Assembly: GCF_988242995.1 (NCBI RefSeq)
Contig: NZ_OZ547043.1
Strand: one strand, 5' to 3'
Length of the DNA stretch: 64,000 bases
Numbering within the stretch: position 1 is the first letter of the stretch; every line of letters starts with the position of its first letter. Position numbers and translations under genes: made by a program. The notes under the pieces were generated by a model, which did not search any database, was not told the origin of the DNA, and saw nothing but the letters and a program-made list of their open reading frames with translations. Shown here in pieces: positions 1 to 64,000 of this stretch.

Positions 1-795
1 ACTCCAGTAACGGGCGGTCTCGTCATGAATCGTGAACGGGCGCAGTTCCGCCACATTTGGGCAAAAAATCAGGCGTAGTACAGCTTTGAAAAATTCAATC
101 AGGGCAAAGGCGTTGAGAAACAAACTTTGTTGGAAAGCGATGGTGCGACTGCCCGCATTCAGGTTGTCGCTTAATACCTGGCCGACAAACAATGTCAGCG
201 CCAGTAACAGCAGGTCGATAATAAACGCCCCGATAATCATCGCCGGAAGCTGCAACCAGTTACTGCGCTCACGATTTTTTTGCCGCGCCCACTGACCCAT
301 TTTGCGATACAGCGGCAGTGCACACAGGCGAATCAGCCAGTAAAAACCAAACACTAATACCGCTAACATTGAAAAATGGGTCAGCGCATTGCTGAAGGTT
401 TGTGGATTAAACGGCTTATGCGGGGAGCCGGTGATATTGCGATAAAGTTGCCCGAAGCGGGCGGAAAGGGCTTCACCATAATGGCGGCTGACTTCGGTGA
501 CCTTTTGCAGCACGGTTTGCTCTTCAACCAGCGTCGGCGGCACGATCTTTGGTACGGGTTCCGCAGGGGGCGTAGCGGCGACGGTGCGCAACTGGTCGAT
601 CAACTCTTTACGCGAGGTGTCATTATCCAGCACATCCGCCAGTGCGCCATAGGCCGCTTTTTTTTGTTCGATATCCGGTTCCGGGGCCGGTTCAGTCGTT
701 GAGTCCGTTGTCGTTGTGGTTGTAACGCCGGGTATGGATACCGCGTGGGCAGGTGCGCCCAGCAGGCAGAAGAGGATGAACAGGATCCACCGCAT
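1..795 (-). CDS. ybiO: Mechanosensitive channel YbiO, N-terminal part only (gene runs off the window start)
   Basis: Minus-strand frame from the ATG at 795 reads MRWILFILFCLLGAPAHA..., matching the YbiO N-terminus (signal peptide then Thr-rich stretch). The 3' end lies beyond position 1. Confidence 0.85.
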   Translation of the reverse strand, partial: MRWILFILFCLLGAPAHAVSIPGVTTTTTTDSTTEPAPEPDIEQKKAAYGALADVLDNDTSRKELIDQLRTVAATPPAEPVPKIVPPTLVEEQTVLQKVTEVSRHYGEALSARFGQLYRNITGSPHKPFNPQTFSNALTHFSMLAVLVFGFYWLIRLCALPLYRKMGQWARQKNRERSNWLQLPAMIIGAFIIDLLLLALTLFVGQVLSDNLNAGSRTIAFQQSLFLNAFALIEFFKAVLRLIFCPNVAELRPFTIHDETARYWS

Positions 796-911
796 GACTC
801 CTCCAGTGAGAAAACAGAGCAAAAAGATAAGTATAGATGCTGGGGGAGGGGCGATTTTAAATGAGAGGAATCTGGTGTGCCTCCCTTTCGGGGGAAAGGG
901 AGGCTGAGAAG

Positions 912-1634
912 TTAAGAGACGTGCTGCAAAAATTCCTGCAAGCGCTGGCTCGGTGGGTTCTTGATCAACACCTGCGGATCGCCATCTTCCGCAATCCGGC
1001 CTTTGTCGATAAAGATCAGGCGCGAAGCTACTTTCTCGGCAAAACCGATTTCGTGGGTCACGATCACCATCGTCATCCCTTCTTCAGCCAGATCCTGCAT
1101 AACCTTCAGCACTTCATGGCGCAGTTCCGGGTCAAGAGCGGAAGTCGGTTCATCAAACAGCATCATTTTCGGCTTCACCGCCAGCGCGCGGGCGATGGCC
1201 ACACGCTGCTGTTGACCACCAGAAAGTTCGGAAGGGTAGTGATGTGCACGTTCTGCCAGACCGACTTTCGCCAGCAGCTCACGTGCCAGTTTTTCCGCCT
1301 CTTCTTTGTTCGCGCCACGCACGCGTAGCGGACCAAACATCACGTTTTCCAGCGCCGTCAGATGCGGGAAGAGGTAAAACTGCTGGAACACCATACCCGC
1401 TTCCTGGCGAATCAGGCGCTCGTCAACTTTCGGATCGTTAACCTTCAGGCCATCGACAATCAGATCGCCGGAGGTGATTTCTTCCAGTTTGTTGATGCAG
1501 CGCAGCAGGGTCGATTTACCGGAACCGGACGGCCCGATAATCACCACGACTTCGCCCTGAGCAATGTTCAAATCGATATTGTGCAGCACCTGGGTTGGAC
1601 CAAAATGCTTGGAGACGTTTTTAAATTCAATCAC
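912..1634 (-). CDS. glnQ: Glutamine ABC transporter ATP-binding protein
   Basis: 240-aa ORF with Walker [13 protein letters not shown] signature LSGGQQQR and Walker [12 protein letters not shown]; matches GlnQ. Sits immediately downstream of glnP. Confidence 0.95.
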
Positions 1635-2290
1635 AGGATTTTCATCCTTCTTTCCAGACGACGCAGAATAAAGCTCAGCACCAGGGTAATAATCAGATAG
1701 AACACCGCCACGGCGCTCCAGATCTCAAGGGCGCGGAAGTTACCGGCAATAATTTCTTGCCCCTGACGGGTCAGTTCCGCCACGCCGATCACAATAAACA
1801 GCGAGGTGTCTTTAATGCTGATGATCCACTGGTTACCCAGCGGCGGCAGCATACGACGCAGTGCCAGCGGTAAAATGACGTAGCGAATGGTTTCCCAACG
1901 TGAAAGACCGAGCGCCAGTCCTGCTTCACGAAAACCTTTGTGAATAGACAGCACCGCACCACGCGTGATTTCCGCAATGTACGCGCCGGAGTTGATCATG
2001 ATGGTGACCACCGCCGCAGTAAACGGGTCGATGCGTAAGTCGTTAAACGCCATCGGCAGGGCGAAATAGATAAACATCACCTGGACGACGATAGGTGTGC
2101 CGCGGATCACTTCAATAAAGACCAGCGCGACGTGGTTGGCTATCCAACCACCGAAGGTGCGTGCAAAACCTGCCAGCAATCCGATCACCAGGCCGCCAGC
2201 CAGACCGAGGACCGAGATCCACAGGGTCATTTTGGCACCTTCAATCAGAAGCGGAATGGCAGGCCAGATGGCACTCCAGTCAAACTGCAT
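1631..2290 (-). CDS. glnP: Glutamine ABC transporter permease
   Basis: 219-aa polar amino-acid permease; stop overlaps the glnQ start by 4 nt, consistent with translational coupling. Confidence 0.95.
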
Positions 2291-2374
2291 ATGTTGTTCC
2301 TGTTACCGTGGTGTAAATAATCAAATTCAGGGTAATTAATGGCCCCGGAGCGGGTTTGCGCCCCTCACCCTAAT

Positions 2375-2395
2375 CCTCTCCCCAGAGGGGAGAGG
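2375..2395 (-). other. Intercistronic GC-rich stem-loop between glnH and glnP (perfect 9-bp stem CCTCTCCCC/GGGGAGAGG, 3-nt loop)
   Basis: Read directly from the sequence. On the glnHPQ mRNA it lies about 35 nt after the glnH stop. No U-run follows, so it is not a canonical intrinsic terminator; more likely an mRNA-stabilising or attenuating hairpin. Confidence 0.5.
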
Positions 2396-2428
2396 GAACT
2401 GCCAGTGCGCCTTACAGGCGTAGCGTTA

Positions 2429-3190
<762 letters not shown>

Positions 3191-3229
3191 CTATCCACGG
3201 GACGATCCCCTGCGTGACATTCACATATA

Positions 3230-3245
3230 TGAAAAAATCGTGCCA
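3230..3245 (-). promoter_or_regulatory. Sigma-54 promoter glnHp2 (-24 TGGCAC, N5, -12 TTTCA)
   Basis: Minus strand reads TGGCACGATTTTTTCA with the GG and GC elements at correct spacing, about 55 nt upstream of the glnH ATG. glnHPQ is an established NtrC/sigma-54 operon. Confidence 0.6.
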
Positions 3246-3318
3246 GTTTTGCAACTCATTGATTTATCGAGATGCGGCAAAAACGTGATGCACGATTTAT
3301 AGGGCAATACCCTGAAGA

Positions 3319-3347
3319 TGCACCATTCTGGGGCACCAAACTGGTGC
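3319..3347. promoter_or_regulatory. NtrC-type enhancer sites (GCACCA-N3-TGGTGC palindrome and an overlapping TGCACCA half-site)
   Basis: tgcaccattctggggcaccaaactggtgcgc contains the dyad GCACCAaacTGGTGC, about 90-115 bp upstream of the sigma-54 element. Confidence 0.5.
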
Positions 3348-3507
3348 GCTAAAATTGTGCACTCAACACAGTGATTATTTAGCGTAAAACCTGATGAAAA
3401 AACAATCTTTATGTAACGATTGTGTGATGATGTGGATACAAAAAATTTACTTAATCAGCTGGAGATAGCAGATGGATGCACTAAATAAGTGCGTTGAGGT
3501 GGGCTGC

Positions 3508-3538
3508 AAAACAAAACGGCCTCCTGTCAGGAAGCCGC
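3508..3538 (-). terminator. Rho-independent terminator downstream of dps
   Basis: Minus strand forms the hairpin GCGGCUUCC-UGACA-GGAGGCCGU followed by UUUUGUUUU, about 40 nt after the dps stop. Confidence 0.55.
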
Positions 3539-3578
3539 TTTTATCGGGTACTAAAGTTCTCCACCATCAGCGATGGAT

Positions 3579-4226
<648 letters not shown>

Positions 4227-4342
4227 TTAGTTATATTGATAAGAACAATTCTTATTTATTGGCTCGCCAGGAATTTTCGGAATAAATATGCTTTTGCATA
4301 ATTCGATACATAAAGACGGTGTAGAGGAAAAGTAGCGAAAAA

Positions 4343-4372
4343 TTCTGCATGGTTATGCATAACCATGCAGAA
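4343..4372. terminator. Perfect 30-bp palindrome (TTCTGCATGGTTATG/CATAACCATGCAGAA); probable rhtA terminator
   Basis: Exact reverse-complement symmetry read from the sequence. It starts 9 nt downstream of the rhtA stop on the minus strand and is followed there by UUUUUCGC. Confidence 0.6.
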
Positions 4373-4380
4373 ATGTAAAT

Positions 4381-5268
4381 TTAATTAATGTCTAATTCTT
4401 TTATTTTGCTCTCTTTGCGTACTGTCAGCGTAGACCCCATTGAAGCGGCGATGATAGCGCCGAGCGCCAGCAGCTGTATGGGTGTCAGTGTTTCTCCGAG
4501 GAAAATCATCCCGGAAACGGCAGCCAGCGCCGGTTCCATGCTCATCAGCGTACCAAATGTCCGTGTTGGCAAACGGGTGAGGGCAATCATTTCCAGCGAA
4601 TAAGGCAGAGCGGTCGAGAGAATAGCGACCGCCAGACCCAATGGAATAACCGACCAGTGCCAGAGTGCTTCACCAGCCTGAAGCGCTCCAATTGGCACGA
4701 AAATTAACGCTGCAATCAACGAACCAATTGCCACCGTCGCAGGGCCATGTTCCGCTCCTGCGCGTTGCCCACTTAAAATGTAAATAGCCCAACAAGCCCC
4801 GGCCCCCAGAGCCAGCGCACAGCCGGTTAAATCGACATGGGAAACGTCTTGCCCCAGCGGTAGCAGGAACCACAGACCAAGAACCGCCAGAACAACCCAG
4901 ACGAAATCTACCGGGCGACGAGAAGAGAACAGCGCCACCGCCAGTGGTCCGGTGAACTCCAGCGCCACCGCAATACCCAGCGGTACCGTCTGAATAGAAA
5001 GATAAAAAAGATAATTCATCCCCCCCAGCGAAACGCCGTAAAACAACAGCGGTAACCGCTGCTCTTTGGCAAAGCGCAGTCGCCATGGCTTAAAGAACGC
5101 GATGAGGATCAGCGTTCCTAATGCCAGACGCAGCGCAGTGACACCCGGTGCGCCCACCAGAGGAAAAAGTGACTTAGCTAACGAGGCTCCACCCTGAATA
5201 GACGCCATGGCAACGAGCAATATGACTATTGGTAACCAGACCGGCATTTTACGTAATGAACCAGGCAT
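4381..5268 (-). CDS. rhtA: Threonine/homoserine exporter (DMT superfamily)
   Basis: Multi-pass membrane ORF; start taken at MPGSLRKMPVWLPIV... (295 aa), the second Met of the track ORF. Matches RhtA. Confidence 0.9.
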   Translation of the reverse strand: MPGSLRKMPVWLPIVILLVAMASIQGGASLAKSLFPLVGAPGVTALRLALGTLILIAFFKPWRLRFAKEQRLPLLFYGVSLGGMNYLFYLSIQTVPLGIAVALEFTGPLAVALFSSRRPVDFVWVVLAVLGLWFLLPLGQDVSHVDLTGCALALGAGACWAIYILSGQRAGAEHGPATVAIGSLIAALIFVPIGALQAGEALWHWSVIPLGLAVAILSTALPYSLEMIALTRLPTRTFGTLMSMEPALAAVSGMIFLGETLTPIQLLALGAIIAASMGSTLTVRKESKIKELDIN

Positions 5269-5620
5269 CCTTTCTCCCACAAATATCTAGACTTAAGTAA
5301 AGCGTGGAGTGTACTGGATATACCCAATGCTGGTTGAGCATTTGTTGAAAAAATTTTCCCCCGTTTTGACTAAAATGCGCCAGGATTGATGGAATCATTA
5401 GTCTGGTGATTAGGAATAATCTGGATGAATGACAGGGAAAACATGCGTAATACTTACGCAGTTCTCTGAAAAAGTGATTTAAATTTAGATGGATAGCGGC
5501 GTATGGAAACGTTCTGTTACATGAAATGGCCCGTTAGACATCACAAATCGCGAAGAGTTTCCCATTAATTTTTGATATATTTAAAACTTAGGACTTATTT
5601 GAATCACATTTGAGGTGGTT

Positions 5621-6136
5621 ATGAAAAAAATTGCATGTCTTTCAGCACTGGCCGCAGTTCTGGCTTTCACCGCAGGTACTTCCGTAGCTGCGACTTCTAC
5701 CGTAACTGGCGGTTACGCACAGAGCGACGCTCAGGGCCAAATGAACAAAATGGGCGGTTTCAACCTGAAATACCGCTATGAAGAAGACAACAGCCCGCTG
5801 GGTGTGATCGGTTCTTTCACTTACACCGAGAAAAGCCGTACTGCAAGCTCTGGTGACTACAACAAAAACCAGTACTACGGCATCACTGCTGGTCCGGCTT
5901 ACCGCATTAACGACTGGGCAAGCATTTACGGTGTAGTGGGTGTGGGTTATGGTAAATTCCAGACCACTGAATACCCGACCTACAAACACGACACCAGCGA
6001 CTACGGTTTCTCCTACGGTGCTGGTCTGCAGTTCAACCCGATGGAAAACGTTGCTCTGGACTTCTCTTACGAGCAGAGCCGTATTCGTAGCGTTGACGTA
6101 GGCACCTGGATTGCCGGTGTTGGTTACCGCTTCTAA
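5621..6136 (+). CDS. ompX: Outer membrane protein X
   Basis: MKKIACLSALAAVLAFTAGTSVA signal peptide followed by a beta-barrel sequence ending ...GVGYRF; 171 aa. Confidence 0.95.
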   Translation: MKKIACLSALAAVLAFTAGTSVAATSTVTGGYAQSDAQGQMNKMGGFNLKYRYEEDNSPLGVIGSFTYTEKSRTASSGDYNKNQYYGITAGPAYRINDWASIYGVVGVGYGKFQTTEYPTYKHDTSDYGFSYGAGLQFNPMENVALDFSYEQSRIRSVDVGTWIAGVGYRF

Positions 6137-6151
6137 TCACTTCGGTGATAT

Positions 6152-6185
6152 AAAAAATCCGCCTCTCGGGGCGGATTTTTTGTTT
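6152..6185. terminator. Bidirectional rho-independent terminator between ompX and opgE
   Basis: AAAAAATCCGCC-tctcg-GGGCGGATTTTTTGTTTT: 8-bp GC stem flanked by an A-run and a T-run. Confidence 0.75.
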
Positions 6186-7768
6186 TAAGGTTTCGGGTCG
6201 AAAATATCGGTTCCGAGATGGTTGTAATCCACCTTCTGTAACTGGAAGTTGGTGATGTATATCGGCCCGGCTTTCTTCTCAGATATAAACGGGTATTTGA
6301 TGTTAATTTCCTTCGCTTTAATTCCCGTCCACTGGGAGAAAAAGCCTAAGAAGTCATTGGCAGAGCGGCGGGCTTTAATCACCCGATGCGCTTTATCGTC
6401 GCTCGAAATGACCATAAAAGGCACCTGGAAATTTTGCTGATATTTATCATCATGGGCAAGGTATTGCACGTCTTTGCCGCGCTCTTTAAAGGCCAGACCG
6501 TGGTCAGAAAAGTAAACCAGCGAGAAGCTACTGCCGCTGTTGCGTAACTGATCGTACAGCTTACGCAATAAATCGTCCGTTTGCGTCATGGTATAGAGAT
6601 AGCACGACGTTTCTTTCGATTGCACAAAGGTTTCGTATTTGCCTTGTGTCCGGTCGCAAGCTTGCGGATGTGAGCCCATCAGATGTAAAACAATCAGCTG
6701 CGGTTGCGAGTGCTCTTGTGCCAGCACTTGAGCGGTCATATCCAGTAACGCTTCGTCTTTCGTGTTTTTATCTGCTTCAAAATTACCTTCTTTCAGGAAG
6801 TACACTTCATCTGCACGTTTGGCGATGCTGGCGATGGCTGTATCGTATTCGCCGATTTGGCCCTGGTTGGAAAACCACCAGGTCTGGAAGCCCGCGCGAT
6901 TTGCCAGGGTGACAAAGTTATCCTGAAACTGTGGTTTGCCATCGACTACGCGATTGAGCGTTAAGCCAAGCGATTTCTGCGTGGAGCCACTGGCGGCAAT
7001 GTAGTCAGCAAATATCAAACCGTTAACGCTGCTGGCAAACGGGGTATTGTCCCAGTGACCGCCAAAGGCACCGAGGGCATCGCGACGCGCGCTTTCACCG
7101 ATCACCACCACATAGGTCTGATACTTCGGCTTAACGGCAGTGACCGTCCAGGTATCTTTCATTCCGGAAAGTTTTGCCATCCGTTCTTGCTCTTCAATCA
7201 CCTCGTTATTATTGACGATGACATCCTTAGCAAAACGAAATACCGGATAGCCAGTATCTTTCAGTTTAAATACGCCGCCCCAGGCCAGGTTTTGCACGGG
7301 AGCAACAAAAAATGTCGCCACACTGAATACCAGACACAGGCTATCGAAGGTATTCCAGCGCGCTTTTTCACTCTCTTTTTTTCGCCGGATTGCTATTACG
7401 CCGAGCGCAAAAATAAATAAGCCGACCAGGTAGCTGTACCACGGAAAAATCGTCAGGATTTCGGTCGACTCTTCCATATTGGTGGAGTGCAATGCCAGCA
7501 ATGTATTGAAGTTAGGCGCGCCGTAGGCCTGAGCAAAAGGGAAATAACAAGCCGCCACCAGCGAACTGACACCGACCAGAACTTTTTGTACGCGAGGCAA
7601 TGTTCGCCATAGCAAAAGCAAAATAGCCGTAAACGCAGCGGTGTAAAGCAAACTGAAGGGATAACCTAAGCCGAGGTTAATTAATAGCGACTGTAAAAAG
7701 TAGAACGCAGTCCACGGGCTAAATACCCGGCTACGGGTAACAAGCGATTCTTTGAGGGTTAAATTCAT
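6185..7768 (-). CDS. opgE: Phosphoethanolamine transferase for osmoregulated periplasmic glucans
   Basis: 527-aa ORF with an N-terminal multi-TM domain and a C-terminal sulfatase-like domain; matches YbiP/OpgE. Confidence 0.9.
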   Translation of the reverse strand: MNLTLKESLVTRSRVFSPWTAFYFLQSLLINLGLGYPFSLLYTAAFTAILLLLWRTLPRVQKVLVGVSSLVAACYFPFAQAYGAPNFNTLLALHSTNMEESTEILTIFPWYSYLVGLFIFALGVIAIRRKKESEKARWNTFDSLCLVFSVATFFVAPVQNLAWGGVFKLKDTGYPVFRFAKDVIVNNNEVIEEQERMAKLSGMKDTWTVTAVKPKYQTYVVVIGESARRDALGAFGGHWDNTPFASSVNGLIFADYIAASGSTQKSLGLTLNRVVDGKPQFQDNFVTLANRAGFQTWWFSNQGQIGEYDTAIASIAKRADEVYFLKEGNFEADKNTKDEALLDMTAQVLAQEHSQPQLIVLHLMGSHPQACDRTQGKYETFVQSKETSCYLYTMTQTDDLLRKLYDQLRNSGSSFSLVYFSDHGLAFKERGKDVQYLAHDDKYQQNFQVPFMVISSDDKAHRVIKARRSANDFLGFFSQWTGIKAKEINIKYPFISEKKAGPIYITNFQLQKVDYNHLGTDIFDPKP

Positions 7769-8039
7769 ATGCCACTATCGTAACAAACGCCATGTGCTTA
7801 CCCTGGCGTCAAGGGTCAATACCTGCAAGAGTGCGTGGAGAGGGGAAAGGGGTCCGCATCCGCGAGCCGCAATATACGCAGGGCTGCAAGAAGATAGAGC
7901 GAGCTGCCGTTCAGGTCAACTACTGACGAACAAATCTTTTGCGAAGGGGATTGCAAATCCGACAAAAAGTGGGGTTTTTCAGACCAAAACGCGTCGTGCC
8001 TGCATAAAAGCAGGAGTGAAGCGGCGTACCGCGACGCCG

Positions 8040-8168
8040 CTATTTATCGGAAGGTTTATCTTGCTGCGGTTTGTTGTTGACCATATCGCACAACATAGAG
8101 AGCAGCATTAACCGTACTTTAAAGGGAGAATGACTAAACACGCGCATACACCTCTTGAACTCATTCAT
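8040..8168 (-). CDS. mntS: Small protein MntS (42 aa), manganese homeostasis
   Basis: Minus-strand translation gives MNEFKRCMRVFSHSPFKVRLMLLSMLCDMVNNKPQQDKPSDK*, preceded by a strong SD (AGGAGGTC). Too short for the ORF track. Confidence 0.9.
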   Translation of the reverse strand: MNEFKRCMRVFSHSPFKVRLMLLSMLCDMVNNKPQQDKPSDK

Positions 8169-8226
8169 AAGACCTCCTGACTTGCTAATCCCGTCGATCC
8201 TTGAGGGATGATTGCATTACATACAG

Positions 8227-8260
8227 ATATAGCACAGGCTATATTATATAGCTATTGCTA
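8227..8260. promoter_or_regulatory. MntR operator boxes upstream of mntS
   Basis: ATATAGCACAGGCTATAT (palindromic arms ATAGC/GCTAT) and an adjacent ATAGCTATTGCTA, 60-90 bp upstream of the mntS ATG; resembles the MntR box (ATAGC-N4-GCTAT). Confidence 0.6.
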
Positions 8261-8353
8261 AAACGTTAATTTTTTGTACCTTCGCAACTCTGGTTTACAA
8301 TGTGCGCACGAAATGAGAACGCTATGTATGCGTCACCATAATGAGGAAGCACA

Positions 8354-8821
8354 ATGAGTCGTCGCGCAGGTACGCCAACAGCAAAAAAAGTGACGCAGTT
8401 AGTGAACGTGGAAGAGCACGTTGAAGGGTTCCGCCAGGTCAGAGAGGCGCATCGGCGCGAGCTTATTGATGATTACGTTGAGCTGATTTCTGACTTGATC
8501 AGGGAAGTGGGGGAAGCTCGTCAGGTAGACATGGCTGCTCGTTTGGGAGTTTCGCAACCGACGGTGGCTAAAATGCTTAAGCGACTGGCAACCATGGGGC
8601 TGATTGAAATGATCCCCTGGCGTGGCGTGTTTTTAACGGCAGAAGGAGAGAAGCTGGCGCAGGAAAGCCGCGAGCGACATCAGATAGTCGAAAATTTCTT
8701 GTTGGTGTTGGGCATCAGTCCGGAAATCGCCCGTCGCGACGCGGAAGGCATGGAGCACCATGTTAGTGAAGAGACGCTCGACGCTTTTCGTTTGTTTACC
8801 CAGAAACACGGTGCCAAATGA
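8354..8821 (+). CDS. mntR: Mn(II)-responsive transcriptional regulator (DtxR family)
   Basis: 155-aa [48 protein letters not shown]...; matches MntR. Confidence 0.95.
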
Positions 8822-9936
8822 GCCTGCCTTTTTTACGCACGCTGCAAGGCGATCGTTTTTTTCAGTTATTAATTCTTGTTGGTATCGGATTAAGCTTTTT
8901 CGTGCCTTTTGCACCGAAATCCTGGCCTGCTGCTATCGACTGGCACACCATCATCACCTTAAGCGGCCTGATGCTGCTGACCAAAGGTGTGGAGTTAAGC
9001 GGTTATTTTGATGTGCTGGGGCGCAAAATGGTGCGTCGCTTTGCTACGGAGCGTCGGCTGGCGATGTTTATGGTGCTGGCGGCGGCGCTGCTTTCTACCT
9101 TTCTGACCAACGATGTCGCGCTGTTTATTGTTGTTCCGCTGACTATCACGCTAAAAAGACTGTGTGAGATCCCGGTTAATCGGCTGATTATTTTTGAAGC
9201 GCTGGCAGTCAACGCTGGTTCGCTACTGACGCCAATTGGCAACCCGCAAAATATTCTTATCTGGGGACGTTCTGGTCTTTCGTTTGCCGGATTTATTGCC
9301 CAAATGGCACCGCTGGCTGGCGCAATGATGCTGACACTCCTGCTGTTGTGCTGGTGTTGTTTCCCTGGAAAGGCGCTGCAATACCATACGGGGGCGCAAA
9401 CGCCGGAGTGGAAACCGCGGCTGGTGTGGAGTTGTCTGGGGCTGTATATCGTTTTTCTGACGGCGCTGGAGTTAAAACAAGAGCTGTGGGGACTGGTGAT
9501 TGTGGCGGTGGGCTTTGTGCTGCTGGCACGTCGCGTGGTGCTCAGTGTGGACTGGACGCTGCTGCTGGTGTTTATGGCGATGTTTATCGACGTCCATTTA
9601 CTGACCCAGCTTCCAGCGTTGCAAGGTGTGTTGGGTAACGTGAGTCATTTATCTGAACCCGGGTTATGGTTAACGGCAATCGGTTTATCGCAGGTGATCA
9701 GTAACGTGCCGAGTACCATTTTGCTGCTCAATTATGTACCGCCGTCTTTATTAATGGCATGGGCGGTAAACGTGGGGGGCTTTGGTTTATTACCCGGATC
9801 GCTGGCAAATTTGATTGCGTTACGGATGGCGAACGATCGCCGTATCTGGTGGCGTTTCCATCTCTATTCAATACCGATGCTGTTGTGGGCGGCGCTGGTG
9901 GGATACGTTTTGTTGGTTATGATCCCGGCCTGGTAG
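8818..9936 (+). CDS. ybiR: Putative anion transporter (ArsB/NhaD-type permease)
   Basis: 372-aa polytopic membrane ORF overlapping the mntR stop (ATGA); matches YbiR. Confidence 0.9.
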
Positions 9937-9945
9937 GGTCTGGCA

Positions 9946-9984
9946 AATAAAAAAGGCGGATGATGAGTCCGCCTCTGTTTTACG
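9946..9984. terminator. Bidirectional terminator between ybiR and ldtB
   Basis: AAAAAAGGCGGA-tgatgag-TCCGCCTCTGTTTT hairpin with flanking A-run and T-run. Confidence 0.7.
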
Positions 9985-9993
9985 TTTTGACGA

Positions 9994-10914
9994 TTAATTC
10001 AGACGAACCGGCATCCCGGAACGATTTTTGATCGCTTCATCCAGAACAACCTGGTCAACATCTGGCTGACCGGTCACTGTCTGCACGCTCTTCGTCAGGG
10101 TAATTGGCACAATTTCCTGACCTTCAAACTGGGCTTCTGTGGTAGACAGCGGGTTATGGACTTCAATGTAACGGCTGCCGTCTGGCTCGGTGGTCGCTTT
10201 TACCGGCTCATCAATAAACTGTACGCGAGTACCGACCGGCACTTTCTCGAACAGGAATTTGATGTCTTCGTTACGCAGACGCACACATCCATGACTTACG
10301 CGCAGGCCGATACCGAAGTTGGCGTTGGTGCCATGGATAGCGTACAGGCGACCGATGTAGAGTGCATACAGCCCCATCGGGTTATCCGGACCAGCCGGAA
10401 CGACCGCCGGAAGCGGTTCGCCCGCAGCGCGGTACTCTGCGTGCATTTTGGCGGTCGGCGTCCAGGTCGGGCCTGCTTTCTTACGCTCAACTTTGGTGGT
10501 CCAGTTGATAGGCGTGTCTTTGCCTAACTGACCAATGCCGATCGGCAGCACGATAACGGTGTTGGTCCCTTTCGGATAGTAATACAGACGCATCTCTGCA
10601 CTGTTAATGACGATGCCTTCATGAACGGTATCCGGCAGGATCAGCTGCTGCGGAATGTTCAGTACAGTACCGCCTTTCGGCAGGAAGGTATCCACACCCG
10701 GGTTCGCTTCCATCATATTGGAAAGCCCCATCTGGTACTCGGCGGCAAAATACTCCAGCGGCTGAGTGTTACCTTCAGGAATGGTGATCACCTGATTCTG
10801 ACCAACCAGGCGACTCCCGTCGGTTGGCAGAGGATAAGTTACCGCAGAGGCGGTACTGCAAAAGCCGACAACAGCGAAGGCCGCTGCGAATAATGTTTTC
10901 AATTTCATATTCAT
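9994..10914 (-). CDS. ldtB: L,D-transpeptidase (YkuD domain), links Braun lipoprotein to peptidoglycan
   Basis: 306-aa ORF with signal peptide; catalytic motif read as SHGCVRL; matches YbiS/LdtB. Confidence 0.95.
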
Positions 10915-11132
10915 GTTAAGCGAGATTTTGTGCCTGGCAGGCCATTGGGTTGAGAATATTAGAGTATTGGAAGCGCATTATAAGTTCATTCCAGCTCACA
11001 GTGAAATCAGATGTGTACGAAATCACATTTTTTGCCTTTGGCTTGAGTGTAGACCTTAAGCGAGGAGCAGGATCTTCTTTCAGACTTATGGCATAATGCG
11101 CGGTTTGTCATATCTCTTTTCAGGATACGCCT

Positions 11133-12728
11133 GTGTTAGTTTCCAGTAACGTCACCATGCAGTTCGGCAGTAAGCCGTTGTTTGAAAACATTTCCGTCAA
11201 ATTTGGCGGCGGCAACCGTTACGGCCTGATTGGCGCGAACGGTAGTGGTAAATCCACCTTTATGAAGATTCTCGGCGGCGACCTTGAGCCGACGCTGGGT
11301 AACGTTTCCCTCGATCCCAACGAGCGCATTGGTAAGCTGCGTCAGGATCAGTTTGCCTTTGAAGAGTTCACTGTGTTGGATACGGTGATCATGGGGCATA
11401 AAGAGTTGTGGGAAGTGAAGCAGGAGCGCGACCGCATCTATGCTTTGCCGGAAATGAGTGAGGAAGACGGCTATAAAGTGGCCGATCTGGAAGTGAAATA
11501 CGGCGAAATGGACGGTTACTCTGCGGAAGCTCGCGCCGGTGAACTGTTGCTTGGCGTGGGAATTCCAGTGGAACAGCACTACGGCCCGATGAGTGAAGTT
11601 GCTCCTGGCTGGAAGCTGCGTGTGCTGCTGGCGCAGGCGCTGTTTGCTGATCCGGACATTCTCCTGCTCGACGAACCGACCAACAACCTCGACATCGACA
11701 CCATTCGGTGGCTGGAACAGGTGCTGAACGAGCGTGACAGCACCATGATCATCATCTCGCACGACCGTCACTTCCTTAACATGGTTTGTACCCACATGGC
11801 GGATCTGGATTACGGCGAGCTGCGCGTTTATCCAGGTAACTACGATGAGTACATGACGGCGGCGACCCAGGCGCGTGAACGTCTGCTGGCTGATAACGCC
11901 AAGAAGAAGGCGCAGATTGCTGAGCTGCAATCTTTCGTTAGCCGCTTTAGCGCCAACGCCTCGAAATCTCGCCAGGCAACTTCGCGCGCGCGCCAGATTG
12001 ATAAAATCAAACTGGAAGAGGTGAAAGCCTCCAGCCGTCAGAACCCGTTCATCCGTTTTGAACAGGATAAGAAACTGTTCCGTAACGCGCTGGAAGTGGA
12101 AGGTCTGACCAAAGGGTTTGATAACGGTCCACTGTTTAAAAATCTCAACCTGCTGCTGGAAGTGGGTGAAAAACTGGCTGTACTGGGTACCAACGGCGTC
12201 GGTAAATCAACGCTGCTGAAAACGCTGGTGGGCGATCTGCAACCGGACAGCGGCACCGTAAAATGGTCTGAAAACGCACGCATTGGTTACTACGCCCAGG
12301 ACCACGAATATGAGTTTGAAAATGATCTGACCGTGTTCGAATGGATGAGCCAGTGGAAGCAGGAAGGCGATGACGAGCAGGCGGTACGCAGCATTCTCGG
12401 TCGTTTGCTGTTCAGCCAGGACGACATCAAAAAGCCAGCGAAAGTGCTTTCCGGTGGAGAAAAAGGGCGGATGCTGTTTGGTAAGTTAATGATGCAGAAG
12501 CCGAACATTCTGATCATGGACGAACCGACCAACCACCTGGATATGGAATCCATTGAGTCGCTGAACATGGCATTGGAACTGTATCAGGGCACGCTGATCT
12601 TTGTTTCTCACGACCGTGAGTTTGTAAGCTCCCTGGCGACCCGCATTCTGGAAATCACCCCGGAACGCGTGATCGACTTTAGCGGTAATTACGAAGATTA
12701 CCTGCGTAGTAAAGGGATCGACGGTTAA
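11133..12728 (+). CDS. ybiT: ABC-F family ATPase (two ATP-binding cassettes, no TM domain)
   Basis: Two Walker A motifs ([18 protein letters not shown]) and two ABC signatures; matches YbiT. The start is a GTG at 11133 and is not certain. Confidence 0.9.
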
Positions 12729-12865
12729 TTTCCCGCCGTCTTTCATGCGGCAGATGCATTGGCTTCACCTGTTCACCCCGGTCACTTACTTATTTAAGCT
12801 CCCGGGGTTTACAGGTTTGCTGCCTTCCTGCAGCGTGAAATACTGAGGTAAAGGATTCGATGGCT

Positions 12866-12896
12866 GGACCGGGTAAGGCGCAGTCGCCTCCCGGCC
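12866..12896. repeat. REP-like palindromic element (diverged)
   Basis: GGACCGGGTAAGGCGCAGTCGCCTCCCGGCC resembles the REP consensus (GCCGGATAAGGCG...CGCC..TCCGGC) with several mismatches. Confidence 0.35.
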
Positions 12897-12907
12897 CCGG
12901 TAATGAT

Positions 12908-15283
12908 TTAACGCATCCATTCACTCCCTTCAACACCATTGACCAGCAGCGTGCGTTTTTCTTCCACTGGTAATGACACTTTCAGTGCACTCCATGCAGG
13001 TCGATAATCCCCGCGCGCGTTGACTTTCAGGTTGATGGTCGCCCCATCGCAAACCATTTCCCATTCCACCCAAAGCGCATTACCAGTTTGGTAGCCCCAG
13101 CTTTCGCCATCGTCTTCAAACAGCAGGCCGGACGTTGTGCCCACACCTTTCAGCGGGAACAGTTTCAGTTCGCGGGTATCGTCTTGTTCTGCGCTCACAT
13201 AGGTGATGCGTTTGCTGAGCGGTAGACCAGCCCCGGCACGCACCATCAGCGGCAGTTTCTCCAGCGGTGCGTCGAGGGTGATCCACTGACCGCCACTGAA
13301 CCATTCGCCGTTGTAGAAATCGTACCAGCCAGTTTCGTTATCTGGCAGCCATACACGGCGCTGGCGCTCGCCTTGCTCTACGACGCTGGCAACCAAAATA
13401 TCGCGACCAAGCAGGAAGTCATCACACTCTTCAAAAGTCTGAACGTCGTGCTCGTGGTCAAGGAAAGTCGGACGTAGCATTGGTTCATCATCGGCGTATG
13501 CCTGCCACATCAGGGTATAAAAGTAGGGCAGCAGGCGATAGCGCAACTCAATAGCGCTGCGGATCGCCGGAGTGACGCCCGGATACATCCACGGTTCGTT
13601 TACGGTATGGTCATCGTTCCACGAGTGAATCGTAAAGCGCGGATGCATCACGCCGTTTTGTACCCAGCGTACAAACAGTTCCGGGTCCGGCTTATCACCG
13701 GAGAAACCGCCGACGTCGTGACCGAGGTTATACAGCCCGGAGAGGCTCATCCCCAGACCCATGCGGGTGTTGTAGCGCAGAGTGTCCCAGCTAGTGCGGT
13801 TATCGCCACTCCAGGTCTGCACGTAGCGCTGCATTCCCGCGCAGCCGGAGCGGGAGATCAAGTACGGACGTTTTTCCGGAGCGAAACGCTGCTGGGCTTC
13901 CATCGAGGCTCGCATCATCAGCAGTGGCATCACTGGGCGAATATGTTTGATCGCGATCGTCTGACCAAAGCCGTGACAGCGTGCTTCACCGTCCCATACT
14001 TCGAATTCGTTGTTGTCGTTCCAGGTGGAGTCGATACCCATCTCCAGAAGCTGTGTGGTCACGCCTTCCTGCCACCACTGGATGGTCTGCGGATTAGTAA
14101 AGTCGAGGTTAGAACCTTCGTCATCCCAGAAGCTGGAACGTTCTGGTTCATCTGTTTCTGAATCACGGATGAACAGTCCTCTTTCTGCCACTTCGTTATA
14201 GCGTGGGTGATCCTGCAACAGGCACGGCTTGATATTGGCGGCCAAGTGCAAACCAGCATTGTGAAATGCCTGGCTCATCACTTTCGGCTGCGGCACTTTG
14301 TCGTAATTCCAGTTGAACACATAGCGCTTGCCGTTAATTGAGGTATAACCGGAAGAGAGCTGGAACGAATCGCAGGGAATCGCATGTTCTTCACACAGGC
14401 GGATAAAGTTCATCAACTGATTTTGTGCGTCCGGCGCATCGGTGTAGTGCATAGTTGAACCGCTGTAGCCCAGGCTCCATTTCGGTCCGAACAGGGTTTT
14501 GCCGGTCAGGCGTACGAAGGCTTTGGTGATATCAAGTACGCGTTCGCCGGTAAACAGGTAGTAGTCGATATCACCCGCTTCCGCCTGCCAGCGGCGATAG
14601 GCGGTGTGGTAGTTGTCGATCTCGTTGCCCAGATCCAGCCAGCAGCTGCTGAGGTTGTCATAAAACAGGCCGAAGCTAACGTCATCGCGGCGGGTGATGG
14701 TGAATGGAATGTGTTTGTACAACGGGTCAGTACTAACGGCGTTGTAGCCCATCGCGTCGAGGTTACGCATCTCGTAACGTTTACCGTTGCGTTGCAGGTC
14801 GCCGGCTTTATCTCCGAGGCCATAAAAGCGTTCATCTTTACGACGGCTCTGATAGTGCGCCACGCCGTCGCCGTGGGCATTCAGCAGATAAGCGCTGGTC
14901 GGGCGGTCATTCACCAACGGCAGCCATTCGCCTTCGTTGTTACGATAGTGCCACTCCAGCCACAGCGGCTGGTGAACGGTGGCACGCAGTGACTCGGTGG
15001 CGATAACCACGGTGTCGTCGTGCTGGATCAATGTCCACGCGGGCAGGCTAAAGCCGCTGAGATCTTCGCGGCTGCGCCCTTCCCATGGCACATCCTGCGC
15101 CGGAGCAATGCTCCAGGTGCGATCCAGCGCCAGCTCGCCTTTGCGTTTTAACAGCACGCGGAACAGATTTTCTTCCAGCACGTACAGGCACAGGATATGC
15201 TGGCCATCGACCAGCAGTTCAACGTGGTGGGCAGACTGTTTGTGCAGGGTCCAGTTTTTCAGCGTTTTCATGTTTACATCCAT
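12908..15283 (-). CDS. Glycoside hydrolase family 31 alpha-glycosidase, cytoplasmic, substrate unknown
   Basis: 791-aa ORF with a GH31 nucleophile-region motif (GIDSTWNDNNEF, compare WIDMNE) and acid/base-region motif (VQTWSGDNRTSW). No signal peptide. Start may be the ATG at 15283 or 15271. Confidence 0.85.
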   Translation of the reverse strand: MDVNMKTLKNWTLHKQSAHHVELLVDGQHILCLYVLEENLFRVLLKRKGELALDRTWSIAPAQDVPWEGRSREDLSGFSLPAWTLIQHDDTVVIATESLRATVHQPLWLEWHYRNNEGEWLPLVNDRPTSAYLLNAHGDGVAHYQSRRKDERFYGLGDKAGDLQRNGKRYEMRNLDAMGYNAVSTDPLYKHIPFTITRRDDVSFGLFYDNLSSCWLDLGNEIDNYHTAYRRWQAEAGDIDYYLFTGERVLDITKAFVRLTGKTLFGPKWSLGYSGSTMHYTDAPDAQNQLMNFIRLCEEHAIPCDSFQLSSGYTSINGKRYVFNWNYDKVPQPKVMSQAFHNAGLHLAANIKPCLLQDHPRYNEVAERGLFIRDSETDEPERSSFWDDEGSNLDFTNPQTIQWWQEGVTTQLLEMGIDSTWNDNNEFEVWDGEARCHGFGQTIAIKHIRPVMPLLMMRASMEAQQRFAPEKRPYLISRSGCAGMQRYVQTWSGDNRTSWDTLRYNTRMGLGMSLSGLYNLGHDVGGFSGDKPDPELFVRWVQNGVMHPRFTIHSWNDDHTVNEPWMYPGVTPAIRSAIELRYRLLPYFYTLMWQAYADDEPMLRPTFLDHEHDVQTFEECDDFLLGRDILVASVVEQGERQRRVWLPDNETGWYDFYNGEWFSGGQWITLDAPLEKLPLMVRAGAGLPLSKRITYVSAEQDDTRELKLFPLKGVGTTSGLLFEDDGESWGYQTGNALWVEWEMVCDGATINLKVNARGDYRPAWSALKVSLPVEEKRTLLVNGVEGSEWMR

Positions 15284-15285
15284 TC

Positions 15286-16593
15286 TCAGGCGCGTTTTGC
15301 GCGACGTTCAGCAATAAAGGTGACCAGGAAGAAAGCACCAATCAGGTCAAAGAAGCCCATGGCGATAAACAGGGGGTTAAAGCCGATTTTGTCAGCGGTA
15401 ACCCCGATAATCAGGGAGAACAGGAAACTTGCGATCCACGCGGCAGAACCGCGCATGCCGTTAACAGTGGCCATCTGACCTTTGTCGAAGGATTCCACCA
15501 CCAGTGCGCTCAGCATGCAGGAGATGATCTGGTGACCGAAGCCGCCGATGGAAATAAGGACGATGGCGATATACGGGTTATTGGTAAAGGCCATCACCGC
15601 CAGCGAAACCATCAGGAATGCGCCACTGACCGATGATGCGACAACGGAGTTCACACGACTCAGCCCAAACAGGCGGGTGTAAAGTTTGGTCAGATAGCCG
15701 CTGGCAATACTGCCAAGATCAGCGGCGAGGAACGGCAACCAGGCGAATAATGCGATCTGCTTAAGGTCCATGCCATAGGTTTTGGACAGGTATAGCGGAA
15801 CCCAGAAACTCATCACCGCCCACGCCGGTTCTGCCATAAAGGCCGGGATAGCGATACCGTAAAAGCGTTTATTTTTGCCTACGGTTTTCAGTGCGGTCAG
15901 AAAGGGTAACTTGACAGGGGGCGCTTCGTTATCCTGGCGGATAAAGTCCAGCTCGGCTTTGCTGAGGTTAGGATGCTTATCCGGGTTGTGATAGAACGCC
16001 CACCACAGCACCACCCACAGCATCGCCAGGATGCCAGTGAACATAAATGCACCCTGCCAGCCGAATGAAGCGTGGGCAAAATAGATAATCGGTGGGGCCA
16101 GCATGGCACCGATGGAAAAACCGACGCCTGCCCAGCCTGCGGCGATCGGGCGTTCTGATTTTGGAAACCATTCACCGATGGTTTTGGCGTTTGCTGGGGT
16201 TGCCGCGGCTTCCGCACCGCCCATAAAGAAGCGCAACAGCGCCAGATGTACCCAGTTTCCCGCCCCCGCATGCATCAGACAGGCCAGCGCCCACAGTCCC
16301 GCGCAGATCATAAAGCCCAGTTTGAGGCCAATGACGTCAATCAGCCATCCACACAACGGTTGGAATAGGGTATAGGCGAGCTGGAAAGCACCTACAATCC
16401 AGGAATATTGTTCGGTGGTAATCCCCAGGCTGCTTTTCAGTTCGGGGGCGAGAATACCCAGCGAGTTACGCGTGATGTAGTTGACAGTAACACCGAGCAA
16501 AAAAAGGACCAGTATCCACCAACGCAGATTTTTGACGATATGGCGCGGTTTACTGGCAGTCATATCGTTATTGATACCCTGACTCATATGCAC
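15286..16593 (-). CDS. MFS transporter, anion:cation symporter (ACS) family-like
   Basis: 435-aa 12-TM-type ORF with an ACS-like N-terminal signature (RWWILVLFLLGVTVNYITRNSLGILAPE...). Its stop lies 2 nt upstream of the GH31 ATG, indicating an operon. Confidence 0.85.
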   Translation of the reverse strand: MHMSQGINNDMTASKPRHIVKNLRWWILVLFLLGVTVNYITRNSLGILAPELKSSLGITTEQYSWIVGAFQLAYTLFQPLCGWLIDVIGLKLGFMICAGLWALACLMHAGAGNWVHLALLRFFMGGAEAAATPANAKTIGEWFPKSERPIAAGWAGVGFSIGAMLAPPIIYFAHASFGWQGAFMFTGILAMLWVVLWWAFYHNPDKHPNLSKAELDFIRQDNEAPPVKLPFLTALKTVGKNKRFYGIAIPAFMAEPAWAVMSFWVPLYLSKTYGMDLKQIALFAWLPFLAADLGSIASGYLTKLYTRLFGLSRVNSVVASSVSGAFLMVSLAVMAFTNNPYIAIVLISIGGFGHQIISCMLSALVVESFDKGQMATVNGMRGSAAWIASFLFSLIIGVTADKIGFNPLFIAMGFFDLIGAFFLVTFIAERRAKRA

Positions 16594-16881
16594 TCCACAG
16601 AATGGTATAGGGTTTGTGCGGCAACGTCAGAATGGAGTTGTCACACCACTTTTAACTTTTTGATAAATAAAGTCTTTATTGTTCGTTTTTCCATTATTTT
16701 TGTATGGAAGTTGTTCTACCAATTCACAGTAAGAGACCCTAAAAGCGAAAGAAAGCGGGTTTTGTGCACGTTTTTCCATGAGTGACTGATATACATTACT
16801 GAAATGGATTTAATGCCAGACAGAATGGGCTTTTTTGCTCATGAAAATTCTGTCATTTCCGAATTAGAGGCAGATCACAAA

Positions 16882-17985
16882 ATGGACAAGAAGCTGAAAA
16901 TCGCCGATATCGCCGCACGTACCGGGCTATCGCCGAGTACGGTTTCGCGGGTGCTGGCTGGCAAAGCGAATACCAGTGCACGCGCTCGCGAACAGGTGCT
17001 GGCCTGCGCGCGTGAGTTGGGCGTGATGGATGGCATGGCAGCAGGTCGTATGTTGCTGAACAACCTGATTATTTTCGCGCCGCAACGCGCTTTTGACCAA
17101 CGATCTGATATCTTTTATTACCGTGTGATCCAGAGCATCAGCAAAGCGTTATCGCCGCATGAAGTGCGGCTGCGTTACTGCGCGCTGGAGGAGTTTGACA
17201 GCGATCCCGCGCTATTTCTCTCGCGGATGAATGAAGCAGATACGCAGGCGGCGATCCTGCTGGGGATTGACGATCCGCACATCCATGATCTGGCCGCCGA
17301 TCTCGCTAAGCCTTGTGTGCTGATCAACTGCCGTGATGAACGAATGCGCCTCCCGGCGATTGCGCCGGACCATCGGTTAATTGGCGCGTTCGCCGCCCGC
17401 TATCTGTTTGAAATGGGTCACCGGGAGGTGATGAATGTGATGTGCCTGCGCCGCTACACTATGGAGCAGCGGTTTGCAGGGATTAAAGAATCATGGCGTC
17501 AGCATAATCTGGCCTTTCACCATGACCGTCATTTGCTGAATATCAGCAGTTTTAGCGCTAAAGAAGCGGAAGAAAAGGTCGGAGCGTGGCTGGATGCCGC
17601 CAATGGCAAGACGTTGCCGACGGCGTTTCTGGTCGGCGGGGATTTTATGGCGGCGGGAACGGTAAATGCGCTACATCGTCGTGGTCTGCGCGTACCACAG
17701 GATGTCTCGGTGATGAGTATCGACGGCTTTAACCTTGCGGCAATCGAGGATGTTCCCCTGACGGCTGTGCATGTGCCACGCGATGAGCTAGGCAATGAAG
17801 CGGTGCAAATGTTGCAACAGCGGCTGATTCGCCCGGATGCTCCGGTGGGCTCGCTGCTGCTGCACGGACGATTGGCGGTGCGGGAGTCAGTGCGGCGGGT
17901 TCGCCCAGGAAAAGGGAACACCGCCGTGGAACGGGAAGGGCTGTACGACACTCAGCTGTCGATTCCCAACGCTCGCTTACCGTGA
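16882..17985 (+). CDS. LacI-family transcriptional regulator, divergent from the MFS-GH31 operon
   Basis: N-terminal HTH KIADIAARTGLSPSTVSRVL followed by a periplasmic-binding-protein-like sugar-binding core. Start chosen at MDKKLKIADI; upstream in-frame ATGs exist, so the start is uncertain. Confidence 0.8.
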   Translation: MDKKLKIADIAARTGLSPSTVSRVLAGKANTSARAREQVLACARELGVMDGMAAGRMLLNNLIIFAPQRAFDQRSDIFYYRVIQSISKALSPHEVRLRYCALEEFDSDPALFLSRMNEADTQAAILLGIDDPHIHDLAADLAKPCVLINCRDERMRLPAIAPDHRLIGAFAARYLFEMGHREVMNVMCLRRYTMEQRFAGIKESWRQHNLAFHHDRHLLNISSFSAKEAEEKVGAWLDAANGKTLPTAFLVGGDFMAAGTVNALHRRGLRVPQDVSVMSIDGFNLAAIEDVPLTAVHVPRDELGNEAVQMLQQRLIRPDAPVGSLLLHGRLAVRESVRRVRPGKGNTAVEREGLYDTQLSIPNARLP

Positions 17986-19217
17986 ATGTTGAGGTCGGCA
18001 AGCGTAAAGCGTCCTTCCCAGTTTGTTTCATAGTCCTCGCGCGGGAAGTCGCCCGGCGATGCGCCTTTTTCCAGTGCGGCCTTCACCTTGTGCGCGTAGG
18101 CAAGATTTTTCTCGCACATCGGTGCCGCAGGAATGTACATCACGTTGCCCCAGCCCTGTTGATTTTCAACGGGGGCAACGGAATGGATGACGTCGCAGTG
18201 CCACCAGACGGAGTCTCCGGCTTCGAGTTTTGGAATGCTGGTTAACGCCTCAATCAACAGTGGATGCCATTGCTCTGATACCGGCAATACTCTTCCGGGC
18301 GCTACGCCGCACAGTTCATCCTCCGGCACATCATCAAGCAGCGGACGTAACAGTACGTACGCCATGGCTTCAGGAATGGGCACGACGTGCAGCAGCCCCT
18401 GACCAGGCAGCATATCAGAGAGCGCTGTCCAGCCCTGGAATGTCCGAAACACGGAACATTTGGTGGTGTTGTCCACCGTGTACTCTTCAACTTCCGTACG
18501 ATGTGCCGCATGCCAGGGATCATATTGCGCCAGATTGCCATTAAAGACGTTGGCGAAAACGCGCTGATACGCTGGAAGCAGCCAGCGTTCCAGTGCCCCG
18601 GAGTCGGTATGCGCTCCAAGACCTTTGGAGGTCGTTCCGGGCGGACGGCGGCGGATACGGTCAGGGTAGATGACGCTCACATCCGGGTTAAACCATTGCT
18701 TTCCATCACTTTCAAATGTCCACAGACGATTGAGAAACGACTGCGCATTCGCCATTTCTTCACTCTGGCGAGCCTGCATTTGCGCCTGCGACCAGTAGAT
18801 GGGGTAAATCTCGGGACGTGAAGCGCTGAGCGTCCCGAAGAAATTATCGCCGGGGCCTTTGTAGACCTCGTCAAAGCGGTTGCGGTCCAGATAGTCCAGC
18901 ATCGACTGATCCCAGCCTAGCGCTTGTTCGCGGGGGAAATGGCCTTTTATCACCGCACAACCGCGACGTTTAATCTGTTCGCGCTGCTCTGCAGTAACAT
19001 GACCTGCTTTGATATCGGCATAAGACAGCACCGGCCAGATGGCATCGCCCTGTGCTTTGAGTGCGTTGATTTCAGCCACTCGCGTAGCAATGTCATCGCT
19101 TAGCTGATTAAAGATCTGCTGGACGTCGCCAAGCTGTGCCCGCAGCGCGTGCTTCATCTGACGGATAGCTGCTTTGTGATCGGCAGGCAATGTGTCGCTG
19201 GTAAAAGTAGAAGCCAT
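17952..19217 (-). CDS. ybiU: DUF1479-family protein
   Basis: Start MASTFTSDTLPADHKAAIRQ... preceded by SD GAGGTGG; matches YbiU. Its 3' end overlaps the convergent LacI-family gene by 34 bp. Confidence 0.85.
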   Translation of the reverse strand: MASTFTSDTLPADHKAAIRQMKHALRAQLGDVQQIFNQLSDDIATRVAEINALKAQGDAIWPVLSYADIKAGHVTAEQREQIKRRGCAVIKGHFPREQALGWDQSMLDYLDRNRFDEVYKGPGDNFFGTLSASRPEIYPIYWSQAQMQARQSEEMANAQSFLNRLWTFESDGKQWFNPDVSVIYPDRIRRRPPGTTSKGLGAHTDSGALERWLLPAYQRVFANVFNGNLAQYDPWHAAHRTEVEEYTVDNTTKCSVFRTFQGWTALSDMLPGQGLLHVVPIPEAMAYVLLRPLLDDVPEDELCGVAPGRVLPVSEQWHPLLIEALTSIPKLEAGDSVWWHCDVIHSVAPVENQQGWGNVMYIPAAPMCEKNLAYAHKVKAALEKGASPGDFPREDYETNWEGRFTLADLNIHGKRALGIDS

Positions 19218-19326
19218 AACCACCTCGCATTAACTTTCATTCGAAACTATAATGATTTGCATGTGACAATATAAGTTATAAATAAGTTAATGCAAGTTTA
19301 ATGATTTGATGTGATGTACAGGATGT

Positions 19327-19360
19327 AAAAAGAAGGGAAAACCGGAGCGCATGGCTCCGG
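19327..19360 (-). terminator. Rho-independent terminator downstream of ybiV
   Basis: Minus strand: ACCGGAGC-catgc-GCUCCGGU followed by UUUUCCCUUCUUUUU. Confidence 0.65.
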
Positions 19361-19368
19361 TAGAGAGG

Positions 19369-20184
19369 TCAGCTGTTAAAAGGGGATGTATTATCCAGCA
19401 CCGCCTGAATCACATTCAGCGCGCCTTCATGATTATTATCATCGGTAGCGTAACGGGCGATTTGTTTAATGTTTTCCGCAGCATTGCCCATCGCAAAGGA
19501 ATAACGCGCCATTTTCAGCATCTCCGCATCGTTACCGCTGTCGCCAATCGCTACCACATTTTGCGGCGACAGATCCCAGCGTTTCAGTAACCGCGAAATA
19601 CCATTCGCTTTATGCAGGCCAGGAATAATCAGGTCGATAAAGCCAAAACCACTGGTGACGGGTTTCATAATGCCATCCAGCGCTATGTGCAGTTTGTCGA
19701 TCACTAACGGGATTTGTTCATCCGGCAGGTTGAGCGAAAACTTGAACAGTACGTCGTCAATCTCCTGATAATCTTTTACAGGTTTCAGGCGATGGTAGTG
19801 TTTTGCCATCAGTGCGACGAATGCTTCGGGGGCATTTTCGCTGACATATGCACTTTGCAGACCGCAGGCGACAAAATTGAGTTGCTTATCTTTTAGCAAC
19901 TCGCCAATTACAATCCGCGATTCATGTCGGGTCAGTTCGCCGTGGAACAGTTGCTTGCCATGTTCGTAAACCAGTGCGCCGTTTTCCGCGACAAAAGAGA
20001 TCTCATCCTTTAGCTCAGGAAAGAATGAAATAAGCTGGTAATACTGATTACCGCTGGCGACAACGAACTCAATGCCGCGCTTTTTCAGTTCCTGATATTG
20101 CGCCATAAAACGTGGTTGGTTGTACGTTTTGGCGTCGTTAAGAAAAGTACCGTCCATGTCTGTGACGATAACTTTTACGCTCAT
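19369..20184 (-). CDS. ybiV: Sugar phosphatase, HAD superfamily (Cof-type)
   Basis: 271-aa ORF with the HAD motif VTDMDGTFL near the N-terminus; matches YbiV. A paralogue, ybjI, is also in this window. Confidence 0.9.
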
Positions 20185-20329
20185 AGGTGTGCTCCTGGCT
20201 CGAAAATGAAACCGTAACAGTGTAATAACAATGTGACGCAGAGCACAAATTATATTTCGAATGAAAGCGAGGCTGAAATTGATGATGTGAATGATTTGGC
20301 CCGGCGACGCCGCCGCCGGGCTGAGGGGA

Positions 20330-22762
20330 TTACAGCATATGTTCAGTACGGGCGATGATATCGTCCTGTGCGTCTGGAGAGAGCGCGGTGAAGAAGGCGG
20401 AATAGCCCGCGACGCGCACTACCAGATCGCGATACTGATCGGGATGTTTTTTCGCCTCCAGCAGCGTTTCGCGGGAAACGATGTTGTACTGAATATGCCA
20501 GCCTTTATGCACCTCGAAGAAGGTGCGCAGCAGGATCATCAGTTTCTGCTTGTCAGATTCGTTCTCCAGTGTTGCTGGATTCAGTTTCTGGTTGAGCAAC
20601 ACGCCGCCGAGAATCGCTGCCGTAGGCAGTTTACCCACCGAGCCAATGACCGCAGTAGGGCCAAGATGATCAGTACCGGAAGCCGGGCTTGCGCCTTCTG
20701 CCAGCGGGGTGTGGGCTTTACGCCCGTCCGGTGTTGCCATAGTCTGCGCGCCAAACGGTACGTTAGCGGAGATAGACGACGTACCCGCGTAATAGTTGCC
20801 GCCAACCGGACCACGACCGTAGCGTGGGTTATGGTACTGTTTCAGTTCGTCGATATAGGTCTGATAAGCGCGAGCCAGCAGCGTATCGACGGTATCATCG
20901 TCGTTGCCGTACTTCGGCGCACCGTTAATCAGCCGCTGACGCAGTTGCTCATGAGTCAGGCCATCGAAGTCATCCGCCAGTGCGGCAGCCAGCTGTTGCT
21001 GACCAATCGCGCCCTGTTCAAACACCAGTTTCCTCACTGCCGCCAGGCTGTTGCCAAGGTTGGCAATGCCGACCTGCAGGCCAGAAACCCAGTCATATTT
21101 CGCGCCGCCTTGCTTGATACTTTTTGCTCGCTCAATACAGTCATCCACCAGCGCCGAGCAGAGAATATCGTGCACGTTCTCCTCCAGCATGGTGTCAACG
21201 ACATATTCGATTTCGATTGATTTGCGGGTGTAGTAACGGATTTGCGTGTCCCACGCGTCCATTACTTCATCGAAATTGTTAAAGTTACCTGCCGACAACG
21301 CTTTTTCTTGTGGCAGGAACACTTTGCCGCTGGTGGCATCACGACCGCCTTCCAGCGCCGCCAGCATCACACGGGCGAAGTTGATAAAGCTCATGCCGGT
21401 ACAGCGATAGCCCCATTTGCCACCGACGGCGGTTTCGATACAACCAATCGCTGCATAGTCGTAAGCGTCCTGCGGTTCAATACCGAGTTTAATAAATTCC
21501 GGGATCACGATTTCGTCGTTGTTGAACGCCGGCATCCCGAAGCCGCAACGGATCACCTGTACGCAGGCGTCGAGGAAATCGTTGCTCATTCCTGCATGGT
21601 AACGCACGCTGAGGTTAGGCTGAGTGGAACGCAGGCGACCGCAGGATTCGAGGATCGCGTAAGAGAGGGGATTCACCGCGTCCATTGGTTGACCATCAAC
21701 CAGATTTTGCCCGCCAATAGTGACGTTCTGATACAGCGGACTTCCCGCAGAGGCTTTCGAGTGCGAGCCGGAGCGGATTTTGTTCACTTCCAGCAGTTTC
21801 AACCAGCAGCTATGCAGCATCTCGATGGCGTGTTCGCGATCCAGTGTCTGGTTCAGTTCAACGTCGCGGCGATAGTACGGGTAGAGATACTGGTCCATAC
21901 GACCAAACGATACCGAGTGACCGTTAGATTCGATCTGCAATATCAACTGGATGAAGTAACACAGTTGCAGCGCCTGCCAGAAAGTCTGCGGCGGCTGGTG
22001 GGCGATAAGATCGCAGTTTTCTGCCATCGCCAGCAGTTCATCGCGACGGCTTTCGCGGGTTTCGGTCGCGGCCATTTCACGCGCCAGGGCAGCGAAACGT
22101 TCAATGTGTTCACTGACTGCTACCAGCACGATATCAATCGCTTTCAGGAATTGCTCACCGTGTAAATCTTCCAGCACCGTCAGGTTGATGCGCGAGCGAC
22201 GTTCCGCTACTTTCTCGCGCAGACCATCAAGCCCTTTTTCCAGCAGCAGCGGGAAATTGACCGCCAGGTGCGCATCGCCGGAGGTCATATTGCCTTCCGC
22301 TTTAATGATGCCGGTCGCCAGCAGACCTTTTTGCTCATCGGTAAACATGCCGTAGCAGCGATCCTGTACGGTCTGACCGCGCCACCAAGGGCACACTTCA
22401 TGCAGAACACGTTTGTTCTCTTCGCTCACCGCAAAACCAGCACCGGGACGATCTGCCAGATCATCAATCTCTTTTTCGATCCACGAGACGGTATATTCCG
22501 GGAAGATCGGCGCGGCGCGAACTTCGCTTGCCTGGTTGCCAATGATCAACTCATCGTGCTTGATCCAGATAGTGCGATTCGCCAGGTGATGCGCCAGCGC
22601 CAGCGCGCGACGTACCGGGATCGGCTTATCGAGATGTTGTTGATACATCTCAGTATAGTGCTGCGCGCGCTCGGTACAGACCGGCGGTTTCACAATATGC
22701 ACCAGCGCATTTTTGTGCGCTTTAATGCGGTCGCTGAGCGTGTCCAGTTTCAGTGTGGTCAT
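20330..22762 (-). CDS. ybiW: Glycyl radical enzyme (pyruvate formate-lyase-like), substrate unknown
   Basis: 810-aa ORF with the C-terminal glycyl-radical motif RVAGYSAFF; matches YbiW (PflF). Confidence 0.95.
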
Positions 22763-22767
22763 GGTTG

Positions 22768-23667
22768 TTATCCTCGTAAGGTCGCGGTTAACCCTTTCTG
22801 GCAGGCATACTGCTGGGCAAAGTCGAGCAGTTCTGGCGCATCAAGCGGTTTTTCCGGGGCGTCATAGGGCAGATTAAGTAAGTGATATTTGTTGATGCCC
22901 AGCGTGTGGTAGGGCAGGAAATGAATTTCGCCAACGTGCAGCTCGTCGGCGGCAAAATCGGTAATGGCTTTTACAGAGGTTTCGTCGGCATTAAAGCCCT
23001 GAATCAGCGGCACGCGGATAATGATTTTTTTGCCCGCTGCGGCGAGTTTTTTCAGGTTATCCAGCACTCTGGCGGCGTTACCGTCGGTCCACTGTTTAAA
23101 CGGCGCGTCGGCAACGTGTTTTAAATCGGCAAGAAACAGATCGATATAGGGCAGAGAAGGGGCGATATATTTCCACGGCACATGCAGACAGGTTTCTACC
23201 GCAGTATGAATACCTGCCTCGTGGCTGGCTTGCAGTAGCGCCATCGCCATTTCCGGCTGCATAAACGGTTCACCGCCAGAAAGCGTTAAGCCGCCGCCAC
23301 TGCGATCGTAAAACGGTTTATCGCGCAGAACGGTCGCCATGATCTCCTCAACGCTTTTCACTTCACCACACACGGTTAACGCCTGTGTCGGGCAGCAGTC
23401 GGTTAGCGCCGTCAGATGCTCCGGGGTTAACTTTTCCCGATGAATAAGCAAACCATTCAACGCGCGCTCAATCACGTCCGGCGCGGCCTTAGCGCACAGC
23501 TCGCAGCCTTCCAGACAGAGTCGTGGGTCATACAGCAGATCCTGCGTGCGGGCGCGGCTTTCCGGGTTCTGACACCAGCGGCAGCCCAGCGAACAGCCTT
23601 TAAGAAATACGACCGTGCGGATACCGGGGCCATCATGGGTCGAGTAGCGCTGAATATTGAAAATCAT
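22768..23667 (-). CDS. ybiY: Glycyl-radical-enzyme activating enzyme (radical SAM)
   Basis: CxxxCxxC radical-SAM motif (CSLGCRWC) plus a second Cys-rich cluster; start taken at [18 protein letters not shown] (299 aa). The track ORF extends 9 codons upstream. Confidence 0.9.
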
Positions 23668-23720
23668 AGTTGCCTCTCTGTTTCGTTCAAACATTAAAAT
23701 ACTTTCGAATGAAAGTTAGA

Positions 23721-23734
23721 TTGATGTACGTCAA
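23721..23734. promoter_or_regulatory. FNR/CRP-family half-site dyad TTGAT-GTAC-GTCAA in the divergent ybiY/fsaA region
   Basis: 9 of 10 matches to the FNR consensus TTGAT-N4-ATCAA, centred about 60 bp upstream of the ybiY ATG and about 70 bp upstream of the fsaA ATG. Anaerobic control would fit a glycyl radical enzyme operon. Confidence 0.45.
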
Positions 23735-23797
23735 CTGTTCAGAGAGTTTTCCCGTGATAGTCTACATTCAGACAAAAAGTACATTTTGAGGATGGTT

Positions 23798-24460
23798 ATG
23801 GAACTGTATCTGGATACTTCAGACGTTGTTGCGGTGAAGGTGCTGTCACGTATTTTTCCGCTGGCGGGTGTGACCACTAACCCAAGCATTATCGCCTCGG
23901 GTAAAAAACCGCTGGAGGTTGTGCTTCCGCAACTTCACGAGGCGATGGGCGGTCAGGGGCGTCTGTTTGCCCAGGTAATGGCTACCACTGCTGAAGGGAT
24001 GGTGAATGACGCACGTAAATTGCGTTCTATTATTGCGGATATCGTGGTGAAAGTTCCTGTGACCGCTGAGGGGCTGGCAGCTATTAAGATGTTAAAAGCG
24101 GAAGGGATTCCGACGCTGGGAACCGCGGTATATGGCGCGGCACAAGGGCTGCTGTCGGCGCTGGCAGGTGCGGAATATGTTGCGCCTTACGTCAACCGTA
24201 TTGATGCTCAGGGCGGTTGCGGTATTCAGACTGTGACCGACTTACACCAGTTATTGAAAATGCATGCGCCGCAGGCGAAAGTGCTGGCAGCGAGTTTCAA
24301 AACCCCGCGTCAGGCTCTGGACTGCTTACTGGCAGGATGTGAATCAATTACTCTGCCGCTGGATGTGGCACAACAGATGATTAGCTATCCGGCGGTTGAT
24401 GCCGCAGTGGCGAAGTTTGAGCAGGACTGGCAGGGAGCGTTTGGCAGAACGTCGATTTAA
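23798..24460 (+). CDS. fsaA: Fructose-6-phosphate aldolase 1
   Basis: [14 protein letters not shown]... 220 aa, transaldolase-like fold family; matches FsaA. Confidence 0.9.
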
Positions 24461-24486
24461 CCGGACGTTCTGCATCCTCATAAATT

Positions 24487-24526
24487 GCTGATGACGTGGC
24501 GGAGTGCCGCGTCTTATCAGGCCTGG
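24487..24526. repeat. REP element between the convergent fsaA and moeB
   Basis: GCTGATGACGTGGCGGAGTGCCGCGTCTTATCAGGCCTGG resembles the Z-type REP consensus (GCCTGATGCGACGCT...GCGTCTTATCAGGCCTAC). Confidence 0.5.
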
Positions 24527-24535
24527 AGGTGGCAA

Positions 24536-25285
24536 TTACCGCCCGCACACCTCACACCCCGGGTTACGCATCAGTTTCATTTCGCGAAACTGACAGGTCA
24601 TCGCATCGTACATGACGATTTTCCCGCTGGCCGGTTTGCCATAACCTGCCAGCAGTTTGATCGCTTCCATTGCCTGCAACGAACCAATTACGCCGATCAA
24701 CGGTGCCATCACGCCTGCTTCTACGCAGGTTAACGCGTTCTCGCCAAACAAACGGCTAAGGCAGCGATAGCAAGGCTCGCCGTCCTGATAAGTGAAGACC
24801 GTGATTTGACCTTCCATACGAATTGCCGCGCCGGAAACCAGCGGCACCTTCGCGGCAAAACAGCCTGCGTTCAGTTGATTGCGTACCGCAACGTTATCCG
24901 TACAGTCGAGCACCAGATCGTGTTCAGCAATCAATGCTGCAAGTTCTGCGTCATCTAGCAGTGCATTGACGGGTGTAATCGCGATATGTGGGTTGATCCG
25001 CGTCAGGGCGTCACGGGCGGATTCCACCTTCGGTTGCCCGACCGTGGCATCGCTGTGCAGCGTCTGGCGTTGCAGATTCGAGAGCGAAACCGTGTCGAAG
25101 TCGAGCAGCGTCAGGTTGCCGACACCGGCGCTTGCCAGATACTGCGAAGCTGCACAGCCGAGTCCACCGAGGCCGACGATCAGCACACGAGAATCTTTTA
25201 GCGCCTCCTGACCGTCAAAATCAAAACCGCGCAGAATGATTTGCCGGTTGTAGCGCAGCATCTCCTGATCGCTGAGTTCCGCCAT
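24536..25285 (-). CDS. moeB: Molybdopterin-synthase adenylyltransferase
   Basis: 249-aa ORF with the ThiF/MoeB nucleotide-binding motif GLGGLGC and C-terminal Cys pairs; matches MoeB. Confidence 0.95.
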   Translation of the reverse strand: MAELSDQEMLRYNRQIILRGFDFDGQEALKDSRVLIVGLGGLGCAASQYLASAGVGNLTLLDFDTVSLSNLQRQTLHSDATVGQPKVESARDALTRINPHIAITPVNALLDDAELAALIAEHDLVLDCTDNVAVRNQLNAGCFAAKVPLVSGAAIRMEGQITVFTYQDGEPCYRCLSRLFGENALTCVEAGVMAPLIGVIGSLQAMEAIKLLAGYGKPASGKIVMYDAMTCQFREMKLMRNPGCEVCGR

Positions 25286-26520
25286 TACAGGCCTCCGAAC
25301 AACGCGTTAAACGGTTCTACTTCCACCCATTCGCCCGCTTCAACATTGCCGCGATCGCGCTCCAGCACGATAAAGCAGTTACCGAGGCTAAAGGAGCTAA
25401 ATATATGTGAACCCTGATGTCCGGTGGTCGTCACTTCCAGTTCGCCATCGGCGTTGCGTTGCAGCACGCCGCGCTGGAAATCAAGGCGTCCTGGCGATTT
25501 CTTCAGAGGCGATGCCGTGCGCACACGCTGGCGCGCGGGCAGGCCGCTGGCGGTATTGCCGCTTAGTTTTGCCAGCAAAGGCTGTACCAGTTGATAGAAG
25601 GTCAGCGTCGCTGAAACCGGGTTGCCCGGCAGGCCGCAGAACCAGCTATTAGAAAGTTTTCCGAACGCGAACGGTTTACCTGGTTTAATCGCCAGCTTCC
25701 AGAAGGCGATCTCCCCCAGCTCTTCAAGAATGGTTTTGGTGTAATCCGCTTCACCCACTGAAACACCGCCGGAACTGATCACCACATCCGCCTGGCTGTC
25801 GGCTTCAATAAAAGCGGCGCGCAGGGCATGGGGATCGTCGCGGATAATCCCTAAGTTGATTACCTCGCATCCCAGCTGTTCTAACATCAGGTGTACGGCG
25901 AGACGGTTGGTATCGTAGATTTGGCCGTCGCCCAGCGGCTGGCCTGGCAACTGGAGTTCATCACCGGTAGAAAAAAGCGCTACACGCACTTTACGAATCA
26001 CCGGAACTTCGGCAATCCCTAGCGAAGCAATCACTGGCAGTTCAGCGGTAGTCAGGCGAGTCCCCGCCGGGAAAACAACCGCACCTGCAGAGATATCTTC
26101 ACCGCGACGGCGAATATTTTGCCCGCTACGCACTTCAGCAGTAAAACGCACGCCATTGTCCGTTTGTTCAGTCTGCTCCTGCATCACCACCGCTTCGCAG
26201 CCTTCTGGTACCGGCGCACCGGTCATAATACGAATGCAGGTACCCGCAGGCCATTCACCATGGTACGGCTGACCGGCAAAGGATTTACCGGCAACGGGCA
26301 GCGGTTGCCCGGAGGCAATATCGGCTAAACGCACCGCGTAGCCGTCCATAGCGGAGTTATCAAACCCCGGGACATCCAGTGGCGAAACGACATCGCTCGC
26401 CAGAATACGACCAAAACACTGTACCAGTGGCAGCGTTTCCTGGGCGGTCAGTGGGGTAACGCGAGAAAGCATCTCATTAAGCGCGGTGTCGAGCGACATC
26501 AATCCGGTGGTAAATTCCAT
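25285..26520 (-). CDS. moeA: Molybdopterin molybdotransferase
   Basis: 411-aa ORF matching MoeA; stop overlaps the moeB start. Confidence 0.95.
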
Positions 26521-26723
26521 GAAAACACTCCTGCGGAGGCAAAATCGAATTTGCCTATTATGTCAGAAAAACGCCACAGACTGTATGCCACCTCGGGCGT
26601 AGCGCTGGCTCCTGCCTTTACATGCCATATCCATCTTTCTATATTCAAAAATTGAATGAGTAATTCATAAAAATTCTGATATTTATAGCAAAAGTGGCGA
26701 GCCACCCTTAATGGACGAATACT

Positions 26724-27689
26724 ATGGGCAAAGCAGTCATTGCAATTCATGGCGGCGCAGGTGCAATTAGCCGCGCGCAGATGAGTCTGCAACAGGAATT
26801 ACGCTACATCGAGGCGCTGTCTGCCATTGTTGAAACCGGGCAGAAAATGCTGGAAGCGGGCGAAAGTGCGCTGGATGTGGTGACGGAAGCGGTGCGTCTG
26901 CTGGAAGAGTGTCCACTGTTTAACGCCGGAATTGGCGCTGTCTTTACGCGTGATGAAACCCATGAACTGGACGCCTGTGTAATGGATGGTAACACCCTGA
27001 AAGCCGGTGCGGTGGCGGGCGTTAGTCATCTGCGTAATCCGGTTCTTGCCGCCCGGCTGGTGATGGAGCAAAGCCCGCATGTGATGATGATTGGCGAAGG
27101 GGCAGAAAATTTTGCGTTTGCTCATGGCATGGAGCGCGTCTCACCGGAGATTTTCTCCACGCCTTTGCGTTATGAACAACTACTGGCAGCGCGCGAGGAA
27201 GGGGCAACAGTCCTCGACCATAGCGGTGCGCCACTGGATGAAAAACAGAAAATGGGCACCGTGGGGGCCGTGGCGTTGGATTTAGACGGCAATCTGGCGG
27301 CAGCCACGTCCACAGGCGGAATGACCAATAAATTACCCGGACGAGTTGGCGATAGTCCCTTAGTGGGGGCCGGATGCTACGCCAATAACGCCAGTGTGGC
27401 GGTTTCATGTACCGGCACGGGCGAAGTCTTCATCCGCGCGCTGGCGGCATATGACATCGCCGCGTTAATGGATTACGGCGGATTAAGTCTCGCGGAAGCC
27501 TGCGAGCGGGTAGTAATGGAAAAACTCCCTGCGCTTGGCGGTAGCGGTGGCTTAATCGCTATCGACCATGAAGGTAATATCGCGCTACCGTTTAACACCG
27601 AAGGAATGTATCGCGCCTGGGGCTACGCAGGCGATACGCCAACCACCGGTATCTACCGTGAAAAAGGGGACACCGTTGCCACACAGTGA
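26724..27689 (+). CDS. iaaA: Isoaspartyl peptidase / L-asparaginase (Ntn hydrolase)
   Basis: 321-aa ORF; autoproteolytic Gly-Thr site read as GTVGAVA; matches IaaA. Confidence 0.9.
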
Positions 27690-29547
27690 TGAACTTGATG
27701 CCGGTGATGTGCTGGCGGTTGAAAATCTGAATATTGCCTTTATGCAGGACCAGCAGAAAATAGCTGCGGTCCGCAATCTCTCTTTTAGCCTGCAACGCGG
27801 TGAGACGCTGGCAATTGTTGGCGAATCCGGCTCCGGTAAGTCAGTGACTGCGCTGGCATTGATGCGTCTGTTGGAACAGGCGGGCGGTTTAGTACAGTGC
27901 GATAAAATGCTGTTGCGGCGGCGCAGTCGCGAAGTGATTGAACTTATCGAGCAGAGCGCTGCACAAATGCGCCATGTGCGCGGTGCGGATATGGCGATGA
28001 TATTTCAGGAGCCGATGACATCGCTGAACCCGGTATTTACTGTGGGTGAACAGATTGCTGAATCTATTCGTCTGCATCAAAACGCCAGTCGTGAAGAAGC
28101 AATGGTCGAGGCGAAGCGGATGCTGGATCAGGTACGCATTCCGGAGGCACAAACCATTCTTTCACGTTATCCGCATCAACTCTCTGGCGGGATGCGCCAG
28201 CGAGTGATGATTGCGATGGCACTGTCATGCCGCCCGGCGGTGCTGATTGCCGATGAGCCAACCACCGCGCTGGATGTCACTATTCAGGCGCAGATCCTGC
28301 AATTAATCAAAGTATTGCAAAAAGAGATGTCGATGGGCGTTATCTTTATCACGCACGATATGGGCGTGGTGGCAGAGATTGCCGATCGGGTACTGGTGAT
28401 GTATCAGGGCGAGGCGGTGGAAACGGGTAGCGTCGAACAGATTTTCCATGCACCGCAACATCCTTACACCCGTGCGCTATTAGCTGCTGTTCCGCAACTT
28501 GGTGCGATGAAAGGGTTAGATTATCCCCGACGTTTCCCATTGATATCGCTTGAACATCCAGCCAAACAGGAACCACCCATCGAGCAGAAAACGGTGGTGG
28601 ATGGCGAACCTGTTTTACGGGTGCGTAATCTGGTCACCCGTTTCCCTTTGCGCAGCGGTTTGTTGAATCGCGTAACGCGGGAAGTGCATGCCGTTGAGAA
28701 AGTCAGTTTTGATCTCTGGCCTGGCGAAACGCTATCGCTGGTGGGCGAGTCTGGCAGCGGTAAATCCACTACCGGGCGGGCGTTGCTGCGCCTGGTCGAA
28801 TCGCAGGGCGGCGAAATTATCTTTAACGGTCAGCGAATCGATACCTTGTCATCCGGTAAACTTCAGGCATTGCGCCGGGATATTCAGTTTATTTTTCAGG
28901 ACCCTTACGCTTCGCTGGACCCACGTCAGACCATCGGTGATTCGATTATCGAACCGCTGCGCGTACACGGTTTATTGCCAGGTAAAGAAGCGGCTGCACG
29001 CGTTGCGTGGTTGCTGGAGCGCGTGGGCCTGTTACCTGAACATGCCTGGCGTTACCCGCATGAGTTTTCCGGCGGTCAGCGCCAGCGCATCTGCATTGCT
29101 CGCGCGTTGGCATTGAATCCAAAAGTGATCATTGCCGACGAAGCCGTCTCGGCGCTGGATGTTTCTATTCGCGGGCAGATTATCAACTTGTTGCTCGATC
29201 TCCAGCGTGATTTCGGCATTGCGTATCTGTTTATCTCCCACGATATGGCCGTGGTAGAGCGGATTAGTCATCGTGTGGCGGTGATGTATCTCGGACAAAT
29301 TGTTGAAATTGGTCCACGGCGCGCGGTCTTCGAAAACCCGCAGCATCCTTATACGCGTAAATTACTGGCGGCAGTTCCGGTCGCTGAACCGTCCCGACAA
29401 CGACCGCAGCGTGTACTGCTGTCGGACGATCTTCCCAGCAATATTCATCTGCGTGGCGAAGAGGTGGCAGCCGTCTCGTTGCAATGCGTCGGGCCGGGGC
29501 ATTACGTCGCACAACCACAATCAGAATACGCATTCATGCGTAGATAA
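27676..29547 (+). CDS. gsiA: Glutathione ABC importer ATP-binding protein (two fused ABC domains)
   Basis: Two Walker A motifs (GESGSGKS twice); start assigned to the TTG giving [10 protein letters not shown]... (623 aa), overlapping the iaaA stop. The start-codon choice is an inference. Confidence 0.85.
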
Positions 29548-29566
29548 CATTCAGGCGGAGAATAAA

Positions 29567-31105
29567 ATGGCAAGAGCTGTACACCGTAGTGGGTTAGTGG
29601 CGCTGGGCATTGCGACAGCGTTGATGGCATCTTGTGCATTCGCTGCCAAAGATGTGGTGGTGGCGGTAGGATCGAACTTCACCACGCTCGATCCGTATGA
29701 CGCAAATGACACGTTATCTCAGGCCGTAGCGAAATCGTTTTACCAGGGGCTGTTCGGTCTCGATAAAGAGATGAAACTGAAAAACGTACTGGCGGAGAGT
29801 TATACCGTTTCCGATGACGGCCTTACTTACACCGTGAAACTGCGGGAAGGAATTAAATTCCAGGATGGCACCGATTTCAACGCAGCGGCGGTAAAAGCGA
29901 ATCTGGACCGGGCCAGCGATCCGGCGAATCATCTTAAACGCTATAACCTGTATAAGAATATTGCCAAAACGGAAGCGATCGATCCGACAACGGTAAAGAT
30001 TACCCTCAAACAGCCGTTTTCAGCGTTTATTAATATTCTTGCCCATCCGGCGACCGCGATGATTTCGCCGGCAGCGCTGGAAAAATATGGCAAGGAGATT
30101 GGTTTTCATCCGGTGGGAACCGGGCCGTATGAACTGGATACCTGGAATCAGACCGATTTTGTGAAGGTGAAAAAATTCGCGGGTTACTGGCAGCCAGGAT
30201 TGCCCAAACTGGACAGCATAACCTGGCGTCCGGTGGCGGATAACAACACCCGCGCGGCAATGCTGCAAACCGGTGAAGCGCAGTTTGCTTTCCCCATTCC
30301 CTACGAGCAGGCCGCACTGCTGGAGAAAAACAAAAATATCGAGTTGATGGCCAGTCCGTCAATTATGCAGCGTTATATCAGTATGAACGTGACGCAAAAG
30401 CCGTTCGATAACCCGAAGGTCCGTGAGGCGCTGAATTACGCCATTAACCGCCCGGCGCTGGTGAAAGTGGCCTTCGCGGGCTATGCAACGCCAGCTACTG
30501 GTGTGGTACCGCCGAGTATCGCCTACGCGCAAAGTTATAAACCGTGGCCTTACGATCCAGTGAAAGCGCGCGAATTACTGAAAGAGGCGGGATATCCCAA
30601 CGGTTTCAATACCACGCTGTGGTCGTCACATAACCACAGCACCGCGCAGAAAGTGCTGCAATTTACCCAGCAGCAGTTAGCGCAGGTCGGGATTAAAGCC
30701 CAGGTGACTGCGATGGATGCCGGACAGCGGGCGGCAGAAGTCGAAGGTAAAGGGCAAAAAGAGAGCGGCGTGCGGATGTTCTACACTGGCTGGTCGGCTT
30801 CAACCGGCGAAGCTGACTGGGCACTATCGCCGCTGTTTGCCTCGCAAAACTGGCCACCGACGCTGTTTAATACCGCGTTTTACAGCAATAAACAGGTGGA
30901 TGACTTCCTGGCTCAGGCACTGAAAACTAATGATCCGGCGGAAAAGACCCGTTTATATAAGGCGGCGCAGGATATCATCTGGCAAGAGTCGCCGTGGATC
31001 CCGCTGGTGGTAGAAAAACTGGTGTCGGCACACAGTAAAAACCTGACCGGTTTTTGGATCATGCCAGACACCGGTTTCAGCTTTGAAGACGCGGATTTGC
31101 AATAA
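29567..31105 (+). CDS. gsiB: Glutathione-binding periplasmic protein
   Basis: [26 protein letters not shown] signal peptide; 512-aa substrate-binding protein (family 5). The track's upstream extension is rejected. Confidence 0.9.
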
Positions 31106-31122
31106 GCAACGCAGGGAGTGGA

Positions 31123-32043
31123 ATGCTTAATTACGTTATCAAACGCTTACTGGGGTTGATTCCAACGCTGTTTATCGTCTCGGTGCTGGTGTTTTTATTT
31201 GTGCATATGCTGCCCGGCGATCCGGCGCGATTGATTGCCGGGCCCGAAGCTGATGCGCAGGTTATAGAACTGGTGCGTCAGCAGCTGGGGTTGGATCAGC
31301 CGCTGTATCACCAGTTCTGGCACTATATCAGCAATGCTGTGCAGGGGGATTTTGGCCTGTCGATGGTGTCGCGTCGTCCGGTTGCCGATGAGATTGCCAG
31401 CCGCTTTATGCCAACGCTGTGGCTGACCATAACCAGTATGGTCTGGGCGGTGATATTTGGTATGGCGGCGGGAATTATCGCCGCCGTCTGGCGTAACCGT
31501 TGGCCGGATCGATTGAGTATGACCATTGCGGTGTCGGGGATCTCGTTTCCAGCATTTGCGCTGGGGATGCTTTTAATTCAGGTATTCTCCGTTGAACTTG
31601 GCTGGCTGCCTACCGTGGGAGCAGACAGTTGGCAGCACTACATTTTACCCTCCCTGACGCTCGGCGCGGCAGTGGCAGCCGTGATGGCGCGCTTTACCCG
31701 CGCGTCGTTTGTCGATGTTTTAAGCGAAGATTATATGCGTACCGCGAGGGCGAAAGGGGTGAGCGAAACCTGGGTTGTCCTCAAACACGGGCTACGCAAC
31801 GCGATGATCCCGGTAGTGACCATGATGGGCTTACAGTTTGGCTTTTTGCTCGGTGGTTCCATCGTGGTGGAGAAAGTTTTCAACTGGCCCGGACTTGGAC
31901 GCTTACTCGTTGACTCCGTAGAAATGCGCGATTACCCGGTGATTCAGGCGGAAATTCTGCTTTTCTCGCTGGAATTTATTCTTATCAACTTAGTGGTGGA
32001 TGTGCTTTACGCCGCCATTAACCCGGCTATCAGGTACAAGTAA
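31123..32043 (+). CDS. gsiC: Glutathione ABC transporter permease
   Basis: 306-aa permease; matches GsiC. Confidence 0.9.
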
Positions 32044-32045
32044 GG

Positions 32046-32957
32046 ATGCGACTATTTAACTGGCGACGTCAGGCGGCGTTAAACGCCATGCCACTGGTCA
32101 AACCTGACCAGGTACGTACACCGTGGCATGAATTCTGGCGACGATTTCGCCGTCAGCATATGGCGATGACCGCCGCATTATTCGTTATTTTATTGATTGT
32201 AGTGGCCATTTTTGCACGCTGGATCGCTCCCTATGACGCCGAAAATTATTTCGATTATGACAATCTGAATAACGGACCTTCTTTGCAGCACTGGTTTGGC
32301 GTTGATTCACTGGGGCGTGACATTTTCAGCCGTGTCCTGGTTGGTGCACAAATCTCGCTGGCGGCGGGCGTGTTTGCCGTGTTTATCGGTGCGGCGATCG
32401 GGACGTTGCTGGGCTTGCTGGCTGGATATTATGAAGGCTGGTGGGATCGGCTGATCATGCGCATTTGCGATGTGCTGTTTGCCTTCCCGGGTATTTTACT
32501 GGCGATCGCTGTTGTTGCGGTGTTGGGAAGCGGCATTGCTAACGTGATTATTGCAGTCGCCATTTTTTCCATCCCCGCGTTTGCCCGACTGGTGCGCGGC
32601 AACACGCTGGTGTTGAAACAGCAAACCTTTATTGAGTCAGCACGCAGTATTGGTGCCAGCGATATGACCATTTTATTGCGTCATATCTTGCCCGGGACCG
32701 TCTCGTCTATCGTGGTGTTTTTCACCATGCGCATCGGTACCTCGATTATCTCTGCCGCCAGCCTGTCATTTCTCGGCCTCGGTGCGCAGCCGCCGACACC
32801 AGAGTGGGGAGCAATGCTCAATGAGGCACGAGCGGATATGGTTATCGCGCCGCATGTCGCTATTTTTCCGGCCCTGGCTATTTTTCTGACTGTACTGGCG
32901 TTCAATTTGTTGGGTGATGGTTTACGCGATGCGCTGGATCCGAAAATTAAAGGATAG
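32046..32957 (+). CDS. gsiD: Glutathione ABC transporter permease
   Basis: 303-aa permease; matches GsiD. Confidence 0.9.
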
Positions 32958-33134
32958 TTACGTTTGAATATTGCTTGAAAGGGTAATCACCTCACAGGAA
33001 ATTATTGCCCTAAGCAAGTGTTGTAACTTTCTGCTGATTTTGTAGAATCGGGTAATTTGGTTAAAAAGCCGCAGCAAGGGACTGTTTTTGCAGCGGCACA
33101 GCGTTCAGACAGTTATTTTGTTAAATGTATTAAC

Positions 33135-35483
33135 ATGCTGAGTTTATACGAAAAGATAAAGATAAGGCTGATAATTTTATTTTTATTGGCAGCACTGTCA
33201 TTTATTGGCCTTTTTTTCATCATTAACTATCAACTGGTATCGGAACGCGCGGTAAAACGTGCCGATAGCCGCTTTGAACTTATTCAGAAAAACGTTGGCT
33301 ATTTCTTTAAAGATATTGAACGTTCGGCCCTGACATTAAAGGACTCACTGTATTTATTAAAAAATACAGAGGAGATTCAACGCGCTGTGATCCTTAAAAT
33401 GGAAATGATGCCATTTTTAGACTCGGTGGGACTGGTACTTGATGATAATAAATATTATCTCTTTTCGCGGAGGGCGAATGATAAAATCGTTGTTTATCAT
33501 CAGGAAGAAGTAAATGGACCGCTTGTCGACGAGTCAGGGCGGGTTATTTTTGCCGATTTTAATCCATCGAAACGACCATGGTCGGTGGCTTCAGATGACT
33601 CTAACAACAGCTGGAATCCGGCCTACAATTGCTTTGATCGTCCGGGTAAAAAATGTATCTCTTTTACGCTACGCATCAACGGCAAAGATCACGATTTGTT
33701 AGCGGTGGATAAAATACATGTCGATTTAAACTGGCGATATCTGAACGAGTATCTTGATCAAATCAGCGCTAATGATGAAGTTCTATTTTTGAAACAAGGC
33801 CATGAGATCATTGCCAAGAATCAACTCGCGCGTGAAAAACTGATTATTTATAATAGCGAAGGTAATTATAATATTATTGATTCTGTCGATACTGAATATA
33901 TTGAAAAAACATCAGCGGTGCCAAACAACGCATTATTCGAAATCTATTTTTATTATCCTGGCGGTAATTTATTGAACGCATCAGATAAACTTTTTTATCT
34001 GCCGTTTGCTTTCATTATTATCGTATTGCTGGTGGTTTATTTAATGACCACTCGTGTGTTCCGTCGGCAATTTTCTGAAATGACCGAGCTGGTTAATACG
34101 CTGGCGTTTTTGCCCGACTCAACGGATCAGATCGAGGCTCTGAAAATTCGCGAAGGCGATGCGAAAGAGATTATCAGCATCAAAAATTCGATCGCGGAAA
34201 TGAAAGATGCTGAAATTGAACGGGCAAATAAATTGCTCTCGCTGATCTCTTACGATCAGGAAAGCGGTTTTATTAAAAATATGGCGATTATTGAGTCCAA
34301 CAATAATCAGTATCTGGCTGTGGGGATCATCAAACTGTGTGGTCTGGAAGCTGTGGAAGCGGTGTTTGGTGTTGATGAACGCAATAAAATCGTCAGGAAA
34401 TTGTGTCAGCGAATTGCCGAGAAATATGCGCAATGCTGCGATATCGTGACATTTAATGCCGATCTCTATTTACTCCTGTGCCGGGAAAATGTACAGACGT
34501 TTACCCGTAAGATAGCGACGGTAAACGATTTTGACAGCAGTTTTGGCTACCGCAATCTGCGCATCCATAAGTCTGCTATTTGTGAACCTTTGCAGGGGGA
34601 AAACGCCTGGAGTTACGCAGAAAAGCTGAAACTGGCGATTTCCAGTATCCGCAACCATATGTTCTCAGAGTTTATTTTCTGTGATGACGCGAAACTCAAC
34701 GAAATAGAAGAGAATATCTGGATTGCGCGTAATATTCGCCATGCAATGGAAATTGGCGAACTATTCCTCGTCTATCAACCGATCGTTGATATTAACACCC
34801 GCGCCATTCTGGGCGCGGAGGCGTTGTGCCGTTGGGTGTCTGCGGAGCGGGGGATCATTTCACCGCTAAAGTTCATTACCATTGCTGAAGATATCGGGTT
34901 TATCAATGAGCTGGGTTATCAGATTATTAAAACGGCAATGGGTGAATTCAGACATTTTAGTCAGCGTGCGTCGCTGAAGGATGATTTCTTACTGCATATT
35001 AATGTTTCGCCCTGGCAGTTAAACGAACCACACTTTCATGAGCGTTTTACCACCATCATGGAAGAAAATGGCCTGAAGGCGAACAGCCTCTGTGTTGAGA
35101 TCACTGAAACCGTGATCGAGCGAATTAATGAACATTTTTATCTCAATATTGAACAACTGCGTAAACAAGGAGTACGGATATCGATTGATGACTTTGGCAC
35201 CGGTTTGTCAAACCTGAAACGTTTTTATGAAATTAATCCAGATAGCATAAAGGTGGACTCACAATTTACCGGCGATATTTTCGGTACTGCGGGAAAAATT
35301 GTGCGCATTATTTTCGATCTGGCACGCTATAACCGGATCCCGGTGATTGCGGAAGGCGTAGAGAGCGAAGACGTTGCGCGCGAATTAATCAAATTAGGAT
35401 GTGTTCAGGCTCAGGGGTATCTGTACCAGAAACCCATGCCGTTCTCCGCCTGGGATAAAAGTGGAAAATTAGTAAAAGAGTAG
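33135..35483 (+). CDS. pdeI: c-di-GMP phosphodiesterase (periplasmic sensor domain, degenerate GGDEF, EAL)
   Basis: Start [15 protein letters not shown]...; EAL-domain motifs near the C-terminus (ELF, DDFGTG); matches YliE/PdeI (782 aa). The track ORF extends 26 codons upstream. Confidence 0.85.
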
Positions 35484-35490
35484 TTTACGT

Positions 35491-36819
35491 ATGTCCAGAA
35501 TCAATAAGTTCGTACTTACAGTCAGTCTGCTGATTTTTATCATGATTTCAGCAGTTGCCTGCGGGATCTACACTCAAATGGTAAAGGAACGGGTGTATGG
35601 CCTGAAACAGTCCGTTATTGATACTGCTTTTGCGGTGGCAAATATTGCTGAATATCGGCGTAGCGTGGCAATTGATCTCATCAACACGCTAAACCCCACG
35701 GAGGAACAGCTGTTGGTTGGTTTGCGCACAGCTTACGCCGACTCGGTTTCACCCTCTTATTTGTACGATGTCGGTCCTTATCTGATTTCCAGTGACGAAT
35801 GTATTCAGGTAAAGGAGTTCGAGAAAAATTATTGTGCAGATATTATGCAGATTGTGAAGTATCGACATGTCAAAAATACAGGGTTTATCTCTTTTGACGG
35901 TAAAACCTTCGTCTATTACCTCTATCCGGTAACTCATAATCGTAGTCTGATATTTTTGCTTGGTCTGGAGCGTTTTTCTTTACTGTCAAAATCGCTGGCG
36001 ATGGATAGCGAGAACCTGATGTTCTCTCTGTTTAAGAACGGTAAACCGGTGACCGGTGATGAATATAATGCTAAAAACGCCATCTTCACCGTTTCGGAAG
36101 CGATGGAGCACTTCGCCTATTTGCCGACCGGATTGTACGTATTTGCGTATAAAAAAGATGTTTATTTGCGGGTCTGTACATTGATTATTTTCTTTGCCGC
36201 ATTGGTGGCAGTGATATCGGGTGTCAGTTGCCTCTATCTGGTACGCAGAGTGATTAATCGTGGTATTGTGGAGAAAGAAGCCATCATTAATAACCATTTT
36301 GAACGCGTACTGGATGGCGGGCTTTTCTTTTCAGCTGCCGATGTCAAAAAACTCTACAGTTTGTATAACTCGGCGTTCCTGGATGACCTGACCAAAGCAA
36401 TGGGCAGAAAATCCTTTGACGAAGATTTAAAAGCGCTGCCGGAAAAAGGCGGTTATTTGTGCCTGTTTGACGTCGATAAATTCAAAAACATCAACGACAC
36501 CTTCGGTCATTTGCTGGGCGATGAAGTGTTGATGAAAGTGGTGAAAATCCTTAAATCACAGATCCCCGTAGATAAAGGTAAAGTCTACCGCTTCGGCGGT
36601 GACGAATTTGCGGTGATTTATACGGGTGGAACGCTGGAAGAGTTGCTATCGATTCTAAAAGAAATTGTTCATTTCCAGGTGGGAAGCATTAATTTAAGCA
36701 CCAGTATCGGTGTAGCGCATTCAAATGAATGTACTACCGTTGAACGCTTGAAAATGCTGGCGGATGAGCGGCTGTATAAGAGTAAGAAAAACGGCAGGGC
36801 GCAGATTAGCTGGCAGTAG
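35491..36819 (+). CDS. dgcI: Diguanylate cyclase (GGDEF domain)
   Basis: 442-aa ORF with the active-site motif RFGGDEF; matches YliF/DgcI. Confidence 0.9.
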
Positions 36820-36833
36820 AATTAGAATAGTGT

Positions 36834-36859
36834 TAGTACCCCTTAATCAAGGGGTACTA
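36834..36859. other. Perfect 9-bp-stem inverted repeat (TAGTACCCC-ttaatcaa-GGGGTACTA) at the dgcI / TA-module junction
   Basis: Read directly from the sequence; no flanking U-run on either strand, so the terminator role is uncertain. Confidence 0.4.
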
Positions 36860-36888
36860 ATGAATGTGGTAAATCATTTGCAAACATT

Positions 36889-37218
36889 TTACTTTGCAAA
36901 AACTTCCGGCCCTTTTATTGCCAATGTATTCAAAATACGTAATGCCGGGCCGCTCGGTTTTATTTCATTACGTTCCCATTTCGAGACACTTTCTTTTGAC
37001 ATTCCCATTGTATGTGCCAGCACGGATTGTGACATGCCGTATCGGGTGCGGATGGCTTTGATCTCTTCACCCGTCATTGATTTGACTTTGGCTATACGGG
37101 CGCTGACTTCACGAGCTTTGACCATGACGGCAATGGCATCAACTTCACTATCAGACATCAGGCCCAGTGCATTCAGTTCCTTTGCATCTTCCAGCATCAT
37201 TTGTAATTTATCGCTCAT
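36889..37218 (-). CDS. Type II antitoxin, HTH-XRE family (C-terminal helix-turn-helix)
   Basis: 109-aa ORF; the C-terminal segment ...IKAIRTRYGMSQSVLAHTMGMSKESVSKWERNEIKPSGPALRILNTLAIKGPEV fits an XRE/Cro-type HTH. It overlaps the upstream toxin ORF by 11 nt. Confidence 0.7.
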   Translation of the reverse strand: MSDKLQMMLEDAKELNALGLMSDSEVDAIAVMVKAREVSARIAKVKSMTGEEIKAIRTRYGMSQSVLAHTMGMSKESVSKWERNEIKPSGPALRILNTLAIKGPEVFAK

Positions 37219-37594
37219 TTTTCACCTCAATCAAAAAGCCAGTTTCGATCAAATCCTCTATTTGCTTATTGCTAAAGGCCAGAAATGCATTTGCCATTTT
37301 TTTGTAGGCCGCCAGTTCATCATCTTCGATTTCTTTGGTTCCTTTACTGCTTAGACCACTCTTGGACCAACCATCATAAAAAAACACATGATTTGCTGAT
37401 TTAAAAAAGATAATTGTTCTGGCTCCACCACTCTTTCCTTGTTGGAGGGGTAAACGTTTTTTGATGACACCGCTACCTAAATCAGCCTCCCATATGCCCT
37501 GCATCACTTCTTCAGCGGCAGCCATGAGAACTTTATCGTGAATACCAAGTTTTTTCGTGCTTTGGCTGAATCGTCTTGCCTTATACACACCCAT
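37208..37594 (-). CDS. Type II toxin, RelE/ParE superfamily (HigB-2/Gp49-like)
   Basis: 128-aa ORF preceded by SD AGGATGG; toxin-first gene order with an HTH antitoxin downstream, as in HigBA-type modules. The family call rests on pattern resemblance (GGARTIIFF...GWSKS...KEIEDDEL), not on an alignment. Confidence 0.65.
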   Translation of the reverse strand: MGVYKARRFSQSTKKLGIHDKVLMAAAEEVMQGIWEADLGSGVIKKRLPLQQGKSGGARTIIFFKSANHVFFYDGWSKSGLSSKGTKEIEDDELAAYKKMANAFLAFSNKQIEDLIETGFLIEVKNER

Positions 37595-37609
37595 ACATCC
37601 ATCCTTGTG

Positions 37610-37635
37610 GTAATGTTTACTATAGTAACCATTAC
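37610..37635. promoter_or_regulatory. 26-bp near-perfect palindrome (GTAATG-tt-TACTATAGTA-ac-CATTAC), candidate autoregulatory operator of the TA operon
   Basis: Starts 16 bp upstream of the toxin ATG; the central TACTATAGTA is perfectly palindromic. Confidence 0.5.
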
Positions 37636-37819
37636 GCTTATTTCAAGTAATTGCGATCAAAACTTTAATTTGGTGTGAAAAAGTGAGAGTTGCCTCGAGT
37701 ACGATTCATTTTTCTCGATTTATGCGTCAGGGGATTTTGTGCGTAAGGGTAGGACATCGGGAAGGGCAGCAGAGGCAGATCGAAGAACAATATCCTTGTT
37801 AGATCTGCCTTAAGATTAA

Positions 37820-39145
37820 TTAAACCCGGCTACCCCACAAATCGTACTCATCGGCGTGCTCGACTTTCACACGCAGGATATCACCCGGCTTAACGTTGGT
37901 TTCACCATTGAGATAAACCGCGCCGTCGATTTCCGGTGCATCTGCCATGCTGCGACCAATCGCGCCTTCTTCGTCCACTTCGTCGATAATCACCAGAATT
38001 TCACGGCCCACTTTCTCTTGCAGGCGCTCGGCGGAAATCTGCTGCTGCAGCTGCATGAAACGGTTCCAGCGTTCTTCTTTCACTTCTTCCGGAACCTGGT
38101 CAGGCAGGGCATTGGCGTCTGCACCTTCAACCGGGCTGTATTTAAAGCAGCCAACGCGATCCAGACGCGCTTCTTTCAGGAAGTCGAGTAGCATCTGGAA
38201 ATCTTCTTCCGTCTCGCCAGGGAAGCCGACAATAAAGGTTGAGCGTAGGGTCAGTTCCGGGCAGATTTCGCGCCACTGTTTGATGCGCGCCAGTTGGCGA
38301 TCTACAGAACCCGGACGCTTCATCAGTTTGAGAATGCGCGGGCTGGCGTGCTGCAACGGAATGTCCAGATACGGCAGGATTTTGCCTTCTGCCATCAGTG
38401 GGATGACGTCGTCCACATGCGGATAAGGGTAAACGTAGTGCAGACGTGTCCAGATCCCCAGTTTCGATAACTGTTCGCACAGGCTGACCATGCTGGTTTT
38501 TACCGGCTCGCCGTTGTGGAAGCCAGTACGATGTTTAACATCAACGCCATAGGCGGAAGTATCCTGCGAGATCACCAGAATCTCTTTAACGCCAGCATCT
38601 ACCAGACGTTTCGCTTCACTTAACACTTCGCCAATCGGACGGCTCACCAGGTCGCCGCGCATAGACGGAATAATGCAGAAGGTGCAGCGGTGATTACAGC
38701 CTTCAGAAATTTTCAGATAGGCATAATGACGCGGCGTCAGTTTCACGCCTTGTTCTGGCACCAGGCTCAGGAATGGGTTGTGTTTCGGTTTTGGCACGTA
38801 GTGATGAACGTGCTCCAGAACCTGCTCATAGCTATGAGGCCCGGTGATTTCCAGCACTTTCGGGTGGACTTCGCGGATCTGATCTTCTTTTGCCCCCAGA
38901 CAACCGGTCACAATTACCTTGCCGTTTTCATTCAACGCTTCACCAATGGCTTCCAGTGATTCTTGTACCGCGCTGTCAATAAAGCCGCAGGTGTTGACGA
39001 TCACCATGTCCGCATCGTCATAGCTCGGTACCACGTCATAACCTTCAGTGCGTAGTTCGGTGAGAATACGCTCTGAATCAACAAGGTTTTTCGGACAGCC
39101 AAGGGAAACAAAGCCGATTTTCGGCTGGGGAGTTACTTTGCTCAT
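37820..39145 (-). CDS. rimO: Ribosomal protein S12 methylthiotransferase (radical SAM MTTase)
   Basis: 441-aa ORF with N-terminal MTTase Cys residues and the radical-SAM motif CNHRCTFC; matches RimO. Confidence 0.95.
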
Positions 39146-39357
39146 AGCTTAAAAAATATTCAGTTACAGGAAAGGTCAGGGCAGGGATTCTACAGAGTTC
39201 TGGATAAAATTTGTATCGCAATCTCATTCGCTGGCGGAGGCGAAGGAAATGTAAATTTTGTTAATTCGGCGTGAAGAATTGATCCTGGACAGCATTTTGC
39301 TCAAAAAATAGCCATACTATTTAATTGCAACAAGGCTGGAAAGAGGAGGATCGAAGT

Positions 39358-39741
39358 ATGTTCGTTGACAGACAGCGAATCGATCTGCTGAACCGGTTGA
39401 TCGACGCACGCGTTGACCTCGCCGCATACGTGCAACTGAGGAAGGCAAAAGGATACATGTCCGTCAGCGAAAGCAATCATCTACGAGATAACTTTTTTAA
39501 ACTGAATCGCGAACTGCACGATAAATCGCTGCGGTTGAATCTTCATCTGGATCAGGAAGAGTGGAGTGCTCTTCATCATGCTGAAGAAGCATTAGCGACA
39601 GCCGCAGTATGTTTGATGAGTGGGCACCATGATTGCCCGACTGTTATTACCGTCAACGCCGATAAGCTTGAAAATTGTCTGATGAGCTTAACGCTGAGTA
39701 TCCAGAGCCTGCAGAAGCACGCCATGCTTGAGAAGGCCTGA
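39358..39741 (+). CDS. bssR: Biofilm regulator BssR
   Basis: Start MFVDRQRIDLLNRLIDARVDLAAYVQ... with SD AGGAGGA; 127 aa. The track's upstream extension is rejected. Confidence 0.9.
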   Translation: MFVDRQRIDLLNRLIDARVDLAAYVQLRKAKGYMSVSESNHLRDNFFKLNRELHDKSLRLNLHLDQEEWSALHHAEEALATAAVCLMSGHHDCPTVITVNADKLENCLMSLTLSIQSLQKHAMLEKA

Positions 39742-39851
39742 AAACTAAGGGGGAGAAAGCGTCTCCCCCTTCATGTTTAAGTTTTTGTAAAAATGAATTT
39801 GTTATCTCCTCCACTGACTACGCTTTAAGCCAGAGTCAATCCGGAGGCGTT

Positions 39852-40912
39852 ATGCATCGACAATCCTTTTTCCTTGTGCCCCTTATTTGTCTTTCTTCCG
39901 CTCTCTGGGCGGCTCCTGCAACGGTAAATGTCGAAGTACTGCAGGACAAACTCGACCATCCCTGGGCGCTGGCCTTTTTACCCGACAATCACGGTATGTT
40001 AATCACTCTGCGCGGCGGCGAGTTGCGTCACTGGCAAGCAGGAAAAGGATTATCTGCGCCGCTTTCCGGAGTGCCGGAAGTTTGGGCGCACGGGCAGGGT
40101 GGCCTGCTGGATGTGGTTTTAGCGCCTGATTTTGCTCAGTCTCGCCGCATCTGGTTAAGTTATTCCGAAGTTGGCGATGATGGCAAAGCCGGAACTGCTG
40201 TGGGTTATGGCCGCTTAAGTGATGATCTCTCAAAGGTGACCGACTTCCGCACCGTCTTTCGCCAGATGCCAAAACTGTCTACCGGCAACCATTTTGGCGG
40301 GCGGCTGGTATTCGACGGTAAAGGTTATCTTTTTATTGCTCTGGGCGAAAACAATCAGCGCCCGACGGCGCAGGATCTGAATAAATTACAGGGCAAACTG
40401 GTGCGTCTGACCGACCAGGGCGAAATCCCGGATGATAATCCTTTTATAAAGGAATCCGGTGCGCGCGCCGAGATCTGGTCTTATGGCATTCGTAATCCGC
40501 AAGGAATGGCGATGAAATTAATATCCCGCAAAAAGGCAAAAACTACGGCTGGCCGCTGGCAACCTGGGGAATCAACTATTCAGGCTTTAAGATACCGGAA
40601 GCGAAAGGGGAGATCGTCGCCGGGACCGAGCAACCTGTTTTTTACTGGAAAGATTCGCCCGCCGTGAGCGGCATGGCCTTCTATAACAGCGATAAATTCC
40701 CCCAGTGGCAGCAAAAATTATTTATTGGCGCGCTGAAAGATAAAGATGTCATTGTGATGAGCGTCAACGGCGACAAAGTGACAGAAGATGGCCGTATTTT
40801 AACGGACAGAGGGCAGCGAATTCGTGATGTTCGCACTGGACCCGACGGTTATTTATACGTTCTCACCGACGAGTCCAGTGGGGAATTACTTAAAGTTAGC
40901 CCACGCAATTAG
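39852..40912 (+). pseudogene. yliI: Soluble aldose sugar dehydrogenase (PQQ-dependent beta-propeller), disrupted by a frameshift
   Basis: N-terminal 218 aa (signal peptide ... NPQGMAM) are in one frame (ORF 39852..40667), and the C-terminal portion (GDEINIPQKGKNYGWPLATWGINYSGF...KVSPRN) continues in another frame (to 40912). The first frame degenerates into low-complexity sequence after position 40514. Confidence 0.75.
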
Positions 40913-41535
40913 CTAACGGGAATCATCACCACTTTGCGCACTGCTGGGCGTTCAGTGAGTTGCTGATACCAGCGTTGCAGATTTGGACGCGGTGTCCAGG
41001 TCAGGCCAACGTTAAACAAATTGTAGATGAACGGAGCGATAGCGATATCGCCCACACCAAACTCGTCGCCAGAGAACCATTTTACTTTTGCCAGTTCCGC
41101 ATCGAGCAGGGCAAACAGGGCGTCGCACTCTTTACAACTGGCATCAATGGCGGCCTGATCGCGCTCTTCCGGTGGTGTTCTGACTAATCCCATCAGGATC
41201 CCGCGATGAGCATTACTGAGCGTCTGGTTTGCCCAGTCCATCCATTTTTCTGCTTCCGCACGACGTGCCGGTGAGTCGATCCACAGGCGTTTTTGCCCGT
41301 ACTGTGCCGCCAGATAGCGGACAATGGCGTTTGATTCCCAAAGAATGAGATCACTTTCGTCGTCACGCAACAACGGCACCAGCCCGTTAGGGTTCATCGC
41401 CAGAAAATCAGCATCGTGATTTATCCCAAACTCACGGCCCGCGAGAATTTGCTCATAAGGTAGTTCCAGTTCTTCGAGCGTCAGCAATACTTTTTTTACG
41501 TTGGTTGAATTATTCCGACCCCACAGCGTAATCAT
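40909..41535 (-). CDS. gstB: Glutathione S-transferase
   Basis: Start [28 protein letters not shown]...; 208 aa; matches GstB/YliJ. Confidence 0.9.
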
Positions 41536-41781
41536 ACTCACCCCTTTTCCGACAGGCAGCCACAGGCTGAACAGGACTCCGATGGTGAAGTAAAGTTAAC
41601 TTTTAAGCAACAGCTGGCAAAAAAATGACACCAGAAGCAGCGAAGCGGCAGGATATTGCATAAACTTTAAAAACTTTACCAACTTACGGTTTCTTTAAGT
41701 TTGTGTGTGCGTTATTAATCACCGAACTTATCATACGGCGATATAACGTATTTTTTTTGAATGGATACTCGGGTGGCATTT

Positions 41782-42984
41782 ATGACGCAATACTCCTCTC
41801 TCCTTCGTGGTCTTGCAGCGGGTTCTGCATTTTTATTCCTTTTTGCCCCAACGGCATTCGCGGCGGAACAAACCGTTGAAGCGCCGAGCGTGGATGCGCG
41901 TGCATGGATTTTAATGGATTACGCCAGCGGTAAAGTGCTGGCAGAAGGCAATGCGGATGAAAAACTGGACCCCGCGAGCCTGACTAAAATCATGACCAGC
42001 TATGTGGTTGGGCAGGCGCTTAAGGCCGATAAGATTAAACTCACCGATATGGTGACGGTCGGTAAAGATGCCTGGGCGACGGGAAATCCGGCACTGCGTG
42101 GTTCATCGGTAATGTTCCTTAAACCGGGCGATCAGGTTTCAGTGGCAGACCTGAACAAAGGTGTGATTATCCAGTCCGGTAATGACGCCTGTATTGCGCT
42201 GGCCGATTACGTTGCCGGGAGCCAGGAGTCATTTATTGATCTGATGAATGGTTATGCCAAAAAACTGGGTCTGACCAACACTACCTTCCAGACGGTGCAC
42301 GGTCTGGATGCGCCGGGGCAGTTCAGTACCGCGCGCGATATGGCATTGCTGGGTAAAGCATTAATCCACGATGTGCCGGAAGAGTACGCCATTCATAAAG
42401 AGAAAGAGTTCACCTTCAACAAAATTCGACAGCCTAACCGTAACCGTCTGCTATGGAGCAGCAATCTGAATGTTGATGGCATGAAGACAGGAACCACGGC
42501 AGGCGCGGGATATAATCTGGTTGCTTCGGCTACCCAGGGCGATATGCGTTTGATCTCCGTAGTACTGGGTGCGAAAACTGACCGTATCCGTTTTAATGAG
42601 TCTGAGAAATTATTGACCTGGGGTTTCCGCTTCTTTGAAACCGTGACGCCAATTAAACCTGATGCCACCTTTGTGACTCAGCGCGTCTGGTTTGGTGATA
42701 AGAGCGAAGTGAATCTCGGGGCAGGTGAAGCGGGCTCAGTGACCATACCGCGTGGGCAGCTGAAAAACCTGAAAGCGAGCTACACGTTAACGGAACCGCA
42801 GCTTACCGCACCGCTGAAAAAAGGTCAGGTTGTCGGGACCATTGATTTCCAGCTTAACGGTAAATCCATTGAGCAGCGTCCGCTGATCGTGATGGAAAAT
42901 GTGGAAGAGGGCGGATTCTTTGGGCGGATGTGGGATTTCGTTATGATGAAATTCCATCAGTGGTTCGGCAGCTGGTTCTCTTAA
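41782..42984 (+). CDS. dacC: D-alanyl-D-alanine carboxypeptidase (PBP6)
   Basis: Start [27 protein letters not shown]; active-site motifs SLTK, SGN and KTG are present; 400 aa. Confidence 0.9.
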
Positions 42985-42995
42985 TCTTCTGATAA

Positions 42996-43020
42996 CCGGA
43001 TGGCGCGAAACGTCATCCGG
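42996..43020. other. Inverted repeat (CCGGATG ... CATCCGG) between the convergent dacC and deoR
   Basis: 7-bp stem with an 11-nt loop, read directly; possible terminator or REP fragment. Confidence 0.35.
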
Positions 43021-43030
43021 TAATACGTCA

Positions 43031-43789
43031 TTAATACATCAACTTAATACGCTGCGTCTGCGCGTACTTCACATACTCATCTTCCGGGCAACAATCGCTC
43101 ACCACAATATCAAAGCGTTTCAGGTCACCCATGCGTGCCGGACGCACCTTGCCAAATTTACTGTGGTCGACAACCAGCACATGCTTTTGCGCCATCGACA
43201 TGGCCCAGTGTTTTACCGGCAACTCTTCAAGATTAAAACAGGTAGCGCCCTTACTGACATGCACCCCCGCCGCGGAATAAAAAGCGATATCCGGGCAAAA
43301 ATTATTCAGCGTTTGCTGAAAATCGATGGGTTTGAAAATGGCGTTACTGGCGTGAAATTCACCACCGCAAAGAAACGCGCGGCAATGGGGTTTCTCTTTC
43401 AGCGCCAGAAAGGTATTTAGCGAATAACAAACGGCGGTGAAAGGGATTTCATTATCAATCGCTTCAATAATCCACGGTGTGGTGGTGCCACAGTCAAAAA
43501 AGAGGGTCTGATCGGGTTCTACCAGCGTCGCAGCCAGTTTTGCCGCCCGACGTTTTTCTTCCACCAGGCGGGATTTTTGATCGCTTAACAGGTAATGGCT
43601 GGCGCTGCGCGGTTCCAGAACAATATAGCCGCCGAGCAAAACGACGGGCGCACTGTGGTTGTTCAGATCGCGACGAATCGTCATCTCCGAAACCCCAAGC
43701 AGGGCGGCGGCGTCTTTAAGATGTAACTTATCGCTGCGTTTTAATTCTTGCAGCAGCTGCCCGATACGCTCTTCGCGACGTGTTTCCAT
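43031..43789 (-). CDS. deoR: Deoxyribose operon repressor
   Basis: 252-aa ORF METRREERIGQLLQELKRSDKLHLKDAAALLGVSEMTIRRDLN...; matches DeoR. Confidence 0.95.
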   Translation of the reverse strand: METRREERIGQLLQELKRSDKLHLKDAAALLGVSEMTIRRDLNNHSAPVVLLGGYIVLEPRSASHYLLSDQKSRLVEEKRRAAKLAATLVEPDQTLFFDCGTTTPWIIEAIDNEIPFTAVCYSLNTFLALKEKPHCRAFLCGGEFHASNAIFKPIDFQQTLNNFCPDIAFYSAAGVHVSKGATCFNLEELPVKHWAMSMAQKHVLVVDHSKFGKVRPARMGDLKRFDIVVSDCCPEDEYVKYAQTQRIKLMY

Positions 43790-43846
43790 AATCCCTCTGA
43801 ATAGTTATTGAAGCGAGCCGCTCAATACTACACTTTTTAGCAGAGA

Positions 43847-44443
43847 TCAGTCACGCACCCAGCCTTTGCGGATCGGTAATGCAAAACAGAAACGATACCA
43901 CGATTGCAGACGTTGATAGAGTTTATGCCCCATCGCTTGCCAGATAATCTGGGCGCTAAGGCAGCCAATCATACCTGCCAGCAATCCACCGAGCATATCC
44001 AGCGGCCAGTGGACGCCAAGATAAACGCGCGACCAGGCAATGACGACGGCCAGCACCATTAAAAGTGAGCCGGACCACAGGCGATGCCAGCATAAAAATG
44101 CCAGTGCAAAGGTGAAAATCACCGTACCGTGATCGCTCGGGAATGAGTCATCCGCCGCATGATGCAGGAAGTTATAGCCGATGTTTTCGACAAAGGGTCG
44201 GTCGTGCGGAAAAAGATGCCCCATCGTCCAGGACACAAACAGGCTGACCGCCAGCGCGATAGCGATTTTTATGACCAGTTGCCGTTGTGCTGTAACCCCC
44301 CACAGCCAAAGTACCGCGGCCAGCAACGGCACCACGGTAATCAAATCTTTAGCAATAAAAATCGCCAACGAGATCATCCACGGCGCAGAGTCTGGCGTCG
44401 CGTTAATAAGAGAGAATAGAGAGAGATTCAAATTTTCCAGCAT
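43847..44443 (-). CDS. ybjG: Undecaprenyl-diphosphate phosphatase (PAP2 family)
   Basis: Start MLENLNLSLFSLINATPDSAPW...; 198 aa; PAP2 motifs PSDH/SFPSDHG present. Confidence 0.9.
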   Translation of the reverse strand: MLENLNLSLFSLINATPDSAPWMISLAIFIAKDLITVVPLLAAVLWLWGVTAQRQLVIKIAIALAVSLFVSWTMGHLFPHDRPFVENIGYNFLHHAADDSFPSDHGTVIFTFALAFLCWHRLWSGSLLMVLAVVIAWSRVYLGVHWPLDMLGGLLAGMIGCLSAQIIWQAMGHKLYQRLQSWYRFCFALPIRKGWVRD

Positions 44444-44727
44444 AACTTCCCGACGCAAAGTGATTAAAAGGGAGCCAATACAGGCAAGTCGTTGAGAATA
44501 AAGTGCAGGTTAAACTGGGTAAAGCGGCATCGTCTTATTTCCCTCAAGCGGCCTGTTTACGGTGGGTGATTGTAACGGGCATAGGTTAAATAAAACTTAA
44601 AGAAAGCGTAGCTATACTCGCGATAATGTAAGAATGTGCTTAACCGTGGTTTCAGCTACAAAATTCGCTTTCTCGTTAGCTGCGCTTTTATTAAACTTTG
44701 CGCGATTATTATTGGCGAAGAAATTGC

Positions 44728-45960
44728 ATGCAAAATAAATTAGCTTCCGGTGCCAGGCTTGGACGTCAGGCGTTACTTTTCCCTCTCTGTCTGGTGCTTT
44801 ACGAATTTTCAACCTATATCGGCAACGATATGATTCAACCCGGTATGTTGGCCGTGGTGGAACAATATCAGGCGGGCATTGATTGGGTTCCTACTTCGAT
44901 GACTGCGTATCTGGCGGGCGGGATGTTTTTACAATGGCTCCTGGGGCCGCTGTCGGATCGTATTGGCCGCCGTCCGGTGATGCTGGCGGGAGTGGTGTGG
45001 TTTATCGTCACCTGTCTGGCAATATTACTGGCGCAAAACATTGAACAATTCACCCTGTTGCGCTTCTTGCAGGGCATAAGCCTCTGTTTCATTGGCGCTG
45101 TGGGATACGCCGCAATTCAGGAATCCTTCGAAGAGGCGGTTTGTATCAAGATCACCGCGCTAATGGCGAACGTGGCGCTGATTGCTCCGCTACTTGGTCC
45201 GCTGGTGGGCGCGGCGTGGATCCATGTGCTGCCCTGGGAAGGGATGTTTGTCTTGTTTGCTGCATTGGCAGCGATCTCCTTTTTCGGTCTGCAACGAGCT
45301 ATGCCTGAAACCGCCACGCGTATAGGCGAGAAACTGTCGCTGAAAGAACTCGGTCGTGACTATAAGCTGGTGCTGAAGAACGGCCGCTTTGTGGCGGGGG
45401 CGCTGGCGCTGGGATTCGTTAGCCTGCCGTTGTTGGCGTGGATCGCCCAGTCGCCGATTATCATTATTACCGGTGAGCAGTTGAGCAGCTATGAATATGG
45501 TTTGCTGCAAGTGCCTATTTTCGGGGCGTTAATTGCGGGTAACTTGCTGTTAGCGCGTCTGACCTCGCGCCGCACCGTACGTTCGCTGATTATTATGGGC
45601 GGATGGCCGATTATGATTGGTCTGTTGGTCGCTGCTGCGGCAACGGTTATCTCATCGCACGCGTATTTATGGATGACCGTCGGGTTAAGTATTTATGCTT
45701 TCGGCATTGGTCTGGCGAATGCGGGACTGGTGCGATTAACTCTGTTTGCCAGCGATATGAGTAAAGGTACGGTTTCTGCGGCGATGGGAATGCTGCAAAT
45801 GCTGATCTTTACCGTCGGTATTGAAATCAGCAAACATGCCTGGCTGAACGGGGGCAACGGACTGTTTAATCTCTTCAACCTTGTCAACGGAATTTTGTGG
45901 CTGTTGCTGATGGTTATCTTTTTAAAAGATAAACAGATGGGAAATTCGCACGAAGGATAA
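44728..45960 (+). CDS. mdfA: Multidrug efflux MFS transporter
   Basis: Start [40 protein letters not shown]...; 410 aa; matches MdfA/Cmr. Confidence 0.9.
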
Positions 45961-45964
45961 AAAA

Positions 45965-45993
45965 ATGCCTGATTGCTTTGTGCGATCAGGCAT
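45965..45993. terminator. Hairpin between the convergent mdfA and ybjH (GCCTGAT ... ATCAGGC)
   Basis: 7-bp stem with a 5-A run on the plus-strand 5' side, giving a U-run for the minus-strand transcript. Confidence 0.5.
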
Positions 45994-46000
45994 TCTCAAA

Positions 46001-46285
46001 TTAATGGTGATGGTCGTCAATCTGGTGTTCGATAACCATCCCTTCACCTACGCTGGCAAGATGGCGAACATAAGGATGCGGGCGGTAAGCCGGAGCTGGC
46101 GCGGGAGCCACATAGACGGTTTGCGGCACAGTCGCGACGCTGACCGCTTGTGGAACGCTGACTGAATCAGGAACCACAACCACTTTGTATCCACTCGGCA
46201 CATCGACGGTGACACTTTGCGCCATCGCCACACCAGTAAAGCCCATTAAAAGCGCGCCCAACAGTAGACAATTTTTCATAATCAT
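46001..46285 (-). CDS. ybjH: Small periplasmic protein (DUF1471-like), signal peptide
   Basis: 94-aa ORF MIMKNCLLLGALLMGFTGVAMA...; matches YbjH. Confidence 0.85.
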   Translation of the reverse strand: MIMKNCLLLGALLMGFTGVAMAQSVTVDVPSGYKVVVVPDSVSVPQAVSVATVPQTVYVAPAPAPAYRPHPYVRHLASVGEGMVIEHQIDDHHH

Positions 46286-46369
46286 TTCGCCTGAAATAAT
46301 GCAGCGGGTTAATTTGCGCGAATTATGCAGCCTTCATTCAGGTATTGTGTTGCCGGGCGTGCTGCCGTT

Positions 46370-47185
46370 TTATTGGTTAAATGGCGCTTCGTGTTTAAGC
46401 ACTTTATCGATCACATCCAGTACGCCTTCACGGTTATTGGAGCCTGCCCGGTATTTTGCCGCTGCGACGACCGCGCTGCCGGCATTTTCCATTGCAAAAC
46501 TAAAGCCTGCCTGACGCAGCATCTCAATATCGTTACCGCCATCGCCAAAGACCACCACTTCGCTGTCGTCTATTCCCCATAATTTCTGCAGTTGGCGAAG
46601 GCCATTGGCTTTATGTACGCCGGGGATAATCAGATCGATACTGCCGTTGCCGGTGTGGACCGGCACCATAATATCGCCGATGGCCTCATGTAATGCTTTT
46701 TGTACTTGTGGAATCAGTTCATCGGAAAGATTCAGACCAAACTTAAAGAAGATATCTTCTAAGTTGTCAAAGTTATCGACGTATTCCAGACGGTGATAAT
46801 ACATTTCCGCCACCGTTTTCATGGCATCGTCATATTTTTTGAGGGTATAGGCGCTATTTTTTCCGCAGGCAATAATTTCCACTTCCGGGCGCGTCAGCAA
46901 ATGTTCCACGACAGTAGCAAACGCATCCTTCGACAGCTCGCCATTAAAAACATCTTTGCCTTCGCTCACTACCCAGCCGCCGTTTTCAGCCACAAAGGCT
47001 ATTTCATTAGCAATTTCCGGAAAGAAAGAGATCAACTGATAATATTGATTCCCGCTGGCGACCACAAAGCGAATGCCTTGTGCTTTCATTTGCTGATACT
47101 GAGCCATAAACCGCTCACGGTTATAGGTTTTTTGATCGCTTAAGAAAGTACCATCCATGTCTACCGCAATTAATTTAATGCTCAT
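46370..47185 (-). CDS. ybjI: HAD-superfamily phosphatase (5-amino-6-(5-phospho-D-ribitylamino)uracil phosphatase)
   Basis: Start [15 protein letters not shown]; 271 aa; paralogue of ybiV. Confidence 0.9.
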   Translation of the reverse strand: MSIKLIAVDMDGTFLSDQKTYNRERFMAQYQQMKAQGIRFVVASGNQYYQLISFFPEIANEIAFVAENGGWVVSEGKDVFNGELSKDAFATVVEHLLTRPEVEIIACGKNSAYTLKKYDDAMKTVAEMYYHRLEYVDNFDNLEDIFFKFGLNLSDELIPQVQKALHEAIGDIMVPVHTGNGSIDLIIPGVHKANGLRQLQKLWGIDDSEVVVFGDGGNDIEMLRQAGFSFAMENAGSAVVAAAKYRAGSNNREGVLDVIDKVLKHEAPFNQ

Positions 47186-48393
47186 CAACTATTCTCCATC
47201 GCCGTCTGCGTTTTGGTATCGGGTTTGGCGACGGCTTTCGCGACAATAGCCGCGAGAATAACCAGCGCCAGTACAACCAGCATTGCACTACGTAATCCAT
47301 AATGTTCGCCGAGATAGCCCAGCAGTGGCGGCCCGACGAGGAAAGCCAGATAACCGGTCGTTGCTACCACACTGACGCGGGTTGGTGCATCGGGGCCGGT
47401 ATCGCTGGCGGCAGAAATGGTCAGCGGGAAGCCCAGCGAGGCACCCAGTCCCCAAAGTACAACAGACACCCCAGCGACCCAGGCGCTATCGACAAAAATA
47501 ATCAGCCCAATACCCAACGCTCCCATTAGTGCACTGGCCCGAACCACGGCAACGCGACTGTAACGGTCGATGAACCAACCGCCGGTAAAGCGTCCAACAG
47601 TCATCCCCAGGGTAAAACCGGCATAAATCAGCGAGCCGGAAGTAGGGCTAAAACCGTGACCGTCAACCATTAATAAGGGTAACCAGTCGTTGGCAGAACC
47701 TTCGGCAAAGGCCATCGCCAGCACCACAACACCAATCAGCAGCAACTGGATATCGCGATAAAAAGGTACGCCTTTTTCACCATGCTGGGTGCCATCGGCA
47801 GCATTTTTGCCCGTACCGTCAGGGATTGCCTGAATGGCGATATAAATAGGCGCGATGCCTACCAGCGCCGCCAATAAAATGTGCACCGTTGCCGGAACGC
47901 CAAAGGCCGTCAGTGCCATCCCGACACCAGCGCCTGCCAGCGTGCCCAGGCTATAAAAACCGTGCATCATCGGCAAAACCGTCTTATTCATTTCTCGCTC
48001 AACGGCAGCACCTTCAACGTTTATCGCCACTTCCGCAGAACCAAAACTTGCCCCAAAGACGCCGAGGCCAACCGCGAAGAGCAGGGGCGATGTCAGCCAG
48101 AGTGCCAGACTTAGTATCATCATCCCGATCAATGCGCAGGACATCGTGACCAGGATGACATTACGCGTCCCAAAGCGTTTCACTAACCACGCCGAGCAGA
48201 GAATACCGCTCATTGAACCGATCGACAGACCAAAGAGGACTCCGCCCATTTCAGCGATCGAAACAGAAAGAATATCGCGGATAGCAGGCGTACGGGTTGC
48301 CCAGGACGCCATTAACAGGCCCGGCAAAAAGAAGAACATAAACAGCGCCCAGGTTCGGCGTTTCAATGCATTACGTGAAGAATTTACGGTCAT
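47185..48393 (-). CDS. ybjJ: MFS transporter
   Basis: 402-aa polytopic ORF; matches YbjJ. Confidence 0.9.
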
Positions 48394-48476
48394 AGATCAC
48401 GTCAAAATAAGAAGAGGGAAGACAACATTAGCAAGGTTGTGTACATTTGTACACAATTGCAGAGAGAGGAAATGAC

Positions 48477-49013
48477 ATGCGTCGCGCTAACGATCCGCAA
48501 CGGCGAGAAAAAATTATCCAGGCCACGCTGGAGGCGGTGAAACTTTACGGAATACATGCTGTTACGCACCGCAAAATTGCTACCCTTGCCGGGGTACCGT
48601 TGGGGTCGATGACCTACTATTTTTCAGGAATTGATGAGTTGTTGCTGGAGGCGTTCAGCAGTTTTACTGAGATCATGTCCCGGCAATATCAGGCATTTTT
48701 TAGCGATGTTAGTGATGCTCAAGGCGCATGCCAGGCTATCACCGATATGATCTACAGCTCACAGGTTGCAACGCCGGATAACATGGAGCTGATGTACCAG
48801 CTCTACGCGCTGGCTAGCCGAAAACCGCTATTAAAAACGGTAATGCAAAACTGGATGCAGCGCAGTCAGCAAACGCTCGAACAATGGTTTGAACCCGGAA
48901 CCGCCCGCGCGCTTGATGCGTTTATTGAGGGGATGACGCTGCATTTTGTCACCGACCGTAAGCCGCTATCGCGCGAGGAGATTTTGAGGATGGTTGAGAG
49001 GGTTGCAGGGTAG
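48477..49013 (+). CDS. rcdA: TetR-family transcriptional regulator
   Basis: Start [49 protein letters not shown] (TetR HTH); 178 aa. Confidence 0.9.
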
Positions 49014-49032
49014 TAGATAAATTATAGGCAAC

Positions 49033-49111
49033 AAAAAACCCACCAACCTTGAACCGAAATGGCGGGGTTGATGGGCTCCACAAAATGGGGACATCAAAGA
49101 AAAGCAGTGGC
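49033..49111 (-). ncRNA. rybB: RybB small RNA (sigma-E-dependent, represses OMP mRNAs)
   Basis: Minus strand reads GCCACTGCTTTTCTTTGATGTCCCCATTTTGTGGAGCCCATCAACCCCGCCATTTCGGTTCAAGGTTGGTGGGTTTTTT, which is the RybB sequence as I recall it, ending in a terminator hairpin plus U-tract. Confidence 0.9.
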
Positions 49112-49146
49112 ACTAATTAAGACTGATGCCCTGCGGAAAAGTTCTG
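49112..49146 (-). promoter_or_regulatory. Sigma-E-type promoter of rybB (-35 GAACTT, -10 TCTTAA-like)
   Basis: Minus strand upstream of the RybB 5' end reads GCAGAACTTTTCCGCAGGGCATCAGTCTTAATTAGT. Confidence 0.6.
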
Positions 49147-49187
49147 CGGTTGTGCAAAAAAATTTCATTTTCAGGGCAACTTCAGTT

Positions 49188-50873
49188 TTATCCTAATCCT
49201 GGCCATACCATGACGATGATTGTCCCTGCCAGCGTCAGCAGGACGTTGGCGATTGCGTAAGTGCCCGCATAGCCCAGCGCCGGGATATTACTGCGAGCTG
49301 TATCACTGATGATCTCCATTGCCGGCGCGCAGGTGCGTGCGCCCATCATTGCGCCGAACAACAGTGCGCGGTTCATTCGCAATACATAAGCACCGAACAA
49401 GAAGCAGATAACCACTGGCACCAGACTGACAATCAATCCGGCAATCAACATCTGACCGCCAATCGCGCCCAGGCCGTTATTAATACCGCTACCAGCGCTC
49501 AGACCAACGCCTGCCATAAACACCATCAAGCCGAACTCCTTCACCATGCTTAATGCGCCCTGCGGAATGTAACCGAAGGTCGGGTGGTTAGCACGCATAA
49601 AGCCCAGCATAATTCCGGCGAATAACAACCCGGCAGCGTTTCCCATGCCGAAACTGAATGTGCTGAACTGGAAGGTGATCATCCCGATCATCAGCCCAAT
49701 AACAAAGAAGGCGCAGAATGCCAGCAAGTCAGTGACCTGGCTGTGAATCGAGATAAAGCCGATGCGATCGGCGATGGTTTTTACGCGACGGGCATCGCCG
49801 CTGACTTGTAAAACGTCACCTTTGTTAAGCACGACGTTGTCATCAATCGGCATCTCAATCTGGCTACGAATGACGCGGTTAAGGAAGCAACCGTGATCGG
49901 TCAACTTCAGTTGTGCCAGGCGTTTGCCAACAGCGTTATGGTTTTTAACGACCACTTCTTCAGTGACGATACGCATGTCGAGAAGGTCACGATCGAAAAC
50001 TTCTTTGCCATTACGGAAGCTGGGATCGAGTCGGGCGTGGGCGTCGGGGTAGCCTACCAACGCTATTTCATCGCCCATTTGTAGCACGGCATCACCGTCT
50101 GGATTTGCCAGAATCCCGTTACGCCGAATACGTTCAATGTAGCAGCCGGTTTGTCGATAAATACCCAGTTCACGCAGATTTTTGCCGTCGGTCCAGGCTA
50201 CCAGCTCCGGGCCGACGCGGTAGGCGCGGATCACCGGCAAATAAACCTTACGGTTGGCATCTGTGTCCAGGCCACGTTCGCGGGCGATTTGCTGGGCGCT
50301 GGTCTGTAAGTCCTGATGCTGCAATTTCGGCAAGTAACGCGCACCAACAATCAAACTCACCAGACCGATTAAATAGGTTAAGGCATACCCGAGGCTCAGA
50401 TTATCCAGTGCCAGTGAGAGCTGCCTGCTTTCCATGCCGGAATGACGCAGTGTATCGCCAGCACCGACCAAAACCGGTGTTGACGTCATAGAGCCTGCTA
50501 ACATACCGGCCGTCAGGCCAATATCCCAGCCAAACAGCTTACCTAACCCTAAGGCGATCACCAGCGCACTGCCAACCATCACCAGTGCTAACATTAGGTA
50601 ATTTTTCCCATCGCGAAAAAAAATGGAAAAAAAGTTCGGTCCGGCTTCGACCCCGACGCAGAAAATAAACAGCATAAAGCCAAGATTAAGCGCGTCGGTG
50701 TTAATGCTGAAATGTTGTTGGCCTAATAACAGCGATACGACTAAAACGCCAATGGAATTACCCAGTTGGATCGAACCAAGTCGTAATTTCCCGAGACATA
50801 GCCCAAGCGCGAGGACCACAAATAATAACAGAATGTAATTCCCATTTAACAATTCGGCGACGTTTATATTCAC
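49188..50873 (-). CDS. ybjL: Putative transporter with two TrkA-C (RCK C-terminal) domains
   Basis: 561-aa membrane ORF; matches YbjL. Confidence 0.9.
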
Positions 50874-51142
50874 GGAGGCTAACTTCTTGTTTACTAGTAA
50901 GCTGTTGAAAGAAATGGTAATTTACGATAATGTTTTTTACCAGAATTCAGGGCGCAGATTCATTCAGCGCACCTAAACGATAGTAAAGTAACAATATATT
51001 TTACTAGTGTAATCACATTAGGTATCAACGGCTATATGAATTGCGTTGGCCTATATTAGCATGGAATGCGAAGCGGCTTTATCTTACTGAACGCCACACT
51101 GGCGAAAAATGTGTTCGATAGACGCAGTGTCAGGAGGAACGA

Positions 51143-51520
51143 GTGAAACATAAACAACGTTGGGCGGGGGCAATCTGCTGTTTTGTCCTCTTCATTGTGG
51201 TGTGCCTTTTTCTGGCGACGCACATGAAAGGCGCTTTTCGGGCTGCCGGGCATCCTGAAATCGGCTTGCTGTTTTTCATTCTTCCTGGAGCAGTTGCCAG
51301 CTTCTTTTCACAGCGTAGAGAAGTCCTGAAACCTCTGTTTGGCGCAATGCTGGCGGCACCCTGTTCAATGCTTATTATGCGGCTGTTTTTTTCACCGACC
51401 CGCTCATTCTGGCAAGAGCTGGCATGGTTACTAAGCGCGGTGTTCTGGTGTGCGCTGGGGGCACTGTGTTTCTTATTTATCAGTAGTTTGTTTAAACCAC
51501 AGCACAGAAAAAATCAGTAA
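51143..51520 (+). CDS. ybjM: Inner membrane protein
   Basis: 125-aa hydrophobic ORF starting at a GTG with SD AGGAGG; matches YbjM. Confidence 0.85.
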   Translation: MKHKQRWAGAICCFVLFIVVCLFLATHMKGAFRAAGHPEIGLLFFILPGAVASFFSQRREVLKPLFGAMLAAPCSMLIMRLFFSPTRSFWQELAWLLSAVFWCALGALCFLFISSLFKPQHRKNQ

Positions 51521-51549
51521 AGCCCTCAACGCGAGGGCTTGTCAGACGA

Positions 51550-51807
51550 TCAGGCGTCCAGATTTTCTTTCACCCATGCAGCAAAATCGGTATAGCCGCC
51601 GATATGTTGCTGATCGACAAAAATCTGCGGCACGGTTTCTACGGGTTTACCTGCCTTTTGTTGTAGATCTTCTTTAGTGATCCCTTCCGCACGAATATCT
51701 ACATACTGATACTGAAAATCATCGCGTTCATTGCTCAATTTCTCAGCCAGATCTTTTGCACGCACACAGTAAGGGCAACCCGGACGACCAAAAATAACGG
51801 TTTGCAT
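51550..51807 (-). CDS. grxA: Glutaredoxin 1
   Basis: Start MQTVIFGRPGCPYCVRAKDLAEKL (CPYC active site); 85 aa. Confidence 0.95.
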   Translation of the reverse strand: MQTVIFGRPGCPYCVRAKDLAEKLSNERDDFQYQYVDIRAEGITKEDLQQKAGKPVETVPQIFVDQQHIGGYTDFAAWVKENLDA

Positions 51808-51966
51808 TATTTCTCTCCTCATAGATTTATGCCTGTAATGATCACGCTAAAATGTATTCGCTGAAAGTAGGTTTAACCTGTTGCATTAATTGCTAAAAGC
51901 TATAACTGTTAAACACAATACAGTGAAAAGTTTTAGACTGAAGGCTCACTTTGCAGAGGGAAGCGT

Positions 51967-52254
51967 ATGCGCGCGATCGGTAAATTGCCTAAAAGCGTGT
52001 TGATACTGGAATTTATCGGAATGATGTTGCTGGCGGTGGCGCTGCTGTCGGTAAGCGACTCCCTGTCGCTGCCTGAGCTATTTTCTCGGCCAGAAGTGCA
52101 GATTCTGATGATTTTTCTCGGTGTTTTGCTCATGCTTCCCGCTGCGGTGGTGGTTATTTTTCAGGTGGCAAAACGTCTTGCCCCACAGCTGATGAACCGT
52201 CCACCGCAATATTCACGTTCAGAAAGAGAAAAAGATAATGACGCCAACCATTGA
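51967..52254 (+). CDS. ybjC: Small membrane protein
   Basis: 95-aa ORF upstream of and overlapping nfsA; matches YbjC. Confidence 0.85.
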   Translation: MRAIGKLPKSVLILEFIGMMLLAVALLSVSDSLSLPELFSRPEVQILMIFLGVLLMLPAAVVVIFQVAKRLAPQLMNRPPQYSRSEREKDNDANH

Positions 52255-52960
52255 ACTTATTTGTGGCCATCGCTCCATTCGCCATTTCACTGATGAACCC
52301 ATTTCCGAAGCGCAGCGTGAGGCGATTATTAACAGCGCCCGTGCGACGTCCAGTTCCAGTTTTTTGCAGTGCAGTAGCATTATTCGCATTACCGACAAAG
52401 CGTTACGTGATGAACTGGTGACGCTGACCGGCGGGCAAAAACACGTAGCGCAAGCGGCGGAGTTCTGGGTGTTCTGTGCCGACTTTAACCGCCATTTACA
52501 GATCTGTCCGGATGCACAACTTGGCCTGGCGGAACAACTGTTGCTCGGTGTCGTTGATACGGCAATGATGGCGCAGAATGCATTAACCGCAGCGGAATCG
52601 CTGGGATTGGGCGGGGTATATATCGGCGGCCTGCGCAATAATATTGAAGCGGTGACGGAACTTCTGAAATTACCGCAGCATGTTCTGCCGCTGTTTGGGC
52701 TGTGCCTTGGCTGGCCTGCGGATAATCCAGATCTGAAGCCGCGTTTACCGGCCTCCATTTTGGTGCATGAAAACAGCTATCAACCGCTGGATAAAGACGC
52801 ACTGGCGCAGTATGACGAACAACTGGCGGAATATTACCTCACCCGTGGCAGCAATAATCGCCGGGATACCTGGAGCGATCATATCCGCCGAACAATCATT
52901 AAAGAAAGCCGCCCATTTATTCTGGATTATTTGCACAAACAGGGTTGGGCGACGCGCTAA
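52238..52960 (+). CDS. nfsA: Oxygen-insensitive NADPH nitroreductase
   Basis: 240-aa ORF MTPTIELICGHRSIRHFTDEPISEAQREAIINSARATSSSSFLQ...; matches NfsA. Confidence 0.95.
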   Translation: MTPTIELICGHRSIRHFTDEPISEAQREAIINSARATSSSSFLQCSSIIRITDKALRDELVTLTGGQKHVAQAAEFWVFCADFNRHLQICPDAQLGLAEQLLLGVVDTAMMAQNALTAAESLGLGGVYIGGLRNNIEAVTELLKLPQHVLPLFGLCLGWPADNPDLKPRLPASILVHENSYQPLDKDALAQYDEQLAEYYLTRGSNNRRDTWSDHIRRTIIKESRPFILDYLHKQGWATR

Positions 52961-53020
52961 AACCGCCACATCGATGTATGATACGCGGGCTTTTGACCAG
53001 GTCTGACAGAGAGGTGCAGG

Positions 53021-53923
53021 GTGAAAATTGCCATATTGTCCCGGGATGGAACGCTCTATTCGTGTAAGCGGCTGCGTGAAGCCGCTATACAGCGCGGTCA
53101 CCTGGTTGAAATTCTTGATCCGCTTTCTTGCTACATGAACATAAATCCTGCGGCGTCTTCTATTCACTACAAAGGCCGCAAGTTACCCCATTTTGACGCA
53201 GTGATCCCGCGTATTGGCACCGCCATTACCTTTTATGGGACGGCGGCACTGCGCCAGTTCGAGATGCTGGGGAGCTATCCGCTCAATGAGTCGGTCGCCA
53301 TTGCCCGGGCGCGTGACAAATTGCGTTCCATGCAACTGCTGGCGCGTCAGGGCATCGACCTGCCTGTCACGGGCATTGCGCATTCGCCGGATGATACCAG
53401 CGATTTAATCGACATGGTCGGTGGTGCGCCGCTGGTGGTCAAGCTGGTTGAAGGCACGCAGGGAATTGGTGTCGTGCTGGCGGAGACGCGCCAGGCGGCG
53501 GAAAGCGTGATTGACGCTTTCCGCGGTCTGAACGCGCATATTCTGGTGCAGGAATATATCAAAGAGGCGCAAGGGTGCGATATCCGCTGTCTGGTTGTTG
53601 GCGATGAAGTGGTCGCTGCGATTGAACGGCGGGCGAAAGAGGGCGATTTTCGTTCCAATTTGCATCGTGGCGGCGCGGCAAGCGTCGCCAGTATCACACC
53701 ACAGGAGCGTGAAATCGCGATAAAAGCCGCGCGAACGATGGCGCTGGACGTTGCTGGTGTGGATATTCTGCGTGCTAATCGCGGGCCGTTGGTGATGGAA
53801 GTGAATGCGTCGCCGGGGCTGGAAGGAATAGAAAAAACCACCGGTATCGACATCGCGGGTAAAATGATCCGCTGGATCGAACGCCACGCTACGACAGAAT
53901 ATTGCCTGAAAACGGGTGGTTAG
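53021..53923 (+). CDS. rimK: Ribosomal protein S6 glutamate ligase (ATP-grasp)
   Basis: 300-aa ORF starting at a GTG ([18 protein letters not shown]...); matches RimK. Confidence 0.95.
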
Positions 53924-54010
53924 TCGCAATCACATTACTGATCATGGTTTTGCCTGCGCTTTTTGCGTAAGCTGTGCCGGTCTTTTTATCGAAAGAGGTT
54001 GTACAAAATT

Positions 54011-54487
54011 ATGACATCGCTGGTCGTTCCTGGTCTGGATACGCTGCGTCAATGGCTCGATGACCTGGGGATGAGTTTTTTTGAATGTGATAACTGTCAG
54101 GCTCTGCATCTGCCCCATATGCAGAATTTCGACGGTGTCTTTGATGCCAAAATCGATCTGATCGATAACACGATCCTGTTTTCTGCCATGGCGGAAGTCC
54201 GACCTTCAGCCGTATTGCCCCTGGCGGCAGATTTATCTGCCATCAATGCCAGTTCGCTGACCGTGAAAGCATTTCTTGATATGCAGGATGATAATCTGCC
54301 AAAGCTGGTGGTTTGCCAGTCTTTATCCGTTATGCAGGGCGTAACCTATGAGCAGTTTGCATGGTTCGTGCGTCAGAGCGAAGAGCAGATTTCGATGGTC
54401 ATTCTTGAAGCTAATGCCCATCAACTGCTGTTACCGACTGACGATGAAGGGCAAAACAACGTTACCGAAAACTATTTCCTCCACTGA
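54011..54487 (+). CDS. ybjN: YbjN-family protein (putative sensory transduction regulator)
   Basis: Start MTSLVVPGLDTLRQWLDDLGMSFFECDNC...; 158 aa. Confidence 0.9.
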   Translation: MTSLVVPGLDTLRQWLDDLGMSFFECDNCQALHLPHMQNFDGVFDAKIDLIDNTILFSAMAEVRPSAVLPLAADLSAINASSLTVKAFLDMQDDNLPKLVVCQSLSVMQGVTYEQFAWFVRQSEEQISMVILEANAHQLLLPTDDEGQNNVTENYFLH

Positions 54488-54761
54488 TAACTCCTTTCGA
54501 GTACGCAGTCGCTGCCGCAGTGACTGCGTGCTGCAAAATTATCTGCTGTTTTTAACCTTTTCTTAAAGATTATTTCACTTCTCTTGTGCCGATTTGGCTT
54601 TATCACATAGAGCAAATACGCATAAAAATTTGTTAAATACCGTTTTTTAATCCGAGCTATAGTCTCAAACCCTGGCTAAAGTTATTCTTGCGATGCTTTT
54701 ATATAGCGAGCAGTGCTGGCCGGGAGAGAGTTCTCTTTTCTTACACCGCGCCGATAAAAAA

Positions 54762-54781
54762 TATGCACGTTTATTGCATAT
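54762..54781 (+). promoter_or_regulatory. Sigma-54-like element upstream of potF (TGCACG-N4-TTGCA)
   Basis: atatGCACGtttaTTGCAtat has correct spacing and the -12 GC, but one G of the -24 GG is missing (TG). It lies about 55 bp upstream of the potF ATG. Weak call. Confidence 0.3.
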
Positions 54782-54837
54782 CTTTCAGTGTGACAACTTT
54801 TGTTCGTTTGTTAACGAACTTTCAGAAGGAAAGAGAT

Positions 54838-55950
54838 ATGACCGCCTTAAATAAAAAATGGCTATCGGGTCTGGTTGCGGGTGCTCTGATGGCCGTCTCT
54901 GTCGGCACGCTCGCGGCTGAACAAAAAACACTCCACATTTATAACTGGTCTGATTATATCGCCCCGGACACGGTGGCCAATTTTGAAAAAGAAACCGGTA
55001 TTAAAGTCGTCTACGATGTTTTCGACTCTAACGAAGTACTGGAAGGCAAATTAATGGCGGGTAGCACCGGCTTTGACCTGGTGGTGCCGTCAGCAAGCTT
55101 TCTTGAACGCCAGTTGACTGCGGGAGTTTTCCAGCCGCTGGATAAAAGCAAATTGCCGGAGTGGAAGAATCTCGACCCGGAACTGCTGAAGTTGGTTGCC
55201 AAACACGACCCGGATAATAAATTTGCTATGCCCTATATGTGGGCGACAACCGGGATTGGCTATAACGTCGATAAAGTCAAAGCGGTGCTGGGCGAAAACG
55301 CGCCCGTCGATAGCTGGGACTTGATCCTCAAACCTGAAAATCTGGAAAAACTGAAAAGCTGCGGCGTCTCTTTCCTTGATGCACCGGAAGAAGTGTTTGC
55401 TACCGTGCTGAATTATCTCGGCAAAGATCCCAACAGCACTAAAGCGGATGATTACACCGGACCGGCAACCGATCTGCTGTTAAAGCTGCGCCCGAACATT
55501 CGTTATTTCCATTCATCTCAATACATTAACGACCTGGCAAACGGCGATATTTGCGTCGCTATCGGCTGGGCAGGTGATGTCTGGCAGGCGTCAAACCGCG
55601 CGAAGGAAGCGAAGAATGGCGTTAATGTCTCGTTCTCGATTCCGAAAGAAGGGGCGATGGCGTTCTTTGATGTCTTCGCCATGCCTGCGGATGCCAAAAA
55701 TAAAGACGAAGCCTATCAGTTCCTGAATTACCTGCTGCGCCCGGATGTGGTGGCGCATATTTCCGACCATGTGTTCTATGCCAACGCGAACAAAGAAGCT
55801 ACGCCGCTGGTAAGCGCGGAAGTGCGTGATAATCCAGGGATTTATCCTCCGGCGGACGTTCGTGCGAAGTTGTTCACTCTGAAAGTGCAGGATCCAAAAA
55901 TAGACCGTGTGCGCACCCGCGCGTGGACCAAAGTGAAGAGCGGAAAATAA
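54838..55950 (+). CDS. potF: Putrescine-binding periplasmic protein
   Basis: Start MTALNKKWLSGLVAGALMAVSVGTLAAEQKTLHIYNW...; 370 aa. The track's 50-codon upstream extension is rejected. Confidence 0.95.
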   Translation: MTALNKKWLSGLVAGALMAVSVGTLAAEQKTLHIYNWSDYIAPDTVANFEKETGIKVVYDVFDSNEVLEGKLMAGSTGFDLVVPSASFLERQLTAGVFQPLDKSKLPEWKNLDPELLKLVAKHDPDNKFAMPYMWATTGIGYNVDKVKAVLGENAPVDSWDLILKPENLEKLKSCGVSFLDAPEEVFATVLNYLGKDPNSTKADDYTGPATDLLLKLRPNIRYFHSSQYINDLANGDICVAIGWAGDVWQASNRAKEAKNGVNVSFSIPKEGAMAFFDVFAMPADAKNKDEAYQFLNYLLRPDVVAHISDHVFYANANKEATPLVSAEVRDNPGIYPPADVRAKLFTLKVQDPKIDRVRTRAWTKVKSGK

Positions 55951-56044
55951 TCCGCAGTCGTAGATGCCGGACGGGCGCACCACGCCCGCCGGCAATTCGC
56001 ACCATTATGGTGCGCTTGCACACATTCAATGCCGGAGAGCAGCC

Positions 56045-57178
56045 GTGAATGACGCTATCCCTCGCCCGCAGGCGAAAACCCGTAAGGCGCTGACGCCGCT
56101 ATTAGAAATCCGTAATCTGACTAAATCTTACGATGGTCAGCATGCGGTCGATGATGTCAGCCTGACCATCTATAAAGGCGAAATCTTCGCGCTGCTGGGC
56201 GCATCCGGCTGTGGCAAGTCCACGCTGCTGCGTATGCTGGCAGGTTTCGAACAACCTTCTGCCGGGCAGATTATGCTCGATGGCGTCGATTTGTCACAGG
56301 TTCCGCCTTACCTGCGCCCCATCAATATGATGTTTCAGTCTTACGCGCTGTTTCCGCATATGACCGTGGAACAGAACATCGCTTTTGGCCTGAAACAGGA
56401 CAAACTACCGAAAGCGGAAATTGCCAGCCGGGTCAATGAGATGCTCGGCCTGGTGCATATGCAGGAGTTCGCCAAACGCAAACCGCATCAGCTTTCCGGC
56501 GGTCAGCGACAGCGTGTGGCACTGGCCCGAAGCCTTGCCAAGCGCCCGAAACTATTACTGCTCGATGAGCCTATGGGCGCGCTGGATAAAAAGCTGCGTG
56601 ACCGGATGCAGCTTGAAGTGGTGGATATTCTGGAGCGTGTCGGTGTGACCTGCGTGATGGTTACTCACGATCAGGAAGAGGCGATGACCATGGCGGGGCG
56701 CATCGCCATTATGAATCGTGGGAAATTTGTCCAGATTGGCGAACCGGAAGAGATCTATGAGCATCCGACCACCCGCTATAGCGCTGAATTTATTGGCTCG
56801 GTTAATGTCTTTGAATGTGTACTCAAAGAGCGCCAGGAAGATGGTCTGGTGCTTTATTCGCCGGGGCTGGTGCATCCACTGAAAGTCGATGTAGATGCTT
56901 CGGTGGTCGATAACGTGCCGGTGCATGTGGCGCTTCGCCCGGAAAAAATCATGCTTTGCGATCAACCGCCTGCTGACGGCTACAATTTTGCGGTGGGGGA
57001 GGTGATACACATTGCCTATCTCGGCGATCTTTCGGTGTATCACGTTCGTCTGAAAAGTGGGCAAATGATTAGCGCCCAGCTACAAAACGCCCATCGTCAT
57101 CGTAAAGGGTTACCGACCTGGGGCGATGAAGTGCGTTTGTGCTGGGAAGTGGACAGCTGTGTGGTGCTGACGGTTTAA
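56045..57178 (+). CDS. potG: Putrescine ABC transporter ATP-binding protein
   Basis: GTG start giving MNDAIPRPQAKTRKALTPLLEIRNLTKSYDGQ...; Walker A GASGCGKST; 377 aa. Confidence 0.9.
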   Translation: MNDAIPRPQAKTRKALTPLLEIRNLTKSYDGQHAVDDVSLTIYKGEIFALLGASGCGKSTLLRMLAGFEQPSAGQIMLDGVDLSQVPPYLRPINMMFQSYALFPHMTVEQNIAFGLKQDKLPKAEIASRVNEMLGLVHMQEFAKRKPHQLSGGQRQRVALARSLAKRPKLLLLDEPMGALDKKLRDRMQLEVVDILERVGVTCVMVTHDQEEAMTMAGRIAIMNRGKFVQIGEPEEIYEHPTTRYSAEFIGSVNVFECVLKERQEDGLVLYSPGLVHPLKVDVDASVVDNVPVHVALRPEKIMLCDQPPADGYNFAVGEVIHIAYLGDLSVYHVRLKSGQMISAQLQNAHRHRKGLPTWGDEVRLCWEVDSCVVLTV

Positions 57179-57187
57179 GGAGCAAAA

Positions 57188-58141
57188 ATGAGTACACTTG
57201 AACCTGCTGCCCAGTCGAAACCGCCGGGCGGATTTAAGCTGTGGTTGTCGCAGCTGCAAATGAAGCATGGGCGCAAACTGGTGATTGCGCTGCCGTATAT
57301 CTGGCTAATCCTGCTGTTTCTGCTGCCATTTCTGATTGTCTTTAAAATAAGCCTGGCGGAGATGGCGCGCGCTATTCCACCTTATACCGAACTGATGGAG
57401 TGGGCTGACGGGCAACTTTCCATCACTCTTAATCTCGGTAATTTCCTGCAACTGACCGACGATCCGCTCTATTTCGATGCTTATCTCCAGTCGTTACAGG
57501 TGGCGGCGATTTCGACTATTTGCTGTTTACTGATCGGCTATCCGCTGGCGTGGGCGGTGGCGCACAGTAAGCCTTCGACCCGTAATATCTTATTACTACT
57601 GGTGATCCTGCCGTCGTGGACCTCGTTTCTGATTCGTGTCTACGCCTGGATGGGAATATTAAAAAATAACGGCGTGCTGAATAACTTTCTGCTGTGGCTG
57701 GGGGTTATCGATCAACCGCTGACAATTCTTCATACCAATCTGGCCGTTTATATCGGCATTGTTTACGCCTACGTGCCGTTTATGGTGCTGCCGATTTATA
57801 CCGCGTTGATTCGTATTGATTATTCGCTGGTGGAAGCAGCACTGGATCTCGGTGCACGACCGCTGAAAACGTTCTTTACTGTGATCGTGCCGCTGACCAA
57901 AGGGGGGATTATTGCCGGATCGATGCTGGTATTTATCCCGGCTGTGGGCGAGTTTGTGATCCCGGAACTGCTCGGTGGCCCGGACAGCATCATGATCGGG
58001 CGCGTGCTGTGGCAGGAGTTCTTTAACAACCGCGACTGGCCGGTGGCCTCGGCGGTAGCGATCATCATGTTGCTGCTGCTAATTGTGCCGATAATGTGGT
58101 TCCACAAACACCAGCAAAAAAGCGTGGGAGAACACGGATGA
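57188..58141 (+). CDS. potH: Putrescine ABC transporter permease
   Basis: 317-aa permease; matches PotH. Confidence 0.95.
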   Translation: MSTLEPAAQSKPPGGFKLWLSQLQMKHGRKLVIALPYIWLILLFLLPFLIVFKISLAEMARAIPPYTELMEWADGQLSITLNLGNFLQLTDDPLYFDAYLQSLQVAAISTICCLLIGYPLAWAVAHSKPSTRNILLLLVILPSWTSFLIRVYAWMGILKNNGVLNNFLLWLGVIDQPLTILHTNLAVYIGIVYAYVPFMVLPIYTALIRIDYSLVEAALDLGARPLKTFFTVIVPLTKGGIIAGSMLVFIPAVGEFVIPELLGGPDSIMIGRVLWQEFFNNRDWPVASAVAIIMLLLLIVPIMWFHKHQQKSVGEHG

Positions 58142-58983
58142 ATAATTTACCGGTAGTTCGTTCGCCCTGGCGGATTGTGATTTTGCTGCTGGGCTTCACC
58201 TTTCTCTACGCGCCAATGCTGATGCTGGTGATCTATTCATTCAACAGCTCGAAGCTGGTGACGGTGTGGGCCGGCTGGTCAACGCGCTGGTATGGCGAAT
58301 TATTGCGCGATGACGCGATGATGAGTGCGGTTGGTTTAAGCCTGACAATTGCGGCCTGTGCGGCGACGGCGGCGGCGATCCTCGGGACGATTGCGGCGGT
58401 GGTGCTGGTGCGCTTTGGCAGGTTTCGCGGATCAAATGGTTTTGCCTTTATGATCACCGCGCCGCTGGTGATGCCAGATGTCATCACGGGCTTGTCGCTA
58501 TTGTTGTTATTCGTCGCGCTTGCTCATGCCATTGGCTGGCCTGCGGACCGCGGTATGCTCACCATCTGGCTGGCGCATGTCACTTTCTGTACGGCTTATG
58601 TGGCAGTCGTTATTTCGTCGCGTCTGCGGGAACTGGATAGCTCGATAGAAGAAGCAGCGATGGATCTTGGTGCGACGCCACTGAAAGTGTTTTTCGTCAT
58701 TACGCTACCGATGATCATGCCCGCGATCATTTCTGGCTGGTTACTGGCTTTTACTTTGTCGCTTGATGATCTGGTTATCGCCAGCTTTGTTTCCGGGCCG
58801 GGAGCCACCACGTTACCGATGCTGGTCTTTTCCAGCGTGCGGATGGGGGTGAATCCGGAAATCAACGCCCTGGCAACATTGATCCTCGGTGCGGTCGGAA
58901 TTGTCGGATTTATCGCCTGGTATCTGATGGCTCGCGCAGAAAAACAGCGGATACGCGACATCCAGCGTGCAAGACGTGGCTGA
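58138..58983 (+). CDS. potI: Putrescine ABC transporter permease
   Basis: Start MNNLPVVRSPWRIVILLLGF... overlapping the potH stop (ATGA); 281 aa. Confidence 0.95.
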   Translation: MNNLPVVRSPWRIVILLLGFTFLYAPMLMLVIYSFNSSKLVTVWAGWSTRWYGELLRDDAMMSAVGLSLTIAACAATAAAILGTIAAVVLVRFGRFRGSNGFAFMITAPLVMPDVITGLSLLLLFVALAHAIGWPADRGMLTIWLAHVTFCTAYVAVVISSRLRELDSSIEEAAMDLGATPLKVFFVITLPMIMPAIISGWLLAFTLSLDDLVIASFVSGPGATTLPMLVFSSVRMGVNPEINALATLILGAVGIVGFIAWYLMARAEKQRIRDIQRARRG

Positions 58984-59042
58984 AGACACTAAAATTTGCC
59001 AACCTGGCTACATAATGCCGCGCATGTCGCGGCATTGTTTTC

Positions 59043-59531
59043 ATGGAAGACGAAACGTTGGGATTTTTTAAGAAAACATCTTCATCTCATGCTCGCCTGA
59101 ATGTGCCTGCGCTGGTGCAGGTGGCGGCGCTCGCCATTATTATGATCCGTGGCCTCGACGTGCTGATGATTTTCAATACGCTGGGCGTGCGCGGTATTGG
59201 CGAGTTCATTCATCGCAGCGTACAAACCTGGAGTCTAACGCTGGTCTTTTTAAGCAGTCTGGTGTTGGTTTTTATTGAGATCTGGTGTGCGTTTTCACTG
59301 GTGAAAGGGCGTCGCTGGGCGCGCTGGCTGTATCTGTTGACACAAATCACGGCCGCAAGTTACTTGTGGGCGGCTTCGCTGGGGTATGGTTATCCGGAGC
59401 TGTTCAGCATTCCCGGTGAATCAAAACGTGAAATCTTCCATAGCCTGATGCTGCAGAAGCTGCCGGATATGCTCATCCTGATGCTGCTGTTCGTTCCCTC
59501 GACCAGTCGGCGGTTCTTCCAGTTGCAATAA
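59043..59531 (+). CDS. ybjO: Inner membrane protein
   Basis: 162-aa hydrophobic ORF; matches YbjO. Confidence 0.85.
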   Translation: MEDETLGFFKKTSSSHARLNVPALVQVAALAIIMIRGLDVLMIFNTLGVRGIGEFIHRSVQTWSLTLVFLSSLVLVFIEIWCAFSLVKGRRWARWLYLLTQITAASYLWAASLGYGYPELFSIPGESKREIFHSLMLQKLPDMLILMLLFVPSTSRRFFQLQ

Positions 59532-59571
59532 TGTGTATAATCGTCGCCCCTGATGATGTGAAGGTCAATGT

Positions 59572-60699
59572 ATGCAGTGCGCACTTTACGACGCGGGTCG
59601 CTGTCGTTCCTGTCAGTGGATAACGCAGCCGATTCCAGAGCAACTCTCCGCTAAAACCGCCGATCTTAAAAATCTGCTCGCCGACTTTCCGGTTGAGGAA
59701 TGGTGCGCGCCGGTGTCAGGCCCGGAACAAGGGTTTCGTAATAAAGCCAAAATGGTGGTGAGTGGTAGCGTTGAAAAAACACTGCTCGGTATGCTGCATC
59801 GAGACGGCACACCAGAAGACCTTTGTGACTGCCCGCTTTATCCTGACTCATTTGCGCCCGTTTTTGCGGCGCTAAAACCGTTTATCGCCCGAGCGGGGTT
59901 AACGCCCTACAACGTGGCGCGTAAGCGTGGCGAACTGAAATACATTCTGCTGACTGAAAGCCAGAGCGATGGCGGCATGATGCTGCGCTTTGTACTGCGT
60001 TCTGATACCAAGCTGGCGCAACTGCGTAAGGCGCTGCCGTGGTTACAGGAACAACTACCGCAGCTGAAAGTTATTACCGTCAATATTCAGCCGGTACATA
60101 TGGCGATTATGGAAGGGGAGACGGAGATCTACCTGACTGAACAACAGGCGCTGGCAGAGCGTTTTAATGACGTACCGCTGTGGATCCGTCCGCAAAGTTT
60201 CTTCCAGACTAATCCGGCGGTCGCCAGCCAGTTGTACGCCACCGCGCGCGACTGGGTACGACAGCTGCCGGTTAAACATATGTGGGATCTGTTCTGCGGC
60301 GTGGGGGGCTTTGGTTTACACTGCGCGACGCCTGACATGCAGTTAACCGGGATCGAAATTGCACCAGAGGCCATTGCCTGTGCGAAGCAGTCAGCCGCTG
60401 AACTGGGCTTAACGCGTTTGCAATTTCAGGCGCTGGACTCCACTCAGTTTGCCACCGCCCAGGGGGAAGTGCCTGAGCTGGTGCTGGTTAACCCGCCGCG
60501 CCGCGGCATTGGTAAACCGCTGTGTGATTATCTCTCAACGATGGCACCGCGTTTTATTATCTACTCCAGCTGTAACGCCCAAACCATGGCGAAAGATATC
60601 CGCGAACTGCCAGGTTACCGCATCGAACGGGTACAGCTTTTTGATATGTTCCCGCACACCGCGCACTATGAAGTGCTGACGCTGCTGGTGAAGCAATAA
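59572..60699 (+). CDS. rlmC: 23S rRNA (uracil747-C5)-methyltransferase
   Basis: N-terminal Fe-S Cys cluster ([14 protein letters not shown]) and a SAM-dependent methyltransferase fold; 375 aa; matches RlmC/RumB. Confidence 0.9.
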
Positions 60700-60721
60700 A
60701 AAAGCCGCAGGTGCGGCTTTC
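60698..60721. terminator. Bidirectional rho-independent terminator between rlmC and artJ
   Basis: AAAAAAGCCGCA-gg-TGCGGCTTTCT hairpin directly after the rlmC stop. Confidence 0.75.
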
Positions 60722-60727
60722 TGAATC

Positions 60728-61459
60728 TTACTGCGGGAACCACTGGTCATTGATTTTCTGATATGTACCGTCAGCTTTAATTGCTGCCAGCGCATTATTC
60801 AGTTTTTCCAGCAGAGCTTTGTTATCCGGACGTACAGCGATACCCAGGCCGGTGCCGAAGTACTGCGGATCGGTCACTTTCTCAGTCGCAACGCCCAGTT
60901 GTGGATTGGTTTTCAGCCATTCGTTTACCACCGCTGTGTCACCAAATACCCCATCAATACGACCATTTTTCAGGTCGATAAAGGCATTCTGATAACTGTC
61001 ATAGGAGACAGTTTTCACTTCCGGGTGCTGATCCTGAATATATTTCTGGTGCGTGGTGCCGTTTTCCATCCCAATACGTTTGCCTTTCAGATCGGCAAAC
61101 GTTTTGTAGGTATCTTTTTTGGCAATCACGACGGCTGAGTTTTCATAGTAGGGCGTGGTAAAAGATACCTGTTTGCTACGCTCCGGGGTGATATCCATAC
61201 CGGAGATTACGGCGTCATATTTTCTGAATTTCAGTGACGGGATCAGGCTGTCGAACGCGTGATTAGTAAAAGTACATTCTGCCTGCATTTGTTTGCACAA
61301 GGCTTTTGCCAGATCGATATCAAAGCCGACAATCTCATTATTAGCACCTATAGATTCAAAGGGTGGATAGGTGGCTGAAACGCCAAAATTGATTTTCTCT
61401 GCGGCAGAAGCACCGAAAGTAAAGGAAGCAAGTAAAGCGGCAAGAACTAACTTTTTCAT
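60728..61459 (-). CDS. artJ: Arginine-binding periplasmic protein 2
   Basis: Start MKKLVLAALLASFTFGASAA; 243 aa; paralogue of artI, which is also in this window. Confidence 0.9.
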   Translation of the reverse strand: MKKLVLAALLASFTFGASAAEKINFGVSATYPPFESIGANNEIVGFDIDLAKALCKQMQAECTFTNHAFDSLIPSLKFRKYDAVISGMDITPERSKQVSFTTPYYENSAVVIAKKDTYKTFADLKGKRIGMENGTTHQKYIQDQHPEVKTVSYDSYQNAFIDLKNGRIDGVFGDTAVVNEWLKTNPQLGVATEKVTDPQYFGTGLGIAVRPDNKALLEKLNNALAAIKADGTYQKINDQWFPQ

Positions 61460-61528
61460 GATGGAACTCCCGTCTGTCAATCTTATGATTTTTGGCCGTG
61501 TCTGCGGCATGGGATAACAATGCCATCA

Positions 61529-61569
61529 AGTGAATTTATATGCAATAAATATGATTAAATAATTTACAT
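61529..61569. promoter_or_regulatory. Candidate ArgR operator (tandem ARG-box-like sequences) upstream of artJ
   Basis: AGTGAATTTATATGCAAT and AATATGATTAAATAATTTACAT resemble the ARG box (TNTGAAT-W4-ATTCANW) and lie 70-110 bp upstream of the artJ ATG. Confidence 0.45.
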
Positions 61570-61573
61570 GAAA

Positions 61574-61609
61574 TAAAAAAAGACGGACAACTTAGTGGGT
61601 TGTCCGTCT
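61574..61609 (-). terminator. Rho-independent terminator at the end of the artPIQM operon
   Basis: Minus strand: AGACGGACAAC-ccactaa-GUUGUCCGUCU followed by UUUUUUUAUUU. Confidence 0.7.
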
Positions 61610-61634
61610 TCATTATAAGAATTTATGCACTATG

Positions 61635-61669
61635 CAGGTCGGGTAAGACGTCCACGACGCATCCGGCAT
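61635..61669. repeat. REP element (Y-type) just downstream of artM
   Basis: Reverse complement ATGCCGGATGCGTCGTGGACGTCTTACCCGACCTG matches the REP consensus GCCGGATGCGGCGTGAACGCCTTATCCGGCCTAC at most positions. Confidence 0.55.
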
Positions 61670-61684
61670 CAGCACGAAGCCACA

Positions 61685-62353
61685 TTAATTCCGCCGTTCG
61701 AATGCCAGTGCTTTGCGCTCGATCAGACGCATCATCAGCGTCAGCAGACCGTTAACAATCAGGTAAATAATCCCTGCCGCACCGAACACCATGACATCGT
61801 AGGTGCGTCCGTACAACAACTGGCTATATCCCATCACTTCCATCAGCGTAATGGTGTAAGCCAGAGAGGTACTTTTGAACACCAGCACCACTTCGTTGGA
61901 ATAAGAAGAGAGCGAGCGTTTAAAGGCATACGGCAGCAGGATCGCCAGCGTATCTTTTTTGCTCATTCCCAGAGCGCTACAGGACTGCCACTGACCTTCC
62001 GGGATCGCACGAATTGCACCGTAAAACAGCTGCGTGGTATATGCTGCACTGTTCAGCGACAACGCAATCAGTGCGCATAACCACGGTTCTGACAACAGAT
62101 GCCACAGTGCCGGATACTTCTGCAACGTTGGGAACTGGCCCGGCCCGTAATAAATCAGGAAGATCTGCACCAGCAGCGGCGTACCGGTAAACAGCGTGAT
62201 ATAACCCCGCACCAGCCACACCAGCACCGGCGTTTTCAGCGTCAGGATGATGGTAAAAATCAACGCCAGAATCAGTGCCACAATCAGCGAGGCAACGGTT
62301 AGCGTCAAGCTGGTGTGCAGCCCTTTCATCAGTTCGGGTAAATACTCAAACAT
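61685..62353 (-). CDS. artM: Arginine ABC transporter permease
   Basis: 222-aa permease; matches ArtM. Confidence 0.95.
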   Translation of the reverse strand: MFEYLPELMKGLHTSLTLTVASLIVALILALIFTIILTLKTPVLVWLVRGYITLFTGTPLLVQIFLIYYGPGQFPTLQKYPALWHLLSEPWLCALIALSLNSAAYTTQLFYGAIRAIPEGQWQSCSALGMSKKDTLAILLPYAFKRSLSSYSNEVVLVFKSTSLAYTITLMEVMGYSQLLYGRTYDVMVFGAAGIIYLIVNGLLTLMMRLIERKALAFERRN

Positions 62354-63069
62354 TAGCTGGGCCTCCGCTCAAAACGTGTCGCGCGCAGGTCAATGCGTTT
62401 GAGAATGTACTGACTGAGCAGGGTGATCACCAGGTAAATCGCCGCCGCCACAATGTACCAGGTAAATGGTTCCTGGGTACGGGTAGCGATGCTTTTGGTT
62501 TGTAGCATTAAATCATTCACACTAATCAAACTGACCAGCGCGGTATCTTTCAGCAGCACCAGCCACTGGTTACCGAGACCAGGCAGCGCATGACGCCACA
62601 TCTGCGGCATCACCAGACGGAAAAAGATAGCCGATTTCGACAGCCCCAGCGCCTGGCCGGATTCCCACTGACCCATCGGCACCGCTTTCAACGCGCCGCG
62701 CAGCGTTTGCGAGGCATAGGCGGCATACAGCAGCGACAGAGCGATGACACCACAAAGGAACGGGCTAACGTCGAAGTTCTCAATGTCCATCTGCACCGGG
62801 ATCTGCACGAACCCAAGATTGATAGTGAAGCCATCCGAAAGCGTCAGCAGCAGCTGCGAGGAGCCAAAATAGATAAACAGCACCACCAGAATTTCTGGCA
62901 GGCCACGCAGAATGGTTACCAGCGCTGAACCTGCCCACGCGACAGGACGCCATTTTGCCGACTCCCATACCGCAAAGAACATCGCCAGCGCCAGCCCGAC
63001 AATCAATGCACAAACGGCAAGGCCGACGGTCATCCCGGCGGCGCTTGCTAAAGGAAAAAATTCATTCAT
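62353..63069 (-). CDS. artQ: Arginine ABC transporter permease
   Basis: 238-aa permease whose stop overlaps the artM start; matches ArtQ. Confidence 0.95.
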
Positions 63070-63075
63070 CAGGAA

Positions 63076-63807
63076 TTACTTCTGGAACCATTTGTTATAG
63101 ATGGTTTCGTAAGTGCCATCTTTCTTCACTTTTTCCAGCGCAGTGTTGAGTTTCTGCTGCAGTTCAGTGTTGCCCTGACGTACCGCGATGCCGAGGCCAG
63201 TACCGAAATAATCTTTATCGGTCACTTTATCGCCCACTGCCGCCAGTTTCGGGTTGTCTTTCAGCCACTCGGTGACCACTGCAGTGTCACCGAATACGCT
63301 GTCGATACGACCGTTTTGCAGATCCAGTTTTGCGTTCTGGTAGCTGTCATACGGAACGGTGGTGATTTCCGGGTGCTTATCCATAATGAACTTCTGGTGT
63401 GTCGTCCCGTTCTGAACGCCGACTTTTTTGCCTTTCAGCTGATCAACACTGGTGTATTTGCCTTGCTGACCCACAAACAGGGCAGAGTTGTCATAGTACG
63501 GCGTGGTAAACAGCACCTGCTTTTCACGCTCCGGAGTGATATCCATGCCCGCCATCACTGCTTCTACGCGACGGAATTTCAGGCTTGGGATCAGGCTGTC
63601 AAACGCCTGGTTAGAGAAAGTACAGGTTGCATCAATCTCTTTACACAGTGCCTGTGCCAGGTCGACGTCAAAACCAACGATCTGGTTGTTTGCATCAATC
63701 GATTCAAACGGAGGATAGGAGGCTTCGGTAGCAAAACGAATAGTTTCGGCAGCTGTGGCGGAAAGACTAAAACCTGCAATTAACGCGGCAATCAGAACTT
63801 TTTTCAT
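63076..63807 (-). CDS. artI: Arginine-binding periplasmic protein 1
   Basis: 243-aa ORF MKKVLIAALIAGFSLSATAA...; matches ArtI. Confidence 0.95.
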   Translation of the reverse strand: MKKVLIAALIAGFSLSATAAETIRFATEASYPPFESIDANNQIVGFDVDLAQALCKEIDATCTFSNQAFDSLIPSLKFRRVEAVMAGMDITPEREKQVLFTTPYYDNSALFVGQQGKYTSVDQLKGKKVGVQNGTTHQKFIMDKHPEITTVPYDSYQNAKLDLQNGRIDSVFGDTAVVTEWLKDNPKLAAVGDKVTDKDYFGTGLGIAVRQGNTELQQKLNTALEKVKKDGTYETIYNKWFQK

Positions 63808-63824
63808 TGTTGTTATCCCGAATA

Positions 63825-64000
63825 TTAGTGAGAGAGATAGTTTTTAAATGCTTCGGTTTGCGGCTCGGTAAAGCAGCTCGCGTCGCCTTGTTCTACGATA
63901 TGACCGTTTTCCATATACACTACTCGGCTGGCGGTTTTACGCGCCACTTCAACTTCGTGGGTGACGATCACCTGGGTAATATTCGTTTCTGCCAACTCAC
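63825..64000 (-). CDS. artP: Arginine ABC transporter ATP-binding protein, C-terminal part only (gene runs off the window end)
   Basis: Minus-strand frame ends ...[14 protein letters not shown] with the stop at 63825-63827; the upstream part contains ...[36 protein letters not shown]. Confidence 0.85.

Follow-up and report, generated by a model that had tools for sequence, protein, structure and literature searches.

A 34-bp convergent overlap between a LacI-family regulator gene and ybiU in Escherichia coli and its probable origin by stop-codon loss

A LacI-family regulator gene and ybiU share 34 bp at their 3′ ends in the E. coli chromosome segment analysed here, and we consider it very probable that this overlap was formed when a point substitution removed the regulator stop in an old pair of convergent neighbours with interlocked stops. 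The segment, called the window below, is a stretch of 64,000 nucleotides (NCBI RefSeq assembly GCF_988242995.1, contig NZ_OZ547043.1) that spans ybiT to ybiW. The original prediction had taken the overlap as the mark of an island junction, and had suggested that the insertion or deletion behind it fused or altered one of the two C-termini. Comparison with orthologues points instead to a substitution, TTAA to TCAG, and away from an insertion or deletion that fused or truncated the regulator.

The significance is small. Apart from annotation hygiene, the case may serve in teaching, as a clear instance of how a seeming "junction artefact" at the end of a gene can go back to an old point mutation that caused read-through, and of how a conserved-looking N-terminal extension can be translated operator. 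In the literature on ybiU/DUF1479, ybiU appears only in general surveys, for example the paper on the E. coli "y-ome", which is about genes without experimental evidence of function, and nothing was found about the regulator/ybiU junction.

The gene pair and the C-terminus of the regulator

The regulator gene lies on the plus strand (16882–17985) and codes for 367 aa from the conserved start MDKKLKI, an assignment based on domains, orthologue alignment and the annotation of one locus (L094); its longest ORF covers 16804–17985 (393 aa). On the minus strand, ybiU (17952–19217; longest ORF 17952–19223) codes for a protein of 421 aa with a Pfam match to Gig2-like/DUF1479 and the C-terminus …HGKRALGIDS*. 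According to the ORF list and the sequence, the two genes have positions 17952–17985 in common, tail-to-tail, with the regulator ending at 17985 and ybiU at 17952. RefSeq/PGAP gives identical 3′ ends for both genes in strain SCU-102 (10386 and 10353 of locus L001, corresponding to 17985 and 17952 of the window) and the same two gene ends in FDAARGOS_497. The predicted overlap is thus confirmed, and the C-terminal peptide that had been quoted for the regulator is correct.

By its domains, the regulator belongs to the LacI/GalR family. Pfam places a LacI helix-turn-helix (PF00356, 33.6 bits at a cut-off of 27) at residues 33–73 of the 393-aa ORF, and the effector domain matches PF13377 (Peripla_BP_3, 97.6 bits) and PF00532 (Peripla_BP_1, 56.8 bits). 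The best NCBIfam equivalog score is that of RbsR, with 113.6 bits against a cut-off of 382, and since the scores are far under every equivalog cut-off, the protein represents an unnamed clade. Its gene is divergent from the adjoining transporter-glycosidase operon, which consists of an MFS transporter (15286–16587, minus strand) and a GH31 glycosidase (12908–15271, minus strand). In the helix-turn-helix, the Peripla_BP_1/3 domain, the divergent operon and, with candidate operators, the near-palindromic promoter sites, the regulator resembles repressors of the RbsR, PurR, CytR and CcpA type, while it differs from them by an 18-residue conserved tail (…RPGK..TAVEREGLYD) and, in E. coli, by a 10-residue extension.

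The last ~30 residues (…VRRVRPGKGNTAVEREGLYD) had been described as unlike a LacI-family C-terminus. They do lie beyond the family core, the full-length models of RbsR, PurR and CytR aligning up to ~residue 339 of 367. About 20 of them, however, are the conserved tail of the clade, found in more than 25 genera, and only the last 10 are extra. From the end of the family models and the orthologue alignment, the C-terminus can be divided into the family core, a native tail of 18 residues and an extension of 10 residues. The tail, VRPGKGNTAVEREGLYDT (17899–17952, plus strand), is clade-specific and conserved in all 24 orthologues aligned; the motif RESVRR[VI]RPGK..TAVEREGLYD is kept in every genus, with R, S, V, R, R, R, G, V, G, L and Y invariant. 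A search of a large protein collection found the orthologues spread throughout Enterobacteriaceae, most often with 357 aa (the modal length), and they usually end in GLYDx*, one residue past GLYD.

The extension, QLSIPNARLP (17953–17982, plus strand), comprises 10 codons antisense to YbiU HGKRALGIDS, with the third codon positions of both frames coinciding, and is closed by a backup TGA (17983–17985, plus strand), which on the opposite strand consists of the third base of a ybiU Ile codon (ATT) and the CA of a His codon (CAC). The C-terminal peptide of the extended regulator in E. coli is …EGLYDTQLSIPNARLP, and from the reading frame the 367-aa form is predicted to be produced there. Extensions of 10 residues (QLSIPNARLP, QTSIPSARLP and similar) were found in E. 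coli, in several Kluyvera and Pseudocitrobacter, and in one protein of S. enterica subsp. diarizonae.

An AF2 model of the regulator gives pLDDT values below 40 for all residues after the last β-strand. The model is mediocre (mean pLDDT 66, from a shallow alignment of 24 sequences) and was used solely to compare the tail with the confident core. In it, neither the tail nor the extension belongs to the part of the fold predicted with confidence, and it weakly supports the description of the extension as disordered.

Interlocked stops across Enterobacteriaceae

Kluyvera, Citrobacter and Salmonella share the gene order ybiT, GH31, MFS, LacI, ybiU, ybiV, ybiW, ybiY, which holds in most of the 80 species-level loci kept from GTDB species representatives. 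The cassette occupies the same position also in Enterobacter, Klebsiella, Raoultella, Kosakonia and others. As judged from this synteny, the ybiT–ybiU "island" is the ancestral state of Enterobacteriaceae and would not be a mobile insertion.

In 67 loci ybiU adjoins the regulator gene. The overlap is 4 bp in 56 of these, with the tetranucleotides TTAA (34 loci), TTAG (10), CTAA (7) and CTAG (5), and 34 bp in the remaining 11, with TCAG (9), TCAA (1) and TCAC (1). Citrobacter and Salmonella have the short overlap and Kluyvera the long one; the 34-bp class consists of E. coli, five Kluyvera species, three Pseudocitrobacter species and S. enterica subsp. diarizonae. In the window the tetramer is TCAG (17952–17955), which is not among the four stop-stop tetramers, and only ybiU stops there, its TGA being the reverse complement of 17952–17954. 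At 17953–17955 the regulator has CAG (Gln) in place of the TAA or TAG of its orthologues; among the TCA[G/A/C] loci the lost stop reads Gln or His.

The change is best seen when the two junctions are aligned. Salmonella has GAT AGT TAA ATG TCC ATA CCT AAT GCC CGC TTG CCG TGA, and E. coli has GAC ACT CAG CTG TCG ATT CCC AAC GCT CGC TTA CCG TGA. In Salmonella, both stops lie within TTAA: the regulator reads TAA forward, and TTA, read backward as TAA, serves ybiU. The same TGA closes the extension in all 11 of the 34-bp loci, and on the opposite strand it is made up of the third base of a ybiU Ile/Leu codon and the CA of a conserved His, in the YbiU context …I-H-G-K-R-A-L-G….

Lillo and Krakauer (2007, PMC2174442) found that convergent overlaps of 4 nt use exactly CTAA, TTAA, CTAG and TTAG, and described stop-codon mutation, leading to read-through, as a route to convergent overlaps. 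The present case matches that description in all essentials. The orthologues show the four permitted tetramers, and the window has a one-base derivative that reads to the next in-frame stop in the neighbour, in the phase inherited from the 4-nt overlap. Orthologues carry a stop at the homologous codon (Salmonella AGT TAA against E. coli ACT CAG), and the first in-frame stop within ybiU closes the extension, which shows no conservation of its own. On these comparisons, the window overlap is what would be called a textbook stop-codon-mutation convergent overlap.

We propose the following course of events. Ancestrally, the stops of the regulator and of ybiU would have been interlocked in a 4-bp tetramer, typically as T-TAA forward and TTA-A backward. 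In the lineage from which E. coli, Kluyvera and Pseudocitrobacter have their versions of the cassette, the second base of the tetramer would have gone from T to C; for S. enterica subsp. diarizonae, either a separate origin of this change or its later reversal in S. enterica would have to be assumed. This substitution would be silent for ybiU, turning the stop TAA into the stop TGA, and would convert the regulator stop into a Gln codon (CAA or CAG). Ribosomes would then continue for 10 codons through the antisense of the ybiU end, up to the TGA provided by the conserved Ile/Leu-His codons, giving an overlap of 34 bp and a regulator of 367 aa instead of 357 aa. The added peptide would probably be a tolerated, disordered appendage.

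Several points about this substitution should be made. At a TTAN tetramer the change from T to C is silent for ybiU and abolishes the regulator stop, whereas at CTAN it would cost both genes their stops. We infer its direction from the outgroup majority and from parsimony, and the Salmonella pair, TTAA versus TCAA, indicates that the site can change either way. The third codon positions coincide (17955, 17958 and so on) because the phase was inherited from the 4-nt state, and this is the least constraining antisense phase. The length of the overlap is not above chance once the stop is lost, since the reading frame just runs to the next in-frame stop, which is 10 codons away; with a simple model of 3/64 per codon, we calculate that ~4 of 10 read-throughs would meet a stop within that distance. 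If instead the ybiU stop were lost in the window, 141 codons would be added, via the in-frame ORF at 17529–17951.

Tight packing is not restricted to the pair with ybiU. Regulators with a neighbour other than ybiU, in Cedecea, Buttiauxella and others, also end in GLYDx. In seven loci (L083 and L086–L091; Cedecea, Buttiauxella, Dryocola and others), where ybiU is not present, the regulator stop lies right next to the 3′ end of a different convergent gene, the antisense translation of which resembles a MoeB-like C-terminus (…MYDAMTCQFREMKLPRHPQCDVCG). Since the stop abuts a convergent gene also in these genera, tail-to-tail packing is general for the regulator.

The variable segment in E. coli and alternative explanations

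Within E. coli, the region is polymorphic. The variable segment (12729–17951), which contains the GH31, MFS and regulator genes, is present in 577 of 5426 complete genomes, while K-12-type strains have a 240-bp REP-containing spacer in its place, in which no cassette remnants were found. The right boundary of the polymorphism covers 13 nt (17952–17964), namely the ybiU stop and the last 3–4 codons, and the haplotypes differ there at about half of the positions. From 17965 on they are ~99% identical, the similarity of island-free genomes breaking at 17959/17965. The proposal that the overlap marks a junction is therefore right to the extent that this haplotype boundary falls inside it, but the adjacency of regulator and ybiU was not made by an insertion, as it is found in interlocked form in ~56 loci of many genera.

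Similarly, one C-terminus does differ between the haplotypes, but the regulator extension does not come from that event. YbiU ends in GIDS* in genomes with the segment and in GMDV* in those without it, with equal length and the stop at the same position. The orthologues have GIDG, GIDV and GIDA in Kluyvera and GMDI and GMDV in Salmonella, and both E. coli tails are within this normal variation.

At the left boundary (12720–12731, plus strand), ybiT ends in …KGIDG* (531 aa), compared with …KGIE* (530 aa) in island-free E. coli. The YbiT C-terminus was considered as a marker of ancestry and rejected, KGIDG, KGIE, KGIES and KGIDN all occurring among island-bearing genera. The spacer between ybiT and GH31 (12729–12907) contains a sequence, cacctgttcaccccggtcacttacttatttaagctcccgggg, which we take to be like the core of an ERIC repeat. 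The spacer is closely similar to the one in Citrobacter (L006, L024).

Features of a classical mobile genomic island are for the most part missing from the segment. Between ybiT and ybiU, the annotation shows no integrase, no transposase and no tRNA gene; repeats at the boundaries are at most 7 nt long (mean of 7.3 in shuffled sequence), which is not beyond chance; and the GC content of 54–57.5% is similar to that of ybiU and ybiW (55–56%). The cassette is moreover syntenic across the family, not absent from the corresponding position in related genera. What it shares with mobile islands is the presence/absence polymorphism within the species. It resembles E. coli islets between core genes, which are replaced by REP/BIME spacers, with alternative non-homologous segments between ybiT and ybiU, a REP spacer, IS621 in some genomes and several coexisting haplotypes. 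It differs from a mobile island in lacking integrase, tRNA gene and boundary repeats, and in that the long version is the syntenic state of Enterobacteriaceae.

The polymorphism also bears on the age of the overlap. The segment occurs in E. coli as two allele groups ~1.8% apart, both with TCAG, and its diversity within the species (1.3–2.6%) matches that of the flanks (1.4–1.7%). These two observations place the overlap before the diversification of E. coli.

We now turn to the question of how the cassette came to E. coli. It is possible, although we would not call it probable, that E. coli received it from a Kluyvera-related lineage, or exchanged it with one, by homologous recombination via ybiT and ybiU, the right crossover lying in the final ~30 bp of ybiU, so that the extension and the GIDS tail came together; the alternative is vertical retention with loss in most E. 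coli. In neighbour-joining (NJ) trees, computed with fast distances, the island genes group E. coli with Kluyvera, and then Salmonella (bootstrap 79/100 for LacI and 62/100 for the concatenated genes), while the trees of YbiT+YbiW, YbiU and YbiV have E. coli with Citrobacter and Salmonella, and Kluyvera elsewhere; the support in all this is only moderate. The YbiU tail of island-type genomes, GID[SGAV], is Kluyvera-like and that of island-free genomes, GMDV, is like the Salmonella GMD[IV], a comparison that comprises 12 nt. Among the 80 kept GTDB loci there is no full-length, high-identity Escherichia copy, the sole Escherichia match being Escherichia sp. MOD1-EC7003.

Against an import, the identity between the E. 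coli and Kluyvera islands is 81–83% at the nucleotide level, as deep as in core genes, and the E. coli island is as diverse as its flanks, so any transfer would be older than the diversification of E. coli. The reverse direction, from an Escherichia-like donor into Kluyvera, is equally possible. The incongruence of the trees suggests that the cassette was exchanged laterally long ago, in either direction, by way of conserved flanks. It is important to note that such an exchange would bear on the arrival of the GIDS tail and the extension in E. coli and not on the origin of the extension, and that it would complement the explanation by stop loss.

A broader version seems rather unlikely to us. 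It holds that the TTAA pair is a recurrent one-base toggle, a transition silent for ybiU by which the regulator alternates between 357 and 367 aa; that the extended form is kept only where a backup stop lies 10 codons off; and that this form travelled with the cassette in a recombinational Escherichia-like/Kluyvera-like exchange having its crossover in the last ~30 bp of ybiU.

We consider it improbable, and distinctly more so, that the extension or the overlap is under selection, either through a function that the 10 residues add to the regulator (e.g. an interaction motif) or through a coupling of regulator and ybiU by transcriptional interference from the antisense overlap. The extended state does persist across several genera and in all 577 of the E. 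coli carriers. Furthermore, all observed stop losses have the backup stop 10 codons off, while 39 of the 56 loci with 4-bp overlap would read through 25–26 codons; this pattern is suggestive, but the loci are phylogenetically non-independent. The conserved YbiU HGKRALG, read antisense, gives the conserved stretch P[NS]ARLP of the extension, and the variable part of the extension mirrors the variable last three residues of YbiU. The conservation is fully accounted for by HGKRALG, with the wobble positions coinciding, and the alignment gives no sign of independent selection on the extension.

Nor do the junction itself and the protein model favour a selected function. RNA structure at the junction is not significant (z of −1.2 and −1.4 against shuffled controls), terminators show no excess there (3 found versus 3.5 expected), a promoter test at the junction gave nothing above shuffled controls, and Rfam gave no credible match. 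The tail of the regulator is low in predicted order (AF2), and the 4-bp overlap alone already forces the transcripts into the neighbouring gene. We infer that the extension is neutral.

Very little credence, finally, can be given to a fusion or truncation of the regulator or of ybiU by a junction-forming insertion or deletion in E. coli, which would make the odd C-terminus an artefact of the junction: the boundary inside the overlap, the differing last residues of YbiU and YbiT and the spacer devoid of cassette remnants speak for it, but the orthologue alignment finds the same extension and 34-bp overlap in Kluyvera, Pseudocitrobacter and S. enterica subsp. diarizonae, the adjacency is interlocked in 56 loci, 20 of the 30 residues are conserved family sequence, and the YbiU variants GIDS, GMDV, GIDG and GMDI are of equal length and represent normal orthologue variation. 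An extension shared by orthologues had been named in the original prediction as an outcome that would refute it. A very recent spread of the E. coli junction to the other genera is excluded by the nucleotide identity of only ~80%.

Start codon, promoter region and atypical loci

PGAP annotates the start of the regulator at 16825 in some genomes and at 16882 in L094. The ATG at 16882 (MDKKLKIADIA…) matches the start of most orthologues in the alignment of 24, and the translation start is accordingly most likely there and not at 16804; for annotation, we suggest the start 16882 (367 aa) and a native end at GLYDx.

Two operator-like near-palindromes, both conserved across 9 genera, are found in the promoter region shared by the divergent MFS and regulator genes: ATGAAAATTCTGTCAT (16841–16856), ~25 nt upstream of the start codon, and TGCACGTTTTTCCAT (16765–16779). 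The two sites are likely candidates for operators. They emerged only from the cross-genus alignment, and a search for inverted repeats in the promoter region with exact 6-nt seeds found none. The "conserved" N-terminal extension HENSVISE, given by the ORFs from 16804 or 16825, is spurious since it is translated from the site at 16841–16856.

A number of E. coli haplotypes deviate from the two described above. About 1,200 of the 5,426 complete genomes are without ybiU, and in these ybiT and ybiV are ~200 bp apart, with a REP-like spacer (e.g. strain 729_270514_x_12, L011 3094–3292). ETEC1701 (L010 3333–4592) has a ybiU allele ~76% identical in nucleotides to that of K-12, together with a K-12-type spacer and an identical 3′ end, …GMDV*, and ~124 genomes fall in the 60–80% identity band for ybiU. 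This ~76% allele would appear to be either imported or anciently diverged, and the locus to be a hot spot of recombination. In many K-12-type genomes (H31, H42–H44 and others), IS621 of the IS110 family is annotated within the ybiT–ybiV region; it is listed between ybiU and ybiV and also given as lying in the REP spacer.

Strain HH97 (H30/L009) was considered as a third type of junction and rejected. It has ~2.6 kb of low-complexity, G-/C-rich sequence (L009 5506–8126) with no annotated genes between ybiT and ybiV, and this stretch in place of ybiU is most likely an assembly artefact.

An assembly labelled "E. coli" (L092 220–13116, L093) carries a GH31-MFS-LacI cassette of 71% identity elsewhere, flanked by transposases and beside a molybdopterin oxidoreductase cluster. 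The regulator of L092 has GLYDA and then CAA, after which the sequence is unrelated; this may be a further case of stop loss. In the Salmonella enterica isolate GCA_005940365.1 (L008 8598–9407), the strand of ybiV is flipped relative to E. coli, Citrobacter and Kluyvera, a local inversion in the conserved block.

Follow-up and report, generated by a model that had tools for sequence, protein, structure and literature searches.

What function, if any, is served by the 13-nt sequence TTTCGAATGAAAG, identical copies of which occur in three successive intergenic regions of the ybiU-ybiV-ybiW-ybiY/fsaA cluster? Exact searching of the window, the whole 64 kb stretch of DNA analysed, returned exactly three matches, at 19234-19246 (minus strand), 20255-20267 (plus strand) and 23703-23715 (plus strand), as given in a preliminary description. 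All three copies are intergenic, zero matches were obtained in 100 dinucleotide shuffles, and no further copy is present within the window even with up to 2 mismatches. The genes concerned, and one terminator, are arranged as follows.

17952-19217, minus strand: ybiU (DUF1479 protein)
19341-19361, minus strand: intrinsic terminator after ybiV
19369-20184, minus strand: ybiV (HAD sugar phosphatase)
20330-22762, minus strand: ybiW (glycyl radical enzyme, reported to cleave 1,5-anhydroglucitol-6-phosphate)
22768-23667, minus strand: ybiY (pflE), activase of the glycyl radical enzyme
23798-24460, plus strand: fsaA, divergent from ybiY

Because the intrinsic terminator stands after ybiV, ybiU is a separate transcription unit. 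The substrate of the glycyl radical enzyme was initially listed as unknown, which is out of date. According to the summary in PMC12441222 of Ma et al. (JACS 2024), YbiW acts on 1,5-anhydroglucitol-6-phosphate, and the pathway encoded by the cluster converts this compound to 1-deoxyfructose-6-phosphate.

Extent and conservation of the repeated sequence

The repeat unit is longer than 13 nt. It reads CTTTC-N4-GAAAG, with TTTCGAATGAAAG at the centre of a pseudo-palindrome of 14-16 bp, (A)CTTTC-N4-GAAAG(T), that in the ybiY/fsaA region is extended to a 6-4-6 inverted repeat, ACTTTC-GAAT-GAAAGT; the idealised form is TTTCAT-ATGAAA. Several details of the preliminary description need adjustment. The ybiU copy is 16 nt, rather than 17 nt, upstream of the annotated ATG at 19217, and does not abut the Shine-Dalgarno sequence, GAGG, which is located 7 nt beyond the motif. 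Of the flanking fragments thought to be shared, ATTATAkTTTCG is one base out of register in the ybiV copy; the E. coli copies do have the flanks TATAGT and TATAAT in common, but these are not conserved in other genera. The second fragment, TTGATGT...GTAC, belongs to a conserved FNR-type palindrome beside the ybiY/fsaA copy and has no significance at the other two.

To sample relatives, 80 ybiW loci from different species of Enterobacterales were gathered by a genome scan for YbiW orthologues. Few blocks in any of the three regions are better conserved than the motif, which is present at orthologous positions in about 70 species. Upstream of ybiY, TTTC-N4-GAAA is present in 72 of the 80 loci, with an invariant spacing and an orientation that is fixed in all but one. 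It also occurs in 57 of 59 retrievable ybiV upstream regions and, always in the same orientation, in 55 of 57 from ybiU. These bases have near-maximal information content while their flanks drift. At ybiV, the arms are fixed and the centre is ATTC, GAAT or ATAT depending on the species, so that the orientation of this copy flips between species, as expected for a palindrome bound by a dimer. The Yersinia loci, in which ybiYW is beside sgrR, are without the site.

Three identical non-coding copies within 4.5 kb, in both orientations, could also be the signature of a small interspersed repeat or a mobile-element remnant scattered in intergenic DNA, an alternative raised from the outset. Elements of the REP, ERIC or MITE type have many copies at non-orthologous positions and vary in presence between relatives, which is not the pattern found here. 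The copies maintain fixed orthologous positions and base-exact spacing to promoter elements across genera, have no flanking repeat structure beyond 16-20 bp and have no additional counterpart in the window. In about 1.1 Mb of sequence from the 80 loci, matches to the position weight matrix (PWM) of at least 13 bits are located almost only at the three promoter positions. An interspersed repeat is therefore extremely improbable, and the conserved sequences are considered below as operators.

Promoter elements adjoining the three sites

Candidate promoter elements adjoin each copy. The transcription starts to which they are referred are estimates from consensus and conservation only.

19233-19248, minus strand: probable operator O-U, with the 13-mer at 19234-19246; the ybiU coding strand reads AGTTTCGAATGAAAGT
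19268-19295, minus strand: predicted ybiU promoter, TTGCAT-16 nt-TATATT (-35 at 19295-19290, -10 at 19273-19268)
20232-20247: putative CRP-like palindrome TGTGAcgcagaGCACA, a sequence match adjoining O-V
20254-20267: probable operator O-V, in the ybiW-ybiV intergenic region, with the 13-mer at 20255-20267; the ybiV strand reads CTTTCATTCGAAAT
23693-23698, minus strand: TTTAAT, -10 hexamer of the ybiY(W) promoter, with a predicted transcription start near 23686
23701-23716: probable operator O-Y/F, ACTTTCGAATGAAAGT, in the divergent ybiY/fsaA region, with the 13-mer at 23703-23715
23721-23734: FNR-type palindrome TTGATgtacGTCAA, centred at about -41.5 relative to ybiYp and about -42.5 relative to the predicted fsaA promoter
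23755-23763, plus strand: TGaTAGTCT, candidate extended -10 of the fsaA promoter

O-U falls at about +16 to +27, after the predicted ybiU start and before the Shine-Dalgarno sequence, and follows the conserved ybiU -10 by 21 nt; the predicted promoter, TTGCAT-N16-TAnAnT, is conserved in 49 of 57 loci. O-V abuts the -10-like sequence TATAAT (20254-20249) and is separated by 6-7 nt from the CRP-like TGTG-N8-CAC in 55 of 59 loci; two alternative -10/-35 pairs both fit the conserved blocks of the ybiV promoter. O-Y/F would cover -29 to -16 of the ybiY promoter. In 70 of the 80 loci the ybiY promoter elements have exactly the same arrangement: TTGA-N6-TCAA is 5 nt from the operator 14-mer, the -10 follows that 14-mer by 3 nt (as TTTAAT in 59), and TTGAY-N4-RTCAA is centred 29 nt upstream of the TTTAAT hexamer, which fits a class II centre near -41.5 with respect to the estimated start. 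On the fsaA side, TGnTA follows the FNR-type site by exactly 20 nt in 43 of 62 loci. The operators are 1,021 and 3,448 bp apart and, as these distances differ by a few bp between species, they provide no phasing argument for DNA looping.

The position of the ybiU copy, close to the Shine-Dalgarno sequence in the predicted 5′-leader, might also be taken to indicate a cis-acting RNA element, either a structure or a binding site for a protein or sRNA. The ybiY copy, however, most likely precedes the transcription start, the ybiV copy is found in either sense depending on the species, those at ybiU and ybiY are oppositely oriented with respect to their genes, and no Rfam family was matched even at E≤1. 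There is almost no likelihood of an RNA element, and a DNA site for a regulatory protein is much the better reading.

YciT as the probable regulator

By ChIP-exo and deletion of yciT, Gao et al. (2021, NAR, PMC8464067) demonstrated YciT binding in this region and repression of ybiY, ybiU, ybiW, ybiV and fsaA. In the RNA-seq data from that study, these five are the top upregulated differentially expressed genes in the yciT deletion, with log2 fold changes of +7.7, +7.0, +3.5, +2.2 and +1.8, respectively. In Reg-Seq experiments combined with DNA chromatography and mass spectrometry, YciT was enriched on a ybiY promoter bait, overlapping the RNA polymerase footprint (10.1101/2025.05.13.653802). 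The suggestion that a shared transcription-factor site makes the cluster one regulon is thus well supported, with YciT as the factor, and the motif is not without precedent. A 2021 study (PMC8464067) described the regulator and its binding in the region, with a motif logo, and the ybiYp site was localised in 2025 (bioRxiv 10.1101/2025.05.13.653802). Relative to the start predicted in the Reg-Seq study, YciT was assigned to about -5 and an unknown activator to about -20; these assignments agree with the layout described here only if they are moved by about 17-20 nt.

The other published YciT ChIP-exo peaks were compared with a PWM built from the orthologous operator sites. After coordinate conversion, the top PWM hit is inside the 25-50 bp peak in 7 of 9 cases, namely the pdeR, sixA, rdcA, yjiT, yjjI/deoC, ychE-oppA and dmsA loci, all centred exactly on a TTTC-N4-GAAA-like sequence. 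An eighth peak, at yfcV, includes a weak variant, and no PWM match is present at ompX. The conversions, +778 and +1977, were validated by the dmsA and ychE-oppA peaks together with five peaks beyond 1.3 Mb. The two peaks of the cluster itself (Dataset S4, PMC8464067; S/N 24 and 45) convert to positions 156 bp from the first (ybiU) site and 106 bp from the third (ybiY/fsaA) site, and Dataset S4 lists none at the second, in the ybiW-ybiV spacer. A different coordinate offset for the two displaced peaks was rejected, as no single offset fits both, and there is no secondary motif under the displaced positions. A peak offset of about 100 bp was also remarked on by the Reg-Seq authors (10.1101/2025.05.13.653802). 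A search of the literature found no footprint or EMSA with purified protein on the 13-mer.

YciT has the N-terminal HTH and C-terminal sensor pair of DeoR (Pfam HTH_DeoR, E = 1.4e-15; DeoRC, E = 7.7e-47) and scores 488 bits on the NCBIfam YciT model, with AgaR the next-best NCBIfam match. In 10 of the 80 loci (L056, L059, L066, L068, L072, L073, L075, L076, L077 and L079) a YciT orthologue (497 bits on this model; cut-off 450) adjoins ybiYW. The exact ybiY operator is present in three of these, and close variants in five more. No strong site that could function as an autoregulatory operator adjoins yciT in E. coli. A match near yciT, at 1,346,878, is located upstream of pdeR.

The displaced ChIP-exo peaks, 106-156 bp from motif copies, leave a small opening for a different or additional protein, either a DeoR paralogue such as AgaR or an unknown factor, that binds the 13-mer, with YciT acting indirectly or from neighbouring sequence. 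By profile score AgaR is the nearest characterised YciT paralogue, among DeoR-family regulators that include GlpR, SrlR and UlaR, and its operators presumably contain CTTTC, in T-rich CTTTC-type half-sites. AgaR sites, however, are longer arrays with a different arrangement. At other loci YciT peaks centre exactly on the motif, the protein recovered on ybiYp DNA was YciT itself, the derepression caused by loss of yciT exceeds 100-fold and is restricted to these genes, and other genera have yciT in synteny with the cluster that carries the operators. Binding by another protein is therefore unlikely, and the 13-mer very probably forms the central part of the sequence recognised by YciT, a repressor of the DeoR family whose gene, in E. 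coli, is at a separate chromosomal location. Sites for Cra, for NagC/Mlc and for a LacI-family repressor were ruled out by half-site sequence and spacing. A LacI-family gene adjoins ybiU in this strain, but K-12, which lacks that gene, has the motif.

A model for control by inducer and oxygen

The ybiY promoter is active anaerobically in E. coli (10.1101/2025.05.13.653802) and the orthologous pflE promoter of Salmonella Typhimurium, known as a 'tumour-specific' hypoxia promoter, is induced 150-fold by hypoxia and requires the upstream 50 bp (Leschner et al. 2012, PMC3326293). These 50 bp carry an FNR-type site. The active 100-bp fragment includes, in this order, TTGACgcacATCAA, 5 nt, CTTTCATTCGAAAG, 3 nt and TTTAAT, and mutation of TTTAAT to TGTCAT abolished expression (PMC3326293). 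The deletion and point-mutation data agree with the ybiY promoter geometry, and the simplest interpretation of the mutation is loss of the -10. The authors ascribed specificity to a 21-bp 'tusp' motif that starts at TTTAAT, with no mention of the 13-mer, YciT or FNR (PMC3326293). In a literature search, the literal 13-mer was found only within oligonucleotide sequences in that paper, and no report of FNR dependence of ybiYp was found in the searchable literature.

To the motif occurrence, conservation and geometry found here, and the published YciT binding in the region, derepression and anaerobic or hypoxic promoter activity, the proposed model would add exact protein-DNA contacts, transcription starts, FNR dependence and the identity of an inducer. 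Each of the cluster's three promoter regions would have a single YciT operator. At ybiYp, the operator would fill the spacer between the FNR-type site, at the predicted centre of -41.5, and the -10, so that bound YciT should exclude RNA polymerase. At ybiU, YciT would bind just downstream of the start, a position comparable to that of lac O1, and at ybiV its operator would abut the -10-like sequence and adjoin the CRP-like site. For the divergent fsaA promoter, the ybiY operator is just upstream of the shared FNR-type site, in keeping with the smaller change in fsaA expression. In the absence of an inducer, YciT would hold all four transcription units off, and ybiYW, and probably fsaA, would presumably also need anoxia, through FNR. 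Given the usual effectors of DeoR-family sensors and the chemistry of the pathway, the inducer may be one of the sugar phosphates of 1,5-anhydroglucitol breakdown. From the layout of ybiYp, expression of the 1,5-anhydroglucitol-6-phosphate pathway would be gated jointly by anoxia and an inducer.

At the E. coli deo operon, DeoR acts at three operators, OE, O1 and O2, each a short palindrome, with a sugar-phosphate inducer and DNA looping. The YciT system is similar in having a DeoR-family repressor and three short palindromic operators distributed across a single catabolic cluster; a sugar phosphate, the established type of inducer for DeoR, is also expected for YciT. The operator sequence differs, as DeoR presumably recognises TGTTAGAA-TTCTAACA, and the YciT operators, 1.0 and 3.4 kb apart, each serve their own promoter. 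A more elaborate scheme can be envisaged, although it is speculative and we consider it rather doubtful. Oligomeric YciT might loop the three operators, as DeoR does at deo, with the strictly conserved, asymmetric ATTC centre, fixed in orientation at ybiY and ybiU and free at ybiV, encoding a directional or promoter-specific feature. With one FNR dimer common to the back-to-back ybiY and fsaA promoters, this would constitute an unusually compact inducer-AND-anoxia gate for radical glycolysis of 1,5-anhydroglucitol.

The observation of the 13-mer is correct but is essentially already explained by the published YciT work and is a refinement, not a new kind of element. The regulator, the targets ybiU, ybiV, ybiW, ybiY and fsaA and the repressor logic are those of the E. 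coli K-12 YciT regulon (PMC8464067; 10.1101/2025.05.13.653802), most of whose other ChIP-exo peaks carry the same TTTC-N4-GAAA palindrome. Where the published regulon has two offset peaks, and none in the ybiW-ybiV spacer, three base-pair-resolved operators are now available, and the YciT papers discuss an osmotic role or simple aerobic repression, not a sugar-phosphate inducer. What is added here is the location of each operator to the base pair, the arrangement of the three operators, the neighbouring FNR and CRP-like sites and the yciT synteny.

The cluster encodes the recently described, oxygen-sensitive use by gut Enterobacteriaceae of 1,5-anhydroglucitol, a sugar analogue and clinically tracked human metabolite. 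With exact operators and FNR- and CRP-type sites, a loosely mapped ChIP-exo association becomes a testable promoter model that predicts which signals must coincide for expression and which metabolites to try as the YciT inducer. The model would also explain the tight hypoxia- and tumour-specific switching of the orthologous Salmonella pflE promoter, which is used in bacterial therapy designs.

Three copies of the 13-mer and their conservation

The 13-mer TTTCGAATGAAAG is present as three exact copies in the window and a search allowing up to 2 mismatches found no additional copies in the 64 kb, in agreement with the preliminary description, in which these three copies, and none elsewhere in the window, were reported. 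Not one of 100 dinucleotide-preserving shuffles of the window contained a copy.

Copies of the 13-mer
19234-19246, minus strand: copy 1, 16 nt upstream of the ybiU ATG
20255-20267, plus strand: copy 2, in the ybiW-ybiV spacer, 70 nt upstream of the ybiV ATG
23703-23715, plus strand: copy 3, 35 nt upstream of the ybiY ATG and 82 nt upstream of the fsaA ATG

By alignment, the region is 97.7% identical to the ybiU-ybiV-ybiW-ybiY/fsaA cluster of E. coli K-12, with ybiU, ybiV, ybiW and ybiY all on the minus strand and fsaA divergent. As there is an intrinsic terminator 3' of ybiV, the ybiU, ybiV and ybiYW genes form separate transcription units, each with one copy. A GC-rich hairpin, cccggcgacgccgccgccggg, without a T-run is also located directly 3' of the ybiW stop codon (20302-20323); other species have variable or REP-like sequence here. 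The repeat is slightly longer than 13 nt, with 19 of 20 bases common to sites 1 and 3, and site 3 is a 6-4-6 inverted repeat (ACTTTC-GAAT-GAAAGT).

Orthologous loci, anchored on YbiW, were assembled from 80 species, one locus per species, of Escherichia, Citrobacter, Enterobacter, Klebsiella, Raoultella, Kosakonia, Kluyvera, Leclercia, Lelliottia, Buttiauxella, Serratia, Rouxiella, Brenneria, Mangrovibacter and Yersinia. The motif is kept in these intergenic regions, with TTTC-N4-GAAA at the orthologous place in 72 of 80, 57 of 59 and 55 of 57 of the retrievable regions upstream of ybiY, ybiV and ybiU, respectively, and column-wise information content is highest at the motif in all three alignments. 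With a position weight matrix (PWM) built from these orthologous sites, the three copies in the window score 20-24 bits, the best scores in twenty shuffled 64-kb sequences were 6.7-17 bits, and matches of at least 13 bits in ~1.1 Mb of related loci are almost only at the three promoter positions. The orientation of the ybiY site is fixed, with CTTTCATTCGAAAG on the coding strand in all but one case, as is that of the ybiU site, in the opposite sense. At ybiV, the arms are constant and the central four bases are ATTC, GAAT or ATAT, depending on the species. A variable centre between constant arms argues for a two-fold symmetric protein site and not an RNA element, for which an Rfam search of the region also returned no match, or a mobile repeat. 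The small interspersed repeat offered earlier as an alternative is further disfavoured by the fixed orthologous positions. Judged from these alignments, the operator is a two-fold symmetric protein site, idealised as TTTCAT-ATGAAA.

YciT as the bound protein

The five genes ybiY, ybiU, ybiW, ybiV and fsaA are the top upregulated genes in a yciT deletion, with log2 changes of +7.7, +7.0, +3.5, +2.2 and +1.8, respectively (Gao et al., PMC8464067). A Reg-Seq study (10.1101/2025.05.13.653802) found the ybiY promoter to be active only anaerobically, recovered YciT from this promoter by DNA chromatography and mass spectrometry, and documented a YciT site that overlaps the RNA polymerase footprint, with the footprint of an activator, not identified by the authors, just upstream. 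YciT has HTH_DeoR and DeoRC domains.

Coordinates in the published YciT ChIP-exo table were shifted from U00096.2 to NC_000913.3 by +778 below 1.3 Mb and by +1977 beyond it, and nine other peak loci, with 1.5-10 kb fetched per locus, were scanned with the PWM. At seven (pdeR, sixA, rdcA, yjiT, yjjI/deoC, ychE-oppA and dmsA), the top match is inside the 25-50 bp peak, as exemplified by ATTTTCATTTGAAATT and ACTTTCGAGTGAAAAT, and so TTTC-N4-GAAA is the sequence occupied by YciT in vivo. The yfcV peak contains a weak variant, and the scan revealed no motif in the ompX peak. The three cluster copies are by far the best matches among all sequences scanned. The earlier suggestion of a shared transcription-factor site that unites the cluster as one regulon is borne out by the coincidence of YciT peaks elsewhere with the same motif and by the five genes upregulated in the deletion.

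The two peaks tabulated for the cluster itself map to NC_000913.3 859,233-859,266 and 863,651-863,678 (window ~19389-19422 and ~23807-23834), 156 bp to the right of operator 1 (ybiU) and 106 bp to the right of operator 3 (ybiY/fsaA), with nothing motif-like beneath them; the operators themselves are around 859,078, 860,099 and 863,547 of NC_000913.3. No peak is tabulated for operator 2 (ybiV), though its PWM score is 20-22 bits. As the motif is exactly under the peaks of seven other loci, we suspect that a peak-calling problem at the strongest sites explains the displaced and missing peaks. The Reg-Seq authors also noted that the ChIP-exo site is ~100 bp from their YciT site (10.1101/2025.05.13.653802).

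The yjjI/deoC peak is positioned on GCATTCATTTGAAAGT (NC_000913.3 4,617,155-4,617,170, in fetched locus L086), between the two genes, where the deo operon is controlled. The neighbouring yjjI, with a DUF3029 domain as its only annotation, is presumably another glycyl-radical-enzyme-like gene. Among the differentially expressed genes of the yciT deletion that were considered here, neither yjjI nor deoC was found.

The preliminary description was not aware of an earlier account of the motif; the regulator, its targets, the direction of repression and a motif logo are in print. The cluster is the YciT regulon, with one of the three sites already localised experimentally, and the observation of the 13-mer is a correct reading of the sequence. 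The present analysis adds base-pair positions for all three operators, among them the one at ybiV that the peak table does not list, and shows that they are pseudo-palindromes and how they are placed with respect to core promoter elements. It also adds the CRP-like site at ybiV, the FNR-type site, the deep conservation of all these features and the synteny with yciT outside Escherichia. In mechanism, DeoR and the three operators of deo are the nearest parallel; looping by YciT is hypothetical.

Operators, core promoters and partner sites

At ybiU, the operator begins 21 nt past a conserved TTGCAT-16-TAnAnT promoter and would span ~+16 to +27 from the predicted start (near 19261), a promoter-proximal roadblock position that would be consistent with the ~130-fold derepression. 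An almost invariant block, TTTTAAACTTGCATTAACTTatTTTTAACTTA (~19262-19310, minus strand), is also present upstream of ybiU across genera; it has three AACTT units, 11 bp apart, that overlap the putative -35 (TTGCAT) and spacer, and is a candidate for an UP-like element or for the site of another factor.

Partner sites of the operators
20232-20247: CRP-like palindrome TGTGAcgcagaGCACA (TGTG-N8-CAC), separated from the ybiV operator by 6-7 nt and conserved in 55 of 59 species
23721-23734: FNR-type palindrome TTGATgtacGTCAA, a fixed 5 nt from the ybiY/fsaA operator, kept in 70 of 80 species

The ybiV operator abuts a sequence resembling a -10, which in this strain is a perfect TATAAT. Two candidate ybiV promoters fit, and the CRP-like palindrome is not at a classical activating position for either. 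The modest 4.6-fold effect would fit a less direct overlap of operator and promoter.

The FNR consensus is TTGAT-N4-ATCAA. On the ybiY coding strand, the order is TTGACgtacATCAA, 5 nt, CTTTCATTCGAAAG, 3 nt, TTTAAT, 25-29 nt and ATG, with identical promoter spacings in 70 of 80 species. For the Salmonella promoter, expression was lost when TTTAAT was mutated to TGTCAT, a 50-bp fragment beginning at the motif was silent, and a 100-bp fragment, with the TTGAC-N4-ATCAA region added, had full activity and 150-fold induction by hypoxia (PMC3326293). With TTTAAT as the -10, and a start predicted near 23686, the palindrome is centred at ~-41.5, where class II FNR sites normally lie, and the operator is at -29 to -16. 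YciT bound at this operator would exclude RNA polymerase even with FNR active. The Reg-Seq layout, with a repressor just downstream of an activator, agrees with this arrangement after a 17-20 nt shift of its predicted start, and the FNR-type site probably accounts for both the Reg-Seq 'unknown activator' and the hypoxia behaviour in Salmonella. A literature search found no publication linking FNR with ybiY.

On the fsaA side, a conserved TGnTA is positioned exactly 20 nt past the FNR-type site in 43 of 62 species, with the palindrome centred at ~-42.5 of the putative fsaA promoter that contains this element. This fixed spacing suggests that a single FNR-type palindrome may serve both back-to-back promoters. 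The operator is upstream of the FNR site with respect to fsaA, an arrangement that would be compatible with the weak 3.4-fold effect.

Synteny with yciT and the putative inducer

A gene encoding a YciT orthologue adjoins the cluster in 10 of the 80 species; in seven of these, yciT is the last of three genes in a ybiY-ybiW-yciT operon. The Buttiauxella orthologue reaches 497 bits with the NCBIfam YciT model (cut-off 450). Within these ten species, the ybiY operator is an exact match in three and a close variant in five. In Mangrovibacter, a copy of the motif is upstream of a ybiU-yciT pair. The ybiYW genes of Yersinia (loci L080-L082) have neither a YciT-type operator nor an FNR-type site and adjoin sgrR (PMC2760817), a layout that implies that control of this enzyme pair has been rewired.

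In Rouxiella aceris (locus L066), TATTTCATATGAAAGT at 13332-13347 is a nearly perfect palindrome of the same type. It precedes, by ~85 nt, an MFS sugar-transporter-like gene on the minus strand (11996-13249), adjoins a PTS EIIBC gene fragment and is ~5 kb from ybiW. This transporter is a candidate for an extra regulon member or uptake gene in Rouxiella.

Sensors of the DeoR family typically respond to sugar phosphates. The reaction reported for YbiW is the cleavage of 1,5-anhydroglucitol-6-phosphate, with 1-deoxyfructose-6-phosphate as the product (Ma et al. 2024, summarised in PMC12441222). From these two statements, we infer that the YciT inducer is this substrate or this product.

Between ybiT and ybiU, this strain has a 5.2-kb accessory segment (12722-17958) with genes for a 791-aa glycoside hydrolase of family GH31, a 435-aa MFS transporter and a 393-aa regulator of the LacI family. 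The segment is absent from K-12; among 5,426 complete E. coli genomes, 575 contain it at a coverage of at least 80%. The GH31 family includes alpha-glucan lyases that make 1,5-anhydrofructose. The closeness of the segment to the 1,5-anhydroglucitol cluster could have a functional meaning or be incidental.

With the inducer, FNR dependence and transcription starts that we infer, expression of the radical enzyme would depend on both anoxia and substrate.

Follow-up and report, generated by a model that had tools for sequence, protein, structure and literature searches.

The ybiY-fsaA region and its FNR site

We analyzed a 64,000-nucleotide stretch of contig NZ_OZ547043.1 (NCBI RefSeq assembly GCF_988242995.1), referred to here as the window, in which ybiW and ybiY are followed by a 130-bp spacer, the divergent gene fsaA, and then moeB and moeA (Table 1). 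The window is E. coli DNA: over 701 bases around the site in the spacer, the sequence is 100% identical to that of strain NY1601, and 5425 of 5426 complete genomes match it at 90% identity or more. Elsewhere in the window, a three-gene insert between ybiT and ybiU (12908-17985) encodes a glycoside hydrolase of family 31, an MFS transporter and a LacI-family regulator, and the gene of this regulator shares 34 bp with the 3' end of ybiU. K-12 is without this insert, which occurs in 577 of the 5426 complete E. coli genomes.

The ybiW and ybiY genes were long without an assigned function, and PMC12441222 now describes them as an oxygen-sensitive pair for the fermentation of 1,5-anhydroglucitol by gut Enterobacteriaceae. 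According to the same source, which cites Ma et al., YbiW converts 1,5-anhydroglucitol-6-phosphate to 1-deoxyfructose-6-phosphate under strict anaerobiosis only. Other glycyl-radical loci (focA-pflB, yfiD and nrdD) have ChIP-bound FNR sites in Table S6 of Myers 2013 (PMC3688515), and the paralogous ptsA-fsaB-gldA operon is listed as FNR-activated in that study. The strictly anaerobic reaction of YbiW and the FNR sites of the other glycyl-radical loci agree with the proposal of an earlier reading of the letters alone (the sequence-only reading) that anaerobic induction of ybiYW would be biologically coherent.

Table 1. Coordinates of the genes and sequence elements of the ybiYW-fsaA locus in the window
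Feature	Position	Strand	Basis or remark
ybiW (pflF), glycyl radical enzyme	20330-22762	-	RefSeq annotation; reported 1,5-anhydroglucitol-6-phosphate dehydratase (PMC12441222)
ybiY (pflE), glycyl-radical enzyme activase, 299 aa	22768-23667	-	RefSeq annotation of 100% identical strain and K-12
Shine-Dalgarno GAGG of ybiY	23673-23676	-	kept 5-9 nt before ATG
Conserved block TTTGAACGAAAC (E. coli; CTTyATAyGmAA elsewhere)	23680-23691	-	81-sequence alignment; around the predicted start
Candidate -10 hexamer TTTAAT of ybiYW	23693-23698	-	conserved spacing to FNR center
Palindrome ACTTTC-N4-GAAAGT	23701-23716	.	at -30 to -15 of the putative ybiY promoter; probable YciT (DeoR-type) operator
FNR binding site TTGATGTACGTCAA	23721-23734	.	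center 23727.5; sequence, weight matrix, K-12 ChIP-seq, conservation
Candidate extended -10 TGaTAGTCT of fsaA	23755-23763	+	TG 23755-23756, TAGTCT 23758-23763; implied start ~23770
fsaA	23798-24460	+	RefSeq annotation
Second palindrome copy AGTTTCGAATGAAAGT (ybiU orientation)	19233-19248	.	16-31 bp upstream of annotated ybiU ATG (19217)

The sequence-only reading had reported TTGAT-GTAC-GTCAA at 23721-23734, and direct inspection of the letters confirmed both the position of TTGATGTACGTCAA and its agreement with the consensus TTGAT-N4-ATCAA at nine of ten positions. Its center was said to lie about 60 bp from the ybiY start and about 70 bp from fsaA; we measured 60.5 bp to the ybiY ATG (23667, minus strand) and 70.5 bp to the fsaA ATG (23798). 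Simple counting of consensus matches was discarded as proof beyond chance: four matches with at most one mismatch were found in the 64-kb window against 2.44 expected, and 20 of 100 shuffled sequences gave at least four. We relied instead on simulations and on a symmetrized FNR weight matrix built from 62 ChIP-bound sites in Table S6 of Myers 2013, with the present site left out.

Scoring with such a matrix, a check proposed in the sequence-only reading, gave 17.97 bits for TTGATGTACGTCAA, the top score of the window (the runner-up reached 13.24) and above that of 52 of the 62 training sites. A score of 17.97 bits was reached anywhere in only 2% of simulated 64-kb sequences, which puts the chance of such a match inside the 130-bp ybiY-fsaA spacer at about 4e-5. 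The orthologous K-12 site, TTGATGTGCGTCAA, is located at NC_000913.3 863565-863578 (U00096.2 862788); it has identical half-sites and differs by one spacer base. With the spacer GTAC (window 23727-23730) in place of the GTGC of K-12, the matrix score is 17.97 rather than 15.68 bits. The next matches in the window, TTGACACAAATCAC at 59337-59350 (13.24 bits) and TTGATAAAGCTCAT at 21381-21394 inside ybiW (12.37 bits), score below most ChIP-bound FNR sites.

Conservation of the site and predicted promoter geometry on the ybiY side

We compared the locus in one genome per species, which gave 80 loci from about 25 genera of Enterobacteriaceae with YbiY proteins of 76-97% identity, and an alignment of 81 sequences. 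A TTGAY-N4-RTCAA site scoring 13.1-20.3 bits was present in all 80 loci, centered 60.5-65.5 bp upstream of the ybiY ATG. All 81 aligned sequences carry the TTGA and TCAA cores unchanged, with C or T at position 5 and A or G at position 10, and among them are 34 distinct 14-mers and 23 distinct spacers. Invariant half-sites around a drifting spacer would be the pattern expected of a dimeric protein that reads two half-sites. The 14-mer is a genuine and strongly conserved FNR site, ordinary and well formed.

The divergent fsaA is found upstream in 64 of the loci, with its ATG 65.5-77.5 bp from the center of the site, or 165.5 bp in one case. The other 16 loci, which include those of Klebsiella, Raoultella, Salmonella arizonae and diarizonae, Trabulsiella and Phytobacter, are without a divergent fsaA upstream and still hold the distance from the site to ybiY, which places the primary constraint on the ybiY side. 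A local regulator gene was sought upstream of ybiY in Klebsiella; in K. pneumoniae, the two open reading frames there correspond by length and orientation to moeA and moeB. The exceptional distance of 165.5 bp belongs to Citrobacter amalonaticus, where the ybiY-fsaA spacer is 227 bp long compared to the usual length of about 130 bp; the site of this species lies 62.5 bp from ybiY, so that the ybiY distance is kept and an insertion on the fsaA side is indicated.

From the site toward the ybiY ATG, the alignment shows three or four variable bases, then AACTTTCATTCGAAAGT and ATTTAAT, both near-invariant, then a further conserved block (about 12 bp) and finally the Shine-Dalgarno sequence. In 77 of the 81 sequences, the distance from the FNR center to the first base of a TT[TA]A[AC]T hexamer is exactly 29.5 bp. 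Reading TTTAAT as positions -12 to -7 would put FNR at -41.5 and the transcription start near 23686 with a 19-nt leader, a placement that is well supported but not proven. The hexamer is without the usual A at -11, and the overlapping TATTTT (23696-23701) and TAATGT (23691-23696) would instead place the site at -38.5 and -43.5, respectively. By this geometry the FNR site would span -48 to -35, where a sigma-70 scan found no -35/-10 pair. The conserved Shine-Dalgarno sequence argues for a leadered ybiY mRNA; together with the hexamer at 29.5 bp, it lends support to the suggestion in the sequence-only reading that the distance suits a class II promoter with a short leader.

The ybiY frame is also open further upstream, to an ATG at 23694 (308 aa; window 23668-23694) that lies inside the putative promoter. 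Upstream of the ATG at 23667 the region looks non-coding in other genera, and the conserved start is the one that gives 299 aa and is preceded by GAGG. The block at 23680-23691 reads CTTTATACGAAAG in Citrobacter and CTTCATATGCAAG in Enterobacter, and in some genera it resembles a loose, degenerate copy of the neighboring palindrome. An RNA element in the ybiY-fsaA spacer was also considered and rejected, as the only Rfam match was U6 with E = 0.11, far short of the threshold.

FNR occupancy, YciT and expression of ybiY

A look at FNR ChIP data, also proposed in the sequence-only reading, showed that the orthologous K-12 site lies under a published FNR ChIP-seq peak. Table S5 of Myers 2013 (PMC3688515) gives the peak at 862807 (ybiY/fsaA), called by MOSAiCS, NCIS and CisGenome. 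Table S6 of the same study gives the site itself (862788, TTGATGTGCGTCAA, ybiY/fsaA) with a PatSer score of 14.54 and an ln p of -13.06, and Fis, H-NS and IHF do not overlap it. The peak is absent from the ChIP-chip column of that study and from the 2007 ChIP-chip study, and the rows listed from Table S1 hold no entry for sigma-70 occupancy at the position of the site. Binding of FNR at this site has therefore been in the literature since 2013, and our result is mostly a confirmation of it.

The palindrome on the ybiY side of the FNR site is near-invariant, and its center lies exactly 19 bp from the FNR center in 78 of the 81 sequences. The second copy, in front of ybiU, is identical to the first at 17 of 18 positions, the non-palindromic center included, and overlaps a TATAGT -10-like hexamer. 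Gao et al. 2021 (PMC8464067) assigned YciT ChIP-exo peaks to ybiY and ybiV with signal-to-noise ratios of 45 and 24, the two highest among the YciT peaks listed in the accessible part of that paper. In their aerated yciT mutant, the log2 rise was 7.7 for ybiY, 7.0 for ybiU, 3.5 for ybiW and 1.8 for fsaA, ybiY and ybiU being the two most derepressed genes, with a very low baseMean of 23.6 for ybiY versus 6488 for ybiU. The gene most strongly expressed on deletion of yciT was ybiU. On this evidence, the palindrome at 23701-23716 is probably a YciT operator, and the ybiU copy is likely the YciT operator of a separate ybiU promoter.

The positions of the ChIP-exo peaks (NC_000913.2 862873-862900 and 858455-858488) fit poorly with the palindrome as the operator: they correspond to window 23806-23833 and 19388-19421, in the 5' end of fsaA and the 3' end of ybiV, with centers 111 and 164 bp from the palindromes. 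CTGGATA and TTCAGnCGnTG occur in both peak stretches, perhaps by chance. A 20-nt direct repeat (23738-23757 and 23818-23837; TTCAGAGAGTTTTCCCGTGA and TTCAGACGTTGTTGCGGTGA, 70% identity) was set aside as probably fortuitous since it is not conserved beyond Escherichia; its copies lie 80 bp from each other; the FNR site and the fsaA -10 flank the first, and the second is under a YciT ChIP-exo peak.

Table S9 of Myers 2013 (PMC3688515) names ybiY as the estimated target of the FNR peak, lists its regulators and start sites as none known, and records no fnr-dependent expression change for it in K-12 grown anaerobically in minimal medium with glucose. In Shigella flexneri M90T, ybiY was placed in the anaerobic FNR regulon by FRT-seq (log2 -2.49 in fnr versus wild type, a 5.6-fold drop), and the same effect was not significant by standard RNA-seq. 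A full-text literature search that paired ybiY or fsaA with FNR gave nothing relevant.

The Reg-Seq preprint (bioRxiv 10.1101/2025.05.13.653802) reports that the ybiY promoter was active solely in anaerobic cultures, with or without nitrate, that YciT was pulled down on this promoter by mass spectrometry, and that an activator footprint lies 'around -20' relative to a computationally predicted start. The activator is left unnamed there and FNR is never mentioned; the pull-down lysate came from aerobic cells and so could not contain active FNR. According to the preprint, the YciT site of Gao et al. is 'about 100 bases' upstream of the YciT site found by Reg-Seq. By this approximate mapping of the '-5' and '-20' of Reg-Seq, the Reg-Seq YciT site would fall near the palindrome and the activator footprint on or beside the FNR site, which suggests FNR as a candidate for the unnamed activator of ybiYp.

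The claim that ybiY depends on FNR is supported in part. The Shigella FRT-seq result and the anaerobic-only activity in Reg-Seq speak for it, and the K-12 glucose data, in which expression did not change, speak against it. The sequence-only reading had itself named the lack of FNR dependence as contrary evidence, and this is what the glucose data show unless repression by YciT explains them. The derepression of ybiY in the aerated yciT mutant (Gao 2021, PMC8464067) also indicates that FNR is not strictly required.

Interpretation and relation to known systems

We consider it likely that FNR acts through the 14-mer, which would be a functional operator and serve an anaerobic ybiY-ybiW promoter of class II type as its activator site; the geometry of this promoter is predicted from the conserved spacing. 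The reading that competes best overlaps with this one and holds that a single FNR dimer works in both directions, activating fsaA as much as ybiYW, or mainly fsaA. In 58 of the 64 fsaA-bearing loci, the hexamer of a TGnTAnnnT element has its first base 30.5 bp from the FNR center, and the block is missing in loci without fsaA. This conserved extended -10 would place the FNR dimer at about -42.5 for fsaA, and the remark in the sequence-only reading that the site also lies upstream of the divergent gene holds. The regulation of fsaA by YciT, seen in the yciT mutant, is in keeping with two-way use. Ma et al. 2024 reportedly found that FsaA cleaves the 1-deoxyfructose-6-phosphate made by YbiW, which counts for the same reading. 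Against it, the 16 loci that are without fsaA still have the site at its distance to ybiY, the spacing to the fsaA ATG is variable as described above, the target estimated by Myers 2013 was ybiY, and the searchable tables hold no report of fsaA as an fnr-dependent gene. Simultaneous occupation of both class II positions by polymerase would also be impossible. We regard two-way use as quite possible, if somewhat short of probable.

Much less likely is that FNR binds here silently or opportunistically, without regulatory consequence, as in Category 5 of Myers 2013. The absence of an fnr-dependent change in K-12 glucose medium would fit such a site, and many FNR ChIP peaks of that study are likewise without an expression correlate (PMC3688515). 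A silent site is difficult to reconcile with the conservation, as the eight contact bases and the 29.5-bp spacing to the hexamer are fixed over about 25 genera in which the spacer drifts, or with the anaerobic-only promoter activity and the fnr effect in Shigella.

A different geometry, in which FNR at about -61.5 would be a class I activator for a start that coincides with the ATG or lies close to it, or else a repressor, is in our view very unlikely. The distance of 60.5-63.5 bp from center to ATG is numerically near -61.5, and the sole match of the simple sigma-70 promoter scan was TTGAAC-16-TATGAT over the ybiY start codon. We rejected this match: genera other than Escherichia do not conserve it, and the start it implies would fall within the gene. 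The leader implied by the conserved Shine-Dalgarno sequence and the conserved ATTTAAT block at the class II distance also argue against the class I arrangement.

TTGA and TCAA cores distinguish FNR sites from those of CRP, and it is hardly credible that the site is read by CRP or by YeiL, a third member of the CRP/FNR family, or that its TTGAC half is a -35 hexamer. In favor of these readings are the kinship of the CRP and FNR inverted repeats and the likeness of TTGACG to TTGACA. Against them, the agreement with TGTGA-N6-TCACA is only 6 of 10, the two halves are TTGA and TCAA in all 81 sequences and never GTGA and TCAC, FNR itself was cross-linked here in K-12, and neither TTGA(C/T) hexamer is followed at 16-18 bp by an acceptable -10.

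Returning to the class II-type reading, we propose that in anaerobiosis dimeric [4Fe-4S]-FNR would bind at about -41.5 and recruit RNA polymerase to the weak TTTAAT -10, which is without a -35, so that transcription would begin near 23686 and leave a leader of about 19 nt. YciT at the palindrome (-30 to -15) may block polymerase while FNR stays bound, which would explain the Myers peak without an fnr effect in glucose medium. The operon would then fire only when oxygen is absent and YciT has been released, presumably by a sugar phosphate of the pathway, in the manner of an AND gate. The same FNR dimer would probably also aid the divergent fsaA promoter, with its site at about -42.5. Occupancy in K-12 in vivo, the conserved half-sites and spacing, and the anaerobic-only reporter activity are observed, and we infer the remaining mechanism. 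More tentatively, we suggest the full combination of a natural, almost symmetrically placed bidirectional class II FNR activator serving both arms of the radical 1,5-anhydroglucitol pathway (dehydratase plus activase, and aldolase), a YciT gate that adds substrate to oxygen as an input, and FNR as the Reg-Seq activator.

The pieces of this arrangement come from FNR ChIP-seq in 2013, YciT ChIP-exo in 2021 and Reg-Seq in 2025-26, and the accessible parts of these three sources do not join them. What we add is the footprint over 80 genomes, the fixed -10 spacing on both sides, the probable YciT operator, and the suggestion of FNR as the Reg-Seq activator. Together they give one simple, testable arrangement, with FNR at about -41.5, the YciT operator at -30 to -15 and the FNR site shared by a divergent fsaA promoter, which could explain why the FNR peak is 'silent' and which protein the unnamed activator may be. 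This is an assignment of regulators to a promoter, not a new kind of element, and leaves the knowledge of FNR unchanged.

Like the class II FNR promoters of nirB, narG, dmsA, pflB P6, nrdD and yfiD, the putative ybiYW promoter has a TTGAT-N4-ATCAA-type repeat in place of a -35, a hexamer 29.5 bp from its center (predicted -41.5) and an oxygen-sensitive, anaerobic target. Unlike them, its start is a predicted one, its -10 is without the A at -11, a second near-invariant operator lies at -30 to -15, and K-12 in glucose medium showed no effect of fnr. The combination of a ybiY peak without expression change and a documented repressor resembles Category 4 of Myers 2013, for example feoABC, where Fur masks FNR. 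The repressor here would be YciT rather than Fur, and ybiY/fsaA was filed in Category 5 with its regulators as 'unknown', a placement we attribute to YciT having been characterized only in 2021.

Divergent promoters activated from a single dimer of the CRP family were reportedly the subject of a systematic CRP study by El-Robh and Busby in 2002. The ybiY-fsaA spacer is similar in having one dimer between two -10 elements, at about -41.5 and about -42.5, and differs in that the dimer is FNR rather than CRP, the arrangement is natural rather than engineered, and activation in both directions is putative. A further likeness is to the Reg-Seq model of ybiYp, which concerns the same promoter and has the same anaerobic-only activity, YciT as repressor and an activator footprint beside the YciT site. 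The two differ in that the activator is named here, by inference, as FNR, and that the Reg-Seq positions are relative to a predicted start.

Follow-up and report, generated by a model that had tools for sequence, protein, structure and literature searches.

The pdeI-dgcI pair, which lies between gsiD and rimO in the 64-kb window (the whole stretch of DNA that we analysed), is in our judgement very likely to be an ancient, horizontally acquired two-gene cassette that was gained on the Escherichia stem, has been partly ameliorated and is bound by H-NS. Old horizontal acquisition had been suggested in a preliminary description of this DNA, and the suggestion is supported by the empty sites of related genera, the core status of the pair in E. 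coli, the existence of mobile paralogs with a GC content of 32–35%, a shift toward host composition that is graded by codon position (GC3 > GC1 > GC2) and H-NS binding. That the pair is AT-rich, horizontally acquired and H-NS-bound is already in the literature, and this status is both real and ordinary. As an old acquisition that H-NS coats, that is only partly ameliorated and that has become core, the locus would be a clean example fit for a textbook, and its significance beyond good annotation is small.

Features of the locus and its composition

The names pdeI and dgcI, as given in the preliminary description, agree with the RefSeq annotation of a 100%-identical strain and with Pfam. The start it gave for pdeI needs correcting: 33057 marks only where the open frame has its first TTG, and in the annotation pdeI begins at an ATG (33135) and encodes a protein of 782 aa. 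Gene positions were mapped onto the window by BLAST, since strain NY1601 does not match it throughout. The features of the locus are as follows.

32046..32957, + strand: gsiD, which closes the glutathione ABC transporter operon; it flanks the insertion on the left and has a host-like GC content of 0.525
32958..33134, + strand: gsiD-pdeI intergenic region, AT-rich; left edge of the low-GC block
33021-33048: promoter-like site in the gsiD-pdeI intergenic region, TTGTAA-16-TAGAAT (promoter scan)
33135..35483, + strand: pdeI (yliE), 782 aa; membrane sensor, GC 0.418
35491..36819, + strand: dgcI (yliF), 442 aa; membrane sensor, GC 0.436
36820..37815, no strand: TA segment, 996 bp; TA module with flanking hairpins
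36833..36860, no strand: hairpin, a perfect 12-bp inverted repeat (TTAGTACCCCTT/AAGGGGTACTAA), probably a terminator; it closely follows the dgcI stop and lies in the left end of the TA segment
36889..37218, − strand: HTH (Xre/HigA-like) antitoxin gene, 109 aa (Pfam HTH_3, 1.9e-9); second gene of the TA module, with an 11-nt overlap with the toxin gene
37208..37594, − strand: RelE/ParE-superfamily toxin gene, 128 aa (PF06296, 6.9e-33); first gene of the TA module
37610..37635, no strand: 26-bp palindrome, GTAATGTTTACTATAGTAACCATTAC, probably the TA operator; it overlaps a promoter-like site (37646->37619) that precedes the toxin gene
37820..39145, − strand: rimO, convergent with gsi, pdeI and dgcI; right flank, with a host-like GC content of 0.527

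PdeI comprises a periplasmic CHASE9 domain (Pfam, 1.3e-62), a degenerate middle region and an EAL domain (1.6e-69 over the full profile), together with TM-like segments. It contains EALCR at residue 562 and DDFGTG at residue 685, and with this domain and these catalytic motifs (EXLXR, DDFGTG) it is predicted to be an EAL-domain c-di-GMP phosphodiesterase; one paper argues that PdeI raises c-di-GMP (PMC11651652). DgcI pairs a periplasmic GAPES2 domain (Pfam, 1.3e-142) with a GGDEF domain (2.9e-25) whose GGDEF motif is intact at residue 369, conforming to GG(D/E)EF, and is predicted to be a GGDEF-domain diguanylate cyclase. A motif scan found no RxxD I-site immediately upstream of the GGDEF motif.

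The preliminary description had judged by eye that the pair is more AT-rich than its neighbours, and measurement bears this out: the region from 33057 to 36819 is 42.4% GC (0.424), compared with 0.510 for the whole window, 0.524 for the sequence preceding it, 0.508 for the sequence following it and 52.5–54.0% for gsiA-D and rimO (0.525–0.540 and 0.527, respectively). Both of the AT-rich strings cited as examples exist, aaagataaagataagg at 33152 and ttttatttttatt at 33175, each within the first 60 nt of pdeI. When segments of 3763 bp were taken in 50-bp steps across the 64 kb, only 0.7% were as low in GC, and the minimum (0.420) fell in the segment starting at 32951, making pdeI-dgcI the lowest-GC 3.8-kb block in the window. 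Relative to the 56 other genes of the window, pdeI has a GC content of 0.418 (z = -3.15) and dgcI one of 0.436 (z = -2.6). The low-GC block is bounded by the stop codons of gsiD and rimO (32958-37819) and thus takes in the TA module; the gsiD-pdeI intergenic sequence (32958-33056) has a GC content of 0.364, the TA segment (36820-37819) 0.414 and the toxin gene 0.408, with a GC3 of 0.378. The AT-richness of pdeI-dgcI is therefore well above that of the host, as is characteristic of xenogeneic DNA.

The excess of AT in both genes is present at all three codon positions. Compared with the means of the other window genes, GC1 is 0.49 against 0.59, GC2 is 0.31–0.32 against 0.40, and GC3 is 0.451 in pdeI and 0.501 in dgcI against 0.579; the dgcI value lies inside the range of native window genes such as artJ (0.483) and ybjI (0.496). 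About two thirds of the GC deficit resides at positions 1 and 2, that is in amino-acid composition and not in codon choice. The fraction of amino acids with AT-rich codons (FYMINK) is 0.33–0.35 in PdeI and DgcI versus 0.247, the fraction with GC-rich codons (GARP) is 0.19 versus 0.267, and the GC content predicted by amino-acid composition alone is 0.455–0.461 versus 0.527 for other genes. This part of the deficit could reflect protein-specific composition. The GC3 expected from amino-acid composition is 0.546 for pdeI and 0.554 for dgcI, in both cases above what is observed. The check on codon usage proposed in the preliminary description thus gave a mixed result: GC3 is low, whereas the CAI, calculated with Sharp and Li weights, is 0.272 for pdeI and 0.290 for dgcI, within the gsiA-D range of 0.244–0.341, and the likelihood of the synonymous codons, judged by the codon usage of the window itself, is average for both genes (z = -0.06 and -0.49, respectively), as for the flanking genes. 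GC and CAI can accordingly disagree: GC flags the pair and CAI does not.

Distribution of the pair and its mobile relatives

The pair is core in E. coli, being present in 5425 of 5426 complete genomes, and the gain would therefore be old, on the Escherichia stem. Other species were surveyed through GsiD, using the 80 best of its loci out of at least 586; these come from 80 Enterobacterales species, among which E. coli itself, E. marmotae, E. ruysiae and Citrobacter koseri and its relatives do not figure. Among these 80 loci the pair occurs in E. albertii only (88% identity for PdeI and 93% for DgcI), and gsiD and rimO stand tail to tail with a gap of 37–130 bp in ~35 species of ~20 Enterobacteriaceae genera, including Salmonella, Citrobacter, Enterobacter, Klebsiella, Kluyvera and Buttiauxella. 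An E. fergusonii-type locus carries an ortholog pair at the same gsiD/rimO junction, with identities of 69% (PdeI) and 78% (DgcI). Among the loci surveyed, then, the pair is found between gsiD and rimO in Escherichia only (E. coli, E. albertii and E. fergusonii-type), and its restricted distribution is accompanied by an intact empty site in relatives, again as in xenogeneic DNA.

Cassettes of the same design occur on mobile DNA. A CHASE9-EAL gene followed by a GAPES2-GGDEF gene, in the same order and with the same abutment, lies on an IncF/IncHI plasmid between IS26 and IS1, beside bcsAB; similar cassettes are found on plasmid contigs with ccdAB and KfrA, and one adjoins bcsABC on an E. ruysiae contig. 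The occurrence of YliE/YliF homolog cassettes on plasmids or near bcs has been independently reported (bioRxiv 10.1101/2025.05.09.653004). These cassettes share domain architectures, gene order and abutting genes with pdeI-dgcI, and differ from it in their GC content of 32–35% and in being flanked by IS elements or plasmid maintenance genes; they adjoin cellulose synthase or sugar-utilisation genes, whereas pdeI-dgcI sits between gsiD and rimO. Since the plasmid- and bcs-linked cassettes (33–35% GC, GC3 0.28–0.31) are only 33–43% identical to PdeI and DgcI at the protein level, they are paralogs and not donors. Two additional members of the family have a GC content of 32%. The whole family is very small: when the GAPES2 sensor region was searched exhaustively with HMMER against 1.84 billion representatives, there were 36 matches, comprising only Escherichia orthologs, a few lineages of plasmid- or bcs-linked paralogs and fragments, with no donor lineage among them. 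Nor did a search for homologues of the DgcI protein reveal a donor lineage, all matches outside the cassette family being to the GGDEF domain.

With the mobile copies as the starting point, pdeI-dgcI lies 0.57–0.73 of the distance toward the host in GC3, 0.38–0.41 in GC1 and about 0 in GC2. A shift of this order, together with a normal CAI, is what partial amelioration, the drift of foreign DNA to host composition, would be expected to look like. We propose that a cassette encoding a CHASE9-EAL phosphodiesterase and a GAPES2-GGDEF cyclase landed between gsiD and rimO, whose 3' ends face each other across a short spacer, that this insertion took place on the stem of the genus Escherichia and later became core in E. 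coli, and that its source was an AT-rich, plasmid-associated gene pool of ~32–35% GC. Third codon positions would since have covered some 50–75% of the distance to E. coli composition and first positions ~40%, with second positions, and with them amino-acid composition, unmoved. Such uneven amelioration would explain why the pair still stands out at 42–44% GC despite its native-looking CAI.

The gsiD-rimO junction and the TA module

In an alignment to L002, the 996-bp TA segment stands where K-12-like strains have a 42-bp hairpin spacer between dgcI and rimO, and its breakpoints fall exactly at the dgcI and rimO stop codons. Of the 5426 complete E. coli genomes, 1138 (21%) carry the module, at one chromosomal site only. 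Its two adjacent small genes, with PF06296 and HTH_3 domains and the toxin gene first, are those of a type II TA system; as judged from the DNA itself, it appears to resemble higBA-type systems in having the RelE/ParE-superfamily toxin gene upstream, an HTH antitoxin gene second, an 11-nt overlap and a palindrome over the promoter-like site. Unlike its nearest relatives outside E. coli, which have only ~70% DNA identity and lie on Morganellaceae plasmids, the module here is chromosomal. The RelE/HTH module would have taken the place of the dgcI-rimO spacer at a later date and is still polymorphic; strains probably exchange it through homologous recombination within the conserved genes on either side.

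The proximity of the TA insertion had led to the remark in the preliminary description that this may be a recombination-prone spot, and here the comparison agrees. At least three fillings of the dgcI-rimO spacer exist: the 42-bp hairpin, the TA module and, in E. albertii, a HEAT-repeat gene. We considered whether the E. albertii spacer might be a decayed TA module and rejected this, as it contains an unrelated HEAT-repeat ORF, which was found in no E. coli genome. Moreover, among the 80 GsiD loci surveyed, unrelated cargo lies between gsiD and rimO in at least nine other species, the cargo in other lineages including TA modules (a zeta toxin among them), RHS/RCC1-repeat proteins and sugar-utilisation operons.

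We found no tRNA gene between 25000 and 45000, no integrase, transposase or mobility gene between gsiD and rimO, and only short chance matches among direct or inverted repeats, terminal ones included, bounding the pdeI-dgcI block or the TA segment; the mechanism of insertion is therefore invisible. The block accordingly has none of the marks of a classical genomic island or integrative element (integrase, tRNA/att site, direct repeats). It shares with tRNA-linked islands a deviant GC content, a restricted distribution and an intact empty site in relatives, and differs from them in lacking a tRNA gene, integrase, direct repeats and mobility genes, in being ~4 kb and fixed in the species, and in its landing site, the terminator spacer of two convergent genes. 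It is possible, though on balance we doubt it, that the gsiD-rimO terminator spacer is an Enterobacteriaceae-wide integration hot spot that works without a recognisable integrase, att site or repeat and holds unrelated cargo in different lineages, and that the CHASE9-EAL/GAPES2-GGDEF cassette itself belongs to a very small family of ~32–35% GC confined to enterobacterial plasmids and accessory bcs clusters. The comparison of the junction could serve as one data point for integration hot spots at convergent gene ends.

H-NS binding and competing histories

Binding of H-NS, for which the preliminary description had proposed ChIP data as a check, is already published for this locus, from ChAP-seq of K-12, SE11 and SE15 and not of the strain of this window (Higashi et al. 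2016, PLoS Genet, PMC4720273). In S2 Table, yliF, in transcription unit yliEF, is marked TRUE for H-NS binding and TRUE under the strict criterion, with an HTG entry of 'L/N'; yliD is bound, and yliG (rimO) is bound at its 3' end only. In S3 Table the spacer between yliD and yliE is entered as bound, with a known promoter. Binding at the locus extends over the 3' ends of both yliD and yliG, and the bound region matches the low-GC block (32958-37819); yliEF is itself one of the H-NS-bound, horizontally transferred core genes listed there. The HTG flags there are compositional HGT predictions after Lawrence and Ochman (1998) and Nakamura et al. (2004), and we infer from counts of 381 HGT genes among 2702 orthologs that upper case in that column stands for 'predicted'. 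To this published picture the present analysis adds the comparison of empty sites across genera, the breakdown by codon position and the comparison with mobile paralogs, and the strain of this window also has the TA module in the same AT-rich block. H-NS would coat pdeI-dgcI because the pair is AT-rich, and this coating probably keeps it silent at low temperature; in CFT073, both pdeI and dgcI are expressed more strongly at 37 °C than at 23 °C (PMC12890032).

AT-richness might instead be a trait of the protein class, weakly expressed membrane sensors rich in Ile, Asn, Lys, Phe and Tyr, in which case the contrast with gsi and rimO would say nothing of history. This would account for the two thirds of the GC deficit found at codon positions 1 and 2 (amino-acid-expected GC 0.455–0.461 versus 0.527), for the high FYMINK and low GARP fractions and for the normal CAI and synonymous-codon likelihood. 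H-NS binding or an HTG flag is likewise seen in further c-di-GMP genes of E. coli: of the 29 E. coli GGDEF/EAL genes, seven were compared by their H-NS and HTG flags in the published table, and among these yeaI, yeaP and yfiN are bound as well as yliF, making four of the seven (PMC4720273). We nevertheless regard this explanation as extremely unlikely. GC3 falls 5–10 points under the amino-acid prediction (0.451 vs 0.546; 0.501 vs 0.554), the non-coding upstream spacer is still more AT-rich (0.364), the FYMINK shift is itself typical of genes from AT-rich genomes, and the phyletic pattern and mobile paralogs point to a foreign origin independently of composition.

Two other histories bear on the timing and direction of transfer. 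Were the pair ancestral to the Enterobacteriaceae, or to the Escherichia-Salmonella-Citrobacter clade, and repeatedly lost, its AT-richness would have been kept locally, for example because H-NS binding and thermoregulation were selected for, or because selection is relaxed on genes of weak expression. The native-like CAI is compatible with such a history, as is the ~2-3 fold scaling of pair divergence with flank divergence in E. albertii and E. fergusonii, which vertical descent predicts; in addition, the gsi genes of the E. fergusonii-type locus are as far from those of E. coli (79% nt; 90% aa for GsiB-C-D) as the Salmonella and Citrobacter ones, so that the pair could be older than is apparent. 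We hold an ancestral pair to be very improbable, however, as it needs many independent clean deletions, each leaving a hairpin spacer of 37–130 bp, in ~35 species of ~20 genera, outgroups included, among the 80 GsiD loci surveyed out of at least 586, and a single gain is far more parsimonious; all relatives of the cassette off the Escherichia chromosome are, moreover, plasmid-borne, IS-flanked or linked to accessory bcs clusters, at 32–35% GC. A cassette that spread more recently among Escherichia species, possibly with its flanks, by homologous recombination in gsiD/rimO, and with no single ancient gain, is about equally improbable to us. The junction does exchange content, as seen from the TA module in 21% of E. 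coli, its breakpoints at the dgcI and rimO stop codons and the different filling of the spacer in E. albertii, and at the E. fergusonii-type locus the flanking gsi genes have diverged to an unusual degree. Yet the ortholog identities (88% and 69% for PdeI, 93% and 78% for DgcI) are below those of the flanking genes, not above them, which argues against recent interspecies exchange, and a single old event agrees with the presence of the pair in nearly all E. coli and with its composition, which is consistently intermediate in the three species.

With a single old gain as the preferred reading, the pair would represent an Escherichia-specific addition to the c-di-GMP signalling network whose cousins are plasmid-borne and linked to cellulose synthesis, and these cellulose-linked cousins may guide guesses as to what pdeI-dgcI regulates. 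A further observation concerns promoter-like sites between 28000 and 42000: their total is not above the shuffled expectation (15 vs 18.6 ± 4.1), and only their clustering is notable, with 11 of the 15 inside the low-GC block, which makes up 35% of that sequence (binomial P = 0.003).

Composition and codon usage of the pdeI-dgcI block

The window spans glnQ to artI of the E. coli chromosome. Of 5426 complete E. coli genomes, 5425 matched a 7-kb query taken around pdeI-dgcI, and strain NY1601 matched it with 100% identity. Because NY1601 and the window differ somewhere in the 64 kb, we transferred the RefSeq annotation of NY1601 to the window by BLAST, which gave the following gene order:

upstream of pdeI, + strand: gsiA-B-C-D
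33135-35483, + strand: pdeI
35491-36819, + strand: dgcI
36889-37218, - strand: HTH antitoxin
37208-37594, - strand: RelE/ParE-family toxin
37820-39145, - strand: rimO, then bssR

The start at 33057 in the preliminary description only marks where the open frame has its first TTG; the annotated pdeI start is the ATG at 33135. PdeI pairs a periplasmic CHASE9 domain with an EAL domain (EALCR and DDFGTG motifs intact) and DgcI a periplasmic GAPES2 domain with a GGDEF domain (GGDEF motif intact). Both are predicted c-di-GMP enzymes; one paper argues that PdeI raises, rather than lowers, c-di-GMP (PMC11651652).

The AT-richness of these genes relative to gsi and rimO, previously judged by eye, was borne out by measurement, and the two AT-rich strings quoted in its support were found at 33152 and 33175. 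GC content is 42.4% across 33057-36819, compared with 51.0% for the window, 52.4% before the block, 50.8% after it, 52.5-54.0% in gsiA-D and 52.7% in rimO. Only 0.7% of all 3763-bp windows in the 64 kb are equally low and the minimum begins at 32951, making the pdeI-dgcI block the most AT-rich of the window. Against 56 other genes, pdeI (41.8% GC) has a z-score of -3.15 and dgcI (43.6%) one of -2.6. The low-GC block exceeds the two genes, running from the gsiD stop to the rimO stop and including the gsiD-pdeI spacer (36.4%) and the toxin-antitoxin (TA) segment (41.4%).

Relative to other window genes, GC is low at all three codon positions of pdeI and dgcI: 0.49 versus 0.59 at GC1, 0.31-0.32 versus 0.40 at GC2 and 0.45-0.50 versus 0.58 at GC3. 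As all three are lowered, amino-acid composition accounts for about two thirds of the deficit; FYMINK residues (AT-rich codons) make up 0.33-0.35 of PdeI and DgcI versus 0.247, and GARP residues (GC-rich codons) 0.19 versus 0.267. GC3 also lies 5-10 points under the value predicted from amino-acid composition. Codon adaptation looks native, with CAI (Sharp and Li weights) of 0.27 for pdeI and 0.29 for dgcI versus 0.24-0.34 in gsiA-D, and average synonymous-choice likelihood when scored on the window's own codon usage. GC and codon usage within the range of the flanks had been proposed as grounds for rejecting this finding; this test splits, since GC falls far outside that range and CAI inside it.

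H-NS binding and expression

The AT-rich block is real and already documented: predictions of horizontal transfer for the locus date from 1998 and 2004, and the map of H-NS binding from 2016 (Higashi et al. 2016, PMC4720273; strains K-12, SE11 and SE15). To this we add a cross-genus survey of empty sites, a breakdown of GC by codon position, a comparison with the AT-rich mobile paralogs and a list of the other cargo seen at the junction. In S2 Table yliF (dgcI) carries the horizontal-transfer flag 'L/N', read here as a prediction, the methods cited being Lawrence & Ochman 1998, Nakamura 2004 and HGT-DB, and is H-NS-bound by both criteria, within transcription unit yliEF; yliD (gsiD) is bound, and yliG (rimO) at its 3' end only. 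The yliD-yliE spacer is H-NS-bound according to S3 Table, which also gives it a known promoter. The H-NS check suggested earlier is thus answered by published tables, whose footprint matches the low-GC block measured here. In CFT073, pdeI and dgcI are expressed more highly at 37 C than at 23 C (PMC12890032), and the block, at 35% of the length of 28000-42000, contains 11 of the 15 promoter-like sites of that stretch (P = 0.003); both fit H-NS binding. The same S2 Table lists the c-di-GMP genes yeaI, yeaP and yfiN as bound too (PMC4720273), so pdeI-dgcI is not unusual in this respect.

Phyletic distribution and mobile relatives

We examined the best 80 of at least 586 GsiD loci (one genome per species, all Enterobacterales, 10-kb flanks, E. 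coli absent). Among these 80, pdeI-dgcI follows gsiD only in E. albertii, where PdeI and DgcI are 88% and 93% identical to the E. coli proteins and the pair lies in a 4.6-kb interval with 41.7% GC. In about 35 species of the same set, gsiD and rimO stand tail to tail, 37-130 bp apart, with a GC-rich hairpin or REP-like sequence as spacer; this empty junction occurs in, among others, Salmonella, Citrobacter, Enterobacter, Klebsiella, Raoultella, Kluyvera, Lelliottia, Buttiauxella, Kosakonia, Yokenella, Cedecea, Atlantibacter and Trabulsiella. A third ortholog pair at the junction (PdeI 69%, DgcI 78% identity) lies on a contig whose DgcI groups with E. fergusonii proteins. On this distribution a single gain on the Escherichia stem is much more parsimonious than many clean losses; because the pair is fixed in E. 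coli, that gain is old. The proposal of old horizontal acquisition is essentially right.

Two observations concern these genomes themselves. The E. fergusonii-type gsiB-C-D (L086 1-2596) has 79% nucleotide identity to E. coli, a distance like that of Salmonella or Citrobacter and more than expected within the genus. Either recombination in the past or a wrong lineage assignment may explain this. In the E. albertii type-strain draft, pdeI is frameshifted at a poly-T run near codons 27-29 (L005 ~9200-9220), either a pseudogene or a sequencing error.

Full-length relatives of the cassette (33-43% identity, order and abutment unchanged) occur in three other settings: between IS26 and IS1 and adjoining bcsAB on an IncF/IncHI plasmid, adjoining sugar-utilisation genes on ccdAB/KfrA plasmid contigs, and on a contig of E. 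ruysiae, where the cassette lies upstream of bcsABC. Mobile YliE/YliF-type cassettes also appear in a 2025 preprint (bioRxiv 10.1101/2025.05.09.653004). The mobile copies have 33-35% GC and GC3 of 0.28-0.31, and two further family members 32% GC. The GAPES2-GGDEF family is very small: when the GAPES2 sensor region was searched exhaustively with HMMER against 1.84 billion representatives, just 36 hits emerged, and fragmentary Escherichia orthologs made up the majority. Members outside the Escherichia chromosome (loci L091, L092, L085, L087 and L090) all have 32-35% GC.

At GC3, E. coli pdeI and dgcI have covered 57-73% of the distance from the mobile copies to host composition; the figure is about 40% for GC1 and 0% for GC2, the order that amelioration predicts. 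The E. fergusonii-type genes have covered less of it at GC3 (27-39%). Because the mobile copies are paralogs, not donors, amelioration is a reading that we infer from these comparisons.

Variable content at the gsiD/rimO junction

As the preliminary description noted, a TA insertion adjoins pdeI-dgcI: where K-12-like strains have a 42-bp hairpin spacer, a 996-bp segment with the TA module fits exactly between the stop codons of dgcI and rimO. Of 5426 E. coli genomes, 1138 carry this segment, and its nearest relatives outside E. coli (~70% DNA identity) are on Morganellaceae plasmids. A 26-bp palindrome, GTAATGTTTACTATAGTAACCATTAC (37610-37635), just upstream of the toxin gene, overlaps the region's best promoter-like site (37646->37619, TTGAAA-16-TATAGT) and is probably the TA operator. 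The dgcI-rimO spacer of E. albertii NBRC 107761 (L005 12816-13572) instead holds an unrelated HEAT-repeat ORF of 233 aa, encoded on the minus strand (GC 0.50); none of the 5426 E. coli genomes has a match to it.

Elsewhere, in Citrobacter, Pseudescherichia-like, Phytobacter, Superficieibacter and Pseudocitrobacter genomes (loci L007, L012, L015, L020, L027, L030, L035, L046 and L047), gsiD and rimO are separated by 3-8 kb of unrelated cargo. Examples of this cargo are a zeta toxin, RHS- and RCC1-repeat proteins, a GH31/LacI/transporter set, a LysR/MFS pair and a LevR-like sigma-54/PRD regulator with PTS genes, much of it lower in GC than its flanks. These alternative fillings and cargoes uphold the suggestion of a recombination-prone spot. 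No integrase, tRNA gene or bounding repeats were found at the locus, and allelic replacement via the conserved flanking genes would be the likely route of exchange.

Variation elsewhere in the window includes an accessory block at 12800-17990, between ybiT and ybiU, which encodes a LacI-family regulator, an MFS transporter and a GH31 glycosidase and is found in just 577 of the 5426 complete E. coli genomes; with its GC of 0.54-0.565, this variable insertion would be missed by base composition alone. The gene yliI (aldose sugar dehydrogenase, 39852-40912) has lost 55 bp between two copies of TGGCGATGAA (junction ~40507-40516), and the resulting frameshift leaves two ORFs, 39852-40667 and 40664-40912; yliI is intact (1116 bp) in NY1601 and a K-12-like strain.

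What the first reader, a model, noticed from the sequence alone, without database searches (positions are those of the whole stretch)
36820..37819. Toxin-first type II toxin-antitoxin module inserted between dgcI and rimO
Two small overlapping minus-strand ORFs (toxin 37208..37594, 128 aa; antitoxin 36889..37218, 109 aa, 11-nt overlap) lie between genes that I recall as adjacent in K-12. The upstream protein resembles RelE/ParE-superfamily Gp49/HigB-2-type toxins and the downstream one ends in an XRE-type helix-turn-helix. Toxin-before-antitoxin order is the HigBA arrangement. The module sits next to the c-di-GMP enzymes pdeI/dgcI and is flanked by a perfect 9-bp-stem hairpin at 36834-36859.
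Basis: partly seen in the sequence, partly recalled or inferred. Interest (0 to 1): 0.6.

Follow-up and report, generated by a model that had tools for sequence, protein, structure and literature searches.

The report
Annotated HigBA-2-type toxin–antitoxin pair
Two small overlapping genes between dgcI and rimO in this E. coli strain form a toxin–antitoxin pair of a known family (the Vibrio cholerae HigB-2/HigA-2 type) that public genome annotation already labels, so the finding is correct but ordinary.

Summary
Two minus-strand ORFs of 128 aa and 109 aa overlap by 11 nt between dgcI and rimO, and K-12-type strains have only a 41-nt spacer there.

- **Toxin:** the upstream protein is a full-length match to Pfam PF06296 (E 8e-33), the HigB-2 family. 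Its profile and its AlphaFold model both hit V. cholerae HigB-2 first.
- **Antitoxin:** the downstream protein has a C-terminal XRE helix-turn-helix that matches the HigA-2 C-domain (TM 0.8).
- **Regulation:** a promoter-like site has its −10 box inside a 26-bp palindrome. The same motif lies upstream of the toxin gene in all 19 loci examined (this window and 18 relatives).
- **Selection:** both genes are under purifying selection (pN/pS about 0.2).
- **Distribution:** RefSeq already annotates the toxin, and 1128 of 5426 complete E. coli genomes carry the module at this site.

Three caveats apply. "Gp49" is the wrong family. "Inserted" is not shown, because Kluyvera and a related genus carry the same pair at the same gsiD–rimO/bssR position and I found no mobility signatures. 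One of the four HigB-2 catalytic residues is Trp instead of Tyr. Toxicity and neutralisation remain untested.

Interest is low.

The parts
37208..37594 (-). Toxin gene, 128 aa, HigB-2-type RelE-superfamily toxin (Pfam PF06296)
   Evidence: ORF. Pfam PF06296 E 7.9e-33 over residues 1-124 of 128, model positions 1-120/120. Family profile hits HigB-2 5ja8/5ja9/5jaa at E 1e-4. The AF2 model (pLDDT 88) gives Foldseek top hits that are all HigB2. RefSeq WP_000539521.1 is named 'type II toxin-antitoxin system RelE/ParE family toxin'.
36889..37218 (-). Antitoxin gene, 109 aa: N-terminal helical segment (about residues 1-46) followed by a C-terminal XRE-type HTH (about residues 48-105). The start overlaps the toxin stop by 11 nt.
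   Evidence: ORF. HTH_3 E 3.4e-9 at residues 53-94. phmmer hit to HigA-2 5jaa_A, E 5.7e-4, residues 47-106. The modelled HTH domain superposes on the HigA2 C-domain at TM 0.78-0.80, rmsd 1.4-1.6 A. It lies downstream of a PF06296-type toxin in 17 of the 19 loci from a species-wide scan. RefSeq WP_001280945.1.
37619..37646 (-). Promoter-like site: -35 TTGAAA (37646-37641), 16-nt spacer, -10 TATAGT (37624-37619)
   Evidence: Consensus scan, 10 of 12 matches. The -10 box and the TTG of the -35 box are conserved in Kluyvera and UBA5654. Transcription itself was not tested.
37610..37635 (.). Candidate operator: 26-bp palindrome GTAATGgTTACTA|TAGTAAaCATTAC centred on the -10 box. The core TTACTATAGTAA is at 37617-37628.
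   Evidence: Inverted repeat I3. The core occurs once in 64 kb, with 0.03 expected by chance. The same GTAA-N3-TTAC-TATA-GTAA-N3-TTAC motif lies upstream of the toxin gene, close to its start codon, in all 19 loci examined, this window included, while the flanking DNA is unrelated.
37602..37606 (-). Shine-Dalgarno-like AAGGA, 7 nt upstream of the toxin ATG
   Evidence: Read directly from the sequence. Relatives have GAGGTG or GGAG at the same position.
36833..36860 (.). Perfect 12-bp stem / 4-nt loop hairpin between the converging antitoxin and dgcI ends. It is a probable bidirectional 3'-end or terminator hairpin, although no U-tract follows it.
   Evidence: The terminator scan did not call it, because there is no T-run. 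Kluyvera has a different hairpin at the equivalent place.
37773..37810 (.). Imperfect hairpin just after the rimO stop codon. It takes the place of the K-12 spacer hairpin.
   Evidence: Inverted repeat I1. -16.2 kcal/mol, z -3.4. The K-12 allele has an unrelated hairpin, CAGGCCGG...CCGGCCTG.
36819..37813 (.). The block that differs from K-12-type strains: about 995 bp here against a 41-nt unrelated spacer there. The boundaries lie at the dgcI stop codon and 6 nt beyond the rimO stop codon.
   Evidence: Pairwise alignment with a K-12-type locus. 1128 of 5426 complete E. coli genomes carry the long allele.
37647..37772 (.). Unexplained 126-nt spacer between the TA promoter and the rimO-proximal hairpin
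   Evidence: No Rfam match. No similarity to the Kluyvera or UBA5654 spacers, and no remnant of the UBA5654 SUKH gene.

Best explanation
This is a chromosomal, autoregulated type II toxin-antitoxin operon of the HigB-2/HigA-2 kind. A sigma-70-type promoter at 37646-37619 drives a bicistronic mRNA. The 128-aa toxin is translated first, and the 109-aa antitoxin is translationally coupled to it through the 11-nt overlap. By homology, the toxin is a RelE-fold, ribosome-dependent mRNA endonuclease. Its basic active-site residues R47, R59 and K78 correspond to R51, R64 and K84 of V. cholerae HigB-2, and W76 stands in place of Y82. The antitoxin neutralises the toxin with its N-terminal helical segment. 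It dimerises and binds DNA through its C-terminal XRE helix-turn-helix. Its target is the 26-bp palindrome that spans the -10 box, so the antitoxin, or the toxin-antitoxin complex, represses its own promoter. The 12-bp hairpin at 36833-36860 marks the 3' end of the operon and of the converging dgcI transcript. What is shown: the gene anatomy, family membership, the fold match, conservation of the operator, purifying selection and the distribution. What is inferred from homology: toxicity, mRNA cleavage, neutralisation, repression and termination.
For: Toxin: full-length PF06296 match, E 7.9e-33. PF06296 is the HigB-2 family, with toxin-first order and ribosome-dependent mRNA degradation, according to PMC11980606. 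A profile of 22 homologues hits only HigB-2 chains in the PDB at E 1e-4. The AF2 model (pLDDT 88.4) returns HigB2 as the top five Foldseek hits, with prob 1.0 and TM 0.47-0.57. Mapping the alignment onto the mutagenesis in PMC5416850 gives R51/R64/K84 = R47/R59/K78, and all three are invariant in the family alignment. Antitoxin: HTH_3 in the C-terminal half, a sequence hit to HigA-2, and a modelled HTH domain that superposes on the HigA2 C-domain at TM 0.8, rmsd about 1.5 A. A fused toxin-linker-antitoxin model has pTM 0.73 with pLDDT above 90 on the antitoxin N-terminal helices. Operator: the palindrome spans the -10 box, and its motif is conserved in all 19 loci examined, this window included. 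In V. cholerae the HigA2 operator likewise runs from after the -35 box over the -10 box (PMC11006873). Selection: pN/pS is 0.17-0.26 with near-saturated synonymous sites. The module is intact and annotated in 1128 complete E. coli genomes. Relatives on Xenorhabdus, Providencia and Moellerella plasmids keep the same two-gene layout, in one case beside the replication gene.
Against: No experiment on this module was found in the searchable literature. Similarity to HigB-2 itself is remote: single-sequence phmmer finds nothing in the PDB, identity is 13-17% and TM only about 0.5. The Tyr that is worth 1200-fold activity in VcHigB2 (Y82) is Trp here and in nearly all close relatives. NCBIfam and PADLOC have no model that matches the toxin. 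The antitoxin N-terminal segment is predicted as two helices, not the helix-plus-strand of HigA2, and I could not inspect the modelled interface. The hairpin lacks a U-tract.
Confidence: 0.82

Rival explanations
1. The pair is a TA by descent, but the toxin is catalytically weakened or works differently, for example by binding the ribosome or inhibiting translation without cleavage. The reason would be that the general acid/stacking Tyr of HigB-2/RelE is replaced by Trp.
For: W76 aligns with VcHigB2 Y82, and Y82A costs 1200-fold activity. Trp is nearly invariant in this clade, and only the most distant homologue, P0069, keeps Tyr.
Against: The other three active-site residues and the basic beta2-beta3 loop (GKSGG) are invariant. 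An aromatic residue can still stack on the base. RelE-family toxins are known to tolerate varied catalytic residues (PMC5416850). A tightly linked antitoxin under purifying selection implies that there is still something to neutralise.
Confidence: 0.08
2. The module is a recent insertion delivered by a mobile element into a previously empty dgcI-rimO spacer, which is the first reader's 'inserted'.
For: It is absent from K-12 and from 79% of complete E. coli genomes. No other Escherichia species representative matched the antitoxin pattern. Its G+C content is 41-45% against about 53% for rimO and gsiCD. Distant relatives sit on plasmids next to transposases.
Against: There is no IS element, integrase or target-site duplication at the boundaries. 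The empty allele carries an unrelated 41-nt spacer rather than a clean joint. The nearest relatives (68-78% identity) occupy the same gsiD-[A,T]-rimO/bssR interval, in the same orientation, in Kluyvera georgiana, K. sichuanensis and Enterobacteriaceae UBA5654. Their synonymous divergence is similar to that of the flanking core genes. Within E. coli the module differs by up to 1.2-1.6% between lineages, like its flanks.
Confidence: 0.3
3. The module's main role is anti-phage defence by abortive infection, rather than genome stabilisation or selfish persistence.
For: RelE/ParE-superfamily toxins are reported as defence toxins (title and abstract of PMC11980606). The module is strain-variable.
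Against: The toxin has no PADLOC match, and the antitoxin matches only generic HTH models. No defence genes lie beside it. It has no counterpart in phage genomes. It is a single fixed chromosomal site, not a defence island. This rival concerns biological role and is compatible with the mechanism given above.
Confidence: 0.15
4. The HTH protein is mainly a transcription factor for the neighbouring c-di-GMP and biofilm genes (pdeI, dgcI, bssR), and the 'toxin' is its co-regulator.
For: The module is next to dgcI in E. coli and next to bssR in K. sichuanensis.
Against: The operator core occurs only once in the 64-kb window, in the module's own promoter. Plasmid-borne and other chromosomal relatives have entirely different neighbours but keep the same operator. 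dgcI converges on the module and does not share a promoter region with it.
Confidence: 0.03

Closest known systems
Vibrio cholerae HigB-2/HigA-2 (VCA0468/0469; PDB 5JAA, 5JA8, 8A0X)
   Same: The toxin belongs to the same Pfam family (PF06296). The gene order is toxin-first. The antitoxin has the same inverted domain order, with the neutralising segment N-terminal to an XRE HTH. Three of the four active-site residues are identical. There is a single inverted-repeat operator over the -10 box. Both partners hit this complex as their best TA match.
   Different: Toxin identity is only 13-17%. The toxin is 128 aa against 110 aa, with two C-terminal helices plus a short terminal strand. Trp replaces Tyr82. 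The antitoxin N-terminal segment is predicted as two helices rather than a helix plus a strand. The operator sequence is different (GTAA-N3-TTAC repeats against TGTACGC-N5-GCGTACA). The module is a fixed chromosomal site, not a superintegron cassette.
E. coli K-12 RelBE (Pfam PF05016)
   Same: RelE/BECR fold and Arg/Lys-based active site. The expected activity is ribosome-dependent cleavage of A-site mRNA, and the operon is autoregulated.
   Different: It belongs to a different Pfam family. The gene order is antitoxin-first. RelB is a ribbon-helix-helix protein whose neutralising segment is C-terminal.
Proteus vulgaris Rts1 HigBA (PF05015/PF09907-type HigB)
   Same: Toxin-first operon with an XRE-HTH antitoxin.
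   Different: The toxin belongs to a different subfamily. PvHigA is fully folded and lacks a separate neutralising segment (PMC5416850). It appears only as a weak structural hit (9chn).
E. coli MqsRA
   Same: Toxin-first order. The antitoxin C-terminal HTH resembles that of MqsA (TIGR03830 E 1.8e-12; PF15731 E 5e-4; 3fmy TM 0.74).
   Different: The TIGR03830 score of 47.1 is below the curated cut-off of 61.8. The antitoxin has no cysteine, so it cannot form the MqsA zinc-binding N-domain. The toxin is not in the MqsR family.

Membership tests
HigB-2-type RelE toxins (Pfam PF06296) | Significant full-length match to the family HMM | tested here: met
   E 7.9e-33, 113.7 bits, residues 1-124 against model positions 1-120/120. 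All 69 homologues that carry a Pfam annotation carry PF06296.
HigB-2-type RelE toxins (Pfam PF06296) | RelE/BECR fold closest to HigB-2 | tested here: met
   The AF2 model has pLDDT 88.4. The Foldseek top five hits are all HigB2 chains, prob 1.0, TM 0.47-0.57, followed by YafQ, S. pneumoniae TA, ParE and BrnT. The TM-score is only moderate.
HigB-2-type RelE toxins (Pfam PF06296) | Active-site residues Arg51, Arg64, Tyr82 and Lys84 of VcHigB2 | tested here: inconclusive
   R47, R59 and K78 align with R51, R64 and K84 and are invariant. Position 82 is Trp (W76), not Tyr.
HigB-2-type RelE toxins (Pfam PF06296) | Ribosome-dependent mRNA cleavage and growth inhibition | not testable with these tools
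   This needs expression and in vitro translation assays.
HigA-2-type antitoxins | C-terminal XRE (HTH_3) DNA-binding and dimerisation domain | tested here: met
   HTH_3 E 3.4e-9 at residues 53-94. 5jaa_A E 5.7e-4. HigA2 C-domain TM 0.78-0.80, rmsd 1.4-1.6 A, 27-28% identity.
HigA-2-type antitoxins | N-terminal toxin-neutralising segment placed before the HTH | tested here: inconclusive
   There are 46 residues before the HTH, with a conserved LEDAKELNA motif. In the fused AF2 model these helices have pLDDT above 90 and the overall pTM is 0.73. I could not inspect interface contacts, and there is no sequence similarity to the HigA2 disordered region.
Type II TA operon | Two adjacent, co-oriented, coupled small genes that are kept together across genomes | tested here: met
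   The overlap is 11 nt here and 4-11 nt in relatives. A toxin homologue lies directly upstream of the antitoxin homologue in 17 of 19 loci from the species scan.
Type II TA operon | Autoregulation through an operator in the operon's own promoter | tested here: inconclusive
   A 26-bp palindrome spans the -10 box and is conserved in all 19 loci examined, this window included. Binding and repression were not testable.
Gp49 toxins (Pfam PF05973) | Match to the PF05973 HMM | tested here: not met
   PF05973 does not appear among the Pfam hits, even at E up to 10.
MqsA antitoxins (TIGR03830 / PF15731) | Score above the curated cut-off and N-terminal CxxCG zinc-binding motifs | tested here: not met
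   47.1 bits against a cut-off of 61.8, covering only the HTH half. The 109-aa sequence contains no cysteine.
Mobile-element insertion | Flanking direct repeats, an IS element, transposase or integrase, or a tRNA/att site | tested here: not met
   There are no direct repeats at the boundaries. The neighbours are dgcI and rimO only. There is no phage match, and the only E. coli 'plasmid' hits are chromosome-sized or chromosome-derived records.
Known anti-phage defence systems (PADLOC) | Match of the effector to a defence-system model | tested here: not met
   The toxin matches 0 families, and the antitoxin matches only generic HTH models.

The most novel reading that the evidence does not exclude
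The evidence does not exclude two more novel readings. First, this Enterobacterales clade of HigB-2-like toxins, with an invariant Trp where HigB-2/RelE use a catalytic Tyr and with an extra C-terminal helical extension, may cleave or inhibit by a modified mechanism. Second, the pair may be an ancient, positionally fixed resident of the gsiD-rimO-bssR interval, shared by Escherichia, Kluyvera and UBA5654. That would make it a rare case of a chromosomal TA inherited vertically across genera and repeatedly lost, and possibly tied to the biofilm/c-di-GMP neighbourhood.
Probability: 0.07. Interest if true: 0.4.

Novelty: already known. Interest (0 to 1): 0.12.

Why it matters
It matters little beyond bookkeeping. 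The toxin is already named as a type II TA toxin in RefSeq, in more than a thousand E. coli genomes. This work adds the following:

- the precise subfamily (HigB-2/HigA-2 type, not Gp49);
- the pairing of the unlabelled HTH protein as the antitoxin;
- a well-supported operator motif shared by the whole subfamily;
- a Tyr-to-Trp active-site difference worth one mutagenesis experiment;
- the observation that the module occupies the same chromosomal interval in other genera, which argues against a simple "insertion".

The module could serve as a lineage marker or as one more uncharacterised E. coli TA for systematic studies.

Tried and rejected
- **Toxin in other libraries:** NCBIfam has no model matching the toxin, and PADLOC has none either. 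PHROGs gave only a weak match to an unnamed family.
- **PDB by single sequence:** phmmer of the toxin found nothing. A family profile was needed.
- **Phage and plasmid collections:** the phage collection gave no DNA match. The E. coli "plasmid" hits are mislabelled chromosome-sized or chromosome-derived records.
- **RNA families:** Rfam found nothing in 36600-38000 at E up to 1.
- **Gp49 family:** rejected, with no PF05973 hit.
- **MqsA family:** rejected, because the score is below the cut-off and the protein has no cysteine.
- **Mobility signatures:** no target-site duplication or flanking repeats.
- **SUKH remnant:** the SUKH gene lies between rimO and the TA in UBA5654, but the E. coli spacer holds no trace of it.
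- **Apparent "toxin-only degraded allele":** the allele in strain BS-01 is an assembly full of homopolymer errors, not real decay.
- **Second operator copy:** none found near pdeI, dgcI, bssR or elsewhere in the window.
- **Literature:** searches by protein accession, by guessed O157 and CFT073 locus tags (ECs0913/0914, Z1059-Z1062, c0919/c0920) and by yliG plus toxin-antitoxin found no study of this locus. "NadS", an NCBIfam name that weakly matched the antitoxin, led nowhere.
- **dN/dS:** most comparisons could not be distance-corrected because synonymous sites are saturated, so I report uncorrected pN/pS instead.
Full report
**Observation**

The window is E. coli chromosome. Bases 36700-37950 are 100% identical to strain 266917_2 and several others.

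- They lie between dgcI (35491-36819, +) and rimO (37820-39145, -).
- In a K-12-type genome these two genes are separated by about 46 nt.
- Aligning the two alleles shows that the whole spacer differs: about 995 bp here (36819-37813) against an unrelated 41-nt spacer with its own hairpin in K-12. Homology resumes at the dgcI stop codon on one side and 6 nt beyond the rimO stop codon on the other.
- The reported hairpin is real and larger than stated: a perfect 12-bp stem with a 4-nt loop at 36833-36860, unique in the window, with folding z-scores of -3.5 and -4.6.

**What the proteins are**

The 128-aa protein matches Pfam PF06296 over its full length (E 7.9e-33). A recent survey of the RelE/ParE superfamily describes PF06296 as the family that includes HigB-2, with toxin-first gene order and ribosome-dependent mRNA degradation (PMC11980606).

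- A single-sequence search of the PDB finds nothing.
- A profile of 22 homologues hits only V. cholerae HigB-2 chains, at E 1e-4.
- An AlphaFold model (pLDDT 88.4) returns HigB2 as its five best Foldseek matches (prob 1.0, TM 0.47-0.57), followed by YafQ, ParE and BrnT.

The 109-aa protein has an HTH_3 domain at residues 53-94.

- It hits HigA-2 (5jaa_A) by sequence at E 5.7e-4.
- Its modelled HTH domain superposes on the HigA2 C-terminal domain at TM 0.78-0.80 and rmsd 1.4-1.6 A.
- It scores below the curated cut-off for MqsA-family antitoxins and contains no cysteine, so it is not an MqsA.
- No Gp49 (PF05973) hit appeared for the toxin.

RefSeq already names the toxin "type II toxin-antitoxin system RelE/ParE family toxin" (WP_000539521.1). 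It calls the partner "helix-turn-helix domain-containing protein" (WP_001280945.1).

**Active site**

The HMM alignment to HigB-2 uses the numbering of the structural paper. In that paper Arg51, Arg64, Tyr82 and Lys84 were shown by alanine substitution to be needed for activity (PMC5416850).

- These four residues align with R47, R59, W76 and K78 of the window protein.
- R47, R59 and K78 are invariant across the family alignment, as is the basic GKSGG loop.
- W76 is nearly invariant, so this clade carries Trp where HigB-2 has Tyr.

This is the one feature that departs from the model toxin.

**Regulatory anatomy**

- A promoter-like site, TTGAAA-16 nt-TATAGT, lies at 37646-37619 on the minus strand.
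- A 26-bp palindrome at 37610-37635 (GTAATGgTTACTA|TAGTAAaCATTAC) is centred on the -10 box.
- Its 12-bp core is invariant between E. coli and two Kluyvera species, although the surrounding intergenic DNA does not align.
- I extracted the 110 nt upstream of the toxin gene in 19 loci: this window and 18 relatives, mostly at 50-78% toxin identity (one at 34%), from chromosomes and plasmids. The same GTAA-N3-TTAC-TATA-GTAA-N3-TTAC motif appears in every one, upstream of and close to the toxin start codon.
- The core occurs only once in the 64-kb window, so I see no sign that the HTH protein regulates its neighbours.
- The V. cholerae HigA2 operator, mapped by footprinting, is likewise a single inverted repeat that starts after the -35 box and extends over the -10 box (PMC11006873).
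- A Shine-Dalgarno-like AAGGA lies 7 nt before the toxin ATG, and the antitoxin start is embedded in the toxin's last codons.

**Are the genes maintained?**

- Against Kluyvera and Enterobacteriaceae UBA5654, synonymous sites are near saturation (pS 0.69-0.90) while pN is 0.12-0.20. This gives pN/pS of 0.17-0.26 for both genes.
- A degenerate DNA pattern for the antitoxin motif KWER-x3-KPSGPALR found 19 loci among 100,044 species-representative genomes. In 17 of them a PF06296-type toxin homologue lies immediately upstream.
- Relatives on a Xenorhabdus plasmid (beside the replication gene and Tn3-family transposases) and on large Providencia and Moellerella conjugative plasmids keep the same layout.
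- A fused toxin-linker-antitoxin AlphaFold model has pTM 0.73, with pLDDT above 90 on the antitoxin's N-terminal helices. This is consistent with those helices packing on the toxin, but I could not inspect the interface.

**Distribution and origin**

- The module is present at this site in 1128 of 5426 complete E. coli genomes. Identity to the window allele is 98.4-100%, and O157:H7 is at 98.9%.
- It was not found in phage genomes.
- There are no flanking direct repeats, IS elements or integrases.
- The closest non-E. coli relatives occupy the same chromosomal interval in the same orientation:

| Organism | Gene order in the interval |
|---|---|
| E. coli (this window) | gsiD – pdeI – dgcI – [antitoxin, toxin] – rimO – bssR |
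| Kluyvera sichuanensis | gsiD – [antitoxin, toxin] – bssR |
| K. georgiana | gsiD – [antitoxin, toxin] – PTS genes |
| Enterobacteriaceae UBA5654 | gsiD – [antitoxin, toxin] – SUKH – rimO – bssR – yliI |

- Their synonymous divergence resembles that of gsiC, gsiD and rimO.
- More distant relatives (50-57% identity) sit elsewhere.
- No other Escherichia species representative matched the pattern.

The direction of the indel is therefore unresolved. The possibilities are ancient residence with repeated loss, or exchange through the conserved flanks. Both fit better than a mobile-element insertion. The module's low G+C (41-45%) is shared with pdeI and dgcI, so the whole gsiD-rimO interval looks like a variable low-GC block.

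**Mechanism proposed**

This is an autoregulated bicistronic operon.

- The toxin is a RelE-fold, ribosome-dependent mRNase.
- The antitoxin's N-terminal segment neutralises the toxin.
- The antitoxin's C-terminal HTH dimer binds the palindrome over the -10 box and represses transcription.
- The 12-bp hairpin defines the 3' ends of the converging transcripts.

Anatomy, family, fold, operator conservation and purifying selection are shown. Toxicity, cleavage, neutralisation, repression and termination are inferred by homology to V. cholerae HigBA-2.

**Comparison and novelty**

The module is a member of a known family and is already annotated as such. I found no paper on this particular E. coli locus. 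It differs from V. cholerae HigBA-2 in several ways:

- low sequence identity;
- a longer toxin C-terminus;
- Trp in place of Tyr82;
- a predicted all-helical antitoxin N-terminus;
- a different operator sequence.

None of these takes it outside the kind. A TA specialist would not be surprised by it, and its interest is low.

**Dead ends**

These are listed under "tried and rejected". The main ones are as follows:

- An apparent toxin-only degraded allele turned out to be an error-ridden assembly.
- There is no SUKH gene remnant in the 126-nt unexplained spacer at 37647-37772.
- There is no Rfam match.

Noticed in passing
window 39852-40912 (junction near 40507-40516): In this window yliI (aldose sugar dehydrogenase) is split into two ORFs of 271 aa and 82 aa. 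Compared with strain 266917_2 there is a 55-bp deletion flanked by about 10 bp of microhomology, so the gene is a frameshifted pseudogene here. The 12 best-matching complete E. coli genomes listed all carry the undeleted form.
   Followed up: partly
window 33000-37800, compared with L006, L009 and L003: pdeI, dgcI and the TA module together form a low-G+C block (0.36-0.46) between gsiD and rimO (about 0.53). Kluyvera and Enterobacteriaceae UBA5654 lack pdeI and dgcI in this interval but have the TA. The gsiD-rimO interval therefore looks like a variable accessory slot across genera.
   Followed up: partly
L023 (JAIJJM010000872.1, 'MAG: Collinsella sp.', 1198 bp): A contig binned into a Collinsella (Actinomycetota) metagenome-assembled genome is 100% identical at the protein level to the E. 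coli toxin, antitoxin and dgcI 3' end. It is almost certainly E. coli contamination of the bin.
   Followed up: no
L014 (NZ_CP172816.1, E. coli BS-01): This complete-genome record shows long homopolymer runs and scrambled sequence across the TA region. As a result PGAP calls a 122-aa toxin and no antitoxin. This is an assembly-quality artefact rather than gene decay.
   Followed up: yes
L013 (NZ_CP068680.1, E. coli NCCP12480): In this strain dgcI is followed directly by ybjM-grxA-nfsA-rimK. A deletion has therefore removed rimO, bssR, yliI, gstB and further genes. pdeI is annotated there as a pseudogene with an internal stop.
   Followed up: no
window 37647-37772: A 126-nt stretch between the TA promoter and the rimO-proximal hairpin has no Rfam match, no similarity to the equivalent spacers in Kluyvera or UBA5654, and no convincing ORF (only a 41-aa TTG-start ORF). 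Its origin and function are unexplained.
   Followed up: partly
L015 (Xenorhabdus sp. TH1 plasmid), L016/L017 (Providencia and Moellerella MOBH plasmids): Plasmid-borne relatives of the module (53-58% toxin identity) keep the 109-aa antitoxin, the overlap and the operator motif. In Xenorhabdus the pair lies between the replication gene and Tn3-family transposases, a classic plasmid-maintenance context.
   Followed up: partly
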